NCBI GenBank assembly: GCA_964579145.1
Contig: CAZOGB010000012.1
Span: 1,866 to 65,865 of the forward strand
Direction: 5' to 3'
DNA length: 64,000 nt
DNA from: an uncultured bacterium
GTDB lineage: Bacteria > Armatimonadota > HRBIN16
Position numbers and translations under genes: made by a program. Of the stretch, positions 1 through 64,000 are shown piece after piece. Positions within the stretch are counted from its first letter, which is position 1, and each line of letters opens with the position of its first letter. A model generated the notes under the pieces. The model was given only the letters and a program-made list of their open reading frames with translations, was not told where the DNA came from and made no database searches.

Positions 1-666
1 GTCATCTCGGGCAACGTCTCCTTCTACAACGAAACTCCTGACGCAGCGGTATTCCCCACCCCTACCATCGGCATGGTGGGACTGCTGGAGGATGTGACCC
101 TGCACTGCAAGGCAGGTTTCCAGCAGGCTGGCGACCGCATTGTCCTGCTGATACCCGAAGGCTGGCGCGACCCGCTGGGCGGACTGGGAGGCAGTGAGTA
201 TCTGGCGGTGGTGCATAACATTGAAGCGGGCGCACCGCCCGCCATTAATCTGGAGGCAGAAAAACGCCTGCAGGCATGTGTGCGTTCCGCCATCGCGCAA
301 CGACTACTGCACAGCGCACACGACTGCTCGGATGGCGGACTGGCGGTGGCTCTGGCGGAGTGCTGTATGATGGGCGAGCTGGGCGCAGAGGTGACGGTCT
401 ATACAGACGAGCGCACCGACGCCGCGCTGTTTGGCGAGACCGCCTCACGAATCATCGTCTCGCTCCCGGAGGCGAACCTGCCGCAATTGAGGCAGATAGC
501 GCGGGCACACGGCGTGGAGGCACGAGCGCTGGGCACGGTCAGCGCGAAGCGCACTCTGCGCATCACGGTCAACGACAGCGAGCGCATCCACCTGCCGCTG
601 GAAGACCTGACCGACGCTTATGAGGGAGCCATTCCGCGCATGTTGAAGCTGGGAGGAGGCGCGTAA
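1..666 (+). CDS. purL: Phosphoribosylformylglycinamidine synthase II (PurL), C-terminal fragment; the window begins inside the gene
   Basis: Frame 1 from nt 1 reads VISGNVSFYNETPDAAVFPTPTIGMVGLLEDV, the classic PurL ISGNVSxYNET region. The C-terminal HDCSDGGLAVALAE motif is typical of the AIR-synthase-related domain. Stop at 664-666. Confidence 0.85.
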   Translation, partial: VISGNVSFYNETPDAAVFPTPTIGMVGLLEDVTLHCKAGFQQAGDRIVLLIPEGWRDPLGGLGGSEYLAVVHNIEAGAPPAINLEAEKRLQACVRSAIAQRLLHSAHDCSDGGLAVALAECCMMGELGAEVTVYTDERTDAALFGETASRIIVSLPEANLPQLRQIARAHGVEARALGTVSAKRTLRITVNDSERIHLPLEDLTDAYEGAIPRMLKLGGGA

Positions 667-1043
667 TGCAGGAAGACCTGCCCCCGGTGGCGCAGAGAAT
701 CATCGCGGAGATACAACAGCACCCCAAGGTGGTGGCGATATTCCTTTTCGGCTCGTGGGCGCGCGGCGAACAGATGCCCATCTCCGATGTGGACATCGCC
801 GTCCTGCTGGATAACCCCGACCGGCGCGACGAAGCGGATGTGGGCAGTATGTACTCGCCAACGGTGGATGTGGTGCTGTTCCATCGCCTGCCTCTGCGCA
901 TCCAGTTTCAGGTGATTAAGGAAGGGCGTTTGCTGTTCGTGCGCGACGAGGAAAAGCTCACTGAGACGGTCTACCAGGTAATGCGCCAGTATCACGAGGT
1001 GGAGTGGATGTACCGCCGCTATTATGAGGAGATTCTGCGATGA
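666..1043 (+). CDS. Minimal nucleotidyltransferase (MNT), antitoxin-type partner of HepT
   Basis: GSWARGEQMPISDVDIAV matches the GSxxRGx5SDxD nucleotidyltransferase motif. Protein is 125 aa. Its start overlaps the purL stop (TAATG), and its end overlaps the next gene by 4 nt (ATGA). Confidence 0.8.
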   Translation: MQEDLPPVAQRIIAEIQQHPKVVAIFLFGSWARGEQMPISDVDIAVLLDNPDRRDEADVGSMYSPTVDVVLFHRLPLRIQFQVIKEGRLLFVRDEEKLTETVYQVMRQYHEVEWMYRRYYEEILR

Positions 1044-1435
1044 AGCTTGCCGAGAGTATCGCTCGTTTCGAGAACCATCGCCAGGCGGCAAGTAACCTCA
1101 AGGAGAAAGACCTTTCGGATTACTTTGTGTTCACCGCTCTCGCCATGGAGTGTTTTCAGGCGGTGAACTCGCTTATCGATATCGGTCAGGCAGTCATTGC
1201 GGCGCGCAAAATGACGGTGCCAGATACGTATCGCCAGGTGTTCGAGGTGCTTGCGCGACATGGCGTGATTTCATCAGAGGCGGCAGATGCGGGCAGGCGA
1301 CTGGTCTACCTGCGCAACCTCATCGCCCACGAATACCACCTGATTTCACTGGAAGAACTTCTCGAGGCGGTTGAACTGCTCTTTGAGGTAGATGACCTGA
1401 TTAACGTCGCCAGGCAGGAGGCAAAGAATCGATGA
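1040..1435 (+). CDS. HepT (DUF86) RNase-type toxin partner of MNT
   Basis: LRNLIAHEYHLI contains the Rx4HxY HepT active-site motif. Protein is 131 aa, immediately downstream of and overlapping the MNT gene. Confidence 0.8.
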   Translation: MKLAESIARFENHRQAASNLKEKDLSDYFVFTALAMECFQAVNSLIDIGQAVIAARKMTVPDTYRQVFEVLARHGVISSEAADAGRRLVYLRNLIAHEYHLISLEELLEAVELLFEVDDLINVARQEAKNR

Positions 1436-2862
1436 CAACACCAGATTGGGAAACCGTAGCACGGTTTCTGGAGGAGCGAAACATCCGCTTCTACCCGCGC
1501 TCGGTTCGTCAGGCAGGCGATATCCCTGTTGCTTTCGCCAAGCACGGTGGGCACGGCTTTGTGGCCAGCACGCAACCGCTCCCTGTGAACGGACAGATAA
1601 CCATCATCTCTCTGGGCGACCTCTACCTGTATCCGCTGGACTGGAATAACTATCTTGCACTTCGCGACCTGCTTGCCCTGCACCCCTCAACCTGCGACAG
1701 ACCCGCCTCCTTCGGCACGGGCGACCGGCTTGGCATGGTCACTGCTGCGCACCTTCAGGCATTTGAGGCCTACGGTGTATTCCCCGTGCTTGCCCAGCAA
1801 TCGCCGCGCGAACTGGTGCGAACGGGGCGCGATTTCCGGGATGTGCTGATTTCGGCGGCGGCAGGCGTGCTGGAAACGGGCTACACGGGTACGTGGGGCG
1901 CGGACGCCGACCACATCAAACACGAAGAGCAGCTCCTGCAGGCGATACATGCAGGTTACAGTATGTACACCATTGACGTGAGCGACCGCCTGCGCGATGT
2001 GACCCGCCTTACCCAGCCCGAAATCGCGGACAGAGCACGCACGCTATCCCCCCTCAGCCATAGCATCGTGCGCGACCACGTCAACATGCGCATCCGCACG
2101 GAAGACGGAGAAGTTTACACACTGGACGCACAGCGGCTTGTGCAATCCGCCATCACCTTTGAGGAAGCCCTGCAGGAAGCGTGCCGGCTGTACGGTATCC
2201 TGCAAACGCACCTCGACCGATTTGACTTCGAACTCTCCATCGATGAGAGCAATCGTGTCTCCACGCCAGAAGACCATGTGTACGTGGTAGAGTATCTGCG
2301 GCGTAGCGATGTGAAATTGTGGAGCCTTGCTCTGCGTTTCCCGGGCGAGTTCCAGAAAGGGATAGATTACACGGGCGACCTGAACGAACTGGAAAGAGCC
2401 TTCCGCCTTCACGCCGCGCTGTGTCGGGAGCTGCAGGGCTATCGCCTCAGCCTGCACTCAGGAAGCGATAAGTTCAGCGTCTATCGCCTCTTCCGCGAGG
2501 CAACCGGGAGCAACTTCCACGTGAAAACCTCCGGCACCAGCTGGCTTCAGGCGATACAGCTGATTGCCCAGACCGATGCGGTGCTGTTTACGGAGCTCTA
2601 TCGCCTGTGCCTACTCTATCTGGAAGAGAGCCGGCGGGGCTATCAGGTCTCCATCCGCCCAGAACAGTTTCCCCCTCTGCCGTCAGGAAACCTGTCCGAC
2701 TTCCTGGCACAGCCGCACGTGCGCCAGCTGTTCCATATCTCCTATGGCGTCCTGCTGGAAGAGGCTGGCAGCGCGATACGCGACCTGCTGGACCACCACG
2801 AGCAGGAGCACTATCGCCTCGTTGCCGAACATATTAGGAGACACCTGCAACTGCTTGCATAA
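1432..2862 (+). CDS. Putative sugar epimerase of the tagaturonate/fructuronate epimerase (UxaE-like) family; the family assignment is tentative
   Basis: 476 aa soluble protein with a TIM-barrel-like HSGSDKFSVY region reminiscent of UxaE. Start is ATGA-coupled to the hepT stop. Flanked by sugar-metabolism genes. Confidence 0.4.
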   Translation: MTTPDWETVARFLEERNIRFYPRSVRQAGDIPVAFAKHGGHGFVASTQPLPVNGQITIISLGDLYLYPLDWNNYLALRDLLALHPSTCDRPASFGTGDRLGMVTAAHLQAFEAYGVFPVLAQQSPRELVRTGRDFRDVLISAAAGVLETGYTGTWGADADHIKHEEQLLQAIHAGYSMYTIDVSDRLRDVTRLTQPEIADRARTLSPLSHSIVRDHVNMRIRTEDGEVYTLDAQRLVQSAITFEEALQEACRLYGILQTHLDRFDFELSIDESNRVSTPEDHVYVVEYLRRSDVKLWSLALRFPGEFQKGIDYTGDLNELERAFRLHAALCRELQGYRLSLHSGSDKFSVYRLFREATGSNFHVKTSGTSWLQAIQLIAQTDAVLFTELYRLCLLYLEESRRGYQVSIRPEQFPPLPSGNLSDFLAQPHVRQLFHISYGVLLEEAGSAIRDLLDHHEQEHYRLVAEHIRRHLQLLA

Positions 2863-2875
2863 CGGGAGGAGATAG

Positions 2876-3514
2876 ATGTCGGGACTTTTGGGCAACGATT
2901 CGCTGGTGTTATTTCAGGGAGATAGCATTACCGACGCGGGACGTGACCGCAACGACCCCAACAGCCTCGGATGGGGCTACGCGCTGATCACAGCCAGCCT
3001 GTTCTACGCCATGCATCCGAACCGCCAGGTGCGCTTTGTGAACCGCGGCATCAGCGGCAACCGGGTGCGCGACCTGCTGGCGCGATGGGAACAGGACTGC
3101 ATCGCCCTGAAACCGGACTGGGTGTCCATCCTGATAGGCATCAACGATATGTGGCGTCGCTATGATAGCAACGACCCCACCCCTGTCGACCGCTTTGAAC
3201 GCGAATACCGCGAACTGCTTCGAATCACGCGCGAGCGTAGCCGCGCCCGCCTGATCCTTATGGAACCGTTCCTGATCCATGTGCGCCGGGAGATGGAAGG
3301 CTGGCGCGAAGACCTGGACCCGAAGATTCAGGTCGTGCGGCGGCTCGCCCGTGAGTTCAACGCCCTGTATATCCCGCTGGACGGCATCTTCGCGAAAGTC
3401 TGTGCCCAGCGTGAACCCGCTTTCTGGGCAGGCGACGGTGTGCATCCCTCCCCCGCTGGACACGCCCTCATCGCCAGACACTGGCTGCAAGCGGTGGGTG
3501 AATGGGTGGGTTAA
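2876..3514 (+). CDS. SGNH/GDSL-family hydrolase (esterase or deacetylase)
   Basis: N-terminal GDSIT motif and C-terminal DGVHPS motif define the SGNH catalytic Ser and His blocks. RBS GGAGGAG upstream. Confidence 0.8.
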   Translation: MSGLLGNDSLVLFQGDSITDAGRDRNDPNSLGWGYALITASLFYAMHPNRQVRFVNRGISGNRVRDLLARWEQDCIALKPDWVSILIGINDMWRRYDSNDPTPVDRFEREYRELLRITRERSRARLILMEPFLIHVRREMEGWREDLDPKIQVVRRLAREFNALYIPLDGIFAKVCAQREPAFWAGDGVHPSPAGHALIARHWLQAVGEWVG

Positions 3515-3517
3515 CCA

Positions 3518-4492
3518 ATGGAACTGCGCATCGCCATCGTCAACTCCAGCAGCTTCGGCAAGTACTTTCCAGAGCACCTGCAGCGATTGCGCGAACTGGG
3601 AGAGGTCCAGCGGTTTGACTTTCCCGTCACCATCGACGGCAGGTCGCTGGCGGAGGCGTTGAGGGGCTATAACGTGATTATCGCCAGCGTCAAGCCGTAT
3701 TTCACGCACGAGTTTTTTGAACATAAAGACCACACCCTGCTCATCGCCCGACACGGCATCGGAGTAGATAACATCCACTTGCCCAGCGCACAGCAGAAGG
3801 GCGTGATGGTAACCAAAGTAACCCCGTGGGTGGAACGCGAGGCGGTCGCCGAGCTGGCTGTTGCCCTGCTCTTAGATATTCTGCGCCTGACACACGAGGC
3901 ACGCCAGGCGGTGTACGAAAGTCGGTGGGCGGAACGCGCCCGGTTCGTGGGCTTTGAAATCAAGGATAAGACGGTGGGCATCATCGGCATCGGCAACATC
4001 GGCAGCCGGGTGGCGGAAATCCTGCGCCACGGTTTTGGAGCACACACGGTCGCCTATGATCCCTACCTTGACGCCGACACCATTCGCCAGCGGTGCGCCG
4101 AACTGGTGGAGCTGGACGACCTGCTGCGAGAGTCGGACATCATCTCGCTCAACGCCTCGCTGAACGAAGGGAACTATCATATGCTGTCGCATCGCGAGTT
4201 CGGCTTGATGAAGCAGGGGGTGTTTCTCGTCAACACCGCGCGGGGCGAGCTGATTGATGAAAACGCGCTAATTGCCGCACTCGAGTCGGGCAAGGTGGCG
4301 GCAATCGGGATGGACGTGGTGGAAGGCGAGCCGATAGATGCCACCCATCGCCTGCTCAAGTACCCGAACGTGCTGATTGTGCCGCACATCGGAGCCTACA
4401 CGCGCGAGTCCCTGCGCCTGATGGGCGAGAAAGTGGTGCGCGATGTGGAATGCGTGGCGCGAGGTGAGCTGCCAGAAGACAGGGTTGTCTGA
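3518..4492 (+). CDS. D-isomer-specific 2-hydroxyacid dehydrogenase (phosphoglycerate dehydrogenase family)
   Basis: GIIGIGNIGSRVA NAD-binding fold. The catalytic-region context (VPHIGAYTRES) is typical of the family. Confidence 0.8.
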   Translation: MELRIAIVNSSSFGKYFPEHLQRLRELGEVQRFDFPVTIDGRSLAEALRGYNVIIASVKPYFTHEFFEHKDHTLLIARHGIGVDNIHLPSAQQKGVMVTKVTPWVEREAVAELAVALLLDILRLTHEARQAVYESRWAERARFVGFEIKDKTVGIIGIGNIGSRVAEILRHGFGAHTVAYDPYLDADTIRQRCAELVELDDLLRESDIISLNASLNEGNYHMLSHREFGLMKQGVFLVNTARGELIDENALIAALESGKVAAIGMDVVEGEPIDATHRLLKYPNVLIVPHIGAYTRESLRLMGEKVVRDVECVARGELPEDRVV

Positions 4493-4507
4493 GGGAGGAG
4501 ACGAGAG

Positions 4508-7500
4508 GTGCACGTTTCACGCAAAGCTTGGGCAATCATCCATCTCCTGGCTCTGACCCTGCTTGCGCGCGTTACCGCCCAGGCAGATGACCTCGCTGTT
4601 CGGCAGGGGGAATACACTGCTCGCTGGACGGAAACGGGATTGCAGATTACCTACAGAAACATCCCCGTCGTCACCGCAAGCCGGCTAACCCTCTTCAAGC
4701 CCGGTTACACGGGCGCGTATTTCAGCGCCGCGAACCTGACCGCTCGCACCGCCCAGGTGGGGGTTAAAGGCAATTCTATAACTGCGATACAAAGCATCCC
4801 CGACATTCGGGCGACGATAGAGCACCAGACCACCGTGGAGTCAGATGGCGTGACGATATGGTTCACCCTCAGAGTGCAGAGGGACATAGAGCCCAGCCCG
4901 GTGGAGTGCGCGCTGGTGATGTTCCCGCCGGAGGAGTTTGCGGGGGGCATGTATCGCCTGCAGAGTCTGTTCGGGCAACTGCGCCCGCAGGTGCTTCCCT
5001 TAGAGAAGCCGCAGACCTCGGCGGCCGGAACGCAGTTGATAGCCAGCGGTGTTCGCGGCGTGACCCTGATAGGGCGTCAGGTGGAACTCACGGTAGAGAA
5101 CCTCGGTTCCATCGCCCCGTCGTTTTACGATATGCGTTCGCGCGACTTCCCCCAGCCGGAGCGGATATACTGGTGGCTGTATCAGTGGTTGGCGGGTCAG
5201 GGCGAGGTCGCCTGCGGTATCAGGCTGAGCGCGCGCCCCATCAGCCAGCAAAGGGCACAGGCTCACGCTTCGGGCAAAGTGTGGCTTGTGGAGGGAGGCA
5301 GACGGATGGAAATCGGTCAGATTTTCGTGCATGAGCAGGCGCACGCTATAGAGAAGGCAGTGGCACAGGAGCTCCAGCGCTACCTGCGCGAGTTGACGGG
5401 CAGGGAGATACCCCTTGTGCAGGGTAACGGCGAGGGACTGCCCGACCGGGGTGTGGTGTACATCGGCAGGAGCGACCCCGCCCGCCAGCGCGCCCTGTAC
5501 ACGAATGCCGAATACGAGCCGCTGGGAAGCGATGGCTTTATCCTGCGCCTGAAAGGAGGCAACCTGCTGGCAGCGGGCGGCGGCTATCGCGGCACGGTGT
5601 ATGCGGTGTACCGCCTGCTGGAGCGGATGGGCTGTCGCTTCTACTCCACCGAGCTGGAGATAGTGCCTCAGCGCAAGAACGCCGAGATTCGCGCCCCGCT
5701 AGACATCGTGGACCGTCCCGCCTTCGAGTGGCGCGCCATGTGGGGCAGAATCTACCCGATGACCGCTGGACTGTCGCCCGGCGAGTGGGAGGCAAAGGTA
5801 GGCAATAGCGACCTGCCCAAGATGATGGGCATCCCGCCTCGGGGGTTTTGGCATCACACGATGGGCTTCCTCCTGCCCGCCGATACCGTACCAAAGGAGT
5901 ACCTCGCGGAGATTGCAGGCGAGCGGCGCATCACCGAACCCGCCGTCCAGCAATACTGCCTGTCCAACCCCGACCTGCAAAAGGCGATGACCGAGGCGGT
6001 GCTGAAGTGGATTGAAAGCAACCCCGACCCGCTATACTACCCCGTACACTACGGAGACACCGGACAGTTCTGCCAGTGCGAACGCTGTAAGGCGTGGTAC
6101 AAGGAACACGGCAGTCTCACCGACGCGGTGATATGGTTCAACAATCAGATAGCGCAGGAGGTCGCCAGGCGGTTTCCGGGCAAGTTCATCACCACGCTGG
6201 CTTACTGGTCCACACGCAAACCGCCCGTGAAGGAACGCCCCCTGCCCAATCATCTCATTATCTTTTGCGCTATCAGCGAGTGTCAGGCGCGCCCCTGGTC
6301 GCACCCGATTAACCTCAAGCTGAACGTCATCCCCGACCTCGAGCGGTGGATCGCCGTTCACCCGCTGGGTGCACAGGGAATCATCACTTTTGAGTATCCC
6401 ACCACCTACTACTACATCGGTTACCCCTACCCCGCCCTGTATGCCTTTGCCGAGAACCTGAGATATTACAAACGGCTGGGCATTCGCGGCGTGTACATCT
6501 GCGGGCTAACCGATGGGCATCTGGTGCATCTGTATTCTTACGTCATGCCCCGCCTGATGTGGAACCCGGATGCAAATCTTCAGCAACTGATTGATGAGTT
6601 CTGCAAAGCATGGTACGGCAAAGCGTGGCGACCGATGCGCGACTATGTACACCGTCTGCATGAAAGCGCCATCCAATCGCAGAGCGAGGGCGTGATGGAC
6701 TGCCACGCGGGACCGGGACAGCGTTACTTCCGCGAGCTGTTCACCCGCGACTGGCTGGATGGGCAAATCTACCCCCTGTACGCCAGAGCCGAATCGCTGG
6801 CAGAGAGCGAGCTGATCAAGCGGCGCATCTGGCGCGAGAAGTGGGGCGTGCTGTTCACCGACCTGTTCGTCAACCTGCAGGTGGGAAGGGATATCGTGCC
6901 CGATAGCAGTGAACGGGGATACACCCGCCAGATGCCCTCACTGCCGGACTACTACCGCATCGCCGAGCTGTTGAAGGTAACTCGCGCGATTGGGCGTGAC
7001 TGGACGGTGGAACCTCGCCTGCGATATACGCTCACCGCCATCACAGGCATCGAGCCATCACGCTCGCGCTGGTGGGAGTGCCCGGAAGTTCAAAAACTGA
7101 TAGACGACCCACAAGGTGCGTATGAAAGTGCAGTACGCGCCATGAGCGACGAAACCGTGGGACAGTACATCATTCGGCTGGAAAGCCCTTACCTTCTGGC
7201 GGACATCGTGCCCTCGTTGGGCGGGCGAATATGGCGACTGTACCATAAAGGGCTGAGGCAGGACATCTTCTGGCGCAGCATCCTGCAGTGGCATCTGGTG
7301 CAGAACGGACATCAAGCGGAGCACTACCTGAACTTCGGCGGATACGAAGAGTACGCTGGCGAGCAGTTCGCCTCGCCCGGCTGGCGCGAGAAGTACGAAT
7401 GCACCGTCTCCGAAGACAAGCGAAGCGCCACCCTGACCACGAACCTGCCCAACGGCTTGCAGATAACGCGCATGTTCACCCTCCTGCCCGACGAACCGGC

Positions 7501-7894
7501 GGTGGAGATTTCTACCCGGCTGACCAACCGCTCTTCAGAGACAATGCCGAACGTGGTACTGCGCACGCATCCGCAGTTTCGTCTGTCCGCCGGTCAACCC
7601 GACCTGCGCCTGGTCGCCAGAGGGGGTGACGGAGGCTGGAAAGAGTATCCCCTGCAATCCGAGACCTATCTGAGAGGAACGGAATTACCTGCTGGCAGTT
7701 GGGGCGTGCTTATCCCCAATAGCAACATCGTTATCCTCAACGAGTTTGACCCGGCGCAGGTGCGCCAGTGCTACCTGTATGCCTTCCGCGAGTTCTACAA
7801 TCTGGAGCTCTTCTCGCAGCCGAAGACGCTGGCGCCCGGTGACTCGCTCGAGTTCAAACACCGATACCTCGTGCGCGAGGGAGGGCTTCGCTGA
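4508..7894 (+). CDS. Secreted DUF4838-type glycoside-hydrolase-like protein with a GH20b-like N-terminal domain
   Basis: Signal peptide MHVSRKAWAIIHLLALTLLARVTAQA. GH20-domain-2-like block GRSDPARQRALYTNAEYEPLGSDGFILR...YAVYRLLERMGCRFY. CQCERCKAWYKEHGS zinc-ribbon-like motif typical of DUF4838. Protein is 1128 aa. GTG start preceded by GGGAGGAG. Confidence 0.55.
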   Translation: MHVSRKAWAIIHLLALTLLARVTAQADDLAVRQGEYTARWTETGLQITYRNIPVVTASRLTLFKPGYTGAYFSAANLTARTAQVGVKGNSITAIQSIPDIRATIEHQTTVESDGVTIWFTLRVQRDIEPSPVECALVMFPPEEFAGGMYRLQSLFGQLRPQVLPLEKPQTSAAGTQLIASGVRGVTLIGRQVELTVENLGSIAPSFYDMRSRDFPQPERIYWWLYQWLAGQGEVACGIRLSARPISQQRAQAHASGKVWLVEGGRRMEIGQIFVHEQAHAIEKAVAQELQRYLRELTGREIPLVQGNGEGLPDRGVVYIGRSDPARQRALYTNAEYEPLGSDGFILRLKGGNLLAAGGGYRGTVYAVYRLLERMGCRFYSTELEIVPQRKNAEIRAPLDIVDRPAFEWRAMWGRIYPMTAGLSPGEWEAKVGNSDLPKMMGIPPRGFWHHTMGFLLPADTVPKEYLAEIAGERRITEPAVQQYCLSNPDLQKAMTEAVLKWIESNPDPLYYPVHYGDTGQFCQCERCKAWYKEHGSLTDAVIWFNNQIAQEVARRFPGKFITTLAYWSTRKPPVKERPLPNHLIIFCAISECQARPWSHPINLKLNVIPDLERWIAVHPLGAQGIITFEYPTTYYYIGYPYPALYAFAENLRYYKRLGIRGVYICGLTDGHLVHLYSYVMPRLMWNPDANLQQLIDEFCKAWYGKAWRPMRDYVHRLHESAIQSQSEGVMDCHAGPGQRYFRELFTRDWLDGQIYPLYARAESLAESELIKRRIWREKWGVLFTDLFVNLQVGRDIVPDSSERGYTRQMPSLPDYYRIAELLKVTRAIGRDWTVEPRLRYTLTAITGIEPSRSRWWECPEVQKLIDDPQGAYESAVRAMSDETVGQYIIRLESPYLLADIVPSLGGRIWRLYHKGLRQDIFWRSILQWHLVQNGHQAEHYLNFGGYEEYAGEQFASPGWREKYECTVSEDKRSATLTTNLPNGLQITRMFTLLPDEPAVEISTRLTNRSSETMPNVVLRTHPQFRLSAGQPDLRLVARGGDGGWKEYPLQSETYLRGTELPAGSWGVLIPNSNIVILNEFDPAQVRQCYLYAFREFYNLELFSQPKTLAPGDSLEFKHRYLVREGGLR

Positions 7895-7965
7895 GGGCTA
7901 ACAGGATACTCCCGACCAGAAGATGAATATTACAGCCGAGACCATCACGAAACAGGAGAGGAGTT

Positions 7966-8796
7966 ATGCCTGACCAGCTGATAGCCGGTAACTGGAAGAT
8001 GCACGGCACGGTGGCGTGGTCACTGGCTTTGGTAGAAGAGCTGAAGCATCGCAACCTGGATGCCCTGAACGCCGAGGTGTGCATCTGCCCACCCTTCACC
8101 GCGCTGTATGCGGTGCATCAGGCGCTTCGCGGCACCGAGATTAAACTGGGGGCACAGGATGTATTCTGGAAGGACCAGGGCGCCTACACCAGCCAGATTG
8201 CCCCGCCGATGCTGACCGAGCTGGGTGTGAGCTACGTCATCATCGGTCACTCCGAGACGCGAGGGCGGTTTGGCGTCCCTGAACCCGATTTCACCGATGA
8301 AATCCTGCGTCACTTCGGCGAAAACGACGCCACTGTGAACCTGAAGGTAAAAGCGGCGTTGTTGCATGGGTTGACGCCCATCATCTGCGTCGGCGAGACC
8401 CTTGCTGAACGGCAGGCAGGACAGACCGATGCCGTGATTACCGCTCAGGTGAAGCGCGACCTGCAGGGGCTTGACCCTGCAGAGATTGGCTGTCTGGTGT
8501 TTGCGTACGAGCCGGTGTGGGCGATTGGCACGGGCGAGGTATGCGACGCCCCAGAGGCAAACCGCGTTTGTGCGCTGATTCGACGTATCGCCACTGAGCT
8601 GTGCGGCGAGGAGAACGCCCAGGGGCTTCGCGTGCTGTATGGTGGCTCCGTGAAACCCGACAACGCGCATGACCTGCTTGCACAGCCGCATATCGACGGA
8701 GCGCTGGTGGGCGGGGCGAGCCTGTCGGCGGCGTCGTTTGCGGAGATTGTGTCCCACGCGCACAAGATTGCGAACCATCGCAACAACGGCGCGTAG
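7966..8796 (+). CDS. tpiA: Triosephosphate isomerase
   Basis: AGNWKMH, IIGHSETR, YEPVWAIGTG and YGGSV signature blocks. Confidence 0.95.
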   Translation: MPDQLIAGNWKMHGTVAWSLALVEELKHRNLDALNAEVCICPPFTALYAVHQALRGTEIKLGAQDVFWKDQGAYTSQIAPPMLTELGVSYVIIGHSETRGRFGVPEPDFTDEILRHFGENDATVNLKVKAALLHGLTPIICVGETLAERQAGQTDAVITAQVKRDLQGLDPAEIGCLVFAYEPVWAIGTGEVCDAPEANRVCALIRRIATELCGEENAQGLRVLYGGSVKPDNAHDLLAQPHIDGALVGGASLSAASFAEIVSHAHKIANHRNNGA

Positions 8797-8797
8797 A

Positions 8798-8832
8798 GCT
8801 TGCGAACGGGGGCAATTTGCGGTATAATGGCT
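8798..8832 (+). promoter_or_regulatory. Sigma70-type promoter for the tRNA pair (TTGCGA, 17 bp spacer, TATAAT)
   Basis: TTGCGAacgggggcaatttgcggTATAAT. The spacer is exactly 17 bp, and the -10 ends about 22 nt before the tRNA-Arg 5' end. Confidence 0.6.
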
Positions 8833-8854
8833 CTGCAGGAAGAGCGGTAATCCT

Positions 8855-8931
<77 letters not shown>

Positions 8932-8945
8932 GCTGTTCCCCCTGG

Positions 8946-9024
8946 TGGCGGCTGTAGCTCAGCTGGTCCAGAGCGCCTGACTGTGGCTCAGGAGGTCGTG
9001 GGTTCGAATCCCATCAGCCGCCCC
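8946..9024 (+). tRNA. tRNA-His (anticodon GTG) with genomically encoded G-1
   Basis: Extra 5' G, then acceptor gcggctg/cagccgc. Anticodon stem cctga/tcagg with loop ctgtggc (anticodon GTG). T-loop ttcgaat. CCA is encoded. Confidence 0.85.
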
Positions 9025-9126
9025 ATACTACGAAATGCGCCGTTTTCCACCCCGTACCTCCACAACATCTTGTGTTTCCGCTTGTGTTTGGGTTTGACAG
9101 TTTCACGGAATCAGGCTGTTTAAGGT

Positions 9127-9152
9127 GGGGGGAGAAGCCGAACCTCTCCCCA
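9127..9152. terminator. Hairpin between the tRNAs and the convergent PEP-CTERM gene; a possible bidirectional terminator
   Basis: ggggaga-agccgaacc-tctcccc stem-loop lying between convergent transcription units. Confidence 0.35.
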
Positions 9153-9164
9153 CACGCGAAGACA

Positions 9165-10268
9165 TCAGCACCGCTTCTTGCGACGGATAGCCACCCCGGC
9201 TAGGCCGCACAAAAACAGCACCGCGGAGGATGGCTCAGGAATAACGGTAGCAGGTGCAAACACCATGTCCTCCAGAAATGCATTTGGACTATTGAAGTCT
9301 GCTATCAGCTGGCTTGCCAGGCTGTTGGTAGTAGTATCCCAGTAAACGTGCCACACCTGACCGCCACCGTACTGCTCCACCGCGATGAACAGGTCGCCCG
9401 GCTGAAGGTTCGGAATGCTCGTCAGGTTCGTCAGCTGGTAGATGGCATCCCCGAAGAGCGAAACATACAATGCCCAATTGCCCCCAGTGAACGGGAAGAT
9501 ACGGAACGATTCGGGCGAGCCGAACGACAGGGTCTGCTGACTCAACACGTTCCCATTCGCTGGATCCAGCACGAACATCGGTGCATTAGGCAGATTTTGT
9601 CCGACCAGCACACTATTCTGATAGGGTCCCCAGCGCGGATTGCTCCCCAGCACAATCATCGCTTCAGGGCGCGTCTGAAAGCCATTTCGGTCTGTCAATG
9701 TCGTTTGCCATACCACATTCCCGCTGGAATTCAGGCGAACAATGTCCCCAGTGCCTTCATAGGCATAGAAGAGGTCATTGTTGGCGACCCCGAACGAATC
9801 CCAGCGTACCGTCGTGTAGAAGGTCGGTCCAGTACCCGATGGCAATCCGGGCAGCCCTGTGGTGAAAGTGGATACGTTCCCAACCGGGTCAATCGCGAAG
9901 ATTTCGCCCCCACCGCCTTTAGCCACCAGCGTGGTACCCTGGGCGTAGGAACCCCAGCTGGATGGGAGTACCGTGAGCAAAGTTTCATAATATGCGCCCT
10001 GCGTGCTGGCGTAATGAGCAAGCGCTTTGGTAGCGAGGTCAATGGTGCCGTACTGCGGGGGGCTGGTGAAGTAGTTGTACTGCACGACAAATCGCTGGTT
10101 CACGGGGTCGTAGTCCATTTTCATGTTTCCGGGAACGTTCGTCCAAACACTCCCGGTGACACCGTAGTAGGTGGTCACCCCTGCTGTAGCAGGCAAAGCC
10201 GCCGCCAGACACAGGGTGCACCAGAGGACGCACAGGTTCATCCTGTGAAGCAAATTAGTGGTTTGCAT
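9165..10268 (-). CDS. PEP-CTERM-anchored secreted beta-rich protein (putative exosortase substrate)
   Basis: N-terminal signal peptide. C-terminus VIPEPSSAVLFLCGLAGVAIRRKKRC carries a PEP motif, a hydrophobic helix and a basic tail. The body is Gly/Thr/Asn-rich and repeat-like, suggesting a beta-propeller-like fold. Confidence 0.75.
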   Translation of the reverse strand: MQTTNLLHRMNLCVLWCTLCLAAALPATAGVTTYYGVTGSVWTNVPGNMKMDYDPVNQRFVVQYNYFTSPPQYGTIDLATKALAHYASTQGAYYETLLTVLPSSWGSYAQGTTLVAKGGGGEIFAIDPVGNVSTFTTGLPGLPSGTGPTFYTTVRWDSFGVANNDLFYAYEGTGDIVRLNSSGNVVWQTTLTDRNGFQTRPEAMIVLGSNPRWGPYQNSVLVGQNLPNAPMFVLDPANGNVLSQQTLSFGSPESFRIFPFTGGNWALYVSLFGDAIYQLTNLTSIPNLQPGDLFIAVEQYGGGQVWHVYWDTTTNSLASQLIADFNSPNAFLEDMVFAPATVIPEPSSAVLFLCGLAGVAIRRKKRC

Positions 10269-10519
10269 GGTTTGACTCCTTTTAGCGGTTTGGGAAATTT
10301 AACTGCTTTAGCATGTAAAGGGTGGTGAGGACAACCTCAACGGGGATACAGCTCCACAGCACTTTAGCCGCTATACACCCTTTTGATACGCTAATTATCT
10401 TTATTATATGCGGAATCTCGCGACCTGTCAACAGTTATCCTGTCCTTGTAATCAAAAACCAGTACCATTACCGAACAGGCGTGTCCCTCTTGCAATCGAA
10501 GCCCCGCATGAGGTATGTA

Positions 10520-10655
10520 TACTGTAATAGAAGGGGAGTAGCACCTGCCGAACAGGCAGGAGAGATTGTCGTCAGTACGCTGTATCAAAACAGCCGGCAA
10601 TCTCGCCAAACGCAAGACCTTCATCGCTACAAGGCGGTGGGGGTCTTTTTTTGTT
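10520..10655 (+). promoter_or_regulatory. Candidate yybP-ykoY (manganese) riboswitch with an intrinsic terminator, upstream of the TerC-family gene
   Basis: The hallmark aaGGGGAGUAGc element sits at 10531-10541, followed by the hairpin cctgcc-gaaca-ggcagg. A 7-bp helix forms between gagattg (10562-10568) and caatctc (10598-10604). A terminator-like stem aagacc...ggtctt plus U7 lies at about 10613-10653. The gene context (TerC/Alx/YkoY) is the canonical one for this riboswitch. Confidence 0.6.
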
Positions 10656-10679
10656 GTAAACTGTGATGGAGGCACAGGC

Positions 10680-11627
10680 ATGTATTTCTGGGTAGCTTTT
10701 GCCGTTCTGGTCATTGTCATGCTGGCTTTGGACCTCGGCGTGTTTCATCGCCACGCCCACGAGGTGCGCTTCAAGGAAGCCCTGGTGTGGTCGTTGGTAT
10801 GGATTGCACTGGCGCTGGCGTTCAATGCTGCTGTCTTTTACTGGAAAGGCACCCAGAGCGGTTTGGAGTTCTTCACCGGCTACCTCATCGAGAAGTCCCT
10901 GAGCGTGGATAACGTTTTCGTCTTTCTGATGATATTCCAGTATTTCCGCGTTCCCGTTGCATATCAGCATCGGGTTCTATTCTGGGGGATTATCGGTGCA
11001 CTGGTGATGCGTGCTATCTTCATCGCCGGAGGCATCCAGCTGTTGAACCGGTTCCACTGGATGGTCTATCTCTTCGGTGCGTTTCTGGTTTTCACCGGTA
11101 TCAAGATGGCGATACAACACGGTAAATCCTTCCATCCCGAGCGTAATCCCGTGCTGAATCTGGCACGCACCCTGTTCCGAGTCACTCCCGACTATGAAGG
11201 CGCGCGCTTTTTCGTGCGGAAACAGGCAGTGCTGTATGCCACTCCGTTGTTTGTCACGCTGTTATTTGTAGAGTTCACCGATTTGATTTTCGCCGTGGAC
11301 TCGATCCCTGCAATTCTGGCTATCTCGCGCGACCCCTTCATCGTTTACACATCCAACGTTTTTGCGATTCTGGGGTTGCGTGCCCTCTATTTTGTGCTGG
11401 CTGGTTTCCTGAACATGTTCGCCTACCTGCATTATGGACTGGCGGTGGTGCTGGTGTTCGTAGGGACGAAGATGCTCATCTCCGAGTGGTACAAAGTACC
11501 CATCGGCTGGTCACTGAGCATCATCGGGCTGGTCCTCGGCGTATCGGTAGCGATTTCGATACTGAGACCGCCCGTGGAGTCACAGGTGCACGAGGGCGAG
11601 GCGCCGCCTGCAATCTCCACCGATTAG
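10680..11627 (+). CDS. TerC-family integral membrane protein (Alx/YkoY-like, putative Mn2+ exporter)
   Basis: TGYLIEKSLSVDNVFVFLMIF TerC signature and a multi-TM profile. ATG at 10680 is preceded by GGAGG at 10668-10672. The track start at 10566 falls inside the riboswitch and is rejected. Confidence 0.85.
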   Translation: MYFWVAFAVLVIVMLALDLGVFHRHAHEVRFKEALVWSLVWIALALAFNAAVFYWKGTQSGLEFFTGYLIEKSLSVDNVFVFLMIFQYFRVPVAYQHRVLFWGIIGALVMRAIFIAGGIQLLNRFHWMVYLFGAFLVFTGIKMAIQHGKSFHPERNPVLNLARTLFRVTPDYEGARFFVRKQAVLYATPLFVTLLFVEFTDLIFAVDSIPAILAISRDPFIVYTSNVFAILGLRALYFVLAGFLNMFAYLHYGLAVVLVFVGTKMLISEWYKVPIGWSLSIIGLVLGVSVAISILRPPVESQVHEGEAPPAISTD

Positions 11628-13102
11628 TCCAGCAGGGCTTCAAACCGCCCGTATGCCTCGTCCCACGCTTCGGTGTTCTGAGGCGTGTACTCCACAATCT
11701 CGCTGGAGCGGCGCACCAGCTCACGCCCTTCCGTGATGCCCTTCAGCTCGCCCAGCGCAATCATCTGCAACAGCACGTTGCCCGCAGCGGTCGCCTCCAC
11801 CGGACCGGCAACCACCGTTCGGTTGCAGGCATCGGCGGTGAACTGGCACAGCAGGCGGTTCTGTGTGCCTCCACCTACCACGTGAATCACCTCTAACCGC
11901 TTGCCCAGCAAAGACTCCAGCTGCTCCAGCACCCACCGATATTTCAGCGCGAGGCTTTCCAGACAACACCGCACAAACTGTCCGGGCGTTTCAGGCGAGG
12001 GCTGGTCCGTGCTGGCGCAATACGAGCGGATAGCCTCCAGCATGTTCGTCGGGGCGAGGAAATCGCGCCGATCGGGATCAATTAGCGAGCGGAAGGCGGG
12101 AGCCTCTGCTGCCATCTGCGTGAGCTGTTCGTAACTGTATTCCTGTCCCTCGCGCGCGTAAGCCCGGCGACACTCCTGCACCAGCCACAGCCCCATGATA
12201 TTGCGCAGGAAGCGAATGGTGTTGTTCACGCCTCCCTCGTTGGTAAAGTTCAGCGTGCGCGTGTGGGCGTTGATCATCGGCTCGGGCAGCTCCACCCCCA
12301 TCAGCGACCACGTGCCACTGCTGATATAGGCAAAATCGCTACCCCGCGATGCGGGCACTGCCGCCACCGCCGAGGCGGTATCATGGCTGCCGGGCGTGAT
12401 GACCTCCGCGTCGTGCGCACCGGTCTCCTCAGCCACCGCCTTGCGCAGTTTGCCCAGAGGAGTGCCCGGCGGCACAATCTCCGGCAGGAAGTGCGTGGGA
12501 AGCCCAACGTGCCTCAACAGGTCTATCGCCCATTGCCCGGTGCGCGGGTCCATCATCTGTGACGTGCTGGCAATCGTGCGTTCACACACCTTCGCACCAC
12601 TCAACCAGTAATGGAACAGGTCGGGCATCATCAGCAGTCTGTCTGTAATCTCCAACAGACCGGGATGCTGTTGTTGAACCGCAATCAGCTGGTACAGGGT
12701 ATTAATCGGCATGAACTGGATGCCGGTCGCGTCGTAGATGGTATCTGCGCCGACCATCGCCTGCACCGACTCCATGATGCCGTCGGTACGGTGGTCGCGG
12801 TAATGCACCGGGTTGGTGAGCAGCGTGCCGCGCGCATCCAGCAGCCCGAAGTCCACCCCCCATGTATCCACGCCCACCGAACGCACACCCTCACCGTACT
12901 CGCGAACCGTCAGGCTGATGCCCTGCAGGATTTCGGCATACTGGCGCAACACGTTCCACGTCAATGCATCGGGCAGGCGCAAAGGAGTATTGGGGAAACG
13001 GTGTATTGTCCTGAGCTCCAGACGCTCTCCATCATACACGCCCGCTACCGCACGTCCACTTTCCGCACCCAGGTCAAAGGCGATATACACCTGTGAGGAC
13101 AC
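11624..13102 (-). CDS. rhaB: Rhamnulokinase (FGGY carbohydrate kinase family)
   Basis: VYIAFDLGAESGR N-terminal FGGY motif and rhamnulokinase-like length. The most likely start is GTG at 13102, preceded by AAGGAGGT at 7 nt. The track start at 13237 adds a probably spurious 45 aa extension. Confidence 0.75.
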   Translation of the reverse strand: MSSQVYIAFDLGAESGRAVAGVYDGERLELRTIHRFPNTPLRLPDALTWNVLRQYAEILQGISLTVREYGEGVRSVGVDTWGVDFGLLDARGTLLTNPVHYRDHRTDGIMESVQAMVGADTIYDATGIQFMPINTLYQLIAVQQQHPGLLEITDRLLMMPDLFHYWLSGAKVCERTIASTSQMMDPRTGQWAIDLLRHVGLPTHFLPEIVPPGTPLGKLRKAVAEETGAHDAEVITPGSHDTASAVAAVPASRGSDFAYISSGTWSLMGVELPEPMINAHTRTLNFTNEGGVNNTIRFLRNIMGLWLVQECRRAYAREGQEYSYEQLTQMAAEAPAFRSLIDPDRRDFLAPTNMLEAIRSYCASTDQPSPETPGQFVRCCLESLALKYRWVLEQLESLLGKRLEVIHVVGGGTQNRLLCQFTADACNRTVVAGPVEATAAGNVLLQMIALGELKGITEGRELVRRSSEIVEYTPQNTEAWDEAYGRFEALLD

Positions 13103-13129
13103 AGTTCGGTGACCTCCTTGCTGAAGATT

Positions 13130-13141
13130 TATTCTGCAGAA
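13130..13141. promoter_or_regulatory. Perfect 12-bp palindrome ATTCTGCAGAAT about 28 nt upstream of the rhaB start; a candidate operator
   Basis: The sequence is its own reverse complement. It lies in the 190-nt leader between the ABC ATPase stop and the rhaB start. Confidence 0.35.
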
Positions 13142-13292
13142 TGAATTCGCGCCCGGCGGGAAGAATCCTGCCATAGTGCAGGAACAAACAGGCGGGCTGT
13201 CCACGCAAGGGATTACCCAGTGATGGGTGACAGGCAAAGCGCCGTTATAACTTCAACATTGCCCCTGTGGTCAGCCAGTTTGCTCCCTGCTC

Positions 13293-14609
13293 TCAATGCC
13301 CCGGCACGCTCTGTCCTACCAGCGGCTCCAGCATGATGGTCTCGGTCTCGTCGTCGTAGGCGATGACCTCGCCGTAGCGTCCCCACTCGATGATGGTGTT
13401 CAACTGCTTCTCGGCGTCGGCGGGAGGAAGCTCCAGTTCGATGGCAGCGCGCACCACATCACGCTTCAGGCTCTGGTTCTCCGCCAGGTGCAGCATGTTA
13501 ATCAGCCACTGGAAAATGGGCAACCGTCGGATACGGGTGGAGAAAATCTCCTTGCGCGTCAGGATGCTTGCCTCGCTGAAGGTTTCGCCCAGCGGGGTCA
13601 GCATCACGTCACCCTGCCCAACGCGTACGAACCCCAGCAGCTCCGCCGTGTCAATCAGCCTCAGCACCAGGTCCGAGTCCGCTCCGAAGTCCTCGGTCAG
13701 CTGATAGATGTCGTAGGTAGGCTGAGAGGACTCCGCCAGGTGTTCCAGCAAGCCAACGAGGTCGCTGATTTGAATCTGCGGTAGCCATCGCGTGATGCCC
13801 GGCTTGCCGGGCGCCGTGCCCATCTCCACCGGCTCGGGCTGGGTTTGACCGGCGAGGATGGCATAAATCTGGTCAATCAGCTTCAGGAACTGCGGCGACT
13901 TGCGATGACGCGGCTGAGGCATATCCACGTTGACCTCGGCAATCACCCGCCCAGGCGAAGTGCCCATGATAATCAGGCGGTCTGCCATCTCAGCGGCTTC
14001 CTCAATGTTGTGCGTCACCATCAGGATGGTTTTGGTGGGGATTTTGCCGTCCAGCCACAGCTCCATCAGCTCGCCGCGCAGGGCTTCAGAGCTGAGCACG
14101 TCTAATGCCGAAAAAGGCTCGTCCAGGCAAAGCAGTTCGGGTTCCACCGCCATCGCTCGCGCGAAACCCACCTTCTGGCGCATCCCACCCGACAGCTCAC
14201 GCGGGTAGGCGTTTTCGAATCCGTCCAGCCCCACGCGGTCCAGCAGGTCCAGCGCACGGGCGGTGCGAATCTTGGGCGGAACTCCCCTCGCCTTCAGCGC
14301 AACCTCTACATTTTCCTGCACTGACAGCCACGGGAAAAGGGCAAAGGTCTGAAACACAATACTGGCATGAGGATTCACCCCTCGCAGTTCCTCGCCGCGA
14401 TAACGAATGCGCCCCTCGGTGGGGCGTTGAAGTCCGGTAATCAGGCGCAACAGCGTGCTCTTGCCACACCCGGATGGTCCCAGCAGGCAGACAAACTCCC
14501 CTTCGTTGACGGTCAGGTTGATGTCCTGTACCGCGTAAAAGCGTTTCCTGCCGGTAGCGTATACCTGGCTCACATGCTCCAGTTCCACAAGTATCTTCCC
14601 GTTGTTCAT
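13293..14609 (-). CDS. ABC transporter ATP-binding protein (NitT/TauT-like) with a C-terminal extension of about 180 aa
   Basis: Walker A LLGPSGCGKST, ABC signature LSGGMRQKV, Walker B LLCLDEPFSALD. The extra C-terminal domain has unknown function. Confidence 0.85.
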   Translation of the reverse strand: MNNGKILVELEHVSQVYATGRKRFYAVQDINLTVNEGEFVCLLGPSGCGKSTLLRLITGLQRPTEGRIRYRGEELRGVNPHASIVFQTFALFPWLSVQENVEVALKARGVPPKIRTARALDLLDRVGLDGFENAYPRELSGGMRQKVGFARAMAVEPELLCLDEPFSALDVLSSEALRGELMELWLDGKIPTKTILMVTHNIEEAAEMADRLIIMGTSPGRVIAEVNVDMPQPRHRKSPQFLKLIDQIYAILAGQTQPEPVEMGTAPGKPGITRWLPQIQISDLVGLLEHLAESSQPTYDIYQLTEDFGADSDLVLRLIDTAELLGFVRVGQGDVMLTPLGETFSEASILTRKEIFSTRIRRLPIFQWLINMLHLAENQSLKRDVVRAAIELELPPADAEKQLNTIIEWGRYGEVIAYDDETETIMLEPLVGQSVPGH

Positions 14610-14613
14610 CTCT

Positions 14614-16344
14614 CTACTCCATTCGGTAACGTGATGCGGCGATACGGTACAATCGTCTCCAGAGCAGACGGTTCACAAGCACCACCGTCAGTATCATCGT
14701 TAAGGTTGATGCAAGCAGGAGTGGAAAATCCCCCTGCGCCGTGCTGTGGGCAATCAGGTCGCCCAGTCCCGTCACGCGCAGAGTGCGCCCGCCAAACTCT
14801 ACATATTCCGCCACAATGCTGGCGTTCCACGCTCCACCACTGGCGGTGATCGCGCCCGTAATCAGATACGGGAACAGCGCAGGCAGTATCAGCACTCGCC
14901 ACCTCTGCCAGCGGTTCAACCCCAGCAGTTTGACGGTAAAGCGCAATTCCTGCGGGATAGACATTGTACCCGCGATAACGTTGAACAGCAGATACCACTG
15001 TGTGCCCGTTAGCATCAACAGCACCGCAGCCATGTTCAGCCCGCCGGGCAACTGCAACAACATCAACACGAACACCGGGAACAGCGCGGTAGCAGGAATA
15101 GAGGCTGCAATCTGCACCAGCGGCTGAAAATAGGCGGCTAACCGGGTGTTCATGCCGATATACACCCCCAGCGGCACCGTCCACCCAAAGGCGATAGCCA
15201 GCGCGATGAAGACCCTCAATGCGGTCATCAGCACGCCCTGCAGGATGGCGAACCACTGATCAATGCCTACCTGTGTCAGCAGGTGCAGTGCTCGTAGCGT
15301 GCCGTAAGCCACCAGAGCCAGCATCACCGCGAAGAACAGCTTCCACCCGACGTCCCCGCGCTGGGATTGCTCGTAGAGATGCTCCGCGCGAAACGGCCAG
15401 ACGCGCAAAGTCCACTCATCAAACCGCTCGCCCATGCGCTCCCAAAAGGCGGAAAACCGTTCCGACAGCTTCGACGAGCGCAACACATCGTAGAACCAGG
15501 CGCTGGCGTGCGTCTCCTGCTCTATCATCTCCAGTTTGAACTTCTCACTCCACGCCACCAGCGGGCGCCACACCAGCTGGTCCAGCAAAACAATCACCAG
15601 CACCAGCGTGCCCAATCCCCACAGGATGGCGGGGATATTTCCCTGATGCGATGCCTCGCGCAGATAGGCGCCCAGCCCGGGCAGGCGATAGTCGCGCTCG
15701 CCCACGGTGAAAATCTCCGCTGCCATCAGGAAGAACCAGCCGCCCGCCCAGCTCATCATGCTGTTCCAGATGAGGCCAATGGCGCCGAAGGGCAGTTCCA
15801 GCTTGCGCATCCTCAGCCACCAGTTCAGGCGCAGAATCTCCGCCGCCTCGCGCAGGTCTTTGGGCAGGGTGGTCAGCGACTGGTACCACGAGAAGGTCAT
15901 ATTCCACACCTGGCTGGTGAAGATGAGCACGATAGACGCCAGCTCGGCGGCGATTCGCTCGTGCATAATTGCGCTCAGCCCCAGCAGAACCACTGGCAGA
16001 AACGACAATATCGGCACGCTCTGCAGCACGTCCAGCGTGGGAAGCAGTATCTGTTCCGCTCGCCGACTGCGCGCCGCCGCATAGCCATACACCAGTGTGA
16101 AGATCAGCGACAGCAGGTAAGCCGCCCCCATCCGCATGACGGAACGGAAAGCATAGTAAGGCAGCGCCAGAGGCTCCAACACGATGCTCGGTCCCCGTAC
16201 CGCTTCGGGAGCATGAAATCCAAAATGAACCCCCAGATACAGCAATGCCGTGATGGTCAACAGCACAAAGGCATCGCTCCACCGAAATTCGCGGGTTGTT
16301 TGTTTGAGCTCGTAGATTGGCGCTTTCAGGTAGTGCATCGGCAA
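14614..16344 (-). CDS. ABC transporter permease with two fused transmembrane domains (NitT/TauT family)
   Basis: 576 aa with about 12 hydrophobic helices. Carries two copies of the BPD-transport permease core. Separated by 4 nt from the ATPase gene downstream. Confidence 0.8.
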   Translation of the reverse strand: MPMHYLKAPIYELKQTTREFRWSDAFVLLTITALLYLGVHFGFHAPEAVRGPSIVLEPLALPYYAFRSVMRMGAAYLLSLIFTLVYGYAAARSRRAEQILLPTLDVLQSVPILSFLPVVLLGLSAIMHERIAAELASIVLIFTSQVWNMTFSWYQSLTTLPKDLREAAEILRLNWWLRMRKLELPFGAIGLIWNSMMSWAGGWFFLMAAEIFTVGERDYRLPGLGAYLREASHQGNIPAILWGLGTLVLVIVLLDQLVWRPLVAWSEKFKLEMIEQETHASAWFYDVLRSSKLSERFSAFWERMGERFDEWTLRVWPFRAEHLYEQSQRGDVGWKLFFAVMLALVAYGTLRALHLLTQVGIDQWFAILQGVLMTALRVFIALAIAFGWTVPLGVYIGMNTRLAAYFQPLVQIAASIPATALFPVFVLMLLQLPGGLNMAAVLLMLTGTQWYLLFNVIAGTMSIPQELRFTVKLLGLNRWQRWRVLILPALFPYLITGAITASGGAWNASIVAEYVEFGGRTLRVTGLGDLIAHSTAQGDFPLLLASTLTMILTVVLVNRLLWRRLYRIAASRYRME

Positions 16345-16516
16345 AGATTCCTTTCAAGGTGGAACGGCTTTCTAAAAAGCGGGTACAGTGCCAGATTACT
16401 AGATTATTATACATGGCAGGAAGGGGCAGAGACAAGCAAAATCTTCTTAAACAGGAGCACTACACGAGGCAGGTGCAACACTCGCCTGCTTTCAGGGGTC
16501 ATTGCACAGAGGAAGG

Positions 16517-17887
16517 ATGAAAGCCGCGCTGATCATAACCCTGCTGGTCATCAGCCTTGGCACCGGTTATGCCCTGGCACAACGACCTGCTCGCCTCCTG
16601 CCGAAATGGAAACAGGAGTTCCAGCGTGCCCGGCAGGTGTGGGATAAGGGAGAGGCGGAGCGCGCGTTGATGGTGCTGGAAAAGGCATTTGCTCTGGCGC
16701 CAGACGACACCGCGCGCGCCCAGATTGCCTTCCGCTATGCCGACTGGAGCCGCCAGCTGGGACAATACGACACGGCAAGGCGATGGTACAGCAGGTGCAT
16801 CACCCTGTCGCCGCCGGGTTCCGACCTGATCCGTCGCGCCCGGGAAGGTTTGCGCAGTCTGTCGTCTGCCCGCCCCGTGCCCGTCTATCCCGTGCCGCCC
16901 GCTACCACCGTGCCCCCATGGACATCCGCTCCCGTCGGCGAAGTTCGCATGTTTCCATCGCTGGCCGTGCTGTTTGCGGTGTCCCTGCTGGTGTTGCTGA
17001 TGCTCCTGCAGTGGGCAAGCGGCTGGAGGCGTGAGGCGTTCTTCGCGCAGGTGGTACTCAGCATATTGCTCGGCGGAGCGATTACCATGATGGTTCCCTT
17101 TGGCGTGATGCTGCTGAGCCAGCGGTTTTCGCCCCAGCCCGACGACTGGATAGCGGGAATACTGACCATCGGCAGTATCGTCTGTATGGCGTTCGCTGCG
17201 CGCACCTGGCAACAGGGACAGCTACTGCGTGCCACCCCCCTCACCCGCTTGAGAAGCGCATCGCACGGCTTTTTGAAAGTGCGCGGAGTGGCGGAAGCCG
17301 CATTCGGCGTGCTTACCAGCCAGGTCGGCAACATCTCTGGGATTTACCTGAGCGAGCTTTCCGAGCGTTACGTGCGCCGTACCGAAACCTACTATGACTC
17401 GCAGAGCAAACGCTGGAAGACGCGCACGGTTTACCGATGGGAGACCATCTACAGCTTCACACAGGGCGTAAACTTCCTGCTGGACGACGGCACGGGCAAA
17501 GCCATCGTGGAAGTGGAAGGGGCGGAGTTCTACCCCGAACATGTGGCGCTGTTTTACAACTATCGCCCGGTGCGCTCGTTTCGATGGTTTGCCAGTGTGG
17601 GTGATGTGCGCACCACAATACGATACATCCCGCCGAATGCGACGGTGACCGTTTGGGCGCGATACTATGAACGCGACCTGCCCGGCACCGAACGCGATGA
17701 GATGCGCCTGCAGTACGACCGCTTCCACAAATGCATGGTGGTGCTGGAGGGAAATGAGGGTAAGGTGTACACGACCCGCACGGGAGCAGGGCTTGCGCTG
17801 GCGGTGCTGGGGGTGGTGATGCTTCTGGGAGTGATTTTTATCCTGCTGAACCCGGGCGCCGTTTCGGGGTACATCAACACCTATTGA
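16517..17887 (+). CDS. Membrane protein with an N-terminal TPR-like exported domain and a C-terminal beta-rich GIDE-like domain (LemA-associated)
   Basis: Signal peptide or TM MKAALIITLLVISLGTGYALA, several internal TM helices, and a C-terminal TM. The C-terminal region RTETYYDSQSKRWKTRTVYRWETIY...RYYERD resembles bacterial GIDE-domain proteins that pair with LemA. ATG at 16517 is preceded by GAGGAAGG. Confidence 0.45.
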   Translation: MKAALIITLLVISLGTGYALAQRPARLLPKWKQEFQRARQVWDKGEAERALMVLEKAFALAPDDTARAQIAFRYADWSRQLGQYDTARRWYSRCITLSPPGSDLIRRAREGLRSLSSARPVPVYPVPPATTVPPWTSAPVGEVRMFPSLAVLFAVSLLVLLMLLQWASGWRREAFFAQVVLSILLGGAITMMVPFGVMLLSQRFSPQPDDWIAGILTIGSIVCMAFAARTWQQGQLLRATPLTRLRSASHGFLKVRGVAEAAFGVLTSQVGNISGIYLSELSERYVRRTETYYDSQSKRWKTRTVYRWETIYSFTQGVNFLLDDGTGKAIVEVEGAEFYPEHVALFYNYRPVRSFRWFASVGDVRTTIRYIPPNATVTVWARYYERDLPGTERDEMRLQYDRFHKCMVVLEGNEGKVYTTRTGAGLALAVLGVVMLLGVIFILLNPGAVSGYINTY

Positions 17888-17901
17888 GGAGGTTCAACAT
17901 C

Positions 17902-18465
17902 ATGACAGGCATCTCAACCTTAGCGATTGTGCTGTTCATCATCGGAGGCGTGCTGGTGATATGGGTCATCGCCGCCTACAACAACCTGGTGAACCTGCGC
18001 GGACAGGCTCAGCGGGCATGGGCAAACGTGGACGTAGTGCTCAAACAGCGCTGGGACCTGATCCCCAACCTCGTGGAGACGGTGAAAGGCTATGCCCAGC
18101 ATGAACGGCAGATGCTGGAGCGCATTGCTGAACTGCGTGCGGTGGCACTGGGCGCCAAAGACCGCAAAGAACGCATTCAGGCGGAACAGGAAGCCTCGCG
18201 TCTGCTGGGCAACATCATCGTGTGGGGCGAGAACTATCCCGAGCTGAAGGCGAACGAAAACTTCCTGCATCTCCAGCGCACGCTGGCGGACCTGGAGGAG
18301 CAAATCGCCGACCGCCGCGAGCTGTACAACGAAGCCGCCACGAACTACAACGTGTACCAGAAGACCTTCCCGGCGGTGCTGGTAGCGCAGAGCGTCTGGG
18401 CGGAAGAGATGCCCCTGTTTGAGGCGGCTCCCCAGGAGCGAGAGGTGCCGAAGGTACAGTTTTAG
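17902..18465 (+). CDS. lemA: LemA-family protein
   Basis: AYNNLVNLRGQAQRAWANVDVVLKQRWDLIPNLVETVKGYAQHE is a canonical LemA block, preceded by one N-terminal TM helix. ATG at 17902 has GAGGAGG 9 nt upstream. Confidence 0.85.
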   Translation: MTGISTLAIVLFIIGGVLVIWVIAAYNNLVNLRGQAQRAWANVDVVLKQRWDLIPNLVETVKGYAQHERQMLERIAELRAVALGAKDRKERIQAEQEASRLLGNIIVWGENYPELKANENFLHLQRTLADLEEQIADRRELYNEAATNYNVYQKTFPAVLVAQSVWAEEMPLFEAAPQEREVPKVQF

Positions 18466-18550
18466 AAACGGAGGGCAGGACACGAGTCAGGCAAGCAGGT
18501 GTGCCTGCTGAAGCAAGCTTCAGCACTCCAAAAAGATGTTTTTTAGGACA

Positions 18551-18662
18551 ACCTTGCGATTGGAAATCGCAGGCTACACAGAACAAAACCTGCTGGAGCA
18601 GGTTAGCCTCCACAGGAGGCTTCGCTGTGAGTAGCCCGCAACTTCCAGTTGCAGGGTTGCCT
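18551..18662 (+). repeat. Dispersed structured intergenic repeat, copy A (full length, plus orientation)
   Basis: Shares more than 80% identity with elements at 26169-26232 and 42831-42950 (minus). Conserved hairpins: cttgcgatt-gga-aatcgcagg, agcctcc-aca-ggaggct, cccgcaact-tcc-agttgcaggg. The ends form TIR-like repeats, caaccttgc and gcagggttg. Confidence 0.7.
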
Positions 18663-18865
18663 TCAGCGGTTCAAAGAAGCTGCCGGATGTCTACCCTGTC
18701 CCAATTTTGGTTCTACTTTGTAAAACTGGTATGATTTGCAGGAAAAGACAGCGGCATAGCCGAATGTTCCATTAGCAACCGAACAGGTGGTACGCACCAC
18801 CTATCTTGCTGAGATGCCGGGACGCAGTAAGTAAGGTTGCCGAAAACCTTTGAAGGAGGCTCTTG

Positions 18866-19756
18866 ATGGCACTGACCGACCGGTGTGACATCTTTGGCAG
18901 CGTACATGAGGAAGGCATCAATCGTATTGTCCGCCACCTCATGCGACAGCGCCCTTCCCTGTTCAACTATGGCACGGCGTTCTTCCTGCGAAACCCCAAC
19001 CTGCTGTGCGAGCGCATTCAGGCGGCACCCGAAGTCCTGCGGGCACATGACCCACTGCTGAGCGTACAGGATCCTGTTCCCATACTGGGCACAGCAATCC
19101 CGCTGGGACTGAACTGGTGCCTGCAGTTCACCGACCTGCAGATTGACTTCCACCCCAGCAACGTCTTTCAACTGCCTCGCGAGCTGGGGAATCTGCCCGC
19201 CCAACGATTTGCCCTTCGTATGAGGGGTTGTTTCGGGCTGGACTGCCCCTCGGAGGAGTTCATTCGCGAAATCCTGCCGCAGGTCGAGGCAGAAGAAGTT
19301 GCCCAGCGCGGCAAAGAGGTCTTCGGCACAAAGGAGCGTCAACCAGCTGCCCCCGCGAGGGAACCTATCGTGTTCCCCACCAGGAAACTGCAGTGCCTGT
19401 GCGTGGAGCTGTTTGCCGTACTGCACTTCGAGCGGGGCACAATCCCCGGCAATCCCCAGCAGTGGCTGAAGCTGCGGCTGGATGGTCTGGAGATTGTAGA
19501 CCTCGGTCCCGCTCCGCTGGAGGAGATGGTGGAATGCTACATCAGGGCGGTGCTGAGGCTGGGTATCCTGCCGAGGCTCAGCATGCCCATCGAGGCGATG
19601 GTGCTGAACATCACCGAGCTGATGCGCAAGCAGGGACTGGCAATCGGCGAGACCATCACGCTTCAACCCACGCCTGTGCCCGTCGGTGTGCCCAACAACC
19701 CGGCTGTAGAAGACGACCGGCTGAAGGCGTTTATCAATCTGGTGGTGGAGGTATAA
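18866..19756 (+). CDS. Hypothetical protein, first gene of a three-gene cassette of unknown function
   Basis: 297 aa with no recognisable motif. RBS GAAGGAGG upstream. Followed by the next gene after 3 nt. Confidence 0.7.
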   Translation: MALTDRCDIFGSVHEEGINRIVRHLMRQRPSLFNYGTAFFLRNPNLLCERIQAAPEVLRAHDPLLSVQDPVPILGTAIPLGLNWCLQFTDLQIDFHPSNVFQLPRELGNLPAQRFALRMRGCFGLDCPSEEFIREILPQVEAEEVAQRGKEVFGTKERQPAAPAREPIVFPTRKLQCLCVELFAVLHFERGTIPGNPQQWLKLRLDGLEIVDLGPAPLEEMVECYIRAVLRLGILPRLSMPIEAMVLNITELMRKQGLAIGETITLQPTPVPVGVPNNPAVEDDRLKAFINLVVEV

Positions 19757-19759
19757 CCG

Positions 19760-20677
19760 ATGGCACACTTCACTCTCGCCGTTTCCGAAGGAACCTTCCG
19801 GCGTTCGTTCGACCTGCTGAAGCGCAATCTCCGCTTCTCCAAAGCCGATCAGGCGAGCTTCGGCATTTTCGTGGCAGGCTACGACGTGCGAGCGCATCTG
19901 GAAGGAGGAACGCTGGACCTGCGTGCGGATAACACTATCCGCGTGAAGGAGCTGGATATCCGCTGGGACCGCCTGCGTTTCACGCTGGGCATCAACATCC
20001 CCGAAATCTGCGTTGGAGGCGGATGCATCAACATGCCCTGGCCCATCCCGGACATCTGCCTGCCCAGGGTATGCGTGTTCAGCGGCAACCCGGATATCTC
20101 TATCTCGCCCGACCTGGCAGCCTTCGTGGCACAGGAGGTCAGCTTTACCGGAACGGTGGTTGCCCGTTACTTTGACGCCTCCGTTCCGCTACCCTCACCA
20201 GACCTGTGCGCGCCGATACGCATCGAACCCCTGCCGGACCACAATCAGTGGCACATCCACATCGGCCCGCAAACCATCGACGTCGACCTGTTTGATTTCC
20301 CGGACGTTGTGGGCAACCTGATAGAAAACACCCTCAGCAACGCCATTCGCGCGATAATCCCCGGTGGATTTGTGCGCGACATCATCCTCGCCATCATCGG
20401 AGGAATTGCGGATTTCATCCGGTTCCTGCTCGACATCCCCGATGAGATCGACGAGTGGCTGAGCGACCTGTTTAACGTCAGCTTCGGCTTACTGGACTTT
20501 ATCGGCACGCTGGTGCTGGACTTCTTCAGCACGTGCAACCCGATATACCGCATCGACGACCCATTTGAGCTCTTGCCCGCAAGCAACGGGCTGATTCCGG
20601 TTCGAATCCCACTGCGCAACCTGAGCGTCCGCGTCAACGACGCAGAGATGGTTGCGGAAGTAGATATAGGAGGCTAA
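19760..20677 (+). CDS. Hypothetical protein, second gene of the cassette (Cys/Pro/Ile-rich)
   Basis: 305 aa. CVGGGCINMPWPIPDICLPRVCVFSG cysteine cluster. RBS GGAGG 8 nt upstream. 2-nt gap to the next gene. Confidence 0.7.
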   Translation: MAHFTLAVSEGTFRRSFDLLKRNLRFSKADQASFGIFVAGYDVRAHLEGGTLDLRADNTIRVKELDIRWDRLRFTLGINIPEICVGGGCINMPWPIPDICLPRVCVFSGNPDISISPDLAAFVAQEVSFTGTVVARYFDASVPLPSPDLCAPIRIEPLPDHNQWHIHIGPQTIDVDLFDFPDVVGNLIENTLSNAIRAIIPGGFVRDIILAIIGGIADFIRFLLDIPDEIDEWLSDLFNVSFGLLDFIGTLVLDFFSTCNPIYRIDDPFELLPASNGLIPVRIPLRNLSVRVNDAEMVAEVDIGG

Positions 20678-20679
20678 CC

Positions 20680-21393
20680 ATGACAAGCCAAAAGGCGCTG
20701 TTGAACCGCCCCGTCTTTCGACTGAGGGCATTTGACAGCGGTAACCTGACGGTACTGACCACGCTTATCCATCGTTTCGCCGAAGCGGGTTCCTATGACC
20801 TCTTTGTCCGACGGGGTGAGCGCGTGGTACATCGCGCTACGGTAAACGTGGTGCGCGAGACAGGCGCCCCACATCAGATCGATGTGGATATGGCGGACCT
20901 GGGTTCCGCAGAGAAAGGCTGTGAATGCGGGAAGCGCGAGGGATATACCCTTCGTGAAGGAGGGGTGATGTGCTTCTTCGTATCGAGAGGCAATGCGCGC
21001 TTCAAGGTGTCCGTCCAGCAGATTGGCGCCAAAGAGAAACGAACTCTGCTGGACAGTGCGAACTCCATCCCGGCTGGCGACCTGTTCGCAGTTACCCTGG
21101 TGTTGCCCGGCGCATACCGTGTGGTGAACACCGAAAGCAAAGCGGAGATGACGGTGGAGGTAGAGATGCCGGCGGGACCATACCAGATGGACCAGCCCAC
21201 CATTGTGGAGATTGGGCGCACGGGCAGATTTGGCTCACGCCGCGTTAGCATTATGCTGGGGCAATCGGTGGTGTTTCGCTGCGGGACACAGGCACGCATC
21301 CAGCTGGAGCTGGTAAAACCGCACGACATCATCCAAAAACGCGAGCAGGAAAAAGGACAGTTCACTGTACGCAAGTCCGAGACCAGCGACTAG
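20680..21393 (+). CDS. Hypothetical beta-rich protein, third gene of the cassette
   Basis: 237 aa. RBS AGGAGG upstream. CECGKREG motif. No recognised family. Confidence 0.7.
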   Translation: MTSQKALLNRPVFRLRAFDSGNLTVLTTLIHRFAEAGSYDLFVRRGERVVHRATVNVVRETGAPHQIDVDMADLGSAEKGCECGKREGYTLREGGVMCFFVSRGNARFKVSVQQIGAKEKRTLLDSANSIPAGDLFAVTLVLPGAYRVVNTESKAEMTVEVEMPAGPYQMDQPTIVEIGRTGRFGSRRVSIMLGQSVVFRCGTQARIQLELVKPHDIIQKREQEKGQFTVRKSETSD

Positions 21394-21489
21394 CGCACCC
21401 CCAAGCCTCCTGTACTGCCCCTCTCAACGCCGAGAGGGGCGCTCTCTCAAAAGTTTTTTCGGAAAAATATCTGGAATTGCCCAAAAAGG

Positions 21490-21661
21490 CTTGTTTTGCC
21501 CGGCGTTTATGGTATACTACTATTGTTCGGTGTTCGTTGCACGCAACGGTTCGGTTCCGGGGTCCGTAAGCCTCATGTGAGGAGACCGCGTTCGAGCCTG
21601 CCGGCAGCACCGTAACAGAAAAATCCGGGAGGCGACGCGCTTCCCAGCATGAGGTTAAAAA
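21490..21661 (+). promoter_or_regulatory. Promoter (TTGTTT, 17 bp spacer, TGgTATACT) and structured 5' UTR of the RRM gene with a potential anti-SD pairing
   Basis: Extended -10 tatggTATACT. gcctcatg (21572-21579) is the exact reverse complement of catgaggt (21641-21648), and the latter contains the SD GAGG. Confidence 0.4.
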
Positions 21662-21967
21662 ATGCCAGAAACCACTTCTTTGTTCGTAGGAAACCTGTCC
21701 TACGCCACCACCGCAGAGCAACTGCGTGAGCTGTTCTCCCCGTGGGGTCCCGTGGAGGATGCCCGTGTCGTTGAGGGACGCGGCTTCGGCTTCGTGGACA
21801 TCCCCACCGAGAACATGCAGGCGGCTATCGACGCCACCAACGGTCAGGTGTTCATGGGCAGAACCATCACCGTGAACCAGGCTCGTCCCCGCACCGAGCG
21901 GCGTGAGGGCGGCTTCCGCAGCGACCGCGGCGGCTACGGCTCCGGGCGACGCGACCGACGCTGGTAA
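21662..21967 (+). CDS. RRM-domain RNA-binding protein with a Gly/Arg-rich tail (cyanobacterial Rbp-like)
   Basis: RNP2-like LFVGNLSY and RNP1-like RGFGFVDI. C-terminal RGG/GYG repeats. Confidence 0.85.
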   Translation: MPETTSLFVGNLSYATTAEQLRELFSPWGPVEDARVVEGRGFGFVDIPTENMQAAIDATNGQVFMGRTITVNQARPRTERREGGFRSDRGGYGSGRRDRRW

Positions 21968-21990
21968 GCCCGAACCACAAATGAGGTGCA

Positions 21991-22027
21991 ACGGCACGCT
22001 GAACGGCGTGCCGTTTGCGTTTATTTG
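21991..22027. terminator. Intrinsic, bidirectional-type terminator between the RRM gene and mutS2
   Basis: 9-bp stem acggcacgc/gcgtgccgt with loop tgaacg, followed by a ttgcgtttatttg T-rich tract. Confidence 0.6.
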
Positions 22028-24351
22028 AAGGTCACAATTGTAACCCCATCGCCACCCTCGGCAGGGCTTGCTCCCCGATAGGAACGCACTAACGGATGGG
22101 TTTTCAGATACTCGCGCACCGCCTGTCTCAGCACGCCCGTGCCCTTGCCGTGAATCACCCGCACCTGCTCCAGCCCCGCGGTGTACGCATCGTGCAGGTA
22201 CTGGTCCAGGTTCGCGAGCGCCTCGTCCACCCTCTGCATCCGAAGCATAATCTCCGACGAAACCCGCATCGCACCCCGCAGGTTCACCGGCACCGAAACC
22301 GCAGGGGCGGCGGCTGGGCGTGCCGTCTCCACTCGGCGCAGGACGTCACGAGGCACGGTGACGCGGATGGCTCCTGCCTGTACCATCGCTTCCTTGTCGG
22401 TCAGCTGGAGCACCGTGCCGGTGACGTTCATGGTGGTGACTTTCACGGTGTCGCCCTCACGGATTTCCTCTGGAGCGGAGGCAGGAGCAGAAGGCGCAAG
22501 CAGTTTCTTCATCTCCTCGGCAGATTGGCGTATCTGCTGGCGTGCTTCCTGTGCCGCGCGGTTCTCACGAGGCTGTTCGCGAAGGCGACGGTATGCCTCC
22601 TCTGCCTGCTGCACAAGCTCCCGCAGGCGTGCCTGCACCTCCTGGGCGACCTCCTCGCGCACGCGCTGACGCTCTTCTTCCAACTTTGCCATCTGCTGGT
22701 TCAGGCGTTTGCGTAGTTCCTGCGCCTCGCGTCGCTCCTGTTCGGCGGCGGCACGTGCCTCCTCTACCGCACGCTGTTCTTCCTCCAGCCGGCGCATGAT
22801 GCTGGCAGACTCGGTTTCGCGCCCGGCGAGGCGCGCCTGAGCGGTCTCTATCACCGTCTGCGGTAATCCCAGCCTCTGGGCAATCACAATCGCATGGCTG
22901 GAACCGGGCGTGCCGATACGCAGGTGATAGGTTGGGCGCAGGGTTTGTACGTCAAACTCCACCGAGGCGTTCTGTACCCCCTGCCGGGCGTAGGCATAGC
23001 TTTTCAACTCGCCGTAATGGGTGGTCGCCATCACGCGCGAACGGCGGGCAAGCAGGTAGTCCAGTATCGCCTGCGCCAGCGCTGCGCCCTCCGCCGGGTC
23101 GGTTCCTGCGCCCAGCTCGTCCAGCAGTACCAGTGTGTGTTCATCACAGTGGGACAACATCTCCGCGATGTTGGTGATATGCCCAGAGAAGGTGGAGAGC
23201 GACTGTTCAATGCTCTGCTCGTCCCCGATGTCGGCGAAAATCTTCTGGAACACCGCCATCTCGGTGCCCGAATCCGCCGGCACATGCAGTCCCGACTGCA
23301 TCATCAGCGTCAGCAAGCCCACCGTTTTGAGCGTGACTGTTTTTCCGCCCGTGTTGGGTCCGGTAATGAGCAGAATACGGAAACGGTCGCCCAGCTCCAC
23401 GTCAATGGGCACTACGGGCGGCTTGAGCAGAGGATGGCGTGCCTTGCGCAGGCGGATTTTGCCCTGTGTGTTCAGCCCCGGTTCAATGGCGTCCCATTCC
23501 ACGCTGAGGCGGGCACGCGCGTCGATGAAGTCCAGCTCGCCCAGCGCATCGCAGGTCAGCAGAGTAGCATCGGCATGTTTGCCCACCTGTGCGCTCAGCT
23601 CCGCCAGAATGCGCTCTATCTCGTTTTGTTCGGCAATCTGCGCCTCGCGAATCTGGTTACCGAGGTCCACTACCTCCTGCGGCTCCATGAAGAGGGTTGC
23701 CCCCGATGCGCTCACGTCGTGCACAATGCCCCCGAACTGGGCGCGGTATTCCGCCTTCACAGGCAGGCAATAGCGGTCGCCGCGCATGGTGATGACCGGC
23801 TCCTGAAGCATGTTGCGCACGCGCGAGGAGTTCAGCGTGGCTTGCAGGCGTTCGGTGATACGCGCATGCAGCTGGCGCAACCGCTGGCGAATGCGGGCGA
23901 GATCGGGGCTGGCGCTGTCGGCAACGGTGGCGTCCTCACGCAGACAACGCCGGATTTCACCCACCACGTCGGGCAGAGGCTCCATCTGCCGCGCCAGCAC
24001 GCACAGCGCAGGACAGCGTTCCTCCCGGGCCAGAAGGAACTGACGCATACGCCTGGCGGTCTCCAGCGTATCGGCAATGGATAACAGGCTTTCGGACGTT
24101 AATACACCGCCTGCCCGTGCCAGTGACACCGCCGAGCGCACATCCTGCGCCCCCCGCAGGGACATCGGCTCGGCGAGGTCTACCAGCCGGCGTGCTTCCG
24201 AGGTCTGCTGGAGGCGAAGGCGGACCGTTTCGACATCGGTTAGCGGCGTCATCTGGCGCGCTCGCTCCGCGCCCAAAGGCGTGGTGCAGTGTGCCGCCAG
24301 CTTTTGCCGGATAGCATCGTACTCCAGAACTCTAAGTGTGTGCGCGTTCAT
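22021..24351 (-). CDS. mutS2: Endonuclease MutS2 (MutS ATPase core plus C-terminal Smr domain)
   Basis: Walker A GPNTGGKTVTLKT. C-terminal Smr block VRVIHGKGTGVLRQAVREYL. 776 aa. Confidence 0.9.
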   Translation of the reverse strand: MNAHTLRVLEYDAIRQKLAAHCTTPLGAERARQMTPLTDVETVRLRLQQTSEARRLVDLAEPMSLRGAQDVRSAVSLARAGGVLTSESLLSIADTLETARRMRQFLLAREERCPALCVLARQMEPLPDVVGEIRRCLREDATVADSASPDLARIRQRLRQLHARITERLQATLNSSRVRNMLQEPVITMRGDRYCLPVKAEYRAQFGGIVHDVSASGATLFMEPQEVVDLGNQIREAQIAEQNEIERILAELSAQVGKHADATLLTCDALGELDFIDARARLSVEWDAIEPGLNTQGKIRLRKARHPLLKPPVVPIDVELGDRFRILLITGPNTGGKTVTLKTVGLLTLMMQSGLHVPADSGTEMAVFQKIFADIGDEQSIEQSLSTFSGHITNIAEMLSHCDEHTLVLLDELGAGTDPAEGAALAQAILDYLLARRSRVMATTHYGELKSYAYARQGVQNASVEFDVQTLRPTYHLRIGTPGSSHAIVIAQRLGLPQTVIETAQARLAGRETESASIMRRLEEEQRAVEEARAAAEQERREAQELRKRLNQQMAKLEEERQRVREEVAQEVQARLRELVQQAEEAYRRLREQPRENRAAQEARQQIRQSAEEMKKLLAPSAPASAPEEIREGDTVKVTTMNVTGTVLQLTDKEAMVQAGAIRVTVPRDVLRRVETARPAAAPAVSVPVNLRGAMRVSSEIMLRMQRVDEALANLDQYLHDAYTAGLEQVRVIHGKGTGVLRQAVREYLKTHPLVRSYRGASPAEGGDGVTIVTFK

Positions 24352-24523
24352 TCCATCCGGTATTGTATCCCAAATCTGCGCTGATGCGAAAGCTGCTGCT
24401 TGCTCTGGTTATGCCCTTCAATCAAGGGCTGTTCTTCCGATAATGAAAGCAGGGCTGACTTGGCTGGGTGTGATAGCAGTATGTGGCTATGAGAAATAAC
24501 AAGTACGTTCATCGGGGGTAGCA

Positions 24524-26161
24524 ATGAGGCGACAACAGATTGGACAGATTCTGCTCGATCTGGGCTACATCACACGGGAACAGTTGGTCGATGCGGTAAT
24601 GGTGCAGAAAAACACCGGCAAACGCATCGGAGACATCCTCCTGCAGCTGGGATATCTGAACGGCGAGCAGCTGGCGGAGGCGCTGGCGATACAGGCTGGG
24701 GTGGAGTTCGTGCCCGTGAAGATTGAGCAGATACAGCCCGAGGCGCTGGCATTGCTGGACCCCACCGTCGCACGTGGACTGCAAGCCCTGCCCCTGTGGA
24801 TTCGCGACGGCAAGCTGTACATCGCGCTGGCAGACATTCACGACACGACCGCCCAGCGCGAACTCGCGCGGCTGGTCAACATGCCGATAGCGGTAGTTTC
24901 TGCGAGCACGGACGCCGTGCAGGCTGGTATCCGCTTCTATTATCCCAAAGATGCGGCTGACTGGCAAAGCGCGGCGCAGGAACCCTGCGTGTACGCCTTC
25001 TTACAGCGACTGTTTGAAATGGCAGGCGGTGACGACGCTCGCCCGTTGCAGATGGAACCGCATGACGCGCTGTACTATCGCGTTTGCCGGCGTACGGGTG
25101 GAGCGATGGATCTGATTGAGACCGTCTCGCGCCCCTTTGCGCGGGTCAGCATCTACGCGCTCAAACGCATGGCAGGTTTCCAGGAGAACGATAGCCCCTA
25201 CGTCTCTGCAACCATCCGCTTCGCGCGACCAGCGGAGGAAACGTCGGTTCGCGTCTCCTGCCTCCAGACCGTTCAGGGCGAGCGGGTTGTGCTGAAGATA
25301 GCGAACAGGCAGATCCCTCAACTCCAGAATTATGAGGTCGTGCTGACTTCGGAAGGGGACAGGCTATTGCAGAAGTGGATACAGGCCCGGCAGGGGTTAA
25401 TTCTGATATCCAGCAACAGCTGGAAGCCGCGCAGTCAGTTCATCCTGCAGGCTATCGACTCGTATGCCCAGCAGGGTTACAGTACACTGGTGCTGACGCG
25501 CTCACCGCTCAACGCACCCGAAGGTGTGTTTGTGGTTCCGCTGGAGTATGAGTCCCCCGGCAGAGCTTTTCAGCAGGTGGTGGTTGCCCTCCAGCAGGAG
25601 CCGGATATTCTGGTGCTAGATGCGCCGGCGGGCTGGGAGCATCTGCAGTTGCTGGCATCCTCGAATAACGTCCACACCTTTATCCTGCTGTCCATACACG
25701 CAGAGAGCGCCGCGGATGCTCTTGCGCAGGTGGCATCCCAGCAAGTGGCACCGGTGCTCTTCGCCGAGGTACTCCGGGGCGTGGTGCATCTCTACAACCT
25801 GCCGCGCCTGTGTGCGCATTGCAAGACCGCCCGCCCCGTCGAAGGTGAAATCGTGGAACGGCTGGGTGTGTCTTCCGAAACGGTATACGATGCCGCCGGC
25901 TGTGCTCAATGTCGGTTCACAGGACATGCTGGAGTAACGACTGTCGCCCAGGTACTGCCGGCGGAACAGCCCCTGCTGGAGGCTCTGCGCCATGGCAGGA
26001 TCTCCGAAGCGGTGCAGGTGCTCAGGCAATCGGGCGAGGCTGTCTTGAGGGAAGCTCTGCGGCAGGCGGTGATGCAGGGGGCAACCTCTGTGGAGTACGC
26101 TGTGGAGACCCTCTCCGCCTCGCAGGGTTCAGACCTGCGCACGTACCTCCGGGCAGCGTGA
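24524..26161 (+). CDS. GspE/PilB-like protein with tandem MshEN c-di-GMP-binding motifs and a degenerate Walker A (probable pseudo-ATPase)
   Basis: Two MshEN-type repeats, IGQILLDLGYITREQLVDAVMVQ and IGDILLQLGYLNGEQLAEALAIQ. The GspE Walker A position reads SNSWKPRSQ instead of GPTGSGKST. The C-terminal tetracysteine CAHC...CAQC typical of GspE is retained. Confidence 0.6.
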   Translation: MRRQQIGQILLDLGYITREQLVDAVMVQKNTGKRIGDILLQLGYLNGEQLAEALAIQAGVEFVPVKIEQIQPEALALLDPTVARGLQALPLWIRDGKLYIALADIHDTTAQRELARLVNMPIAVVSASTDAVQAGIRFYYPKDAADWQSAAQEPCVYAFLQRLFEMAGGDDARPLQMEPHDALYYRVCRRTGGAMDLIETVSRPFARVSIYALKRMAGFQENDSPYVSATIRFARPAEETSVRVSCLQTVQGERVVLKIANRQIPQLQNYEVVLTSEGDRLLQKWIQARQGLILISSNSWKPRSQFILQAIDSYAQQGYSTLVLTRSPLNAPEGVFVVPLEYESPGRAFQQVVVALQQEPDILVLDAPAGWEHLQLLASSNNVHTFILLSIHAESAADALAQVASQQVAPVLFAEVLRGVVHLYNLPRLCAHCKTARPVEGEIVERLGVSSETVYDAAGCAQCRFTGHAGVTTVAQVLPAEQPLLEALRHGRISEAVQVLRQSGEAVLREALRQAVMQGATSVEYAVETLSASQGSDLRTYLRAA

Positions 26162-26168
26162 AGAAAGA

Positions 26169-26272
26169 CAGGTTCAGCCTCCGCAGGAGGCTTTGTCATG
26201 GGTAGCCCGCAACTTTCAGCTGCAGGGATGCCTGCCGACTTGCAACTCGGCGGTTGCCTGCGAACCCGTATT
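26169..26272 (+). repeat. Dispersed structured intergenic repeat, copy B (5'-truncated, with a rearranged 3' tail)
   Basis: caggttcagcctccgcaggaggctttgtcatgggtagcccgcaactttcagctgcagggatgcct aligns to copies A and C. The 3' tail ggttgcctgcgaac resembles an inverted fragment of the element's 5' hairpin. Confidence 0.65.
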
Positions 26273-26450
26273 GTGTTATACTCAAGCTAACACACAGAAG
26301 GTTTAGTGTCAACTGCCTCCCCAGAACACGAACCTACGCTGACTGTGTGCGTTCTAACAGTAAACAAGCTATATAAACTGAGCCAAACTTATGAGCAAAA
26401 CGTAGCTGTTATCCGTGCCAGGACGTCAATAAACTGGAGGAGGGTTGCAC

Positions 26451-27389
26451 ATGAACCGGCGAGAGATGTTTCAATGGTTGGGACTGGCAGGGATGGCGGT
26501 GGTTGCCGGTTGCTCCGGGCGAGGGGCAAGGCAGTCGAAAACGACGCAGAAACCGCTGGATACCGCCAGAGCGGAACACCTGAAGAAGGTGCAGAACATT
26601 GTGGCGATTGCTTCGCAGGGCAGTGTGCGTGAGATGGTGGAGCGCGCTCTGCGCCCGTTGGGTGGCATTGAGAAGTTCGTGCGCCCGGGCGATACCGTGG
26701 TGCTGAAGCCCAACGCCGCGTGGCTCAGAACCCCCGAGCAGGCTGCCAACACCAACCCCGAAGTGGTGGCTGCGGTAATTGACCTGTGCCAGAAAGCCGG
26801 AGCGAAACGCATCCTGATTGTCGAACACACCTGCGATAATCCCGCAACCGTCTGCTTCGAGATGAGCGGTATTCGAAAGGTAGCCGACGCGGCAGGGGCG
26901 GTTATCGTCAACGCCAACGCGGAAGGGATGTATCGCCCCGTCAGCATTCCGGGAGCAAAGGTGCTTGCGCAGACGCAGGTGGTGCGCGACGTGCTGGAGG
27001 CGGACTGCTTTATCAACCTGCCTGTCGCCAAAGACCACAGCGCCACACGGGTCACGCTGGGCTTGAAGAACCTGATGGGCGTGGTGTGGGACCGTCAGGC
27101 GTGGCACGTGCAGGGCGTGCATCAGTGCATCGGGGACTTCGTGCTGGCGGTAAAGCCGCACCTGACCATCATTGATGCCACACGCATTCTGGCAACGAAG
27201 GGTCCCAAAGGTCCGGGTGAGGTCAAACACCTCAACCAGATTATCGCTGGAGTAGACCCGGTGGCAGCCGATGCGTTTGCCACCACCCTGTTCGGTTTGA
27301 TGCCAGACGACATCGGTTACATCATGCATGCTCACAGGCTGGGGGTGGGCGAAGCCCGTCTGAACAGGCTGAACATCACGAGGGTATAG
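26451..27389 (+). CDS. DUF362-family protein, exported lipoprotein with a Tat-like signal
   Basis: N-terminus MNRREMFQWLGLAGMAVVAGCSG has a Tat-like RR motif plus a VAGC lipobox. VLKPN and KDHS blocks are shared with the paralog at 29013. ATG at 26451 is preceded by GGAGGAGG. Confidence 0.55.
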   Translation: MNRREMFQWLGLAGMAVVAGCSGRGARQSKTTQKPLDTARAEHLKKVQNIVAIASQGSVREMVERALRPLGGIEKFVRPGDTVVLKPNAAWLRTPEQAANTNPEVVAAVIDLCQKAGAKRILIVEHTCDNPATVCFEMSGIRKVADAAGAVIVNANAEGMYRPVSIPGAKVLAQTQVVRDVLEADCFINLPVAKDHSATRVTLGLKNLMGVVWDRQAWHVQGVHQCIGDFVLAVKPHLTIIDATRILATKGPKGPGEVKHLNQIIAGVDPVAADAFATTLFGLMPDDIGYIMHAHRLGVGEARLNRLNITRV

Positions 27390-27392
27390 CCG

Positions 27393-29006
27393 ATGAGCAC
27401 CGTAACAGAAGCACGCCGGCGATTCAAGGCAGCAGGGCGGGTGCGTGTGCGTTTCTGGCGGATGCAGAACGTCCGGCGCATCGTGCAGGTGGCGTTCCTT
27501 CTGCTGTTTCTGTTCCTGCTGGCGTTGACGGTATATCCCCTGCGCTCACCGGTGCCAGTGGACTTCTTCTTCCGCGCCGACCCCTTAGCGGTGCTCAGCA
27601 CCTTCATCGCCTCGCGTGAGGTTATCGCTTCGCTGGTGCCCCTGGCGGCAGTGGTGCTCGCGCTGACGGTGGTGCTGGGCAGGTTCTTTTGCGGCTGGTT
27701 CTGCCCGATGGGCACGCTAATCGACCTGTCCGACCGCTTTCTGGTGCGGCGCAACCGTCGCGTAGCGGGCGCAAAGGGCTTCCCGCAGGTGAAGTACTAC
27801 ATCCTAGCGATGGTGCTGGTCTCTGCCCTGCTTTCCGCGCAAATCGCCTACTTCTTCGACCCGTTCGGCATCCTCACGCGCACGATGGTGTGGGTGCTGG
27901 TTGCGCCCGTGACTCTGCTGGGGAGGGTTATCACGGGTTCGCCATGGGTGGCGGACTGGGCGCCGTCCCTCGCGCAGATACCCTTTATCCCCGAGGTCCA
28001 GCCGCATTACCGCATGAACCTGCTGGCGGCTCTGCTGTTCGCGGGCATTCTTGCGCTGGGGCTGGTCAGTCGGCGGTTCTGGTGCAGGAACCTGTGTCCG
28101 CTGGGCGCACTGCTTGCGCTGTTTTCGGGCTGGGGCATCGTGCGGCGGCAAACGAACGCGGAACAGTGTATCGAGTGCCACCGTTGCGACCGCGAATGCA
28201 AGATGGGCGCCATCCTGCCCGACAGCCATCGCTATCTGGCGCGTGAGTGCATCTATTGCTATAACTGCGTGTCGGTGTGCGCGCCCGGCGCAACGTCCTT
28301 CCCCGTCACCCTGCGCAGGGAGGGCTTCGAGACCGCCACCGACCTCAATCGTCGCCGAATACTGGGGTTCGCCGGGCTGGGTGTGCTGTGGGCAGGTATT
28401 TCGGTAGGCGACATTGGGGCGAAGAAGGTGGGCAACTCACCTATCAAGGCATCCAGTCCCTTCCGTATCCGACCGCCCGGCAGCCTGCCTGAAGAACAGT
28501 TCCTGCAAAAGTGCGTGCGGTGCAGCCTGTGCATGAAGGTGTGCCCGACCAACAGCTTACAGCCCGCGCTGACCGAGGCGGGCATTGAAGGGTTCTGGAC
28601 GCCCATTCTGGTTCCGCGCATCGGGCACTGCAGTCAGCACTGCACCGCCTGTGGGGATGTTTGTCCTACCGACGCCATTCAGCCTTTCACCCCGCAGGAG
28701 AAGAAGTATCTTTTCATCGGGCGGGCGTATATAGATAGAAGCATGTGTATCGTGTGGGCGCAGGATAAAAAGTGCCTCGTGTGCGATGAGCACTGTTCGT
28801 ATCGCGCCCTGCACTGGAAGGTGGTGGATGGACTGCGCCGCCCGTTCGTGAACGAATATCTGTGCACCGGCTGTGGCGAGTGCGAAGCCAAATGCCCGGT
28901 GCAACCGATAGCGGCGATTCGCGTAACCACTCTGGGCGACCTGCGCCATCTGACGCGCGAAGCGCAAAAGCGATTCTACGAGCGACATCTGGAAAAGGAG
29001 GAATAA
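27393..29006 (+). CDS. Membrane-bound polyferredoxin (NapH/MauN-like protein with 4Fe-4S binding domains)
   Basis: RFFCGWFCPMGT and FWCRNLCPLGALL NapH-type membrane motifs. At least three CxxCxxCxxxCP ferredoxin motifs in the C-terminal half. Confidence 0.75.
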   Translation: MSTVTEARRRFKAAGRVRVRFWRMQNVRRIVQVAFLLLFLFLLALTVYPLRSPVPVDFFFRADPLAVLSTFIASREVIASLVPLAAVVLALTVVLGRFFCGWFCPMGTLIDLSDRFLVRRNRRVAGAKGFPQVKYYILAMVLVSALLSAQIAYFFDPFGILTRTMVWVLVAPVTLLGRVITGSPWVADWAPSLAQIPFIPEVQPHYRMNLLAALLFAGILALGLVSRRFWCRNLCPLGALLALFSGWGIVRRQTNAEQCIECHRCDRECKMGAILPDSHRYLARECIYCYNCVSVCAPGATSFPVTLRREGFETATDLNRRRILGFAGLGVLWAGISVGDIGAKKVGNSPIKASSPFRIRPPGSLPEEQFLQKCVRCSLCMKVCPTNSLQPALTEAGIEGFWTPILVPRIGHCSQHCTACGDVCPTDAIQPFTPQEKKYLFIGRAYIDRSMCIVWAQDKKCLVCDEHCSYRALHWKVVDGLRRPFVNEYLCTGCGECEAKCPVQPIAAIRVTTLGDLRHLTREAQKRFYERHLEKEE

Positions 29007-29012
29007 GCGCCC

Positions 29013-29996
29013 ATGCCATCCAGAAGAGAGTTCCTGAAGGACCTGATGAGAACAGGAGCGGGTCTGTACACTCCCGCCGCCGTGTTCGCCGTGCTGCTGC
29101 AGGAGAAGAAGAACCCCCAGAGCACCGTCGTTGAGGTCAAAAACCCGAATGCACAGAGCGAGAGCCACCGTCTTCGCGCAGACGTTGTGCAGGCGATGGT
29201 CTTCGAGGCGGTGCGACGCCTGAGTGGGGAAAAGAACGACCGCTCTGCCTGGACGCACTATTTCACTCCTGAAGATGTGGTTGGCATCAAGGTCAACTGT
29301 CTGTTTGGGCGAGGAGCCTCTACCCACCCCGAAGTGGTGATGGCGATTGTGGAGGGGCTGAAACTGGCAGGGGTCAAGCCGGAGAACATCATCATCTGGG
29401 ACCGCAGTGACGGCGACTTAGCCAAAGCGGGCTTTACGCTCAACCGCGAGGGACCGGGCGTGAAGTGCTATGGCACCAACGGCGACTACGACCCCACCCC
29501 CACCCGTCACGGCTCGTTCAACGGCAGATTGAGCAAAATCCTGAGCGAGCGCATCACCGCACTGATAAACGCACCGATTCTGAAAGACCACAGCATCGCT
29601 GGCATCACCAACGCCTGCAAGAACCATTACGGCTCCATCGATAACCCGGGCGCCCATCACGGTAATAACTGCGACCCCTACCTGGCAGACCTCAACGCCG
29701 TGCCTGCCATCCGCCAGAAGACGCGCTTGATTATCTGCGATGCCATCCGCCCGATTTGCGAAGGCGGACCCGGCTTGCGAGGCGATTACGCCTGGGATTA
29801 CAACGCCATCCTCGCCTCCACCGATCCCATAGCGATAGATACGGTCGGCTGGCAGATTGTCGAGGCAAGGCGTAAGGAGATGGGGTTGCCGCCGCTGGCG
29901 CAGGTGGGGAGACCTGTTCGCTATCTGCAAACTGCTGCGCAATTGGGCGTGGGTACCAACGACCCGAACCGAATCCGTCTGGTGCGGGTGGGATAG
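29013..29996 (+). CDS. DUF362-family protein with a canonical Tat signal (SRREFLK)
   Basis: MPSRREFLKDLMRTGAGLYTPAAVFAV is a twin-arginine signal. Paralogous to the gene at 26451 (IKVN and KDHS blocks). Confidence 0.55.
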   Translation: MPSRREFLKDLMRTGAGLYTPAAVFAVLLQEKKNPQSTVVEVKNPNAQSESHRLRADVVQAMVFEAVRRLSGEKNDRSAWTHYFTPEDVVGIKVNCLFGRGASTHPEVVMAIVEGLKLAGVKPENIIIWDRSDGDLAKAGFTLNREGPGVKCYGTNGDYDPTPTRHGSFNGRLSKILSERITALINAPILKDHSIAGITNACKNHYGSIDNPGAHHGNNCDPYLADLNAVPAIRQKTRLIICDAIRPICEGGPGLRGDYAWDYNAILASTDPIAIDTVGWQIVEARRKEMGLPPLAQVGRPVRYLQTAAQLGVGTNDPNRIRLVRVG

Positions 29997-30005
29997 AATG
30001 CGATA

Positions 30006-30027
30006 GGGGCACACCGGGGTGTGCCCC
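30006..30027. terminator. Perfect 10-bp GC hairpin between convergent genes; a possible bidirectional terminator
   Basis: ggggcacacc-gg-ggtgtgcccc. No U-tract, so intrinsic-terminator activity is uncertain. Confidence 0.4.
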
Positions 30028-30032
30028 CGCTC

Positions 30033-30539
30033 TTACAGCGCTCTCTGCACGGTCTCTTCCAGAACCTGCATGGTGTTTTGCGGGTCATAGCCTTCCAGTC
30101 GCGCCAGAATGTTGCCCTCTTTGTCGATGATGAACAGCGTGGGAAGGCTTTTAACATGGAAGGCTCCCTTTGCGGTGGCATCGCTGTCGGCGGCGATGGG
30201 GTAATTCACACCCATCTCTTTCACGAAAGCCTCTATCTCTGCCTTGCTGGTCACATCCACCGCCACCCCGATAACCTCTACGCCTTTATTCCGGTGGCGG
30301 TTGTGGAACTGTATCATCTTGGGCATGGTGAACCGGCAGGGCGCACACCACGTCGCCCAGAAGTCCAGCACCACCACCTTCCCTCTGTAGTCCTGCAGAG
30401 TTTTCGTTTCGCCGTTCAGCAGGTGAAGGGTGACATTGGGAGCGGTGTCTCCCTGCCCCATCGGTTTCGGAGGCTGGAACGCATAAATCACCAGCCCTGC
30501 TATCAGTACAATCAACACATAGACTATCGCCCTGCGCAT
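30033..30539 (-). CDS. TlpA/ResA-family membrane-anchored thiol-disulfide oxidoreductase
   Basis: N-terminal TM helix. Thioredoxin-fold active site WATWCAPC (CxxC). Confidence 0.85.
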   Translation of the reverse strand: MRRAIVYVLIVLIAGLVIYAFQPPKPMGQGDTAPNVTLHLLNGETKTLQDYRGKVVVLDFWATWCAPCRFTMPKMIQFHNRHRNKGVEVIGVAVDVTSKAEIEAFVKEMGVNYPIAADSDATAKGAFHVKSLPTLFIIDKEGNILARLEGYDPQNTMQVLEETVQRAL

Positions 30540-30597
30540 AGAACCACCTCTTGCCTGCGACTACTGCTTGTTGGACTCCGCCATCAGCCCTTCTGAT

Positions 30598-32907
30598 TCA
30601 TCGCACATAATCCGCCTCTTCGGGACGCCACACCGTATCGCGCACGGTCAGGTACAGCGTTCGCGCGGCGTCGGCGCGGGTAATCGGACCCTCCGGGAAG
30701 AAGCGCATTCCTTCTTCCTGCAGGGCATCTACACCATCCCACAGCATGGAGGTGATATGATGCCGGCGCAGGGTCTCTATCGCAGCAGCGTGCGGCGAGT
30801 CGGCTGGCACGTCCAAGTAAGGCAACTGACCGGGCGTTACCGGCGTCCACTGTCCCAGTCTTACCATCACGTTCGTCAGCCACTGCGCGAACAGTGCGCG
30901 CGATATGGGCATGTCGGGGCGGAACAGCGTCTCTTCCGGCTTCAGGATGCCCGCTGCTACCAGCCCCTCCACTGCCTGTCGGGCGGGATGCTCTTCGGGC
31001 AGGTCGGTGTAAGGCAGAGCGGGCTTCGCATAGCTGGTTTTCCATCCGCCCTGCTTCAGCCGATGCCACAGCCACTGCGCCGCGTCGGCGCGAGTGAGCA
31101 TCTTCTCTGGCTCAAATCGCTCCTGCGGGAAGTATCCACGTGCCGCCAAATACTGAATAGCCCGAAAACCGCGTGTTTCGGCGGTGACATCAGGAAACCA
31201 GTACAGGTACACGCCGTATCTCAGCAGCACCTCCTGTACCAGGCGGGAAGGGATGCGTCTGGGTTCCGTGTCGTAGCGCAACGCCAGCGCCGCCGCTGCG
31301 CCCGCCGCCTGCCCCATATTCATACGCACCGGCTCCATGCGAAGGGTTCCATACGCCACATGGGTGGCGGAGACCGCCGTGGATACCAGCACATTGCGCA
31401 GGCGCAGCGGGAGCAGGCTACCGTACGGAACCTGGTACCAGGGCGTGTAATTCACCAGCCAGAACTCGCCCTCGCCCATGTCGGGCGAATCCCAGTCGGT
31501 TTTGGGCTGGACGGCGTGCGAGTCCATCGGGTAGTCGCCGATGCTGATGGAATCTGGACGCAGGCGTTCTCGCGCCTTCCATACGTCGCTTTCGTTCATC
31601 AGCACGTGCCCCATAATGCGCCTCGCTTCGCGCACGTACAGCTGCGGCGGGATGTTGCCGTTATCGCGATACTCATCCTCCGCCAGCCCGATGTTTTTCA
31701 GCCCCAGCTCGGTCTGGATGTAGTAGAGATACCCCAGTGCGTGCCACTTGTAGCGTTCGGCAATCTCGTCGCGCCGCTTCCAGCTGGCGGTCGGATAGTC
31801 ATAATTGATACCGGGCAGATTACTGCCCTGCGGATGCTGGTTAATCTCAAACTTGCCACCGGGAATGCGACCGTACAGATAAGCCCACGTTTTCTCCCAG
31901 GGCGGAGTGTGGATGTAGTTCTCCTTATTGTAGAAAGGGGGTTGCGGGATGGTCTTGTCTGCATCCTTGCCGTAGTCCTTCACCGCCAGCAGGATAGCGT
32001 AAGAGGGGATACGCTTATCGCCCTTGCCGGTGCTCCCGGGCAGGATGCGGTCGTTGGCGCGGTCATAGTAGATATGTCCAGCGTGTGGCTCTTCAGGGGA
32101 ACGAGGTTCGCGCCCCACGCGGAAGGGAGCACCTCCCCACGCGGCGATGTCGCCCTCATGTGTGGCGTCAATGAAGATGTCGCCTTCAAAAACTGCCTTG
32201 CGCCCCGTCAGCATATTCTGCACAATCACCGCACGCACCCGGTCTCCATCTCGCATCACGCCAACGGGGCGCACGCGGAAGTAGACGTGGACGTTCGGAT
32301 GCTGAGCCACAATGCTCTTAATTAGCGCGTTTGCCACGCGCGGCTCGTATGCCATACCGTTGCCCGTGCCGTAATGTGCCTGCACCGCCCTGCGGAACTC
32401 TTCAAAAAGCCCGTTGGAGCGGGCGGGGTTGCGCATGTCGGTCAGGCTCACGCCGCTGCTGATCATGCCGCCCAGTCGATTGGTCTGCTCCAGCAGGGCG
32501 ACCGTCACACCCTCTCGCGCAGCGGTTACCGCCGCTCCCACTCCAGAAGCGGTGCCGCCCACCACCACCAGCGGATAGTGAATGCGCGCGGGCAGTTCTC
32601 GGAAGGTGCGTTCACTAACCTCTGCCGAGGGCTTCTGAGTGCCGTCCGCCATCTGCGCCACCACTCTGTAACGGTACGTCTGAGCAGGTTCCAGCGGCTG
32701 GTCTATATACTGGCGGGCATCGGCGGGCAGGGTGGCTATCGGCACACCATCGCGCTGTACCACATACGCCTGCACCTCTCCCTGGGCGGGTGGAAGCCAG
32801 TAAACGTTAATCTGCACCGGCGACTGTGCCAGTGCCTCCACGGCCGTCGGCTGAGCATGCACCGACCCGGCAAGAAGCACTAACAGAACGAACACGCCCC
32901 TCTTCAT
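30598..32907 (-). CDS. Secreted FAD-dependent oxidoreductase with C-terminal SLH-like cell-surface anchoring repeats
   Basis: Signal peptide MKRGVFVLLVLLAGSVHA. FAD Rossmann motif VVVGGTASGVGAAVTAAREG. Three C-terminal SLH-like repeats (LTRADAAQWLW, ISRALFAQWL, ITRADAARTLYL). Start at 32907 is preceded by AAGGGGGA. Confidence 0.6.
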   Translation of the reverse strand: MKRGVFVLLVLLAGSVHAQPTAVEALAQSPVQINVYWLPPAQGEVQAYVVQRDGVPIATLPADARQYIDQPLEPAQTYRYRVVAQMADGTQKPSAEVSERTFRELPARIHYPLVVVGGTASGVGAAVTAAREGVTVALLEQTNRLGGMISSGVSLTDMRNPARSNGLFEEFRRAVQAHYGTGNGMAYEPRVANALIKSIVAQHPNVHVYFRVRPVGVMRDGDRVRAVIVQNMLTGRKAVFEGDIFIDATHEGDIAAWGGAPFRVGREPRSPEEPHAGHIYYDRANDRILPGSTGKGDKRIPSYAILLAVKDYGKDADKTIPQPPFYNKENYIHTPPWEKTWAYLYGRIPGGKFEINQHPQGSNLPGINYDYPTASWKRRDEIAERYKWHALGYLYYIQTELGLKNIGLAEDEYRDNGNIPPQLYVREARRIMGHVLMNESDVWKARERLRPDSISIGDYPMDSHAVQPKTDWDSPDMGEGEFWLVNYTPWYQVPYGSLLPLRLRNVLVSTAVSATHVAYGTLRMEPVRMNMGQAAGAAAALALRYDTEPRRIPSRLVQEVLLRYGVYLYWFPDVTAETRGFRAIQYLAARGYFPQERFEPEKMLTRADAAQWLWHRLKQGGWKTSYAKPALPYTDLPEEHPARQAVEGLVAAGILKPEETLFRPDMPISRALFAQWLTNVMVRLGQWTPVTPGQLPYLDVPADSPHAAAIETLRRHHITSMLWDGVDALQEEGMRFFPEGPITRADAARTLYLTVRDTVWRPEEADYVR

Positions 32908-33069
32908 TGCGTTCCCCCTTTCCTGCGGATAAACGGCTGTCATTCTGTTTCGCCCATCACGCGCTGTTTTCCTTAGCGCTCATGCCGTTGCTGTGCCAAA
33001 CGTCCTTTACTCATGGTTGCCTGGGCTGTATTTGTGGAACAATTCTATTAAGAAAGAGGATTTGGGCTT

Positions 33070-35748
<2,679 letters not shown>

Positions 35749-35825
35749 CCCGTCGCAGGACACTCGCCCTCCAGCACGAATCGTTGCCTATGAGCCAGTG
35801 GAAACTGCCGGCATGGAGGGAGCCG

Positions 35826-38366
35826 ATGAAGCGGATGGGAGCCTTACTGCTGGGGCTGTTTGCTTTGCAGGTCTATGCCCAGAAACAATCCCTGCAAACG
35901 TGGAACGCCGTTGAAGGCACATTTACCTGGGATGAACAGGTGAGGCGAAGCAGTGTCCAGAGCGTTCGCCTGCACAACCCCACCGCCGACCTTCGCAGCG
36001 GCGTGATGCACGTGGTGCAGCTGAACCAGACGAAGCCTGTTCCATTCCGCGTCACCGCATGGAGCCGGGCGGAGAATGTCTCAGGCAGTGCCGACTCAGG
36101 CTACTCCCTGTATCTCGACCTCTACTACACCGACGGCACGCCCGAATGGGGATTGATGGCTCCCTTCAGCACAGGCACGCATGACTGGGAACGCCGGGAG
36201 GTGCTGGTCATCCCTCGCAAACCGGTGGGCAAAGTATATGTGCACCTGCTGTTGCGTAATCACGCGGGCACAGTATGGTTCGACGATGTACAGATGGAGA
36301 TATTGGAGGGATTACAGGTGCTGGATATGCAGAGCACACGCCAGCCTGCCTTGCGTGCCGGCAAACCCGCGGTCAGCTGGGGCACTGCAGAGCGTCTGCA
36401 GGTGAAGTTCGACGATTCCGGGCTGGTCGCCGGGCTGGTATCTGGTGGTAAGTCGCTTCCCGGTGGGCGCCTGCCCGGAGGCTGGTTCCTGCGCGACATG
36501 AGGCAGCCGGATACGCTGGTGCCGTTCAGCGGGAAATGGACAAGCACCAGTCCACCCGTGTGGAGCGGTGAGGCGAACGGTGTGCAGATAGAGGTACGTT
36601 ACGGGCAGGCGGGCGACCTCCTTCAGGCGGAGGCAACTCTACGCACCCCTGAAGGTTCGCCGGACCGCGCGGTGAGCTTCATCTGGGCGATGCCGGTGCG
36701 GATGGATGGGGCAAGGTGGCACAACGATATTCGTGAATCCGCACCTGCTGGAGACGGCGAGCACGCACACCTGATACGCATCAACGGCGGCGCGACCAAT
36801 ATGATGAGCCTCTACCCGCTGGCGTGCCTGACAGGGGAAGGATGGGGTATTGCCTGGGGGTGGCGAATGGACGCGCCGCGGCTGACAAGGCTGTTTGCTA
36901 ACCCGCAGTGGGGCTGGGCGTGCGCCGCCTTTGATTGCGTTATCAGCGGGAAGACGCGCAAGTTTCCGCATCAGGCACGGTTTCATCTTCTGCTGTGGGA
37001 TGCAGACCCGCAATGGGGCTTTCGCTCCGCCCTGCAAAAGTATATTGATAACTTCCCCGACTGGTTCCGAAACCGCGTGCCCAAACAGGGTATCTGGATG
37101 CCCTTCACCGCCCCACACACCGTGCAGAACGTGCAGGACTTCGGCGTTGTTTTCCATGAGGGCGACAACAGCGTGGCAGAGGACGACCATCTGGGCATCC
37201 TGAGCTTCCGCTACACCGAGCCGATGAGCTACTGGATGCCCATGCCCAAAGAGTTTCCGCGAACGGATGCAGGAGTGGACGACTGCCTCCAGCAGTACGC
37301 ACAGGGCAAGATAGGCGACGCCTGGCAGAGGGCACAGGCGCGAGCGACGTTGAAATGCGGAATCATCACCGACGCCAGCGGCAAGATATACCGCTACATC
37401 ACCGTTGCCCCATGGAACGACGGCGCGATGTTCCTGCTGAACCCCGACCCCGACATCCCCTCCGACGCCGAGAACCCTTCTAAAGCGCACCTGAACTATC
37501 CTCCTGAACATGCCCAGCGCGCCTACGCGAAACCGGGTACGGAGGGACTGGACGGAGAATATCTGGACTCCTTAGAGATGGGCGGGGAGATGCTGAACTT
37601 CCGCGAGGAGCATTTCGCGACGGCGGATGTGCCGCTGGTTTTCGACTCCAGCAGTCTGCGCCCGGCTATCCTGCAGATATTCAGCACGTGGGAGTATACC
37701 CGCTACCTTGCCGACGACCTGCGCAGGCGAGGCAGATGGCTGTTTGCCAACGCGGTGGGCTGGCGGTTTCCCTTCCTGATGGCACAGCTGGACGTATCGG
37801 GCACGGAGACCAACTGGTGGCAGGGTGGTGCGTGGAAACCAGTATCACCTGCGCAGATGGACGTGTGGCGCAGTATGAGCTACCAGAAGCCGTACCTCCT
37901 GCTGATGAACACCGACTACGAAACCTTCGGCGGTCAGGTGGAGCGCTATTTCCAGCGGTGCCTGTTCTGGGGCATCTATCCCAGTATGTTCAGCCACAAC
38001 GCCGCCGATAACCCCTACTGGCGCAACCCGAACTGGTATAATCGCGACCGACCGCTGTTCCAGAAGTATATCCCGCTGATTCGGCGCGTTGCGGAGGCCG
38101 GCTGGCAACCCATCACCTGCGCCACCGCCACAGGAGGCTGGGTGGAGCGATACGGCAGGAACCTGTTCACCGTGTTCAACCCCGAAAACACCGAACGTGA
38201 GGTGCTGGTGCTTATCGACCTGAACGCGCTGAAGATACCCGCCCAGCAGGTGCAAAAGCCGGTGGAGCTGGTGCAGGGGCTGGCGTTGAACTGGAAAGCG
38301 GAGGCAGGAAAGCTGCAGATTACCCTGAAGCTGGCGACTGAAGGGACGGCGGTGATTACCTGGTAA
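35826..38366 (+). CDS. Large secreted hypothetical protein, possibly a carbohydrate-active enzyme with a CBM-like N-terminal domain
   Basis: Signal peptide MKRMGALLLGLFALQVYAQ, with ATG 35826 preceded by GGAGGGAG. About 847 aa. No catalytic motif recognised. Confidence 0.45.
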   Translation: MKRMGALLLGLFALQVYAQKQSLQTWNAVEGTFTWDEQVRRSSVQSVRLHNPTADLRSGVMHVVQLNQTKPVPFRVTAWSRAENVSGSADSGYSLYLDLYYTDGTPEWGLMAPFSTGTHDWERREVLVIPRKPVGKVYVHLLLRNHAGTVWFDDVQMEILEGLQVLDMQSTRQPALRAGKPAVSWGTAERLQVKFDDSGLVAGLVSGGKSLPGGRLPGGWFLRDMRQPDTLVPFSGKWTSTSPPVWSGEANGVQIEVRYGQAGDLLQAEATLRTPEGSPDRAVSFIWAMPVRMDGARWHNDIRESAPAGDGEHAHLIRINGGATNMMSLYPLACLTGEGWGIAWGWRMDAPRLTRLFANPQWGWACAAFDCVISGKTRKFPHQARFHLLLWDADPQWGFRSALQKYIDNFPDWFRNRVPKQGIWMPFTAPHTVQNVQDFGVVFHEGDNSVAEDDHLGILSFRYTEPMSYWMPMPKEFPRTDAGVDDCLQQYAQGKIGDAWQRAQARATLKCGIITDASGKIYRYITVAPWNDGAMFLLNPDPDIPSDAENPSKAHLNYPPEHAQRAYAKPGTEGLDGEYLDSLEMGGEMLNFREEHFATADVPLVFDSSSLRPAILQIFSTWEYTRYLADDLRRRGRWLFANAVGWRFPFLMAQLDVSGTETNWWQGGAWKPVSPAQMDVWRSMSYQKPYLLLMNTDYETFGGQVERYFQRCLFWGIYPSMFSHNAADNPYWRNPNWYNRDRPLFQKYIPLIRRVAEAGWQPITCATATGGWVERYGRNLFTVFNPENTEREVLVLIDLNALKIPAQQVQKPVELVQGLALNWKAEAGKLQITLKLATEGTAVITW

Positions 38367-38368
38367 CC

Positions 38369-39016
38369 CTACCACAGGTCATCTGGCGGCACACCGCGTC
38401 GCACGTCTATCAGCCTCTGTAACAGCAGGCGCGTGCAGCGCACGTCCTCGAGCGCATACAGCACCAGTGTCGCCAGTGCCTGCGAGTCGTAAAGGTGCTT
38501 CCACTGATTCCACAGATACACCGCGTCTCTGCCGTGCATGTTGGCGATACTGGGGTGTCGGGGCACGCGCAGGTGGGTCAGCAGGGTTTTTAACTTCAGA
38601 TTGGGTGTTCGCAGTCGCCCCAAATCGCGCAGTGGGATGGCGACCTGGGTATAGATGTCCAGATGCTGCCAGTCACGAACCACTGTGCGCACCTGGGGCA
38701 GGTGATAGACGATGAAGGGAATGTCGAACTGCGAGCCGTTGTAGGTAGCCACCCGCGACAAAAACGGCGCATGTTCCGCGAACTGCTGAAGCGGACGGAC
38801 CGTGATGCTGTCGTAACCGTAGTCTCGCGCTTGCGCTTCGAGGGGGCGCAGGGTTTGTACCGCATCGTGCAGGTCATTCACATACAGCCTCGCTCGCTTT
38901 TCCTCACCCTCCTGATAGAGTGTGATCAAGGTCAGCTCACTGCACCTCGGTTCGATGCCGGTGGTCTCTATATCCAGAAACACCGCGTCGAGATAGTCCT
39001 GTAATTCAATCGCCAT
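38369..39016 (-). CDS. RNase H-like 3'-5' exonuclease (YprB/PolB-exonuclease-like, RNase_H_2 superfamily)
   Basis: DAVFLDIETTGIE Exo-I-like motif near the N-terminus. Start ATG at 39016. The track extension to 39379 is judged spurious because it covers the divergent promoter. Confidence 0.5.
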   Translation of the reverse strand: MAIELQDYLDAVFLDIETTGIEPRCSELTLITLYQEGEEKRARLYVNDLHDAVQTLRPLEAQARDYGYDSITVRPLQQFAEHAPFLSRVATYNGSQFDIPFIVYHLPQVRTVVRDWQHLDIYTQVAIPLRDLGRLRTPNLKLKTLLTHLRVPRHPSIANMHGRDAVYLWNQWKHLYDSQALATLVLYALEDVRCTRLLLQRLIDVRRGVPPDDLW

Positions 39017-39260
39017 GCTCGCCTCGTTGCAGGTGGACGGTCTGAACAGCACTATACTATCACACACCGAGAGCGGTGGCAACCCTCTGGGGGAATAAAA
39101 TCGTTTGACGAAATGGTGCAAGCCATTTATAATAAAGTCAACAGGCAACAAAGGCGCCGCGTGAGCGCGAAACTTCAGACTAAAGACCCGTTCCTGTTGC
39201 CCTGACGTTGCATGCAGGAGCGTCACGCAGCGCACGTTCGTAGGGAAGGAGGCATCCGAC

Positions 39261-39821
39261 ATGTTACGAACGTACGCTGACTGGTTACATCGCAATTTCT
39301 GCGCAGTGCCCGTTTCGGTTGTTGCTTCCGCGGTGAAGGGTGGAATGCATCTTGAGCGTATCGCTGGCGAGGTGCGCACCGACCACGAGTACAGCCAGCT
39401 TGGACTTCCACGTCATTCGCATCTGTGGCTGGTCTCCGCTGAACACTGCCAGCAGTTGCTCTCCCAGCCCGAGATTCAGGAAGAGGTGGTTGTGGAGGCA
39501 GGATTCATCATCTATCGCGATGGAGATGGTCGCATCTGGATCGGGATCGAGCCGCGCGAGGCGGAACTGGAGATGCCAGCCGATACGATGCTGGAGCGCC
39601 ACGTCAAACCGCTATTCCACATCCTGCACGGCGAGGAGGAGACCGCCAAACTGGCAACGACGGAGTATCGTATCGTGCGCACCACCGATGACCGCCTGAT
39701 GGAACAACACCTGAACGAGCTGGTCTCGCACGGGTGGGAGATTACCCATTTTCAGGCGGTGATTATTCAGGAAACGCGCTCCACGCTGTTCATCGCTCTG
39801 CTCCGTAAAAGGGTAGAGTAG
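39261..39821 (+). CDS. Hypothetical protein
   Basis: 186 aa. RBS GGAAGGAGG upstream. No recognised domain. Confidence 0.6.
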   Translation: MLRTYADWLHRNFCAVPVSVVASAVKGGMHLERIAGEVRTDHEYSQLGLPRHSHLWLVSAEHCQQLLSQPEIQEEVVVEAGFIIYRDGDGRIWIGIEPREAELEMPADTMLERHVKPLFHILHGEEETAKLATTEYRIVRTTDDRLMEQHLNELVSHGWEITHFQAVIIQETRSTLFIALLRKRVE

Positions 39822-41123
39822 TCACAGATTACCCATCGCCCGAAGCAGGCGTGCCTGTGCGAGGAGTAGCTCCGTTCTCGCCTCAAACAATCGGGTTCGC
39901 GCATCGGTCAGCGCGGCAAGGGCATCGATCTGCTCCACAAAGGGCGCCTTGCCCTCGTTCACGCGCAGTACCGCCACGCGGTATGCTTCTTCTGCATCCT
40001 GCAGCGCCGCCTCTGCCGTCGCCAGGTTCGAACGCGCGGTCTGGATGTCTAGCCATGCCCGGCGCACCTCGTTCTCCACCTGTAACTGCGCCGCTCGCAG
40101 GCTGGCTTGCTGGCCCATCTCCCGCGAGCTGGCTTCGCGCACCCGCGCCTCCAGCTGTCCTCCTGTCCATAGCGGCACGCTTAGTACCAGTGCCACCGTA
40201 TAACCCGATTGCACAGACATTCCCTGTATCTTCGTCCAGTCGCCGGATGCGGTCAGATACGTCTGGGGCAACGACGCCCCCTGCGCGGCACGCCGTTCCA
40301 GCTGCCGCATCTGCAAAAGACGCTGTTGTGCCTGCAACAGGGCGCGGTGCTGAAGGGCACGCCGTGTCGCCTCATCCGCATCGCTGGGCAGATGGAACGC
40401 TGGTTCCTGCAAATCCGAAGGCAGGGGTACCTCGCCCGTAGGCGACACCCCCATGCTAACCTGCAGGTCCAGCAGGCTTTTCTGAAACTCGTTGCGGGCG
40501 GTGGCCAGGTCCTGTTTTGCCTCCGCTTCCGCGGCGCGACTGCGCAGGAGGTACGCCAGCGGTACTTTGCCTACCTCGTACAGCTGCGTCATGATGCGCG
40601 TCTGTTCTTGCTGTGCCTGCAGGCGTTGCTCCGCCACCCCCACCAGCTGGCGCCGCAGGAGTGCCTGAAGGTAGCGCTCGGTGACCTCCAAACGCACCTC
40701 TTGCACCATCTCCTGCACCTCCGCGCTCATCGCTTCGCTCTCCCGCCGGGTCGCACTCGCCATCGCCTGCAGTCGCCCACCAGTGAACAGAGGCACAGCC
40801 AGCTTCACCTGTGCGGAAGAGAACCCTTCACGTTCCGCCATGCGCATTGAGTCGGGCATTACGCCCGGCGCCGAGGTCAGCATGTTCGCTACCGTTCCCT
40901 GTGCCAGCCAGCCCGACACCGACACCTGCGGCGATAACATACCAGCGGTCGCACGCGCCTGCGCGGATACAGCATCCCGTCTCGCCGCCACTGCTTGCAG
41001 ACGGGGGTTCGTGCGCTCCGCCTGCGCGATCGCCTCCTCAAGGCTGAGGGGAGCCTGCCCCCGCGACGGCAGGCAAAAAGCCATTACCAGAACCGCTCCC
41101 AGCACTCTGTCCAGGCGCACCAT
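39822..41123 (-). CDS. TolC-family outer-membrane efflux protein
   Basis: Signal peptide. Duplicated coiled-coil and beta-barrel architecture. 433 aa, Leu/Ala/Gln-rich with TolC-like repeats. Confidence 0.7.
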   Translation of the reverse strand: MVRLDRVLGAVLVMAFCLPSRGQAPLSLEEAIAQAERTNPRLQAVAARRDAVSAQARATAGMLSPQVSVSGWLAQGTVANMLTSAPGVMPDSMRMAEREGFSSAQVKLAVPLFTGGRLQAMASATRRESEAMSAEVQEMVQEVRLEVTERYLQALLRRQLVGVAEQRLQAQQEQTRIMTQLYEVGKVPLAYLLRSRAAEAEAKQDLATARNEFQKSLLDLQVSMGVSPTGEVPLPSDLQEPAFHLPSDADEATRRALQHRALLQAQQRLLQMRQLERRAAQGASLPQTYLTASGDWTKIQGMSVQSGYTVALVLSVPLWTGGQLEARVREASSREMGQQASLRAAQLQVENEVRRAWLDIQTARSNLATAEAALQDAEEAYRVAVLRVNEGKAPFVEQIDALAALTDARTRLFEARTELLLAQARLLRAMGNL

Positions 41124-41201
41124 ACACCTCCAAAGAAGGATAATATTTCTATAGCCAATAGAATAATACGCAGATATTGTATCGCCATGTGGCAGCCGTT
41201 G

Positions 41202-41687
41202 TCAAGGACATCCCCATTTTCGCCGAAGTTTGCCAACCTCATCAGATGGAAAGCGTGCTCCACCTGCTAACATATCTGCAACGGCGTTACAGGCATCGTC
41301 TGTTGCCAGAATGTTGCTCTGGACGAATTGCTCCAACAGCCACAGCGTACCATGCACCGTCACCCGTTCAGCGGCAGCTGCCCGTCGCAGAGCAGCGTCG
41401 TCAGATAGTAGTATGTAGCCTCTTTCTCGCGCGAGGTACAGAGCTGACAGGTCGACGGCGTCCGCTCTAGGGTAAGTAATGCCCAGTGATTCAGTCTGCA
41501 TGACCTCTGTTCCAGTGAGCGAGACGATTTGCACCCCGTGCGATGCGAGGAAAGATAAGGGGATGGTGCGCAATTCTGCTATGACCAAATCTGTGGAGTA
41601 TAAAAGCCAGCCTGTCTGCACAAAGGTAGTTAACAGTCCAGCCTCATGCAAGTTGATCCAGACTGAGCTGTCCACGACGAAGACCAA
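41202..41687 (-). CDS. PIN-domain protein (putative ribonuclease, VapC-like)
   Basis: N-terminal VVDSSVWI acidic PIN motif and a later D residue block (LLSDDAAL). TTG start. Confidence 0.5.
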   Translation of the reverse strand: MVFVVDSSVWINLHEAGLLTTFVQTGWLLYSTDLVIAELRTIPLSFLASHGVQIVSLTGTEVMQTESLGITYPRADAVDLSALYLARERGYILLSDDAALRRAAAAERVTVHGTLWLLEQFVQSNILATDDACNAVADMLAGGARFPSDEVGKLRRKWGCP

Positions 41688-42753
41688 TTTCTAATCCCCC
41701 GTGAGTTTCGCGAACCCGGTGCTCGAACACGTCAAGAGGCTGTGCCAGCAGATACTCCGCCCGTCTCTGAGAGATTATCCCCTCTCCGTACAGACGGACA
41801 ACCATCCTATGAAATCGTTGAGGTTCTTCGGCTGGATAGGAATCGCCAGGTTCCTGAAGATGCCAGCCACGTTTGCGGAAGAGGCGAAACATCTCCTGTG
41901 CCGTGCTCTCGTGGATGATTTGTAGCTCGCACGCGCGTTTCACCCACGCAAGCATACTCAAGCCGAACTGGTGTTTGAGCAGGTGGAGCTCATAAAGGCT
42001 CAGGTGTTTGCGCGATAAGCCCAGCGCCTCGCGCGCGGTAGGTTCAGGAACAAGAAATGCAGCCGCAAAGCGATGCGCCATACGCTCTGCATCCAGTCCC
42101 TCTGGCACTTCACACAGTAGATGAAACAGCTCATGCGACAGGGTAAACCGCTGTCGGTCTCCCGGTAGTCCTTCCCTGACGGCAATAGCGGGCAAAAGGC
42201 AGCTCGCGCGATCATCGGCTCTTATCCAGAAGGCGGCGCCGTCGAAGTCACCAGCGTCCACCGGCACAACGCTTATCAAAACGCCTTTTTCCTCGAACAG
42301 GGCGATGAGGTTCGGGATGGCATCCATTCCAAGATCCCACACTTCGCGCAACTGGACGGCTGCCTGCTCCACTTCCTCGATAGTATGAATCCGCCGGGGG
42401 AAACCTCCCGGGAACTGCCAGATAAACGAGGAGCCGCTGATCTGTTGAACCTGCAGAACACGACCAGCCCAATCGCACAGGTACGCTTCTACCGATTGCT
42501 GGTGAGCACGAGACAAACCGCTTCGCTTGCGATAAGCAGGTCTCACCTCCTTGATGGATACGCCGCGCGTAAAGAAGAACTCCAGCGGTTTTTCGACCGC
42601 CAGAGCGATGCGAATCAGCACCTGTGAACCTGGCACGTCTTCGCCACGCTCGTAATTGGAGATAGCCTGTGCGCTGACCCCAACACGACGTGCCAGCTCC
42701 CGCATGCTCCATCCTTTCAGTTTCCGCGCGACTCGTATCCGCTCGCCTATCAT
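41644..42753 (-). CDS. XRE-family HTH domain fused to an ImmA/IrrE-type zinc metallopeptidase
   Basis: HTH block IRVARKLKGWSMRELARRVGVSAQAISNYERGE. HExxH motif SHELFHLL. Start ATG 42753 is preceded by GGGGAGG. Confidence 0.75.
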   Translation of the reverse strand: MIGERIRVARKLKGWSMRELARRVGVSAQAISNYERGEDVPGSQVLIRIALAVEKPLEFFFTRGVSIKEVRPAYRKRSGLSRAHQQSVEAYLCDWAGRVLQVQQISGSSFIWQFPGGFPRRIHTIEEVEQAAVQLREVWDLGMDAIPNLIALFEEKGVLISVVPVDAGDFDGAAFWIRADDRASCLLPAIAVREGLPGDRQRFTLSHELFHLLCEVPEGLDAERMAHRFAAAFLVPEPTAREALGLSRKHLSLYELHLLKHQFGLSMLAWVKRACELQIIHESTAQEMFRLFRKRGWHLQEPGDSYPAEEPQRFHRMVVRLYGEGIISQRRAEYLLAQPLDVFEHRVRETHGGLEIGLRRGQLSLDQLA

Positions 42754-42830
42754 CTCTGCCTCCCCACTTGACATTATGGCTAAGTACATGAGTTTTGTCA
42801 AGTGCATGTTGCTGAGGCTTCAGTTGGATA

Positions 42831-42950
42831 AGGCAACCCTGCAACTGGAAGTTGCGGGCTACCCAAAACAAAGCCTCCTGCGGAGGCTCCAACCTGCGTC
42901 AGCAGGTTTCGTTCGGTGTTGCCTGCGACTTCCAGCCGCAAGGACAGAAC
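42831..42950 (-). repeat. Dispersed structured intergenic repeat, copy C (full length, minus orientation)
   Basis: The reverse complement reads ccttgcggctggaagtcgcagg...agcctccgcaggaggct...gggtagcccgcaacttccagttgcagggttgcct. Hairpin 1 carries compensatory changes relative to copy A. Confidence 0.7.
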
Positions 42951-42985
42951 AAGCAGTGCCCGGTGAAGTCTTACCAGTGCCAGAG

Positions 42986-43921
42986 CTACTCGCCGGAGGT
43001 TGTGCGGTTGGAAGCGCGGGGATGGGCTTTGCGGTAAACCTCCTTCAGGCGTTCGCGGCTGACGTGCGTGTAGATTTGGGTGGTGGTGAGCTGGGCGTGT
43101 CCCAGGAGTTCCTGCACCGTGCGCAGGTCGGCGCCGCTGTCCAGCAGGTGCGTGGCGAAGGAGTGGCGCAGGGAGTGGGGCGATGGCTTGAAATCCCCGT
43201 TACCGGCGCCCGAATACCTGTCCACAATTCGGCGTACACTGCGGTCGGTCAGGCGAGTGCCCCGCCCGTTCAGAAACAGCCATCCTTCGTCGGGCGTTTT
43301 GCTCTTCGCCAGCAGGACGGGGCGTGCCCGTTGCAGGTACTCGCCCAGCGCCTCGTGTGCTGCCCTGCCGAAGAGTACCAGGCGCATCTTGTTCCCCTTG
43401 CCCATGACGCGGATGGTGTGCTGTGCAAAATCAACGTCCTGCAGGCGCAGATTCGTCAGCTCTCCCACGCGCATACCGGTCGCGTAGAGCAGTTCCAGCA
43501 CCGCACGGTCGCGTACCGAGAGTGGGTCGTCTCCAGCGGGCGCAGTGAGCAAACGCTCTACCTCACTCTGGCTCAGCACGCGAGGCAACTGCTGGTCATG
43601 TCGGGGTGTGCCGACCTCCTGCGCCGGGTTGTTCCCTATCACACCCTGTACCTGCAGGTATTTGAAAAAGGCACGCAGGGCAGCGATTTTGCGTTCGACG
43701 GTGCGTGATGACATCGCCAGCCGATGCAGTTCCGCCAGAAAGGCGCGAATGGTGGCGGGTTGGACATCCGCCCAGCCTGTCTGGGGAAAGTGCCCCTCCA
43801 GAAACTGTGCAAACTGCACGATGTCCAGGGCATAAGCACGCAGGGTATGCTCCGACGCGCGGCGGCGGTGCTGAAGGTCCAGCACGAAGGCGTCTATCCA
43901 CGCATATCGGTCGTCGCTCAT
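42986..43921 (-). CDS. xerC: Tyrosine recombinase XerC/XerD family
   Basis: C-terminal catalytic block HSLRHSFATHLLDSGADLRTVQELLGHAQLTTTQIYTHV. Start at 43921 gives a 311 aa protein, ATGA-coupled to trmFO. The track N-terminal extension is rejected. Confidence 0.85.
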   Translation of the reverse strand: MSDDRYAWIDAFVLDLQHRRRASEHTLRAYALDIVQFAQFLEGHFPQTGWADVQPATIRAFLAELHRLAMSSRTVERKIAALRAFFKYLQVQGVIGNNPAQEVGTPRHDQQLPRVLSQSEVERLLTAPAGDDPLSVRDRAVLELLYATGMRVGELTNLRLQDVDFAQHTIRVMGKGNKMRLVLFGRAAHEALGEYLQRARPVLLAKSKTPDEGWLFLNGRGTRLTDRSVRRIVDRYSGAGNGDFKPSPHSLRHSFATHLLDSGADLRTVQELLGHAQLTTTQIYTHVSRERLKEVYRKAHPRASNRTTSGE

Positions 43922-45231
43922 GCCTCCAGCTCCTGCAAAAAGCGTTGCAGGGAACGCTGTGCCCGCTCTACCTTCATCGCGATGCGCTGCTGGCGGTCGC
44001 GCACCGGCGGTTCCGGTTCGGGCAGTAAGCCAAAGTTCGCGTTCATGGGCTGGAAGTCCTTGCCCGTATAGTGGCTGATATAGTCCAGCAGTGCGCCCAT
44101 CATGGTATCCGGGGGTAGCGACACAGGAGAAAGACCGCGAACCAGCCGTGCCGCGTTCAATCCCGCGACGATACCGCACATCGCGCTTTCGATATAGCCC
44201 TCGACGCCCGTAATCTGCCCGGCGAAGAAGATGCCGGGGTCGCTGCGCAGTTGCAGGGTCGGCTCCAGCAGGGAGGGCGAATGGATATAGGTGTTTCGAT
44301 GCATCACCCCGTAGCGCACGAACTCGGCGTTTTCCAGCCCGGGTATCAACCGAAACACGCGCTTCTGTTCGCCCCATTTCATGCGCGTCTGACAGCCCAC
44401 CAGCCCATACAGCGTGCCCTGCAGGTTCTCCTGGCGCAACTGCACCACCGCGTAAGGGCGTTTGCCGGTGCGTGGGTCAATCAGTCCGACCGGCTTGAAG
44501 CGACTGAAGCCGAGAGCCTCTCTGCCGCGCGCCGCAATCTCCTCGATGGGCAGACAGCCCTCAAAGTAACGCGCCTCTTCGAAGTCGTGAGGGTGTATCG
44601 TCTCTGCCGAGAGTAGGGCATCCACAAAGGCTTCATACTCCTCCCGAGTCATGGGGCAGTTCAGATAAGCCGCCTCGCCCTTGCCGTAGCGCGAGGCAAC
44701 AAAAATGCGCTCCATGTTCAGCGTCAGCGCGTCGACGATGGGCGCCACCGCGTCGTAAAAGTACAGTCGCTGGCTACCTGTCAACCGCCCAATCGCCTGC
44801 GCCAGCGCGTCGGAGGTGAGCGGACCGGTGGCGATGATCAGCGGGCGGCTGTCCGGAATATCGGTGACCTCTTCCCGCACGATTTCCACCAGCGGGTGCG
44901 CCTCCAGCCGCCGGGTAACTATCTGCGCAAACACCTCGCGGTCCACCGCCAGCGCCTCGCCCGCGGGCACTGTGGCTTCTTCCGCACACTCCAGCACCAG
45001 CGAACCGAACTGGCGCATCTCCCACTTCAAAAGCCCCGACGCCGTGCTGAGCAGATTGGACTTGAAGGAGTTAGAGCATACCGGCTCCGCCAGATAAGGT
45101 GTCTGGTGAACAGGCGTCTGGCGCACGGGGCGCATTTCAAACAGGCGTACGCGCACCCCTGCTTTTGCCGCCGCCCATGCGGCTTCTGCTCCCGCAAATC
45201 CACCACCGACAATGGTTACGCCCTTCTCCAT
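43918..45231 (-). CDS. trmFO: Methylenetetrahydrofolate--tRNA-(uracil54-C5)-methyltransferase TrmFO (Gid)
   Basis: FAD Rossmann motif TIVGGGFAGAEAAWAAA. 437 aa. Conserved trmFO-xerC gene order. Confidence 0.85.
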   Translation of the reverse strand: MEKGVTIVGGGFAGAEAAWAAAKAGVRVRLFEMRPVRQTPVHQTPYLAEPVCSNSFKSNLLSTASGLLKWEMRQFGSLVLECAEEATVPAGEALAVDREVFAQIVTRRLEAHPLVEIVREEVTDIPDSRPLIIATGPLTSDALAQAIGRLTGSQRLYFYDAVAPIVDALTLNMERIFVASRYGKGEAAYLNCPMTREEYEAFVDALLSAETIHPHDFEEARYFEGCLPIEEIAARGREALGFSRFKPVGLIDPRTGKRPYAVVQLRQENLQGTLYGLVGCQTRMKWGEQKRVFRLIPGLENAEFVRYGVMHRNTYIHSPSLLEPTLQLRSDPGIFFAGQITGVEGYIESAMCGIVAGLNAARLVRGLSPVSLPPDTMMGALLDYISHYTGKDFQPMNANFGLLPEPEPPVRDRQQRIAMKVERAQRSLQRFLQELEA

Positions 45232-45407
45232 CCGCTCTCTACCCCCGGCACTACATGGTGCATTCAGTATACCCTACTCCTCTTTGTAACGAGCCTCCTC
45301 TTGGTTTCATCATATACAATGCGGGGGCGGGATACCGATTGCAACAGCAGAAAGATGCAACACGGCGAGGTCACTCTCGCGTAATTTCAACAGGAGATGA
45401 ATCATCT

Positions 45408-46007
45408 ATGTCTGAGCATAAACGTGCCTTCACGCTCATAGAACTGCTGGTTGTTATCGCCATTATCGCCGTGCTGGCGGGGATACTGTTTCCCGTATTT
45501 GCCCAGGTACGAGCGAACGCCCGGCGCACCGCGTGTATGAGCCAGCTGCGCCAGATTGGGATGTCGGCGCGAATGTATCTCCAGGACTACGATGCTTTGC
45601 CTCCACGATTAAGTGCGCTCTATCCCGCCTACCAGCCCTCAACGCAGCTGTTCATCTGCCCATCCGACCCCAAAAAGGGACAGCATGAGGGCAACCCCCG
45701 CCTCGAGGGCACACTGTACCTGCCGACAGGCGTCAGCTATGACTACATTCCCAACTGGGGTGTGGCACACGAGCTGGGCTGGTGGAAGCCGTTCCCCGAT
45801 TACGGCGAGGGTAAATGGGGAGAGCAAACGCCCCTTGCTGACTGCAACTGGCACTGGGCGACCACCTTCAAGCTGGAAAACCGGCGCGACACGCCGCCAA
45901 CTGGGCGACGAGGCTGGGTGCTGGTGCTGTTGCAATCGGGCACGGTCAAGGCGGTGCATCTGTCCACATATCCTGACAGGTTCAGCCCCGACGGAGGCGC
46001 AGGATAA
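45408..46007 (+). CDS. Prepilin-type N-terminal cleavage/methylation domain protein (DUF1559-like pseudopilin)
   Basis: KRAFTLIELLVVIAIIAVLAGILFP is a class III signal peptide. LFICPSD motif typical of DUF1559. Confidence 0.8.
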   Translation: MSEHKRAFTLIELLVVIAIIAVLAGILFPVFAQVRANARRTACMSQLRQIGMSARMYLQDYDALPPRLSALYPAYQPSTQLFICPSDPKKGQHEGNPRLEGTLYLPTGVSYDYIPNWGVAHELGWWKPFPDYGEGKWGEQTPLADCNWHWATTFKLENRRDTPPTGRRGWVLVLLQSGTVKAVHLSTYPDRFSPDGGAG

Positions 46008-46064
46008 CCCTCCGCCACCGCGAATAGTTAACCGCATCATCTTCTTGAGGAGGGTTATTCTGGA

Positions 46065-47294
46065 ATGAAACGGATACGAGTCGGCGCAATTGGTACGGGT
46101 GGAATCTTTCGCGGTGCGCATCTGCCCGCCTATCCCGACCTGCCCGCCTGCCAGTTGGTAGCGCTGTGCGACGTCTCCGCTGAAAGCCTGTCGGCGGCGG
46201 AGGCGCGCCTGAAAGAGGTCTACAAGCAGAAGGCAAAGCAGGCGCAGGAGCGAGGCGACACCGCGACGGCAGAACGCCTTGAACGAGACCTGAAAGAGGT
46301 AAAGGTGTATCAGGATGTGCAGACGATGCTGAAGAACGAGGCGCTGGACCTGGTGGACATCTGCACCCAGCCCATTCTGCACGCACCGATGGCGATTGCC
46401 GCGCTGGAGGCGGGCGTGCACGTGATGTGTGAGAAGCCGATGGCACGGACATGGCTGGAGTGTATGCGCGTGGTGGAGACCGTTCAGCGCACGGGCAAGC
46501 TGTATCAGCATAACGAGAACTGGCTGTGGGACCCCTTCTACTACACCGCGAAGAAGCTTATCGACGCGGGTTGGATTGGCGAACCGGTGATGATGTTCCT
46601 CGCCACCGCGCACGGCGGACCTGAAGGAAACCCGAACTTCTGGAACGCCGAAACGGGCGGAGGTGGCTCCCTGCTGGATAACGGCATTCACGCCATCGGC
46701 GCGTCGTGGTATCTATCGGGACTGGACAAACAGCCGACCACCGTCAAAGCCGCCGAGCCGATTGGTATCACCATCCGCATGCCCCAGCGCATCCTGTCCG
46801 GGCAGTTCCAGCCGGTGCGCGTGGAGGATGACGGACATATCCTCATCCGCTTCGAGAATCCCCAGACGGGCGCTTGGAGCACCGCACACGTGGAAGGCTC
46901 GTGGAGCCATCGCGACTCGCCCGATACGGTGATTATCGGCACGATGGGCAATATCCGCTTCACCCACGAGGACGACAGGCGCATTGTAGTGGTGGAGGAT
47001 GCAGCAGGTAACTGCCGGCGCGTGGAGGCAACCGGTCCGACCTGGGAATACTGGCCCTCGTCCTTCTACGGCGAGATACGCAACATGGTGGAATGCGTGC
47101 GAAAGGGCGTTCGCTCCATCAGCGACGAGAACTTTGGCGCGGAGTGTTCCGCCATTGTGGGGGCGGCATATCTGTCGCAAAAGCACGGCAAGCGCGCTGT
47201 AACCCTGGCGGAGTTCAAACGCTTCGCGAACAGTATTGCCCGCCGCTATCCCGACTCCGCCGATGCGGAGCTGATGGCACGCCTCCTGCCCTGA
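46065..47294 (+). CDS. Gfo/Idh/MocA-family NAD(P)-dependent oxidoreductase
   Basis: N-terminal Rossmann motif IRVGAIGTGGIFRGAHLPA. 409 aa. Confidence 0.85.
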   Translation: MKRIRVGAIGTGGIFRGAHLPAYPDLPACQLVALCDVSAESLSAAEARLKEVYKQKAKQAQERGDTATAERLERDLKEVKVYQDVQTMLKNEALDLVDICTQPILHAPMAIAALEAGVHVMCEKPMARTWLECMRVVETVQRTGKLYQHNENWLWDPFYYTAKKLIDAGWIGEPVMMFLATAHGGPEGNPNFWNAETGGGGSLLDNGIHAIGASWYLSGLDKQPTTVKAAEPIGITIRMPQRILSGQFQPVRVEDDGHILIRFENPQTGAWSTAHVEGSWSHRDSPDTVIIGTMGNIRFTHEDDRRIVVVEDAAGNCRRVEATGPTWEYWPSSFYGEIRNMVECVRKGVRSISDENFGAECSAIVGAAYLSQKHGKRAVTLAEFKRFANSIARRYPDSADAELMARLLP

Positions 47295-47496
47295 TGCAAA
47301 AAATATCTGAGCAAAAGCGCAAAAACGCCCGTTGTGGTACGAATCTTGCAATGTACAGGGGTGGAAGCCGGAGCAGGCTACCCGGTTGCTTGTTCGCCAT
47401 TACCTGATAGGCTCTACTGCGACCACTCTGACGTGGAAGCGCACTGATGGTTCTACGCTACAGACGCCGCAGAAAAACTGGTTGACAATCTGCAAA

Positions 47497-47546
47497 AGGT
47501 GGTCCCGGGTACGCTATCCCCCCACGCCCGGGACCCGTTTTTCTTT
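47497..47546. terminator. Intrinsic terminator (GC hairpin plus T-tract), possibly bidirectional
   Basis: ggtcccgggt-acgctatccccccac-gcccgggacc followed by cgtttttctttt. Lies between convergent genes. Confidence 0.6.
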
Positions 47547-47552
47547 TACGCC

Positions 47553-48827
47553 TTACCGCTTCGCCAGCACTTCGCGCTCGTAGCGCCGCACTTCATCCAG
47601 CCATGCCGCACCGACCGGCACGCCCTGCATCTCGCAGTAGTAGTCCCAGACCGCGCTGTAGGGCAGGGTTTTCACCTCTTCCATCAGCGCAAGGCGGGCG
47701 GTGCGGTCGCCAGCGGATTCCAGGCTCTTTAACATGTGCGTGGGTTCCAGCAGGGCAATCAGCAGGGCTTTCAGCATCGCCCTCGTGCCTATCACCCAGG
47801 CGGCCACGCGGTTGATGCTGGCATCGAAATAGTCCAGCCCGATATGCACTCTGTCCAGCGCATTCCCCCGCACAATCTCCTCGGCGATGGAGCGGGTCTC
47901 ATCGTTGAGAATCACTACGTGGTCGCTATCCCAGCGAATGCCGCGGCTGACATGCAAGAGTATCTCCGGCAGGAACAGGAGCACCGCGGAGATTTTATCG
48001 GCTATCTGCTCCGTCGGGTGGAAGTGACCCGTGTCGATGCATATCAGCAGGTTATGTTTGACGGCATACGGCAGATAGAACTCCCATGAACCCGCCACAT
48101 AGCTCTCGGAGCCGATGCCGAACAGCTTGGACTCGACGGCATCTTTTACATAGCGACTGTCCAGCGGCTCCCGGTAGATGGCATCCAGCGAGTCCTTCAG
48201 TCGCTGGCGAGGCGCCCAGCGGTCGGCGGGAAGGTCTTTTTCGCCATCGGGTATCCACAGGTTGTGGATGCAGGCACTGCCCTGTGCTTTGCCCATCGCC
48301 TCGGCGATTTTGCGGCAGGCGATAGCGTGTTCTATCCAGAACTGGCGCACGCCGCTGTCTGCACTGGCAAGCGTCCAGCCGTCGCTGGCGAGCGGATGGG
48401 CAAAGAAAGTGCCGTTGAAATCCAGAGGGATACCTTGCTGTTTCGACCAGTCTATCCAGCTCTGGAAGTGTTTCGGCTCCAGCTGGTTGCGCTCCACCTT
48501 CTCAGGATAATCCACATAAAACGCGTGCAGGTTCAGGCGGTGTTTGCCCGGGATGAGGCTGTACGCTTTGGCGAGGTCGGCGCGAAGCTCGTCGGGAGTG
48601 CGTGCTTTGCCCGGATAGTTGCCCGTGACCGCCAGCCCACCTCCCAGCTCCTGCAAGGCTTTTTCAAATCCGCCCACGTCATCGCCCTGCCAGCAGTGCA
48701 GAGAGATGGAAATCGCCTTCATCTGCTCCAGCACGCGGTTGGTATCCACGCCATAGAGGGCGTATACCTCCTTTGCCTGCTGGTAGCGATGTTCCACTGT
48801 CTTACCGTCCAGTCTGGGCATGGTCAT
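47553..48827 (-). CDS. rhaA: L-rhamnose isomerase
   Basis: SLHCWQGDDVGGFE N-terminal signature of RhaA. 424 aa. HFHPTE metal-site-like block. Confidence 0.75.
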   Translation of the reverse strand: MTMPRLDGKTVEHRYQQAKEVYALYGVDTNRVLEQMKAISISLHCWQGDDVGGFEKALQELGGGLAVTGNYPGKARTPDELRADLAKAYSLIPGKHRLNLHAFYVDYPEKVERNQLEPKHFQSWIDWSKQQGIPLDFNGTFFAHPLASDGWTLASADSGVRQFWIEHAIACRKIAEAMGKAQGSACIHNLWIPDGEKDLPADRWAPRQRLKDSLDAIYREPLDSRYVKDAVESKLFGIGSESYVAGSWEFYLPYAVKHNLLICIDTGHFHPTEQIADKISAVLLFLPEILLHVSRGIRWDSDHVVILNDETRSIAEEIVRGNALDRVHIGLDYFDASINRVAAWVIGTRAMLKALLIALLEPTHMLKSLESAGDRTARLALMEEVKTLPYSAVWDYYCEMQGVPVGAAWLDEVRRYEREVLAKR

Positions 48828-50167
48828 GGCGTTGAACCTCCTGCTCGTTCGAATTGGCGTATCACAAACGGTATCTTGTTCTGCGCAGTGCGCACCAGTT
48901 CCTCAACCACTTCAACCTCTACTTGCATTTCCGCGGGCAGCTTCAGCGCGGCGTTATGCAGTATCTGCTGTCGGTCGCGCTCACCGAAGCCGGCAGACGC
49001 TACCACCAGAATACGCACACGATGCAGAGAGTCCTGAATGACCTGCATACGCACCACATGTTCCACGTCACGCGGGATATGGTCAATGCCCATCAGGTGC
49101 GCGCCGTCGGGAGCGACAAGATAGTCTCCGTTCCTGCCCAGCAAGCCACCAAACGGTTCCACTCCATAGCATATGGATTCTCTGTGCGCCTCTGATAGTC
49201 CCGCTGGCAGGCGTATCAAATCGCCCGTTCGGTAGCGCACCAGCGGCATCCGCAGGTTCCACAGATTCGTGCCCACAATCTCATACAGCACCATGCCATC
49301 TTCTTCTCCCACCGGCAGCAGCTCCACCAGCGCGTACCCCGGCAGGAACCGATACTCGCCCTCGCGGAAGCTGTAGGCAAACGCCACGCGCTCTGCCTGC
49401 CCATAGTAGTCCACCAGTTCCGCCCCCAGCACCTGCTGTGCCAGCCGCCGCGTGTGGGGTGTCAACGTTTCGGATGAGGTCACAACCAGCGGGATTTGCA
49501 GACACATCCCCGCATCCTGCAGAAGTCGGCACAGCGATTCCAGCGAGGTGGGATACGCCATCAGGCAGTCGGGCGCGAACGCCTGCAGGGCGGCGTGGTA
49601 AGCGTCAATCGTCCGGGGGCTGAGGTGGTTCGAGGACATCACCATCCTGCGCCCGCCGGCGACAAACTTCCAGAAAGGAGGCTGTCTATCGGCAGGGTCT
49701 TTGATGTTATCGCCGCGCAGCACAGCCGTGCGAGCGGTTCGAGGATTGATGCCTTTCGCCAGTATCAGGCGGTCGATGCTTGCCTGTTCCATCGCCACCG
49801 AACTGAACGAGCGATACAGCTTCAACGGCAGACCGGTGGTGCCGCTGGTACTGGCGGGACTGCTCAGCCACGCCGGAGGCAGCACGAACGCCAGCGGATC
49901 ATCGCGCACAGAAGATTTCTCCAGCAGGGGCCAGTCGGAAAGGTTGTGCCCTGCTCCCGCTTTCCTGCCGTAACGGGTGCGAGAGGCTGCCTGCAGAATG
50001 AGGTGCAGTCGCTCTGTGGTGAACCGCTTGCGTTCTTCCAGAGAGGCGCTCTCCAGGCGGTCAAACAGGCGCAGTGCCGCCGGATAAAACAATGGGTTGC
50101 GTCGTAACAGCAGGTCGCCCAGGATCTGCCCTTTCAGAGAGGCGGAAAGATTCTTCAGGATGCTCAT
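48824..50167 (-). CDS. PaaK/CapK-like adenylate-forming enzyme (phenylacetate-CoA ligase or F390 synthetase family)
   Basis: AMP-binding motif SSPASTSGTTGLPLKL. 447 aa. 4-nt overlaps with both neighbours. Confidence 0.7.
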   Translation of the reverse strand: MSILKNLSASLKGQILGDLLLRRNPLFYPAALRLFDRLESASLEERKRFTTERLHLILQAASRTRYGRKAGAGHNLSDWPLLEKSSVRDDPLAFVLPPAWLSSPASTSGTTGLPLKLYRSFSSVAMEQASIDRLILAKGINPRTARTAVLRGDNIKDPADRQPPFWKFVAGGRRMVMSSNHLSPRTIDAYHAALQAFAPDCLMAYPTSLESLCRLLQDAGMCLQIPLVVTSSETLTPHTRRLAQQVLGAELVDYYGQAERVAFAYSFREGEYRFLPGYALVELLPVGEEDGMVLYEIVGTNLWNLRMPLVRYRTGDLIRLPAGLSEAHRESICYGVEPFGGLLGRNGDYLVAPDGAHLMGIDHIPRDVEHVVRMQVIQDSLHRVRILVVASAGFGERDRQQILHNAALKLPAEMQVEVEVVEELVRTAQNKIPFVIRQFERAGGSTP

Positions 50168-51258
50168 TTCCCTTGCTCCGCCAGAACGGACTCATATATT
50201 TGGTAAAGCTTCTGCCAGTAGTGGGTAATGTCCAGATGCTCTACACTGCTCCGTGCATTTGCGCCCATCTGCAAGCGCAGGGGTTCGTTTTCTATCAGCT
50301 CCTGCATCGCCTGCGCAATGGCGGGAATATCTGTTGGAGGTACCAGCAGACCGTTAAACCCGTGCTGAACTACTTCGGGGATGCCGCCAACGGGCGAGGC
50401 AATGACCGGCAGTCCCCAGCTCATCGCCTCCAGAACGCTCATGGGCAGACCTTCGTTCAGGGAAGGGAGCACAAAGATATCCGCGCTGGCAAAGAGGGTG
50501 TTTCGCTGTTCGGCGGTTACCCAGTCCATCACGGTAACCTGCTTATCCAGCCCCAAATTGCTTACCTCTCGGCGCACACCTTCTACGTCACCATCACCCG
50601 CCATGACCAGATGCGCGCGCTTCAGTACTTCTTCCGGCAGAGCACTCATCGCCTGTACGGTTCGAATCGCCCCCTTCCGATTGCCCATCCGCCCCAGGAA
50701 GAGCAGGGTGACGGCACTTCTGCTGTTTCGTCCTGGAGGTAAGGTGGGTAAGGTGATGGGGTTGGGCAGTACCAGGATACGGTGTGGCGGTAAATCGGAG
50801 ATACCAAGGTAAAACTCCTTCCATTTCTCAGACAAGGCGATCAGCAACCGGCTTCGTCGGAGCATGTGGATTATCATTCGTTGAAGCGCACGCGGTTGGC
50901 GAGGGTAGAACTCATGGAACTCCGAACCATGTGCATGCAAAATGTAAGGTTTGCCAGCCATTTGGGCAAGCGTGGCAAAAACGGATTTCCGCCACGTGCT
51001 GGCGCGGCTGGCGAAGTGGATATGCACCAGGTCCACGGGACCAACAAGCAAGGCAGGTATAAAACGCGCCACCGCCCCCAGAAAGACGAGTAGCTTGTAT
51101 AATGCCGAGCCGTCGCGCATGGTGGCAATGTGGCGAATCTTTATTCCTGCAGGAGCGTGCGCCAGAATCAGCTTTTCCACCGAAGAGACTCCCCCACGAA
51201 CATCCAGCGCGGGCCCGAGCATGATGATATGTATGGCATCCCTGCCCTGTGCGCTCAT
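50164..51258 (-). CDS. Glycosyltransferase family 4 (GT-B fold)
   Basis: EGLPMSVLEAMSWGLPVIASPVGGIPE is the E-x7-E region typical of GT4. Start ATG at 51258. The track extension to 51378 is rejected. Confidence 0.8.
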   Translation of the reverse strand: MSAQGRDAIHIIMLGPALDVRGGVSSVEKLILAHAPAGIKIRHIATMRDGSALYKLLVFLGAVARFIPALLVGPVDLVHIHFASRASTWRKSVFATLAQMAGKPYILHAHGSEFHEFYPRQPRALQRMIIHMLRRSRLLIALSEKWKEFYLGISDLPPHRILVLPNPITLPTLPPGRNSRSAVTLLFLGRMGNRKGAIRTVQAMSALPEEVLKRAHLVMAGDGDVEGVRREVSNLGLDKQVTVMDWVTAEQRNTLFASADIFVLPSLNEGLPMSVLEAMSWGLPVIASPVGGIPEVVQHGFNGLLVPPTDIPAIAQAMQELIENEPLRLQMGANARSSVEHLDITHYWQKLYQIYESVLAEQGK

Positions 51259-51311
51259 GCCTCTATTTTGCCACATTCCGTACCGAACCGCAAGACAGAG
51301 GGCACCGGGCG

Positions 51312-51839
51312 TTAAGAAGGCTGAGAAGCAGGGGAATCTTGATGGTGCTGGTCCTGCTGACAGCTGGAGTTCTGCCACTCGTCCAGTATCTGCAGGGCGC
51401 GTCGGACGAGGCGGGGCACTGCGGCTTGAACTGGCTCCGAGAAGCCGATGCCGAACTCGTAAGGGTTCAGCACCTCCATGGCGAGGATGCGAATCTCCTG
51501 CGGGAATACCACCTGCAGGCGGTGTGCCATCTCCATCACTTCCGGCAAGCCGGCGTAGTGCGGTGAGGGCGCCACCACCCGGCGAAAGTCTTCCGGCTGG
51601 AACTCCAGCACGGTTCCCGGTGGATAGCGCCCGGTTACTACCGAATCGATCAACAGCGCACGGGCGTAGCCTTCCATCAGCTCCAGCAGTGCCAGACCGG
51701 CTTCCCCTGTCTGCACTATATCCACCGAGCCGTTCACGTGCCCGGCAATCTGGCGCGCTGCGTCCAGCCCCACGCCGTCATCGCCGAGCAGGTCGTTGCC
51801 CAGAGCCAGTACCAGCGTACGCCCGCGTTGCTCGTTCAT
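51312..51839 (-). CDS. Hydrogenase maturation endopeptidase (HyaD/HycI/FrhD family)
   Basis: LGNDLLGDDGVG N-terminal motif. 175 aa. 4-nt overlap with the hydrogenase large-subunit gene. Confidence 0.85.
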   Translation of the reverse strand: MNEQRGRTLVLALGNDLLGDDGVGLDAARQIAGHVNGSVDIVQTGEAGLALLELMEGYARALLIDSVVTGRYPPGTVLEFQPEDFRRVVAPSPHYAGLPEVMEMAHRLQVVFPQEIRILAMEVLNPYEFGIGFSEPVQAAVPRLVRRALQILDEWQNSSCQQDQHHQDSPASQPS

Positions 51840-53362
51840 CGCTTCTGCCGATGGATAACCTCGCCCTGTGCGTTGTACACGCTCAGCACCAGCGGCATCT
51901 GCCCGGGCAGGGAGTGTGTGGCGCAGGCATGGCAGGGGTCGTATGCCCGAAACGCCATCTCCACCTTGTTCAGAAGCCCTTCGGACACCTCGCCGCCGTG
52001 TATCAACCCCTTCGCCGCTTTCTCCACGCTCATCGCCATACGGGCGGAGTTGTTCTGCGTGGCGACGATCAGGTTCACCTTGCGCAGGATGCCGTCCTCA
52101 TCGGTCTCGTAGTGATGGAACAGCGTGCCACGCGGCGCCTCCACCACCCCGATGCCAACCGTTGGGCTGGTGGTGGGGATAACGCGCAGGTTGGTGCTGG
52201 TGATTTCAGGGTCGTTAATCAGCTCGTTGATGCGTTCGGCGGCGTACACCATCTCGATGACGCGCGCCCAGTGATTCGCCAGCGTATGGTGAACCGGCTT
52301 CTGCCCGAATGCGTTGAAGAACTCTTCGTAGGCTTTCTGCGCTTCGGGGGTCGCCATCCCCTCGGAGGCGTTCAGCCTTGCCAGCGGCGCCACCGAGTAG
52401 ATTCCGCTTTCCGCGCCGTCGGTGAAGCCCTTCCAGCCAACGCCCTTCAGGTAGCAGAACTTCACGTAGCTCCAGGGCTCCACGTGTTCGGCGATGTAGT
52501 CCAGATACGCCTGCGCGGCGAACTTCGCGTATTCGCTTCCCTCGGGCGAAACCACCCGTATCCTGCCATCGTAGAAGTTCACGCGGTTCTTCTCGTCCAC
52601 CAGCCCCATGTAGTAGGTGCGGTGGGTGTAGGTATCGGAGGTGATCAGGTCCATGTAGGCGGGGTTCTTCAGCACCACGTCCTTAAACACCTGCAGAGTG
52701 AACAGCGCAAACTCCAGAGCGTCTTTGGCAAGTTGCTGGAACTGCGGCAGGTCTTCAGGGGCGATGCCCTTCGCCACACCGCCCGGCAGTCCCAGCACGG
52801 GATGCACCACCTTTCCGCCCAGATAGGCAATGAACTCGCGCAGGCGACGACGGGTGGAAATCACGCGCTTGCCGATGTCCACGCCCACGGTCTGAATCAC
52901 GCCCAGCACGTTGCGCATCTCGGGCGGGGCATCGGGACCGACGATGAAGTCGGGTCCGCCCAGCACGTACACGTGCAGGGCATGGTCCTCCAGCATGAAG
53001 GTGTTGTAGACCAGTTCGCGGATTTTCTTCGCAGGCGAAGGCGGTTCTACGCGATACAGGTCGTCCAGAGCTTTGGTGGACGCCATATGGTGCGCGGTCG
53101 GGCACACTCCGCAGATTCGGCTGGTAATCTGGGGCATGTCTTCCGCCGGTCGTCCAAGAGAGAACACTTCGAAGCCGCGCAGTTCGGGCACCTGGAAGTA
53201 AGCACGCTCGACCTCGCCCTGCTCGTTGAGGAAGATGTCTATCTTGCCGTGCCCCTCCAGACGGGTAATCGGGTCTACGGTGATACGCCTGCGCTGGGCG
53301 TAGTATGCCTCATTGGCGCGGGTCTGTGCTTCGTTCCATACGGTCTGGATGTTTTCGTCCAT
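51836..53362 (-). CDS. mvhA: [NiFe]-hydrogenase large subunit (MvhA-like, group 3)
   Basis: N-terminal RICGVC and C-terminal DPCHACATH Ni-Fe ligating motifs. 508 aa. Confidence 0.9.
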   Translation of the reverse strand: MDENIQTVWNEAQTRANEAYYAQRRRITVDPITRLEGHGKIDIFLNEQGEVERAYFQVPELRGFEVFSLGRPAEDMPQITSRICGVCPTAHHMASTKALDDLYRVEPPSPAKKIRELVYNTFMLEDHALHVYVLGGPDFIVGPDAPPEMRNVLGVIQTVGVDIGKRVISTRRRLREFIAYLGGKVVHPVLGLPGGVAKGIAPEDLPQFQQLAKDALEFALFTLQVFKDVVLKNPAYMDLITSDTYTHRTYYMGLVDEKNRVNFYDGRIRVVSPEGSEYAKFAAQAYLDYIAEHVEPWSYVKFCYLKGVGWKGFTDGAESGIYSVAPLARLNASEGMATPEAQKAYEEFFNAFGQKPVHHTLANHWARVIEMVYAAERINELINDPEITSTNLRVIPTTSPTVGIGVVEAPRGTLFHHYETDEDGILRKVNLIVATQNNSARMAMSVEKAAKGLIHGGEVSEGLLNKVEMAFRAYDPCHACATHSLPGQMPLVLSVYNAQGEVIHRQKR

Positions 53363-53375
53363 CGTTCATCCCTCC

Positions 53376-54344
53376 TCAACGAGTCACTTTCGCACGCAGT
53401 AGCGATTTCGCCAGCGAGTAGCGATAGAAGGTTCCCACCGGGTCCACGATACCGTCCAGTATCTTCTCGATCTCCTCTGGCTCGCGCGCGTTCACCGAGG
53501 ATGCCAGCGCAGAGAGTATCTTGGCGCCCTGATCGCGCACGCGCGAGGTGGGTCCGAAACAACCGGTGCAGGGCATGTTGCCGCGAATGCACTGCGCCTC
53601 ACAGCCCGAACAGGTGGCAGGTCCCATGCAGATAATGCCCTGCGCGAGGAAGCACGTTTCGGGGTCTATCGGTGTCCAGTGCGGTCGCTTGAACTCGTTG
53701 ATCTTCAGGTCCACGGGTTTGGTCTCTTTGCGCGGACAGCTGTCGCACTGGGCGGTATCGGGCGCCAGCACCGTTCCCTTTGGCGGCAGGTTGCCCGACA
53801 GGAGCGTCAGCACCGCCTGCTTCAGCAGCTTGGGCGTGGGCGGACAGCCGGGCAGGTAGTAGTCTACCTCCACCACCTGGTCCAGACTGCGCACCAGCCC
53901 CCGGAACTCTGGCAGGGTGACCGCCGTGCCGTTATCACGGTGTCGAGGTTGAGGGTGCACGCGCTCCTCGTTCACCACGCTGGGAGCCTCCTCATAGACG
54001 TATCGCAGAATCTGCTCGCGGGTGAATTGGTTGGCAAGGCTGGGGATACCGCCCGTATGCGCACACGCACCGTAGGCGATGAGTATCTGGCTCTTGCGTC
54101 GGAGCAAGTGTGCCATCTCCTCCTGCTCGGAGGTGCGGATGGAGCCGTTCACCATCGTGGCGAGGATGGAGCCATCGGGCATCGCCTCCAGGTCCTTGCG
54201 CTTGAAGTCCATCGCCACGGGCCAGAAGACGATATCCACCGCCTGAGCGACCTCCAGGATGTCCTCGGCAAGGTCAACGATGGACTCCTCACATCCGCCA
54301 CACGAGGCGCACCAGTAGAACGCGACTTTAGGCTTGTCAGGCAT
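53376..54344 (-). CDS. mvhG: [NiFe]-hydrogenase small subunit (MvhG-like) with a C-terminal Fe-S extension
   Basis: WCASCGGCEESI proximal-cluster motif. Start ATG at 54344 is preceded by GAGGAGG. C-terminal Cys cluster. Confidence 0.85.
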   Translation of the reverse strand: MPDKPKVAFYWCASCGGCEESIVDLAEDILEVAQAVDIVFWPVAMDFKRKDLEAMPDGSILATMVNGSIRTSEQEEMAHLLRRKSQILIAYGACAHTGGIPSLANQFTREQILRYVYEEAPSVVNEERVHPQPRHRDNGTAVTLPEFRGLVRSLDQVVEVDYYLPGCPPTPKLLKQAVLTLLSGNLPPKGTVLAPDTAQCDSCPRKETKPVDLKINEFKRPHWTPIDPETCFLAQGIICMGPATCSGCEAQCIRGNMPCTGCFGPTSRVRDQGAKILSALASSVNAREPEEIEKILDGIVDPVGTFYRYSLAKSLLRAKVTR

Positions 54345-54864
54345 GGGTTGCCACCTCCTCGCTTTGTGCCTCCGCCTCGATGGACGCCAGCTCGGCATCC
54401 CACTCTTTGAACCGTCTCGTCAGGCGCAGGGGTCCCAGAGCGCGCACCTGCTCCACCATCTCGTTAATGGTCTTGCTCACCTTTTCGCCCTCGGAAGCGG
54501 CAATCCACTCAAGGCGCAGACGTTGTTCCTCGATGCCCAAATCGCGAAGCAGGCGACGGAGCAGGTGGTAACGGCGCAGTGTCTTGTAGTTGCCCTCTAC
54601 ATAGTGACAGTCTCCCGGATGACAGCCGCCAATGAGCACTCCGTCCGCGCCGTGCGCAAAAGCATCCAGCACAAACTGCGGGTCCACACGCCCCGAACAC
54701 ATCACGCGAATCACGCGCACGTTCGGGTCATAGCCCATTCGGGAGACTCCCGCCAGATCCGCTGCCGTATAGGTACACCAGTTGCAGAAGAACGCCACGA
54801 TAAGCGGTTCCCACTGCATGCTGGTGGAGAGCTGGTCGGTTACAGGTTTATCTTCCATGCTCAT
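54337..54864 (-). CDS. mvhD: Methyl-viologen-reducing hydrogenase delta subunit (MvhD) family protein
   Basis: FFCNWCTY...VMCSGRV...GGCHPGDCHY motifs. 175 aa. Confidence 0.85.
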   Translation of the reverse strand: MSMEDKPVTDQLSTSMQWEPLIVAFFCNWCTYTAADLAGVSRMGYDPNVRVIRVMCSGRVDPQFVLDAFAHGADGVLIGGCHPGDCHYVEGNYKTLRRYHLLRRLLRDLGIEEQRLRLEWIAASEGEKVSKTINEMVEQVRALGPLRLTRRFKEWDAELASIEAEAQSEEVATHA

Positions 54865-54872
54865 CCCTCCGT

Positions 54873-56873
54873 TTACTGGGCGTACGCCAGCACGCCCTCT
54901 ATCTCGCTGAATATCTCTTCGTCCTCAAACAGGTTCTGTCTGATGGAACCGGATGGACAGGCGGCCACGCAGGTGCCGCATCCCTTGCAGAGCACCTCAT
55001 TGATGTGCGCCTTCTGCTTCTCTTCGTCAAAGGTAATCGCCGTGTACGGACACAGCGGGATGCAGGTCTTACAGCCCGAACACTCCTCTTCCAGCACGTA
55101 GGCGGTGTTTGGCTCGAGCTCGAAGAAGCCTGTGTCCGCCAGCGCGATGGCTTCAGCAGCGGCGTAACCCGCCTGCATCACGCTGTCGGGAATATCCTTG
55201 GGTCCATGACAGACGCCTGCGATAAAGATTCCATCTGTGTAGGTCGGGGCAGGCGCCAGCTTGGGGTGCTTCTCGAGGAAGAAACCGTCCATCGAACAGC
55301 CGATGCCGAACAGCCTCTGCACGTTCAGTGCGTCTGATTGAGGCTCCAGCCCCACCGCAAGCACCACCATATCCAGCGGAATGCGCCGCACAAAGCCGGT
55401 GTTGGTATCCTCCACCCGTGCCACCAGCTTGCCCTCTTCCGAGGGGTCCAGCGCCCAATCGGTAATCTCGGCGACGCGCCCGCGCACAAAGTGCACCCCT
55501 TCGTTGAGCACGCGCTGGTAGAACTCCTCGTAACCCTTGCCGGCGGCGCGCATGTCGATGTAGAAGATGTACACCTCCGCGCCGGTATGCTCTTTGATGA
55601 GGTGTGCCAGCTTCAGCGAGGTCATACAGCACACGCGCGAACACCAGCGGTTGGTGTTTTCGTCTCGCGAGCCGACGCACAGGATGATGCCCACGCTCTT
55701 CGGCACGCGCCCGTCACGGGTGACAACCTGCCCGCCGGTGGGTCCCGAAGCGTTGACCAGACGCTCTACCTCCAGCGTGGTGTACACGTTGGGGTACTTG
55801 CCGTAACCGTACTGCGGCAGGCGACGCGGATCAAACGTCTGGAAACCGGTGGCGATAATGATGGAGCCCACATGGATTTCCTCATAGGTCTCTTTCTGCT
55901 CGAAGTCAATGGCTCCACGCTCCAGGCATGCTTCCAGACAGGTTTTCTTGCACTTGCCCGTGCGCAGCTGGATACACGCCTCGGGGTCAATCACCACCAC
56001 TTTGGGAGTTGCCTGTGGGAAGGGGATGTATATCGGCTTGCGCTTGCTCAAACCCAGGTTGAACTCGTCGTCGAACTTGGGTTCCTTAAACACGCAGGAT
56101 TCGATGCACTCGAGGCATCCCACGCATAGGTCTTCGCGAACGTAACGCGGCTTGCGCTTCACCACCACCTTGTAGTCGCCGACGAAACCGTCGACGCTGA
56201 CCACTTCCGAGTACGTCCACAGGGTGATGTTGGGATGCTCTTTCACCGCCGACATTTTCGGGGTGAGGATACACGCCGCGCAGTCCAAGGTGGGGAAGGT
56301 CTTGTCGTACTGCGCCATGTGCCCGCCGATGGTCGGCTCGCGTTCCACCAGATAGACCTTTTTCCCCGAGTTGGCAACGGTCAGCGCGGCATGGATACCA
56401 GCGATACCGCCACCCACCACCAGTACCTCGGAGTGAATGGGCACGCGCCGTCGCTCCAGAGGCTTGTGGAAGTATACACGCCTGACCGCCGCGCGCACCA
56501 GGTCTTTCGCCTTCTCGGTAGCACCCTGGCGGTCGCTGTGGACCCACGAGTCGTGCTCGCGGATGTTCACCATCTGCACAAAGAAGGGGTTCAGCCCTGC
56601 CCTTTCCGCGGCGCCGCGGAAGGTAGGTTCGTGCAGGGAAGGACTGCACGCGGCAACGACCACGCGGTTAATATGCAGTTCCTCGATGTCTTTGACGATA
56701 AGCTCCTGTCCCGGGTCGGAGCACATATACTTGTAGTCGCGAGCCACCACCACTCCGGGCAGTGTGGCGGCATACTGTGCCACCGCCTCCACATCCACGG
56801 TGCCGGCAATGTTCACCCCGCAGTGGCAGATATAAACGCCGATGCGTACCTCGCCGTTTCTTTGCTCAGACAT
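54873..56873 (-). CDS. hdrA: Heterodisulfide reductase subunit A-like flavoprotein (HdrA)
   Basis: FAD motif VLVVGGGIAGIHAALTVANSG. Several CxxCxxCxxxCP ferredoxin motifs. 666 aa. Confidence 0.9.
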   Translation of the reverse strand: MSEQRNGEVRIGVYICHCGVNIAGTVDVEAVAQYAATLPGVVVARDYKYMCSDPGQELIVKDIEELHINRVVVAACSPSLHEPTFRGAAERAGLNPFFVQMVNIREHDSWVHSDRQGATEKAKDLVRAAVRRVYFHKPLERRRVPIHSEVLVVGGGIAGIHAALTVANSGKKVYLVEREPTIGGHMAQYDKTFPTLDCAACILTPKMSAVKEHPNITLWTYSEVVSVDGFVGDYKVVVKRKPRYVREDLCVGCLECIESCVFKEPKFDDEFNLGLSKRKPIYIPFPQATPKVVVIDPEACIQLRTGKCKKTCLEACLERGAIDFEQKETYEEIHVGSIIIATGFQTFDPRRLPQYGYGKYPNVYTTLEVERLVNASGPTGGQVVTRDGRVPKSVGIILCVGSRDENTNRWCSRVCCMTSLKLAHLIKEHTGAEVYIFYIDMRAAGKGYEEFYQRVLNEGVHFVRGRVAEITDWALDPSEEGKLVARVEDTNTGFVRRIPLDMVVLAVGLEPQSDALNVQRLFGIGCSMDGFFLEKHPKLAPAPTYTDGIFIAGVCHGPKDIPDSVMQAGYAAAEAIALADTGFFELEPNTAYVLEEECSGCKTCIPLCPYTAITFDEEKQKAHINEVLCKGCGTCVAACPSGSIRQNLFEDEEIFSEIEGVLAYAQ

Positions 56874-57774
56874 AGGTTTGCGCCTCCTTCTTCACGGTGA
56901 ACCACTGTTCAATCTGCTTTCTGCCTGAGATAGCGCGGTGCAGTCCCAGTTCACGAAAACCGCCGCCCAGCGCCCAGCCGATCACCTGCGTCAGGTACAG
57001 GATGGGCATGTCAATGGGTTCACCGCTCTGCTTGCGTATTTCCGCCTGATAGGCGTCCAGGTTGAACTGACACAGCGGACAGATGGTCACAATTGCCTGT
57101 GCACCCTGCCGCATCGCCTCCTTGAGCAGGATGTAGTTTAGACGCACGCCCACATCGTGGATGGTTCCGGTCAGTGAGCCACCACAGCATTTGGTCTTCA
57201 GGGTGTAATCCACCACGTCCACCCCTACCGCCTGAAGGATTTCGTCCATGCGTGTGGGCTGATGGGGGTCATCGATCTCGCCGTAGGGGCGCACCGCCTG
57301 ACAACCATAATAGCACGCCATGCGCACTCCCTGCAGGCGACGGCTGGTCAGTTCCCGCAGTCGCTGGATACCTACGTCGGTGTACAGCACCTCCAGCGGA
57401 TGGCGCACGCGCACCGAGTCGAGACGCGGTAACCCCGCCTGCTCCAGATACTGCTCCACCTTCTGCGCGATTTGCGAATGCTTCTCTACCAGATCCTGGC
57501 TTTTGCGCAGGGTCAGGTAGCAGGCATTGCAGGGCGCCAGCAGGTCACGGGAACCCGTCTGCCGAGCCAGCGCCAGATTCCGTGCCGCCATCAGCGTTGC
57601 CGAGGTTTCGCTGACCGACATATAGGTGGTCGCCCCGCAGCAGTTCCAGTCGGGCAATTCGGTCAGCGGTATCTCCAGCAGGCGGAACGTGGTGAGCAGA
57701 CTCTCTTCATAAGCGATGCCCGTGCCCTTCAGCGAACAACCGGGGTAGTACAGATACCTGGCAGAAGGTTGCAT
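56866..57774 (-). CDS. hdrB: Heterodisulfide reductase subunit B-like (CCG-domain protein, HdrB)
   Basis: Two cysteine-rich CCG domains (YYPGCSLKG...NCCGA...YYGCQ...KCCGG). Confidence 0.85.
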   Translation of the reverse strand: MQPSARYLYYPGCSLKGTGIAYEESLLTTFRLLEIPLTELPDWNCCGATTYMSVSETSATLMAARNLALARQTGSRDLLAPCNACYLTLRKSQDLVEKHSQIAQKVEQYLEQAGLPRLDSVRVRHPLEVLYTDVGIQRLRELTSRRLQGVRMACYYGCQAVRPYGEIDDPHQPTRMDEILQAVGVDVVDYTLKTKCCGGSLTGTIHDVGVRLNYILLKEAMRQGAQAIVTICPLCQFNLDAYQAEIRKQSGEPIDMPILYLTQVIGWALGGGFRELGLHRAISGRKQIEQWFTVKKEAQTYV

Positions 57775-58344
57775 TTAGTCCACCTCCCTCGACGCGGCGG
57801 GAATGTACTGCAGTTCGTTCGTGCGCTGAATGCGCTCCCTTCGCAGGGACAGCCTGCCCGTACGCCACAGGTCCCACCCTGTACGTGCCATGGAGAACAG
57901 AATGAGCGGGTTCGAGCGAAGCGCCATGCGAAGCACCACCCACAACTCGGAGTTGCGCCCGCGACGCCGAACCATCTCGCAGAACTCCTGCGCCAGCACA
58001 GGGATGGGGAAACGCTTGGGGTAAACGTTGTTCCGAATGGCTTCACGCTTCAGCTGGTACATCACGTCGGTGATGTTAATCTTCTGGGGACACTCCACAC
58101 TGCAGGAGTAGCAGCTGGCACATAGCCAGATGGTCTTCGACCGCAAAACGTCTTCGCGGAAGCCTTCACGTACCATAGCCATTACCCGGCGAGGGGTTAA
58201 ATCCATGTAGATGGACAGAGGGCAGGTGCCTGAGCAGGTGCCGCACTGGATACACGACAGCAGGCGTTCACAGCCCGGATGCTCGGTGAACCGACGCGCC
58301 CACTCGAGGTCTGCTTCCCTCTGGTAACGTATCTGCCGCTCCAC
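57775..58344 (-). CDS. hdrC: Heterodisulfide reductase subunit C-like 4Fe-4S protein (HdrC)
   Basis: CIQCGTCSGTCP and CASCYSCSVECP ferredoxin motifs. GTG start with AAGGAGG 7 nt upstream. Confidence 0.85.
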   Translation of the reverse strand: MERQIRYQREADLEWARRFTEHPGCERLLSCIQCGTCSGTCPLSIYMDLTPRRVMAMVREGFREDVLRSKTIWLCASCYSCSVECPQKINITDVMYQLKREAIRNNVYPKRFPIPVLAQEFCEMVRRRGRNSELWVVLRMALRSNPLILFSMARTGWDLWRTGRLSLRRERIQRTNELQYIPAASREVD

Positions 58345-58379
58345 GGGAAACGCCTCCTTCTTGTTGGGATGTATTGGTT

Positions 58380-58690
58380 TTTTCGCCTAATTAACTTCTT
58401 TACTTTAGTATGGTGAATTTATCATTTTCATTGTATCACTTTCCTACCACCTGCGCAAGCAGTCATCACCGTCTACCAGCGCGACAGGCATCCCCACGGC
58501 GTACACCAGGCTGAAATACAGTTGAAAAGTTACTTACATTTGCTGTAAATATTCACTGAACAGTCTATAAAATAAATCCTTTTGATTAATTTTCGTCATT
58601 TAATGAATTTAGTAGATTTATTGGTATAATAAATCATGTCGCTAATGATTTTTTAGTCTTTTTACGCAACTTTCTTCAAAGCGAGAAAAC
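58380..58690. promoter_or_regulatory. AT-rich island of about 300 bp upstream of the hdr-mvh operon (divergent promoter region)
   Basis: Local GC is far below the roughly 62% window average (runs such as ttaattttcgtcatttaatgaatttagtagatttattggtataataaatcat). Contains TATAAT-like elements. Confidence 0.5.
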
Positions 58691-58848
58691 GGGCGGGATG
58701 GAGTGCCAGGATAGCAGTAACAAAGCCTGTAGCGGACGCCAGCGAGGCATCGCATTGGTCCAGCAATGCCTCATGCAGAACCCTCCAGCCCGCAGGGACA
58801 CCAGGGCGGACGGCGAAAGGATGCATAGCCGGATAGAGGAGGCGACTA

Positions 58849-60045
58849 ATGCCCGATAGTGTGCTGACTGACCTGGCGCATCAGGTGCTGGAGGTATCCC
58901 AGAGCGCGGAACACCGTCGGCGGCGTGAGATCTGGGTACGGTTCCACGCTCTGTGCCCTCCGCGCACGCTGGTGCACTACGCGATGTACACTCACGTCTG
59001 GGAACGCGAAATCGCTCCGCCGCATCTGTTCCGACACCAAACGGGGCTGGCGCGCCGTATCGAGGTACAGCTGCGAGCAAAGCTGTGGAAAGCCCGGCAT
59101 ATTCCCGACGATGAACCTCTGCTTCCCACCGTCTGGCTGACGACGCCCCATCCGCCGGGTGAGAGCCGTCTGTGGGGAGTGCCCATTGAAAGCGTGCGCA
59201 CCGCAGATCTGGGCGCGTATAAACCGGTGCCACCCCTGCGCACCGAACAGGACCTGCAACGCCTGCACTATCCGCCCTATGAGGAGTTATCCACCGAGAA
59301 GCTTGCCTCGCTGGAACACGCGACCGAGCTCACCGGGGGACTTCTGCCCATCAAGTTTTACAGCGACGAACTGCACTACGGACCGATCGAGTGGGCAGTG
59401 CGCCTGCGCGGTATGGACAACCTGCTGTATGACGTGGTTGACCGCCCTGAGTTCGTACACCGGCTGATGGACTTCATCACCGAGGGCATGGTTCGGTATC
59501 ACCGCGCCCGGGAGGCTGCAGGAGCCGTGGACGCCGAGGCGAGCTGGGCGATACACATGATTTACGATGCCGTGCCCCCTGGAAAGGAAAACCTTCTGAG
59601 CGGGTGCTGGGCGTATATTCATGCACAATCCGCTGCCTCGCTGTCGCCGCGCATGTACGCCGAGTTCGTGCATCCCTACAACGCGCGCCTCGCCAGCCTG
59701 TTTGGTAGAGTATATTATCACGGCTGTGAGGACCTGTCGGCAAAGGCTACCATTATCCGCGACCTGCCCAACCTGCGGCTATTTCACGTCAGCCCGTGGA
59801 CGCCGGTGGAGCCGGTGGTGCAAGCGCTGGGCAACCGCTTTGCGCTGGAGGTACACTCACACCCGACGAAAGTGCTGTTCGAGTTCTCGCCTCAGCAGAT
59901 GCGTGAGGAGCTGCGTCAGCGTCACCGGGCGGCAGGAGACGCCGTGCACGTGCTGAAGCTGTGTGATGTAGAAACGGTGGGCGCGAACGGGCAGAGGTTG
60001 AAGCGATGGGCAGAACTGGCAAGGGAGATGGTGGAATCCTCATAA
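58849..60045 (+). CDS. Hypothetical protein (possibly a URO-D-like TIM-barrel fold; unverified)
   Basis: 398 aa. RBS GGAGG upstream. No confident motif. Confidence 0.55.
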   Translation: MPDSVLTDLAHQVLEVSQSAEHRRRREIWVRFHALCPPRTLVHYAMYTHVWEREIAPPHLFRHQTGLARRIEVQLRAKLWKARHIPDDEPLLPTVWLTTPHPPGESRLWGVPIESVRTADLGAYKPVPPLRTEQDLQRLHYPPYEELSTEKLASLEHATELTGGLLPIKFYSDELHYGPIEWAVRLRGMDNLLYDVVDRPEFVHRLMDFITEGMVRYHRAREAAGAVDAEASWAIHMIYDAVPPGKENLLSGCWAYIHAQSAASLSPRMYAEFVHPYNARLASLFGRVYYHGCEDLSAKATIIRDLPNLRLFHVSPWTPVEPVVQALGNRFALEVHSHPTKVLFEFSPQQMREELRQRHRAAGDAVHVLKLCDVETVGANGQRLKRWAELAREMVESS

Positions 60046-60048
60046 AGT

Positions 60049-61545
60049 TCACCTCCTGCGAAGGTGCAGAACCCAATCTTGCCCGTCCGGGGCTTCCACA
60101 GCGGTTTCTCTTCTCACAACCATGGGCTTGCCCACATACTTCCCCTGGCGCGGGTCGAACCAGCGGGCAGTGAAGGTGGTTTTGCCATCTTCGGACAGGT
60201 GCACCTGCACCTGTCCCCCCTGCGGAGCGTAAACCACCATCTCTCGCCCCGGCTCCGCCAGGCAAACGCCAGTGCTGGCAGATTCGGGCTGAGGGTTCAT
60301 GCGCCAGAAGGGCAAAGACTGCACAAAGTCGCCCAGTATTTTGAGATGCGCGTAAAATTGCCCCAGTGGTTTGGTAGCTGTGCCCAGTTCGCTGAAGGTC
60401 TTACCGGTGTCTTCACGTCTCTGCCAGCGTCGGGGCGGCACCACCTCGTCGGCGTAGTTAATTTGCCCGCCGCAAAGAGCGATAACCCATGCCGCGTGGC
60501 GCAGGTTGTCAGTGTCCATTCCCGCTTCGCGCTGATAGAAGTTCCCCTCCCACAGGCACTCGTGCGCCACAATTGGCTTGGGCACTTTGCGGAACAGCTG
60601 CACGAACCACGTATATTTCATGAAATCGTGGTCGGTGAGCTTATCCTGAATAGTGTGATAATGGTACCAGTGTGCTTTCTGCACGGTTTCAGAACTGGCA
60701 CGCAGTGAGTGTACACTGATGAGGTGTCTGCCGCCATCCAGTTCCAGCAGGCGATTACCGATGTACTGTATCTCCCGCTCGGAAAAGCCTTCCTCCCATT
60801 CACTGGTCGGCTGAAAGGTAGCGTTCCAGTATCCTCCCCATCGGGCAACCCAGTAGCGCAGGAACAGTTCCCGTTCGCGCTCGGTGGGAATACGCGGCAT
60901 TCCGTTCGTGCCGCCGAACAGGCTGAAGGGAACAAGAACCATACTTCGTTCTGCCATCGCCCGCAAGGCCCTGTCCAGATTCTGCCACAACGTGAGGTTA
61001 AACCGCGAGAAGTCTATACGCCCATCAGCGCGTTGCTCCCATGGCAGACGCGGAACAGGTACACTCGGATGCAGATGCGGTCCTACTACGGTGTTGAAGC
61101 CCTGGCGTTTCAGCCAGTCCAGTGTGCTGTTCAGGGTCTGTTCGGGCAGGGCATCGATATTCCACAGGTGAACTGCCCTCATGTAAAAAGGCGTCCCGTC
61201 GGCGTATTCGAACCAGAGAGCATTTTGCTGGCGAACGCGCAGTGGTCCGTGCAGTTTGCTGGGCACACACCGAAACTCACCGACAGCGGTCTGCGAGCCA
61301 TCCGAAAAGCGCGCTTCATAGCGCCACGTTCCCGTCTCATCAGGCATGAAGCGTACCCGCCAGGTGGAATCGCCGTCGTAGAACCCGGAAACGGTAATCT
61401 TTCGTCCAGAGGGGGCGGTGAGTATTATTTGCAATGTGACGTCGGTGAAGGGATTGGCGTAGCGAGCCTTGCCGGACAGTGCGAGATCCCATAACGACCA
61501 GCGTCCCACCGAATCCATTTGCGTTTGCAGGGAATGCATGGACAC
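60049..61545 (-). CDS. Putative glycoside hydrolase with a DUF5060 N-terminal domain and a DUF4038 catalytic domain (GH140-like)
   Basis: 498 aa. The N-terminal beta-sandwich region followed by a TIM-barrel-like region (HECLWEGNFY) resembles the DUF4038 family. The assignment is tentative. Confidence 0.45.
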   Translation of the reverse strand: MSMHSLQTQMDSVGRWSLWDLALSGKARYANPFTDVTLQIILTAPSGRKITVSGFYDGDSTWRVRFMPDETGTWRYEARFSDGSQTAVGEFRCVPSKLHGPLRVRQQNALWFEYADGTPFYMRAVHLWNIDALPEQTLNSTLDWLKRQGFNTVVGPHLHPSVPVPRLPWEQRADGRIDFSRFNLTLWQNLDRALRAMAERSMVLVPFSLFGGTNGMPRIPTERERELFLRYWVARWGGYWNATFQPTSEWEEGFSEREIQYIGNRLLELDGGRHLISVHSLRASSETVQKAHWYHYHTIQDKLTDHDFMKYTWFVQLFRKVPKPIVAHECLWEGNFYQREAGMDTDNLRHAAWVIALCGGQINYADEVVPPRRWQRREDTGKTFSELGTATKPLGQFYAHLKILGDFVQSLPFWRMNPQPESASTGVCLAEPGREMVVYAPQGGQVQVHLSEDGKTTFTARWFDPRQGKYVGKPMVVRRETAVEAPDGQDWVLHLRRR

Positions 61546-61654
61546 CGATGTTTCCCTCCTCGTTCTTGGGCTGCCCTGCTAATAGACGGGGTAAGGAATA
61601 CTGGCGTTACGCGCAACAGGAGGTGGTTCTTCAGCGGGGCAACGTGTCACACTA

Positions 61655-61824
61655 AATTGACTTCTCCCCTCAAATGTGCTAAACTACAATGGTGCGTTGT
61701 GGAGCATCGCCTGCTGCCGTTGTGCCGTTGTCCCCCTGGGGACAACCGTAGAACGGCACGTAGACGGTGAGAGCGAAGCGACGCACCACAAACCATCCAA
61801 ACGGAAGGGGGAAATGCACGCAGA
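61655..61824 (+). promoter_or_regulatory. rpsO promoter (TTGACT, 17 bp spacer, TAAACT) and a structured leader with nested or alternative hairpins
   Basis: TTGACTtctcccctcaaatgtgcTAAACT. The leader contains gtgccgttgtccccctggggacaaccgtagaacggcac, which has two mutually exclusive pairings; this is reminiscent of S15 autoregulatory leaders. Confidence 0.45.
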
Positions 61825-62100
61825 ATGCCACTGACCAAAGAGCAGAAAGCCGAGATTGTTCGGAAGTACCAGCGGTCGGAAGGCGACACAGGCTCGCCGG
61901 AGGTGCAGATTGCACTGCTGACCGCGCGCATCAGCCTGCTCACCGAGCATCTGCGCCAGCACAAACACGACTACCACACCCGGCGCGGGTTGATGATGCT
62001 GGTTGGTGAGCGCAAGCGATTGCTCGACTATCTGGCTCGGCAGGACATTCAACGCTACCGCGCGCTGGTCAGCTCGCTGGGCATCCGCAGTAAGCAGTAG
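61825..62100 (+). CDS. rpsO: 30S ribosomal protein S15
   Basis: [45 protein letters not shown] is canonical S15. Confidence 0.95.
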
Positions 62101-62157
62101 CGAATACCTGTACTCAGCCAGACCCAAAGATTTCATCAAGAGGAGTTCCATCTATCC

Positions 62158-64000
62158 ATGATACACACCGTCGAAGTGGAAGTCGCCGGTCAACTCATCC
62201 AGATTGAGACCGGCCGCGTCGCCAAGCAAGCAAACGGTGCCGTTCTTGTGCGTTCGGGCGACACCATCGTGCTGTGCACCGCCACCATGAGCCGGGAAGC
62301 GCGAACCGATATCGATTTCTTCCCGCTGGTGGTGGACTATGAAGAACGTAAATATTCGGTCGGTAAGATTCCGGGAGGTTTCATCAAGCGAGGGGGACGC
62401 CCCAGCGACAAAGCGGTGCTGACCGCCCGCCTGATTGACCGCCCCCTGCGCCCGCTGTTCCCCAGCGGAATGCGCAATGAGGTACAGGTCATCGCCATGC
62501 CCCTGTCGGTGGATAACGAGCACCTGCCCGACGTGCTCTCCATCATCGGCGCGTCCGCCGCGCTGACCGTGTCCAACATCCCGTTCAACGGACCCGTCGG
62601 CGCCGTGCGCATCGGCAGGATGAACAACGAGTGGATTATCAACCCCTCGTTCGACCAGGTGGAAAACGGCGACCTGGACCTGGTGGTGGCGGGAACCAAA
62701 GACTACATCGTGATGGTGGAAGCGGGCGCCAACGAAATCACCGAAGCGCAGATTCTGGAGGCGCTCGACCTCGCGCACGAGTACATCCGCCCCATCTGCG
62801 CCGTTCAGGAAGAGCTCGCCGCCAAAGTGGGCACGGTCAAGGCGGAAGTGCCTATCTACGCCGTACCCGAAGACATCCTGACCCGCGTGCGCGAGCAGTT
62901 CGCCGAGCAGGTGCTTGCGGCGATTCAACAGCCCGACAAATCTGCCCGCGAGGAAGCCATTGAACTGCTCAAGGAGGAGATTGTGCAGGCGCTTCTGCCC
63001 GAATATCCCGAGCAGGAGACCGACCTGCGCGAAGCCGCCGATAAGGTGGTGAAAGAGCAGGTGCGCCGGCTTATCCTCGAGTATAAGGTGCGCCCCGACG
63101 GCAGGAAATACTACGAAATCCGCCCTATCAGCTGCATGGTGGGACTTCTGCCGAGGGTGCACGGCTCTGCCCTGTTCACGCGCGGGCAGACGCAGGTGCT
63201 CACCAGCGTCACGCTGGGGCCGATGGAAGAGGCGCAGATCATCGACACGCTGGAGGAGGACGGCTTCAAGCGCTACATGCACTTCTACAACTTCCCACCC
63301 TACAGCGTGGGCGAGACGCGCCCCCTGCGCGGACCGGGCAGGCGTGAGATCGGGCATGGTGCGCTGGCGGAACGCGCTCTGCGTCCCATGATCCCGCCCG
63401 AAGAGGAGTTCCCCTATGCCATCCTGCTCACCTCCGAGGTGCTGGAATCCAACGGCTCTACCTCCATGGCGAGCGTGTGCGGTTCCACCCTCGCGCTGAT
63501 GGACGCGGGCGTGCAGATTAAGGCGCCGGTAGCAGGGGTAGCCATGGGCTTGATGACGCAGGGCGACGAATGGGTGGTGCTCAGCGACATCCAGGGGATG
63601 GAAGACTTCTCCGGCGATATGGACTTCAAGGTGGCAGGCACCGCGAAGGGCATTACCGCCCTGCAGCTGGACACCAAGATTTCGGGCATCCCGCGACCGG
63701 TGTTCGAGCGTGCGCTGGAACAGGCGCGACAGGGCAGACTGTACATCCTCGAAAAGATGCTGGAGACCATCGACAAGCCTCGCGACCACATCAGCCCCTA
63801 CGCGCCGCGCATCATCGTGATGGAAATCCACCCCGATAAAATCGGCGACGTGATTGGTCCGGGTGGGCGCATCATCAAGAAAATCCTCGCCGACACGGGC
63901 ACACGCATCCAGATTGAACAGGACGGGCGTGTGTACATCGCAGCCGACGACGAAGAGAGCGGCGAGCGGGCACGCAAGATGATCGAAGAGCTCACGCGCG
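62158..64000 (+). CDS. pnp: Polynucleotide phosphorylase, 5' portion (runs off the window end); absent from the ORF track
   Basis: Frame-1 translation from ATG 62158 reads [94 protein letters not shown] upstream. It continues open to nt 64000. Confidence 0.9.

Follow-up and report, generated by a model that had tools for sequence, protein, structure and literature searches.

The locus raises the question of whether the leader of a TerC-family gene in a 64-kb stretch of Armatimonadota DNA (hereafter the window) controls that gene as a manganese riboswitch, as an earlier note on the sequence had proposed. The leader is predicted, with a probability of roughly 90%, to be a yybP-ykoY Mn2+ riboswitch that adopts a P4-less three-way junction and serves as an ON switch for a monocistronic TerC/Alx gene. 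The proposed riboswitch identity of the leader was supported by single matches of two family covariance models (R1 and R2), covariation in the helices, and the assignment of the encoded protein to TIGR03718.

The gene occupies positions 10680-11627 of the + strand and codes for a 315 amino acid membrane protein, as given by the open reading frame tables together with the profile matches. Its placement in the TerC family, already suggested in the earlier note, was confirmed by Pfam PF03741 (E 1.1e-53), and TIGR03718 (R_switched_Alx) matched with 425.3 bits against an NCBIfam cutoff of 246.4, aligning residues 2-296 with profile positions 4-300 of 303. The product may export Mn2+ or otherwise serve metal homeostasis as a membrane protein, and the leader lies upstream of one of the Mn-homeostasis gene types (TerC/Alx/YkoY, MntP, and P-type ATPases). 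With the following gene (11624-13237) in convergent orientation, the TerC/Alx gene was regarded as monocistronic. A yybP-ykoY core was present within 400 nt upstream in three of 43 genome loci with close TerC/Alx homologues (46-97% identity), so the link between the element and TerC is not universal. Most members of the riboswitch-linked TerC/Alx family in Binatia, Deltaproteobacteria, and Acidobacteria MAGs apparently have other regulation or divergent leaders. A different conserved leader was observed at three TerC-homologue loci lacking the Mn core (L028 975-1205, L029 282-627, and L032 916-1205), consisting of a promoter-like TTGCGT-17-TATATT followed by a long hairpin (AGAGGAU..GUUCCAC...GUGGAAUGG..AUUCUC); it had no Rfam match at E <= 1, and its three sequences displayed few compensatory changes.

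The invariant Mn-riboswitch core, GGGGAGUAGC, UCGUCA...CGG, and GCAAGACC, was identified on the + strand at 10530-10622, which together with the helices delimits the structural core of the aptamer, while the limits of the covariance model matches place the whole domain at 10527-10626. The composite pattern GGGGAGTAGC-N(20-50)-TCGTCA-N(20-50)-GCRAGACC occurred once in the 64-kb window (10533-10619, +) and in none of 100 dinucleotide-preserving shuffles, and the leader was markedly more stable in its folding than shuffled sequences (z = -5.5). All helices of a two-legged multi-helix junction were found (P1.1, P1.2, P2, P3.1, and P3.2), with P1.1-L1-P1.2-P2 forming the first leg, P3.1-L3-P3.2 the second, and a 7-nt linker joining them.

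In the first leg, the P1.1 "switch helix" pairs GAAGG (10530-10534) with CCUUC (10618-10622) through five canonical pairs out of five, is present in the unconstrained minimum free energy (MFE) structure of a nascent transcript ending at 10626, and has two inner G-C pairs that were invariant in 38 of 38 relatives. The L1 block GGGGAGUAGC (10533-10542), which includes the 5' side of L1 at 10535-10540, did not vary in either alignment of independent members (A1 and A4), and the near-invariant element recognized in the earlier note lies within it (GGGGAGTAG at 10533-10541). Both sides of the conserved L1 loop, GGGGAGUAG(C) on the 5' side and (GC)RAGACC on the 3' side, were matched exactly at 10533-10542 and 10612-10619. 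P1.2 is formed by canonical pairing of GC (10541-10542) with GC (10612-10613), and the P2 hairpin CCUGCC-GAACA-GGCAGG (10544-10560) contains six base pairs (10544-10549 with 10555-10560). The 3' side of L1, AAGA (10614-10617), and the 3' strand of P1.1, CCUUC, together make up a segment (10614-10622) common to the aptamer and the terminator.

The second leg starts with the 7-bp helix pointed out in the earlier note, now identified as P3.1 (GAGAUUG, 10562-10568, with CAAUCUC, 10598-10604), which does enclose the TTGTCGTCA region (10566-10574). The L3 internal loop, which in the family has GUC-A on its 5' side and CGG/GGC on its 3' side, lies between the 7-bp P3.1 and the 5-bp P3.2; in the window its 5' side UCGUCAGUAC (10569-10578) is part of the metal-binding loop, its 3' side is CGG (10595-10597), and the TCGTCA and CCGG of L3 were invariant in alignment A1. 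The leg is closed by the canonically paired P3.2 hairpin GCUGU-AUCAAA-ACAGC (10579-10594; 10579-10583 with 10590-10594). The position of P4 is taken by the A-rich single-stranded linker GCCAAAC (10605-10611), as seen in the sequence and in the alignment to R2, and a P4 hairpin cannot form because GCAAGACC follows P3.1 after no more than these 7 nt. The leader consequently did not fold into the four-way junction, an outcome that the earlier note had named as evidence against the riboswitch. It forms a P4-less three-way junction, an architecture already published for the family (PMC6649816), and the objection is therefore not valid.

Members of the family were collected by scanning viral and prophage-flank contigs with a family-core pattern, yielding 48 loci of which about 30 are real elements (among them 13 without P4, a group with four-way junctions, and L066, which is of the L. 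lactis yoaB type), and by scanning metagenome contigs for the UCGUCAGYAC subtype of L3 (at least 120 loci). Model R1 was constructed from 13 unrelated P4-less elements with the structure annotated by hand. The 43 sequences behind model R2 were all four-way-junction members, E. coli mntP and the yoaB-type element among them, so that its training set contained no P4-less sequence and nothing from the lineage of the window. R2 derives from alignment A4, which was made with MAFFT and had its pairs checked by hand; the P2 and P4 columns of A4 are only partly in register, and P4 was therefore left unpaired in the model. An R1-guided alignment of the four-way-junction members (A3) was set aside as its 3' end was misregistered.

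R2 gave a single match in the 64-kb window, at 10527-10626 on the + strand (62.3 bits, E 3.9e-16; runner-up 8.6 bits), and its alignment to the window element displayed a clean 10-position deletion exactly at P4. The element was not filed under the four-way subtype because of this deletion and the 7 nt at the P4 position. R1, searched against both strands of the window, likewise had a single match, with the same limits (44.3 bits, E 6.1e-9), placing the element with its GCCAAAC linker among the P4-less members. R2 also recovered E. coli alx from outside its training set (27.9 bits), and R1 scored 29.4 bits on the yoaB-type element and 19.0 bits on mntP; the two models thus connect the window element with canonical four-way-junction members.

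The helices were further supported by covariation, for which 42 P4-less elements (38 distinct rows) were aligned to R1. Paired cells amounted to 95.3% versus 63.5% in shuffles and double-sided changes were found in 17 of 21 pairs, in an alignment that was fitted to the structure of the model and thereby favors it; the covariation score was 0.804 compared to 0.03-0.12 (maximum 0.122) in registers slid by 1-3 columns. All five modeled pairs of P2 carried double-sided changes across the relatives, all seven pairs of P3.1 covaried (96.2% of cells paired), and the three modeled pairs of P3.2 were 100% paired and all covarying. Closer to the window, the TerC protein was 97% identical to one in the Chthonomonadia MAG L001 and 79% identical to one in the Armatimonadota MAG L027. 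Both carried the same P4-less riboswitch, terminator, and gene with compensatory changes, such as U-A to C-G changes in P3.1 of L027, and they scored 61.1 (L001) and 57.2 bits (L027) with R2. The short linker was also shared, as ACCAAAC in L001 and CCGAAAAG in L027.

Rfam at its gathering threshold detected two tRNAs and nothing else in the whole 64-kb window. The Rfam 15 "Manganese" model RF00080 (177 positions) was absent at E <= 10 from a search on 381 nt, where the best match was SSRC10 (23.2 bits). On the 151 nt from 10515 to 10665, RF00080 matched 10521-10655 with 20.6 bits and E 3.1e-4, and no other Rfam family had a lower E-value on the leader. The earlier note had named a score below the RF00080 gathering threshold as evidence against the riboswitch; the score did fall below that threshold (45), and so did the controls, namely E. 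coli mntP (41.6 bits), the L. lactis yoaB-type element (38.7 bits), and the P4-less element L045 (25.8 bits), with control loci at L044 962-1058 and L066 2299-2393 (minus strand). Among 10 P4-less and 10 P4-containing metagenomic elements, none of the 20 reached 45, six having 21.6-27.8 bits and the others being unreported. The test is uninformative here because validated members also fall below 45, and a score below gathering in this Rfam 15 setup gives no ground for dismissing candidates of the Mn class.

The missing P4 was considered as the cause of the low RF00080 score and rejected, since four-way-junction members with the same L3 type scored equally low (21-27 bits). The low score therefore reflects weak sensitivity of the model to the L3 subtype and neither P4 loss nor non-homology. 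The consensus printed for RF00080 is of the proteobacterial GCGUCAACAUACUUG...CAUGGCGC type, with the P1 pairing not shown. In the setup used, its gathering threshold misses most of the family.

An intrinsic terminator was identified on the + strand by the terminator scan and in the MFE structure of the full leader, consisting of a 15-bp stem (10614-10628 with 10633-10647) with an ACAA loop. As described in the earlier note, it is U7-tailed and close to the gene, the tract (10646-10652) lying 28 nt before ATG 10680. The 5' arm of the terminator begins with positions 10614-10622, nine nucleotides that also make up the 3' strands of L1 and P1.1. A nascent RNA ending at 10626 folded by itself into P1.1, P2, and P3 (-37.4 kcal/mol), while for the full leader the terminator structure had an MFE of -56.3 kcal/mol versus -43.9 kcal/mol for the best fold with P1.1 enforced, a difference of about 12 kcal/mol. 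Terminators overlapping P1.1 were also found in L001 and L027 and in many of the P4-less metagenome elements (L108, L118, L130, L133, L138, L201, and L212).

These alternatives suggest how the switch would operate. Mn2+ bound between the L1 and L3 loops would dock the two legs and stabilize the 5-bp P1.1, holding it closed while the polymerase transcribes the 3' arm of the terminator. Stabilized P1.1 would block the terminator because 10614-10622 belongs to both, and RNA polymerase would read through into the TerC gene; in the case of no Mn2+, the far more stable terminator would prevail and transcription would stop at the U7 tract. Work by Dambach (2015) and Price (2015) is said to support Mn2+ docking and the P1.1 switch mechanism of the family. 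In the literature, P1.1 is the switch helix, and its 3' half is described as having the expression platform for an alternative partner (PMC12153347); for the mgtA riboswitch of S. pneumoniae, which is likewise P4-less, Mn2+ was shown to activate read-through (PMC6649816). Prevention of termination by Mn2+-stabilized P1.1, and hence a transcriptional ON switch, is the most likely mode of action.

The same fold and family could in principle serve a signal other than Mn2+ alone, such as Ca2+, another divalent metal, or pH. This is improbable as the L. lactis yoaB-type element has exactly the same metal-site nucleotides (GGGGAGUAG, AAGA, GUCA, and CGG) and the gene under control is a member of the Alx/TerC subfamily, which serves Mn homeostasis. 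The idea draws on S. pneumoniae mgtA, the only characterized P4-less member, which bound Ca2+ more tightly than Mn2+ in vitro, although read-through of mgtA was activated far more by Mn2+ than by Ca2+ (PMC6649816). It also draws on alx, the other three-way variant, in which Mn2+ sensing is coupled to alkaline pH (PMC12153347; PMC12934788), and on the variation of L3 by subtype (UCGUCAGUAC in the window compared to GUGUCAACAUAC in mntP).

A second alternative, a constitutive attenuator or a trans-acting small terminated RNA gene similar to SSRC10, with no ligand control of TerC, is much less probable still. Its appeal lies in the thermodynamic dominance of the terminator and in SSRC10 (RF02617) having the higher bit score of the weak Rfam matches, at 10540-10652 (23.2 bits versus a gathering score of 56). 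Northern blotting detected SSRC10 as a discrete transcript of ~113 nt, and in S. pyogenes it is directly followed by the gene of a "putative calcium transporter" (PMC3675131). The SSRC10 ("Streptococcus sRNA 10") consensus itself displays the L1 and L3 core of the Mn riboswitch without P4, plus a terminator. This core and the position upstream of an mgtA-type transporter make it most simply a terminated riboswitch transcript, and the Rfam family thus appears to be the terminated form of a P4-less Mn riboswitch. The window element is like SSRC10 in architecture only and stands outside this Streptococcus-specific family; it instead fitted the family models with E-values down to 4e-16 and conserved all ligand-site nucleotides, and members of the family normally switch through just such an overlap between P1.1 and terminator (PMC12153347).

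That the region is coding, as an N-terminal TerC extension from TTG 10566 in the open frame 10566-11627, can be given practically no credence, since TIGR03718 aligned from residue 2 of the ATG-10680 product, TerC homologues from other phyla aligned from its residues 1-4, a GGAGG Shine-Dalgarno sequence (10668-10672, +) lies 7 nt upstream of ATG 10680, the extension would be read through the U7 terminator, and in L001 a 1-nt indel in the T-run (T6 versus T7 in the window) shifts the frame of the upstream "ORF" so that the extension there begins at a different codon. This combination of profile alignment, homologue starts, Shine-Dalgarno sequence, and indel supports ATG 10680 as the start of this Armatimonadota TerC/Alx gene, in agreement with the earlier note. 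A small hairpin at 10661-10677 (CTGTG/CACAG) displays the GGAGG in its loop, with a sequence kept in L001 and not in L027.

Regarding the upstream boundary of the riboswitch transcript, no sigma70-type promoter was detected by the scan on the + strand at the leader, so that we infer, rather than read from a promoter, a transcription start near 10530. The candidates TTGCAA (10490-10495) with TATGTA at an 18-nt spacing, or TATACT (10518-10523), were weak and partly conserved in L001, and were not retained. On the minus strand, 10431-10403 carries a perfect sigma70 consensus, TTGACA-17-TATAAT (12 of 12 positions), facing a divergent PEP-CTERM ORF, and L001 keeps a TTGACA...TACAAT promoter though it has no PEP-CTERM gene. 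Comparison of window positions 9080-10281 with L001 676-804 revealed ~1.07 kb extra over the 94-96% identical L001, located directly after tRNA-Arg(tct) (8855-8931) and tRNA-His(gtg) (8948-9025). The extra DNA contains a 367 amino acid ORF (9165-10268, minus strand) whose C-terminus resembles PEP-CTERM and which has a weak match of the PQQ_2/BamB-like type, and in L027 the tRNAs lie ~90 nt upstream of the riboswitch. The ~1.07 kb difference represents a gene gained or lost at strain level beside the tRNA genes.

Returning to the predicted P4-less Mn2+ riboswitch, its junction departs from the canonical aptamer, a four-way junction with P4 stacked on P3 that is found in every crystallized aptamer (PMC12153347). 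P2 and P4 are both dispensable in the yybP-ykoY family according to the literature, Martin et al. (2019; PMC6649816) described the P4-less three-way junction in S. pneumoniae mgtA, and members of the family thus need not form a four-way junction. Among the metagenome matches listed, the slot between P3.1 and GCRAGACC was bimodal, with 6-10 nt in 27 of 105 confidently parsed elements and at least 13 nt in the rest, a fraction biased by the gap limits of the pattern and including some near-duplicate loci. P4-less elements preceded close TerC homologues in at least 19 of 35 cases with a callable downstream ORF, and P4-less three-way elements with terminators overlapping P1.1 are common in environmental sequence data, while the form is known experimentally from Streptococcus mgtA only. 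It is conceivable, if rather unlikely, that the P4-less form constitutes a widespread and functionally distinct subclass in which the junction might alter metal selectivity or dynamics (e.g., mixed Mn2+/Ca2+ sensing). The form extends over several phyla, mostly sits on TerC genes, and comprised about a quarter of the metagenome matches listed; on this reading, Rfam annotation would largely miss the subclass. The plainer assignment is that the window element is a commonplace regulator of a three-helix type known before, here in the little-studied phylum Armatimonadota. It contributes a Chthonomonadia example from this phylum to a riboswitch class that ranks among the most widespread, and is biologically routine.

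Among known systems, the S. pneumoniae mgtA riboswitch shares P1.1/L1/P1.2, P2, P3.1/L3/P3.2, and a short A-rich linker in place of P4 with the window element, along with the same 14 nt spacing from CCGG to GCRAGACC and a predicted transcriptional ON switch in which an intrinsic terminator overlaps P1.1 at its 3' strand. It differs in its Streptococcus-invariant linker UNAAA, of which GCCAAAC (CCAAA) in the window is no literal match, and in controlling a P-type ATPase gene in Firmicutes compared to TerC/Alx in Armatimonadota. The S. pyogenes counterpart of the mgtA riboswitch is curated in Rfam as the sRNA SSRC10 (RF02617). The L. lactis yoaB element, compared via L066, has L1 (GGGGAGUAGC...GCAAGACC) and L3 (GUCGUCA...CCGG) identical to those in the window and a terminator overlapping P1.1 in the same way, and unlike the window element it bears a P4 hairpin on P3.1; its crystal structure is PDB 4Y1I. 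The B. subtilis yybP and ykoY elements are transcriptional Mn2+ riboswitches with the canonical four-way junction. Two further family members, the riboswitches of E. coli mntP and alx, regulate Mn-export genes, and alx controls a protein of the same TerC/Alx subfamily as in the window; they differ in acting as translational switches with an L3 of the GUGUCAACAUAC type. The alx element is also a three-way junction (PMC12153347), which in contrast to the element in the window lacks P2 and not P4.

Follow-up and report, generated by a model that had tools for sequence, protein, structure and literature searches.

REP/BIME repeats were first described in E. coli, and REPs were reportedly defined together with RAYTs by Nunvar et al. 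in 2010. In E. coli, RAYT binds the GTAG tag and the hairpin of a REP; it needs the tag for this binding, and it cannot cut at CT dinucleotides or carry out strand transfer unless tag and hairpin are both present (PMC3479197). The tag defines the GTAG REP superfamily of Di Nocera, De Gregorio and Rocco (2013, PMC3733652), whose repeats are placed in that survey in Proteobacteria, Cyanobacteria, Chloroflexi and the PVC group; Armatimonadota are not listed there, and no report of a REP, REPIN or RAYT in Armatimonadota was found in the literature searched.

The elements described here lie in the window, the whole 64-kb stretch of Armatimonadota DNA that was analysed. We consider it likely that they form a lineage-restricted family of GTAG-tagged REPs with a BIME/REPIN-like organisation, presumably mobilised by a RAYT. 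They show every feature by which GTAG REPs are defined at the level of sequence: the palindrome, the tag, the copy number, the extragenic location, the grouping into dimers and clusters, and complementary stem changes that distinguish sub-families. An earlier note on this DNA had left open whether they were a new repeat of MITE/REP type or structured RNAs acting in cis; the REP part of that reading is upheld, the MITE part is not, and the structured RNA is weakened.

Anatomy of the repeat unit

The basic REP consists of GTAG followed by CCYGCRAYTTCCARTYGCARGG, a 22-nt palindrome with an 8-bp stem, one bulged A and a TTCCA loop. Conserved sequence of about 10 bases (TTYGTYNTGN) stands in front of it, as does a small hairpin rich in GC. 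Two types, the H1-type or left REP (CCTGCGAYTTCCARTCGCAAGG) and the H3-type or right REP (CCCGCAACTTCCAGTTGCAGGG), are always paired tail to tail with their GTAG tags facing inward. The resulting unit of about 110 nt has the order H1, M2, optional M3, optional M4 and H3, where M2 is AACCTGC-N4-GCAGGTT, M3 is GCTGAAGC-N2-3-GCTTCAGC and M4 is AGCCTCC-N3-GGAGGCT. Among 142 REPs (from the loci of the related genome Ch118, locus L009 and the window) the tag is GTAG in 92/142 and GTTG in 26/142. The "TIR-like ends" of the earlier note are two inverted copies of one GTAG-footed 22-nt palindrome; their MITE reading is not supported, as target-site duplications are lacking and half-units and head-to-head arrays occur.

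Conserved flanks continue outside the unit. Left of H1 the flank is YTTTATTCTGY or GGGAGAGKGTGY (e.g. window 42944-42953), and right of H3 it is DTGCCTCC(C) (e.g. window 18657-18664). Strings within these flanks (CCTCC/GGAGG) resemble anti-SD/SD sequences, and no start codon in consistent register with them was found. A small ORF starting from the ATG in GGAGGCTTTGTCATGGGTAG was considered and dropped, as about half of the copies lack this ATG; the NTG at this position is conserved in the other REP type too, which also counts against an ORF. A CRISPR-like array was rejected since the "spacers" are themselves conserved modules.

Repeats in the window

Three similar intergenic copies are present where they had been placed, as a 32-nt core (GTAGCCCGCAACTTCCAGTTGCAGGGTTGCCT) occurs with at most three mismatches at 18631-18662 (+), 26202-26233 (+) and 42831-42862 (-), compared with 0.00 matches in shuffled sequence. 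Blastn found no fourth copy in the 64-kb window. Copy A (18552-18663, plus strand) and copy C (42830-42943, minus strand) are both 1-2-4-5 units and share 86.8% identity over 114 nt (blastn). Copy B (26176-26233) has only the 3' half, 58 nt with 91.4% identity to C and 84.5% to A (blastn).

The cluster of copy A starts earlier than first given, at 18506, with an M3 module, the palindrome TGCTGAAGC-AA-GCTTCAGC at 18506-18524 (regex module scan and sequence), and its module order is 3-1-2-4-5. The left REP, of H1 type and on the minus strand, has its palindrome at 18552-18573, without mismatch to CCTGCGATTTCCAATCGCAAGG, and its tag at 18574-18577 as CTAC, the complement of the GTAG on that strand. 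Next comes the M2 hairpin AACCTGC-TGGA-GCAGGTT at 18587-18604 (sequence and fold), a fourth hairpin that was missed when three were described, all of which fold well. On the minus strand M2 is followed by a T-rich tract and is terminator-like. The M4 hairpin AGCCTCC-ACA-GGAGGCT occupies 18605-18621 (sequence and fold), and the right REP, of H3 type, lies at 18631-18664 on the plus strand (core and REP scans), with GTAG at 18631-18634, the palindrome at 18635-18656 and the conserved flank TTGCCTTC on its 3' side.

Copy B has, at 26170-26192 on the plus strand (sequence and blastn), what is left of the 3' part of M2 (CAGGTT) and then the M4 hairpin (26176-26192), and it contains a single H3-type REP with GTAG at 26202-26205 and the palindrome at 26206-26227 (plus strand; core and REP scans). 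It had been delimited as 26169-26272 and is homologous to the other copies as far as 26233, but beyond this point only an 11-nt REP remnant is present at 26253-26263 (+), GTTG+CCTGCGA, which corresponds to the tag and the first 7 nt of an H1-type palindrome. Both the H3 REP and the 11-nt remnant are also found at the orthologous site of a close relative, GCA_037478795.1 (L107). Copy B is a right half-unit (M4, GTAG, H3) and not a truncated transposon. A promoter-like sequence, TTGCCT-17-TATACT with an extended TG, is located at 26254-26282 (+) upstream of a DUF362 gene, and its -35 hexamer falls within the REP remnant GGTTGCCTGCGA. To judge from this one site, -35-like hexamers may come from REP ends.

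The whole of copy C reads on the minus strand. Its H1-type left REP has GTTG at 42918-42921 and the palindrome at 42922-42943 (plus strand; sequence and REP scan), its M2 hairpin, AACCTGC-TGAC-GCAGGTT in minus-strand reading, is at 42891-42908 (sequence and fold), and its M4 hairpin AGCCTCC-GCA-GGAGGCT is at 42872-42888 (sequence). On the minus strand M4 is followed by TTTGTTTTGGG and is terminator-like. The H3-type right REP has GTAG at 42859-42862 and the palindrome at 42837-42858 (minus strand; core and REP scans). Copy C sits between two genes of the region 41644-43921 (-), where a gene for a XerC/D-like tyrosine recombinase (Phage_integrase and SAM-like domains) is directly upstream of an HTH_3 and Peptidase_M78 (IrrE-like) gene. 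Just downstream of copy C is a near-consensus promoter-like sequence, TTGACA-17-CATAAT, at 42801-42773 (-).

Family size and array organisation

When one genome per species was scanned with the exact 23-nt H3 pattern, 47 exact matches came from one MAG, that of Chthonomonadia bacterium Ch118, where they fall into 40 loci, and one further match came from MAG CAZQPV01, which makes 41 genome loci. Scanning metagenomes with a general REP pattern gave 50 loci, all in the ENA assemblies FMJZ01 and FMSI01; the majority match Ch118 contigs at 100% identity, and some are variants with 90-98% identity. Viral contigs contained no match to the exact REP pattern, and plasmid records gave none in a blastn search with cluster A. 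The 306.5 kb of Ch118 loci contain at least 135 REPs, and the expectation of tens to hundreds of copies genome-wide, drawn from three copies in the window, is borne out in this related genome.

The dimers among 142 REPs are arranged tail to tail (46), head to head (35) or head to tail (13), a distribution of the kind usual for REPs. Tail-to-tail spacers are mostly 61-74 or 91-103 nt, and isolated clusters are tail-to-tail dimers. Head-to-head linkers of 14-17 or 22-26 nt, the longer of which is the left-of-H1 flank joined to the right-of-H3 flank, chain units into arrays. The arrays contain from one to about four units in the strict cyclic order 1-2-(3)-(4)-5, nearly always in uniform orientation. 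Module M3 is more abundant than the REPs, with about 105 matches in the first 41 loci, is present at 15765-15784 of L107 as well, and also occurs alone; its stem reaches 14 bp as TGGAGTGCTGAAGC...GCTTCAGCACTCCA.

Many short-read contigs of this lineage start or end within REPs, among them those of L051, L108, numerous FMJZ01 loci and two Logan contigs of the window's own organism, L094 and L095 (SRR11582145/SRR11582147). L094 starts at the position of window 18634, within the H3 REP of copy A, and contig FMJZ01010211, which is 89.8% identical to window 13290-18594, ends inside the orthologue of the same copy. REPs fragment short-read assemblies, and copy counts from MAGs are therefore underestimates. 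The REPs of this lineage should be masked before its intergenic hairpins are read as regulatory RNAs.

Covariation in the REP stem

The minimum-free-energy folds of copies A and C have -66.1 kcal/mol (z = -7.0) and -64.8 kcal/mol (z = -5.1), respectively, and the opposite strands of both fold just as well. In the predicted minimum-free-energy structure, hairpins 1 and 3 of the earlier note pair with each other in one long stem, because both are inverted copies of one palindrome. The local hairpins can be told from this long stem by the way in which the pairs vary. In 150 distinct REPs, 96.4% of the cells of the eight-pair stem are paired, compared with only 19-42% when the stem is slid along the alignment as a control. 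Three of the eight pairs switch by double substitution (UA 87/CG 52, GC 86/AU 54 and CG 86/UA 55), and the cells with a double change number 162, compared with 67.5 +/- 5.1 for shuffled alignments, none of which (0/500) reached 162. The compensatory change reported for hairpin 1 is correct (T-A in copy A and C-G in copy C, together with A-T to G.T) and recurs throughout the family as the last of these switches.

These compensatory changes set H1 apart from H3, and one of them varies within H1 too. Each switch keeps the local REP hairpin paired, but in the long H1:H3 stem it introduces wobble pairs when one strand is folded and A-C mismatches when the other is. It follows that the local hairpin is the conserved structure and that the dimers are heterodimers. 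The intermediates number about 29 G.T and 28 A.C, a symmetry that favours neither strand. Modules M3 and M4 are conserved and show no covariation.

Gene context and strand preference

None of the 40 non-redundant clusters lies inside a called gene (0/40), the calls being those of a home-made, simple codon-bias caller of limited accuracy. The clusters are found between tandem (27), divergent (11) and convergent (2) genes, and the background of all intergenic regions comprises 186 tandem, 40 divergent and 39 convergent. The longest string shared by the two flanks of a cluster averages 3.67, compared with 3.56 in mismatched flank pairs, and this gives no sign of a target-site duplication. In the whole window, Rfam reported only two tRNAs at gathering thresholds, and at E <= 10 its best match in the region of copy A had E = 0.5, well below threshold; it has no match to the element. 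Two adjacent tRNA genes are located at window 8855-8928 and 8948-9022 (+).

Were the units cis-acting structured RNAs, they would be transcribed with a neighbouring gene and serve as terminators, mRNA-stabilising 3' structures or protein-binding RNAs, and selection would act on the RNA fold. We regard this as unlikely. It is in keeping with the strong fold (z of -5 to -7), the compensatory changes in the REP stem and the GGA presented by REP loops on one strand, and in the window all three copies are just 3' of a co-oriented gene, the co-orientation having been pointed out in the earlier note. The intergenic location holds for the family at large but the co-orientation does not: among the 27 clusters between tandem genes, 11 are co-oriented and 16 anti-oriented, which amounts to no orientation rule, and the 11/40 clusters between divergent genes are a further difficulty for a structure transcribed with its neighbour. 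M4 with its T-rich tract, and M2 on the other strand, score as terminator-like, but they do so inconsistently across copies and T-tracts are poor in many. The units do not belong to the class of intrinsic terminators, having a T-rich tail in some copies only and a random orientation. The equal folding of both strands, the symmetric wobble and A-C intermediates, covariation that is confined to the REP stems and not seen in M3 or M4, module content and unit number that vary freely even at orthologous sites, and Rfam without a match also speak against an RNA. It is plausible that effects on neighbouring transcripts, through 3' hairpins or weak convergent terminator-like hairpins, are by-products and not the reason for the family. 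The lack of an orientation rule, of G-U/A-C asymmetry, of target-site duplication and of an Rfam match together argues for a repeat that acts at the DNA level, and neither for a strand-specific RNA nor for a classical MITE.

Orthologous sites and array remodelling

The MutS2 encoded by L107 is 96% identical to that of the window and the two are collinear around mutS2, which allows single sites to be compared. At site A the module order is 3-1-2-3-4-5 in L107 and 3-1-2-4-5 in the window, and the intergenic alignment is 90% identical. It contains a single clean difference of 38 nt, which is exactly one M3 bounded by the direct repeat AGGTTAG. Across the family, filled sites read AGGTTA[M3]AGGTC|AGCCTCC and empty sites AGGTT(N0-3)AGCCTCC. 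From these alignments, M3 at site A may be a very small insertion in its own right that duplicated 5-7 nt of its target, or the difference may have arisen by deletion between short repeats. At site B (window 26130-26470, L107 7730-8220) the H3 REP and the downstream DNA are common to both and the upstream modules are entirely different. Site B shows that a divergence of about 10% is enough for copies to be reshaped, through recombination or through replacement.

Relatives with 82-85% MutS2 identity, which include contigs of 0.9 and 3.25 Mb, have no module in the 17-22 kb around mutS2 that was examined. The absence of modules near mutS2 in these more distant relatives, together with the differing orthologous sites, points to a family that looks fast-remodelled and confined to a narrow clade, with intergenic DNA about 90% identical, and that also looks young. 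In one of the relatives (L111, DAINBI010000017, with 85% MutS2 identity), 7526-8693 corresponds to window 18466-21967, and three genes of unknown function (window 18863-21393), which lie between the genes for LemA and an RRM protein in the window, are absent. The remaining LemA/RRM intergenic region of L111 contains no repeat.

A further reading is a self-assembling mosaic that is independent of RAYT, in which separately inserting hairpin modules (REP half-units, and M3 with its apparent target duplication of 5-7 nt) would be moved by another enzyme, every module having its fixed insertion site within a different one. We hold this to be unlikely. If true, such a mosaic would mean that miniature elements nest in a way for which REPs and BIMEs offer no described example. 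In a weaker variant, arrays would be retained because transcripts of either strand present GGA-loop hairpins or convergent terminators.

Proposed mobilisation

The GTAG-tagged REP reading carries with it a mechanism. REPs would act as single-stranded DNA hairpins recognised, through the hairpin and the GTAG guide, by a RAYT-type HUH/Y1 transposase, which would cleave and rejoin them, and dimers could spread and be reshuffled in this way. Arrays would grow and shrink by recombination. By analogy, the mechanism here is most likely that of E. coli, as the RAYT of E. coli needs the same GTAG tag and hairpin. Against transposition, the differences between orthologous sites could all stem from recombination or deletion.

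A RAYT gene usually has its own REPs on either side, and its absence from REP-centred DNA is for this reason mildly unexpected. In the window and about 0.8 Mb of sampled REP-centred DNA, which together gave 6891 ORFs, no RAYT/IS200-like gene was found, and the best E-value of 1 is noise. The search used E. coli RayT with phmmer, an enterobacterial HMM, a motif search and a multi-phylum HMM. The set of E. coli RayT homologues was enterobacterial only, with at least 65% identity, and of little use as a profile. The multi-phylum HMM was built from plasmid-borne RAYT-like genes identified by tblastn (from E. coli, Pseudomonas, Chromobacterium, two cyanobacteria, two Chloroflexota and two Bacteroidota) and recovered its own members at E-values of 1e-35 to 1e-77. 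Weak RAYT candidates proved to be unrelated proteins in a Pfam scan, and the ORFs between REP clusters 0.8 kb apart (L010 and L025) are not transposases. No larger element bounded by REPs was noticed in the fetched loci, where the transposase search was for RAYT only.

The missing RAYT in the 0.8 Mb of REP-centred DNA would be expected if the repeats were DNA elements maintained by the host, serving as sites for nucleoid or topology proteins or as gene insulators and spread by recombination only, without a dedicated transposase. Binding of gyrase or IHF to BIMEs has been proposed, the linkers and module grammar are conserved here, and clusters are kept at the same sites in a relative with about 90% identical intergenic DNA. 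Recombination alone, however, does not account for dispersal to more than 45 unrelated intergenic sites, and the absence of modules near mutS2 (17-22 kb, at a MutS2 identity of 82-85%) is easier to reconcile with a recent selfish expansion than with a host function that is conserved. The only known role of the GTAG tag is, moreover, that of a RAYT guide (PMC3479197), and we think host maintenance improbable. A classical MITE, a deletion derivative of an IS with a DDE transposase that moves by cut-and-paste through its terminal inverted repeats, is very improbable in spite of the dispersed, intergenic units of about 110 nt and their imperfect terminal inverted repeats of about 17-22 nt, because target-site duplications are lacking, each "TIR" is a complete GTAG-tagged palindrome that is also found alone (copy B), head-to-head and tail-to-tail arrays have conserved linkers, and in the 0.8 Mb or so of REP-centred DNA no parent element bounded by these ends was noticed.

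Comparison with known systems

The match to an already described family holds at the level of the GTAG REP superfamily but not at that of sequence, to judge from the five supplementary text files of PMC3733652, which contain no string of the Armatimonadota REP. According to PMC3733652, superfamily members have stems of 6-13 bp (8 bp here) with an unpaired GTAG (or GTWG) at one stem end, occur extragenically in high copy number, and divide into sub-families by complementary stem changes. They also form tail-to-tail or head-to-head dimers and clusters with spacers of 20-100 bp, with possible small stem-loops at the spacer ends, and all of this is paralleled by the family described here. The differences are that the tail-to-tail spacer is unusually conserved and modular, that no REPtron (a RAYT flanked by REPs) was found in the REP-centred DNA searched, and that the repeats are somewhat commoner between divergent genes (11/40) and rarer between convergent ones (2/40), whereas published REPs favour unidirectional and convergent contexts (PMC3733652).

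The organisation is closest to that of two better-known dimeric systems. The BIMEs of E. coli are mosaics of Y and Z REPs, and the arrays described here resemble them: REPs with one or the other of two stems follow each other in alternating orientation, a long conserved linker takes turns with a short one, and the whole is iterated in tandem a variable number of times; the dimers are always heterodimers, as in Enterobacteriaceae (PMC3733652). The sequences are unrelated to those of BIMEs, however, and the long linker here holds two to three extra hairpin modules. As in the REPINs of Pseudomonas fluorescens (Bertels and Rainey 2011, PMC3116915), an inverted pair of REPs with its spacer can form a single long hairpin, nothing smaller than the doublet is seen dispersed by itself, and singlets such as copy B look like remnants. 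In contrast to REPINs, no RAYT was found here, and the compensatory changes keep the REP hairpins but put wobbles or mismatches in the stem of the doublet.

The GTAG-23 repeats of Thermomicrobium roseum, as described in PMC3733652, are clustered REPs accompanied by a second, more abundant family of small target palindromes, a position taken here by M3. M3 differs from that palindrome in sequence, lies inside the dimer spacer as well as at array ends, and shows an apparent direct repeat of 5-7 nt at its junctions. The spacer is unusually modular, and the M3 nested in it may be a separate tiny insertion. The family is well suited to following, in nature, the assembly and remodelling of REP arrays and to tracing the enzyme responsible, and it extends GTAG-tagged repeats of the REP/BIME type, a known kind of repeat, to the Armatimonadota, a phylum for which the literature searched gave no report of it.

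Follow-up and report, generated by a model that had tools for sequence, protein, structure and literature searches.

A conserved DUF362-polyferredoxin cassette with LarA-like features as a candidate extracytoplasmic nickel-pincer nucleotide redox module

Lactate racemase, LarA (Pfam Lar_N/DUF2088 and LarA_C), uses the nickel-pincer nucleotide (NPN), a cofactor made by LarB, LarE and LarC. It is a cytoplasmic, redox-neutral enzyme that gives the hydride back to its substrate. R75, K184 and H200 of LarA bind NPN, while D72, H108, H174 and K298 are catalytic (PMC7583248), and DUF362 and LarA_N belong to a common Pfam clan, CL0471 (PMC11770544; PMC7955657). Some DUF362 proteins have a dicluster (2x[4Fe-4S]) ferredoxin domain nested inside the DUF362 domain (PMC7955657; PMC5742341). 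A non-racemase user of NPN, the aldo-keto-reductase-fold hydride transferase NphT, was nominated because its gene clusters with larB, larC and larE where LarA is missing and because it has a conserved His/Lys motif; it is a cytoplasmic TIM-barrel protein without an Fe-S partner, and its NPN binding has been shown experimentally (PMC13524815).

On the membrane side, the polyferredoxin (PFD) Q1NSB0 of delta proteobacterium MLMS-1 is inserted by both Sec and Tat (PMC5449189); the study was limited to membrane insertion and named no partner enzyme or function. The NapGH and NosGH quinol dehydrogenases consist of a membrane module, NapH, which has CX3CP motifs, and a periplasmic NapG module with four clusters; together these feed a periplasmic enzyme that is exported by Tat. 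MsrPQ (YedYZ), of which Sco3746 is a fused version, is small and self-contained, pairing a redox subunit in the membrane with a cofactor enzyme that Tat exports.

The locus described here, which lies in a 64 kb window (the whole stretch of DNA analysed), resembles each of these systems in part. Its two DUF362 proteins share with LarA the fold, the clan and equivalents of the NPN-binding Arg, Lys and His and of catalytic His174, and some of their relatives cluster with larB, larC and larE; unlike LarA, they are predicted to be Tat-exported and are paired with a transmembrane polyferredoxin. Both kinds of evidence that pointed to NphT, lar clustering without LarA and a conserved motif, are also found for DUF362. 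Cytoplasmic nested-ferredoxin proteins such as R5WQE2 are members of this Pfam family too and again tie DUF362 to Fe-S electron carriers. They hold the Fe-S domain within a single polypeptide, whereas in the present locus a transmembrane protein encoded by its own gene supplies the clusters and the DUF362 enzyme is predicted to leave the cytoplasm. By its described architecture, Q1NSB0 matches our polyferredoxin closely: a NapH-like part with cytoplasmic clusters, RR directly before the fifth helix with positive charges after it, a NapG-like four-cluster domain outside and seven predicted clusters in total. In contrast to NapGH and NosGH, a single polypeptide here carries both modules, and the partner is DUF362 rather than a molybdo- or copper enzyme. 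The likeness to MsrPQ extends to housekeeping-gene surroundings and to split and fused versions, although MsrPQ uses haem b and molybdopterin and belongs to unrelated protein families.

The DUF362-polyferredoxin cassette and its conservation

All five open reading frames of the original prediction were found at their positions in the window. DUF362-A (26451-27389, + strand; 312 residues; Pfam PF04015, E = 9e-52), the polyferredoxin (27393-29006, +; 537 residues; Pfam Fer4_5 and several Fer4 families) and DUF362-B (29013-29996, +; 327 residues; PF04015, E = 8.5e-24; start MPSRREFLK) are separated by gaps of only 3 and 6 bp, and the two DUF362 proteins are 27% identical. In this Armatimonadota genome the three genes form an operon, which is the sole conserved unit among the five.

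Polyferredoxin homologues number more than 4000. When genome loci were fetched with the polyferredoxin alone, 75 of 80 had an A-type DUF362 gene immediately next to it in the same orientation. The pair occurs in at least six phyla, in lineages that include Armatimonadota, Thermodesulfobacteriota/Desulfobulbales, Aminicenantes, Nitrospirota, Clostridia-labelled MAGs and Pirellulales. The full set of 162 loci comprised 82 genome-derived and 80 metagenome loci, the latter fetched by a DUF362 alignment with DUF362-B as its first sequence; here A-type genes were present in 76, the polyferredoxin in 61 and B-type genes in 48, the remainder being mostly short contigs. B-type genes also stand beside the A-type gene and polyferredoxin in L001-L010, L082 and L083. 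The flanks vary among lineages and consist of unrelated housekeeping genes. Pairing of DUF362 with the polyferredoxin is far above chance, and the co-occurrence of DUF362 with NapH-like genes, on which the original prediction depended, is near-universal in the polyferredoxin-anchored loci and extends to most of the metagenome loci.

The polyferredoxin had been described as NapH-like, with an FFCGWFCPMGT motif and several 4Fe-4S motifs. The motif is at residues 98-108, and the 28 Cys residues include two CX3CP and six four-Cys [4Fe-4S] motifs. The membrane part is indeed NapH-like, but the label is too narrow: a NapH/MauN-like match spans residues 22-178 and a NapG/NapF-like match residues 349-512 (NCBIfam E-values of 1.6e-28 for NapH, 2.5e-19 for NapG and 3.9e-16 for NapF, all under the curated cut-offs). 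Judged from its sequence, the protein is a NapH-NapG fusion with about five membrane helices, motifs for seven [4Fe-4S] clusters and an internal twin-arginine motif. The NapH-like part (27456-28292, +), delimited by the NCBIfam match, motifs and hydropathy, holds membrane helices, CX3CP motifs at C100 and C231, and two ferredoxin-type four-Cys motifs (C259-C269 and C286-C296) that are predicted to be cytoplasmic. A predicted Tat-dependent insertion signal follows (28344-28430, +): the twin-arginine sequence LNRRRILGF comes first, then a fifth helix of weak hydrophobicity (mean Kyte-Doolittle value 1.71, versus 2.2-2.8 for helices 1, 2 and 4), then KK. The predicted extracytoplasmic NapG/NapF-like domain (28437-28928, +) has 16 Cys arranged in four four-Cys cluster motifs, together with an RPPGSL..EEQF motif. 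The internal RR, the weak helix and the positive charges are conserved in homologues across phyla, and the RR feature of this homologous architecture has been shown experimentally to be Tat-dependent (Tooke et al. 2017, PMC5449189). The RR motif and weakly hydrophobic helix would thus place four [4Fe-4S] clusters outside the membrane. As the NapH- and NapG-like parts score far under the NCBIfam cut-offs (99.7 versus 234 bits and 69.5 versus 269 bits), we treat coupling to quinol as an analogy only.

Both DUF362 proteins carry export signals, as read from their sequences. The predicted signal peptide of DUF362-A (26451-26519, +; N-terminus MNRREMFQWLGLAGMAVVAGC) combines the twin-arginine motif NRREMFQ, a hydrophobic stretch and the lipobox VAGC; an RR motif occurs in 104 of 120 homologues, and almost every orthologue across phyla has one. 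The signal region of DUF362-B (29013-29102, +) has a canonical SRREFLK followed by a moderately hydrophobic stretch, and the RR is also kept in B-type orthologues. Approximately eight Armatimonadota A-type homologues have instead a Sec-type lipoprotein signal, or RT, QR or RH replacing RR, which fits poorly with a requirement for the A-type protein to receive its cofactor in the cytoplasm. With the pairing and the RR motifs both conserved, two Tat-signal DUF362 paralogs and a membrane polyferredoxin do constitute a real extracytoplasmic redox module, as originally proposed.

Fold, active-site residues and lar-gene neighbours

The DUF362 proteins had been put forward as the likely catalytic parts of this module but as being of unknown function. 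AlphaFold2 models (pLDDT 92.9 for DUF362-A and 81.9 for DUF362-B) were compared with the PDB using Foldseek, and for both models LarA-family NPN enzymes were the only matches at E ≤ 1e-3. The top matches of DUF362-B were 9q3k and 9q3j, which are single-histidine LarA homologues (E = 2e-6). Genuine LarA, for its part, scores over the Pfam DUF362 gathering cut-off (26 versus 24 bits, E = 1e-5, residues 82-245). At the sequence level the alignment is weak (hhalign E = 0.087 in one comparison): HMMER with profiles that we built gave no DUF362-LarA match, and the DUF362 proteins had no Pfam match to Lar_N or LarA_C. At default settings, hhalign favoured a spurious match.

The residue register was tested in two ways, by hhalign comparison of the DUF362 and LarA family profiles (224 collinear columns) and by mapping fragments onto the PF04015 profile. 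LarA R75, K184, H200 and catalytic H174 correspond to R93, K206, H219 and H196 of DUF362-A, with the R93-R75 equivalence coming from hhalign alone. In the fragment mapping, LarA E162/H174/K184/H200 fall at positions 98/110-111/120-121/136-137 and DUF362-A E183/H196/K206 at positions 98/111/121, while H193 of DUF362-B maps to position 111, where LarA H174 also falls. The putative active-site segment of DUF362-A (26997-27107, +), EAD..KDH196..LGLK206N..WH219, is aligned by these methods with EAD..H174..K184..H200 of LarA; that of DUF362-B (29550-29660, +), KDH193..ACK203N..HH216, shows no variation among the A- and B-type sequences of alignment A2. Among 155 DUF362 sequences, K194, K206 and H219 are present in all 155, H196 in 154 and R93 in 147. 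LarA His108 is not kept, being Asp or Asn in DUF362, and the substrate-binding C-terminal domain of LarA is likewise not conserved. Cys113 and Cys226 are not invariant among the 155 sequences; DUF362 therefore lacks an intrinsic Fe-S site. The search of structure models for a cofactor site thereby returned, in both DUF362 proteins, a modelled LarA fold with conserved equivalents of the NPN-binding residues and of catalytic His174. The assignment of a likely catalytic role to the DUF362 proteins is supported, and DUF362-A is probably an NPN-binding catalytic subunit.

Genes for NPN synthesis directly adjoin the polyferredoxin-DUF362 genes in 6 of the 162 loci, as larE, larC and/or larB in three different gene orders: larE-larC-larB-PFD-x-B-A (L098, L101 and L123, and partly L100), larC-larE-PFD-x-B-A (L089) and A-PFD-larC (L159). 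The LarE, LarC and LarB proteins at these loci score above the NCBIfam equivalog cut-offs, no DUF2088 LarA was found at any of the six, the flanks are unrelated, and the DUF362 proteins are 50-81% identical to one another. Neither the 64 kb window nor the 82 genome-derived loci contained larB, larC or larE. With a LarA fold, NPN residues and a genomic link to larB, larC and larE, the DUF362 proteins are not featureless. On balance we favour the view that Tat exports them, that they are probably NPN-dependent oxidoreductases and that the seven-cluster polyferredoxin wires them to the membrane.

Alternative explanations

The alternative that we take most seriously, while considering it unlikely, is that the redox module is real but its DUF362 proteins do not use NPN. 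Their Lys, His, His and Asp would then hold some other ligand, for example a plain metal ion or a different nucleotide-like cofactor, and the lar genes at the few linked loci would serve another enzyme or a lineage-specific variant. This would suit the absence of lar genes from the window and from 156 of the 162 loci, the loss of His108 and the C-terminal domain, and the Sec-type signals of some A-type orthologues, which are appropriate for a metal loaded outside the cell; nor is any NPN enzyme known to us with Fe-S partners. It does not explain why all three NPN-binding residues of LarA have equivalents in the same order, at near-equal spacing, in a homologous fold. In addition, DUF362 proteins are the sole plausible NPN users in the lar-linked clusters, given their unrelated flanks and lack of a DUF2088 LarA, and the linkage recurs in three gene orders among proteins as divergent as 50-81% identity.

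Characterised LarA-family enzymes are all racemases or epimerases (PMC7583248, PMC11770544), and with the LarA fold and NPN residues conserved, DUF362-A and DUF362-B could instead be redox-neutral periplasmic NPN isomerases. The polyferredoxin would stand outside turnover and feed low-potential electrons that activate an oxidation-sensitive nickel-thiolate cofactor or keep it reduced; NPN holo-enzymes are described as labile (PMC11796402). We regard this as improbable. LarA-type racemisation requires two catalytic histidines, of which DUF362 keeps only the His174 equivalent, and the seven-cluster transmembrane protein found beside DUF362 in 75 of 80 loci, like the nested ferredoxin domains of other DUF362 proteins, looks like a stoichiometric electron-transfer partner and not a repair device.

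The original prediction had placed all five genes in one uncharacterised extracytoplasmic electron-transfer system. The TlpA/ResA-like gene (30033-30539, - strand; AhpC-TSA/Redoxin E ~1e-29; WCAPC; N-terminal membrane anchor) is convergent to DUF362-B, as had been stated, and the FAD protein (30598-32907, -; PF12831 FAD_oxidored, E = 2.7e-94, plus fn3 and SLH) does appear to be secreted. Its signal is Sec-type and not Tat-type (MKRGVFVLLVLLAGSVHA|Q), which is unusual for a protein that folds around FAD before export. The three SLH repeats attributed to it can be read as SLH-like repeats in its C-terminal 170 residues, but only one passes Pfam alone. Each of the five products has a predicted extracytoplasmic location or membrane anchor, and the genes are adjacent in the window and in its closest relatives L001, L003 and L009. 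L083 has a distant PF12831 paralog 3 kb from the cassette, which could be read in the same sense. However, TlpA and the FAD protein are encoded on the opposite strand and accompany the cassette solely where the polyferredoxin is 84-95% identical (L001-L009, the closest Armatimonadota relatives). Even there the FAD gene is displaced to 2.6 kb from TlpA in L004 and is missing beside TlpA in L006, and neither protein recurs in other lineages, where the flanks are unrelated. TlpA and the SLH-FAD protein are neighbours and not parts of the module; a five-gene system is very unlikely, and the description holds for DUF362-A, the polyferredoxin and DUF362-B.

A reading of the polyferredoxin as a standard quinol dehydrogenase of the NapGH/NosGH type, serving a nitrate or nitrous-oxide reductase encoded elsewhere and with DUF362 as an accessory, can practically be dismissed: NapH, NapG and NapF are its best named NCBIfam matches, but far under the curated cut-offs, neither the window nor the examined loci contain a nap or nos gene, and DUF362 is its one constant neighbour.

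Proposed mechanism

If the DUF362 proteins are NPN-dependent oxidoreductases, LarB, LarE and LarC would make the NPN, or a closely related derivative, that is loaded into them before they leave the cytoplasm; Tat would then export them already folded, and they would dock on the polyferredoxin at its outer face. In the polyferredoxin itself, Sec would insert helices one to four and Tat would translocate the folded four-cluster domain, giving a chain of about seven clusters that spans the membrane. The two electrons of the NPN hydride would be exchanged between the DUF362 enzymes and this Fe-S chain, which would make the enzymes overt oxidoreductases with a substrate in the periplasm; at its far end the chain may connect to the quinone pool, by analogy with NapGH, or to a cytoplasmic donor or acceptor. 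The change of His108 to Asp or Asn fits one-sided hydride chemistry of this kind better than racemisation. To our knowledge, no NPN enzyme exchanges electrons with Fe-S clusters, and we know of no precedent for one-electron transfer coupled to a hydride carrier without a flavin. The LarA-like residues and the lar-gene neighbours point to a new kind of nickel enzyme, one that would work outside the cytoplasm and be linked to electron transport.

DUF362 proteins and their relation to lactate racemase

DUF362-A (window positions 26451-27389, + strand, 312 aa), a polyferredoxin (27393-29006, +, 537 aa) and DUF362-B (29013-29996, +, 327 aa) form a three-gene operon with intergenic gaps of 3 and 6 bp. 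Upstream of DUF362-A, 290 bp of intergenic sequence contain one weak promoter-like site. The closest homologues assign the window to an Armatimonadota genome. Both DUF362 proteins scored above the gathering cut-off of the Pfam DUF362 model (24 bits), DUF362-A with 176.5 bits (E 9e-52) and DUF362-B with 85.1 bits (E 8.5e-24), and they share 27% identity. Directly upstream of the operon lies a homologue of T2SSE/MshEN-type secretion ATPases (24524-26161, +), with a weak partial ATPase match (E 5.8e-23, profile positions 82-366).

From 76 homologues, AlphaFold gave a confident model of DUF362-A (pLDDT 92.9), and in Foldseek searches of the PDB its only matches at E ≤ 1e-3 were to LarA, the lactate racemase that uses the nickel-pincer nucleotide (NPN), and to LarA homologues, all of which are NPN enzymes. 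The DUF362-B model (pLDDT 81.9) also matched only LarA-family entries at this threshold, the best being the single-histidine LarA homologues 9q3k and 9q3j. Matches to LarA entries had a probability of 1.00 and E-values of 1e-6 to 1e-4, with TM-scores of 0.4-0.5 because LarA is a larger, two-domain protein. Structure modelling, proposed as a check in the original prediction, thus gave both DUF362 proteins the LarA fold. The Pfam Lar_N and LarA_C models had no match in either protein, for which PF04015 (DUF362) alone was reported, and searches of PDB sequences with DUF362-A and its family profile returned only spurious TAL-effector and SDR matches. DUF362 has been used as an outgroup of LarA within the same Pfam clan, CL0471 (PMC11770544), has been noted to occur with Fe-S domains, CBM9 and dockerins (PMC5742341), and can contain a nested dicluster ferredoxin (PMC7955657). 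Our literature search found only such outgroup or domain-association mentions, and no functional study of DUF362.

We compared the DUF362 proteins with the L. plantarum LarA sequence, which is identical to 5HUQ chain A. LarA contains the motif EADLLISEGFIESH174FFAGFSGGRK184SVLPG...H200 and DUF362-A the motif EADCFINLPVAKDH196SATRVTLGLK206NLMG...H219, the distances between EAD, His and Lys being the same in both. Profiles were built from 107 diverse LarA homologues and from 155 DUF362 sequences covering all lineages and both paralogs. With the LarA N-domain profile and the greedy setting, hhalign aligned 224 collinear columns at an E-value of only 0.087, pairing (DUF362-A to LarA) R93-R75, D129-H108, H196-H174, K206-K184 and H219-H200. 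When a single LarA sequence replaced the profile, or hhalign was used with default settings, the alignments were spurious or not significant, and HMMER with our own DUF362 or LarA family profiles found no link between the two families. A meaningful register came solely from the LarA N-domain profile (greedy) and from Pfam's DUF362 model, and the sequence alignment is statistically weak when taken alone.

The Pfam DUF362 model matches true LarA with 26 bits against its gathering threshold of 24 (E 1e-5, residues 82-245 on profile positions 18-171), so that the two Pfam families overlap at the sequence level. The lactate racemases above this threshold were the Loigolactobacillus LarA proteins P0245-P0247 and the product of 10001-11275 in locus L081. 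In fragment scans, LarA E162, H174, K184 and H200 fell on PF04015 positions 98, 110-111, 120-121 and 136-137, DUF362-A E183, H196 and K206 on positions 98, 111 and 121, and DUF362-B H193 on position 111. As these positions agree, the register holds on an independent profile; the R93-R75 equivalence comes from hhalign alone.

In LarA, R75, K184 and H200 bind NPN, with K184 as the covalent tether and H200 as a nickel ligand, and the catalytic residues are D72, H108, H174 and K298 (PMC7583248). The predicted equivalents of Arg75, Lys184 and His200 are kept in DUF362 as R93 (147/155 sequences), K206 (155/155) and H219 (155/155). K194 is also invariant (155/155), and H196 is present in 154/155. The full catalytic set is not kept: H196, the equivalent of H174, is its only member found, the H108 position being Asp/Asn in DUF362 and Gly in DUF362-B. 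No D72 equivalent was seen in the alignment, and the K298 region (LarA_C) is absent. We also considered an Fe-S cluster within DUF362 itself and rejected it, since the sole recurrent cysteines, Cys113 and Cys226, are not invariant among the 155 sequences.

Are the genes for NPN synthesis found near the module? With LarB, LarC and LarE from the Loigolactobacillus lar operon (L081) as queries, larB, larC and larE were not found in the window or in the 82 genome loci. In 6/162 loci, all from the metagenome scan, they are direct neighbours of the module and have the same orientation. Three gene orders occur: larE-larC-larB-polyferredoxin-(small gene)-DUF362-B-DUF362-A (L098, L101, L123, and L100 with larB at the contig edge), larC-larE-polyferredoxin-x-B-A (L089) and A-polyferredoxin-larC (L159). 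The products score above the curated cut-offs of the NCBIfam equivalogs for LarE (316 vs 150 bits), LarB (291 vs 175) and LarC (199 and 140 vs 90 and 50). None of the six loci contains a DUF2088 LarA, and the genes outside the clusters (BipA, an ECF sigma factor, a glycosyltransferase, an asparaginase) are unrelated. Their DUF362 proteins, in which both the Tat motifs and the K/H/H residues are retained, are 50-81% identical among themselves and 37-42% identical to the window proteins; their polyferredoxins have 28-30 Cys and keep the internal RR motif.

The small gene between polyferredoxin and DUF362-B in these clusters encodes 137-192 aa and has no counterpart in the window. It encodes a lipoprotein-like DUF6599 protein in L098 (9459-9956) and a protein with no Pfam match in L123 (6440-6898); further examples are at 4873-5451 in L089 and 3945-4358 in L100. 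The only DUF2088 LarA homologue (Lar_N) among all fetched loci is in L082 (16998-18245, −), 6 kb from a cassette of A-type DUF362, polyferredoxin and B-type DUF362 on a 5.2 Mb contig, and this organism therefore very probably makes NPN.

A non-LarA NPN enzyme, NphT, was found from the clustering of larB/C/E without LarA together with a His/Lys motif (PMC13524815), and DUF362 in the lar-linked loci shows the same combination. We found no paper linking nickel-pincer cofactors to DUF362, Tat, NapH or polyferredoxins. Against NPN as the ligand, it can be argued that the conserved DUF362 site binds something else, a reading that the small number of lar-linked loci leaves room for; the shared fold, the conserved Arg/Lys/His and the clustering with larB/C/E in those loci point to NPN. 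Alternatively, DUF362 may be a periplasmic NPN isomerase for which the polyferredoxin merely maintains the cofactor. The loss of one of LarA's two catalytic histidines is consistent with DUF362 proteins being oxidoreductases rather than racemases.

Extent of the conserved module

Conservation was assessed in 79 loci from species-representative genomes, fetched with the polyferredoxin alone as query; a second set, retrieved from metagenomes with a DUF362 alignment as query, comprised 80 loci. A gene of the DUF362-A type is the immediate same-strand neighbour of the polyferredoxin gene in 75/80 polyferredoxin-anchored loci, so that the co-occurrence check proposed in the original prediction comes out in its favour. 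The lineage labels are Armatimonadota, Thermodesulfobacteriota (Syntrophaceae and Desulfobulbales, including cultured Desulfopila), Aminicenantes, Nitrospirota, Clostridia/Eubacteriales and Pirellulales. Five polyferredoxin loci have no DUF362, and a search there for another partner enzyme found no convincing one, the neighbours being an NAD epimerase, an LPG-synthase-like membrane protein, PspC and similar. Among the metagenome loci the A-type gene was present in 76/80, the B-type in 48/80 and the polyferredoxin in 61/80, the remainder being mostly short contigs. The complete triple also occurs in the more distant Armatimonadota-like genomes of L082 and L083.

The original prediction had joined two further genes to these three in a five-gene extracytoplasmic redox system. 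All five open reading frames are present as predicted, the additional two on the strand opposite to the operon. One (30033-30539, −) encodes a membrane-anchored TlpA/ResA-like thioredoxin, as shown by Pfam, NCBIfam and motif evidence: AhpC-TSA, Redoxin and Thioredoxin_8 matches, a WCAPC (CxxC) motif and an N-terminal helix as anchor, with 126.7 bits against the ResA model, under its cut-off of 170. Upstream of it, the other (30598-32907, −) encodes a PF12831 "FAD_oxidored" protein with an fn3 domain and three SLH repeats. The signal peptide of this protein is of the Sec type, not the Tat type, which would be odd if FAD were bound before export. Both genes accompany the module in L001-L009, where the polyferredoxins are 84-95% identical, and in these loci only; even there the FAD gene lies 2.6 kb away from the TlpA gene in L004 and is absent beside it in L006. 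We therefore rejected the two proteins as members of the system. A search of the flanks for additional conserved module genes found, outside L001-L009, only lineage-specific housekeeping genes (amidase, UvrB, RecD2, GroEL, PurL). Gene-neighbourhood conservation thus defines the unit as DUF362-A plus polyferredoxin, with DUF362-B in several lineages, and leaves the TlpA and SLH-FAD genes as neighbours: the redox module of the original prediction stands, and its extension to five genes does not.

In Aminicenantes- and Clostridia-labelled loci (L033, L037, L044, L046-L052, L054, L062, L063, L068 and L076), the gene that immediately precedes DUF362-A on its strand encodes an AmiC-type N-acetylmuramoyl-L-alanine amidase (AMIN + Amidase_3). 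This may reflect a role in the cell envelope or mere synteny.

Elsewhere in the window an Mvh/Hdr-like cluster (51836-58344, −) encodes the large (51836-53362, −) and small (53376-54398, −) subunits of a NiFe-hydrogenase, an HdrA-like flavoprotein with ferredoxin domains (54873-56873, −), an HdrB-like CCG protein (56866-57774, −) and an HdrC-like dicluster protein (57775-58344, −); the hydrogenase indicates that the organism uses nickel. Sugar-metabolism genes (1432-16344 and 46065-48827) encode UxaE tagaturonate epimerase, a GDSL esterase, a D-2-hydroxyacid dehydrogenase, a DUF4838 protein, an FGGY kinase, ABC transporter parts, a GFO/IDH/MocA oxidoreductase and RhaA rhamnose isomerase. Known LarA-family substrates are 2-hydroxy acids and sugar acids. 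An HTH/IrrE-type M78 peptidase regulator beside a tyrosine recombinase of the phage integrase family (41644-44377, −) may mark the remnant or edge of a mobile element. Two long open reading frames had no Pfam match at the thresholds used: one of 860 aa with a signal-like N-terminus (35784-38366, +), directly after a hybrid PAS/GAF histidine kinase (33070-35748), and one of 559 aa (62152-63831, −).

Polyferredoxin architecture and export signals

The polyferredoxin is NapH/MauN-like in residues 22-178 and NapG/NapF-like in residues 349-512 (NCBIfam). It has 28 Cys, which lie in two CX3CP motifs, the first of them within FFCGWFCPMGT, and in six four-Cys cluster motifs. A strongly basic N-terminus is followed by hydrophobic helices, as shown by hydropathy. 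The CX3CP motifs, at C100 and C231, each come right after a helix, and two ferredoxin-type CxxCxxCxxxC motifs, predicted to be cytoplasmic, follow at 259 and 286. The segment LNRRRILGFAGLGVLWAGISVGDIGAKK contains a twin-arginine motif, followed by a weakly hydrophobic last membrane helix (hydropathy 1.71, compared with 2.2-2.8 for helices 1, 2 and 4) and then by positive charges. RPPGSL..EEQF comes next, and after it the four [4Fe-4S] motifs (16 Cys) of the NapG-like C-terminal domain. This RR-helix-RPPG arrangement is kept in homologues of all lineages. We also considered a relative of solved structure for the polyferredoxin and rejected the idea, as only generic ferredoxin domains matched and the membrane part was not covered by any structure.

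A polyferredoxin of this architecture has been described. Q1NSB0, studied by Tooke et al. (eLife 2017, PMC5449189), is a five-helix NapH-NapG fusion predicted to bind seven [4Fe-4S] clusters, of which three would lie inside and four outside. Reporter fusions showed that Tat is needed for its fifth helix and C-terminal domain (PMC5449189). Like this dual Sec/Tat protein, the window polyferredoxin has a NapH-like part, an RR motif before a weak last helix and a NapG-like domain. On these sequence features we place it in the same architectural class, with Tat translocation predicted. It would then form a transmembrane chain of Fe-S clusters, for whose inner end quinol, by analogy with NapGH, or a cytoplasmic redox partner are candidates. 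That it is an ordinary NapGH, as its two domains might suggest, is opposed by scores far under the NapH and NapG equivalog cut-offs (99.7 vs 234 bits and 69.5 vs 269 bits) and by the absence of nap genes (napA, napB, napC, napD) among the annotated window genes and the conserved neighbours.

Both DUF362 proteins have a Tat-type motif and a hydrophobic stretch, and are predicted to be exported, the motif being kept in orthologues. DUF362-A starts with MNRREMFQWLGLAGMAVVAGC, which combines the twin-arginine motif NRREMFQ with a lipobox, and DUF362-B with MPSRREFLK, carrying the Tat motif SRREFLK. About 8 A-type homologues have no RR, and have Sec-type lipoprotein signals or RT/QR/RH variants instead. 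In some Armatimonadota A-type orthologues, RH, RT, QR or RDR stands for RR, or the signal is a plain Sec-type lipoprotein signal, MKEIAAAAIGAAVLLAGC (L002 6990-7994; P0135, P0139, P0163, P0172, P0192 and P0217). In loci whose A-type protein deviates, the B-type partner retains RR. The A-type Sec-type and variant signals are hard to square with obligatory cofactor loading before export.

Proposed mechanism and significance

We propose that DUF362 proteins are loaded in the cytoplasm, most likely with NPN or a close derivative, and would then be exported in folded form via Tat. Outside the membrane, electrons would pass between the loaded enzyme and the polyferredoxin's four-cluster domain, and the enzyme would then act as an oxidoreductase, not a racemase. 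The weak points of this mechanism are lar adjacency in just 6/162 loci, none of them the window, the statistically weak DUF362-LarA sequence alignment, the A-type proteins with Sec or variant signals, and the lack of any known NPN enzyme working with Fe-S clusters. As a whole, the module would pair a Tat-exported enzyme with an Fe-S protein of the NapGH type that feeds it, a known kind of arrangement. The polyferredoxin architecture has already been described; what appear to be new are its DUF362 partner, the LarA-type cofactor site and the link to lar genes.

Hundreds of genomes make NPN but have no LarA, and the nickel-pincer field is therefore actively seeking further users of the cofactor (PMC13524815). 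DUF362 is a testable candidate, with the LarA fold, the Arg/Lys/His residues kept and, in some lineages, clustering with larE-larC-larB where LarA is absent. The predicted Tat export and the constant pairing with a seven-cluster transmembrane polyferredoxin are unexpected for a LarA-fold family. We consider the chances evenly balanced that DUF362 is a second large branch of NPN enzymes, and the first to be Tat-exported and wired to an Fe-S electron-transport chain. If so, a widespread domain without an assigned function would gain a cofactor, some of the larB/larC/larE-positive genomes without LarA would be accounted for, and dual Sec/Tat polyferredoxins, so far known only as a curiosity of membrane insertion, would gain a function. 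The hidden hydride chemistry of LarA would become overt, with an extracytoplasmic substrate being oxidised or reduced in a respiratory-type reaction. Confirmation would establish a module of two to three genes with carriers in at least six phyla, and would extend NPN chemistry from cytoplasmic, redox-neutral isomerisation to catalysis coupled to electron transport outside the cell.
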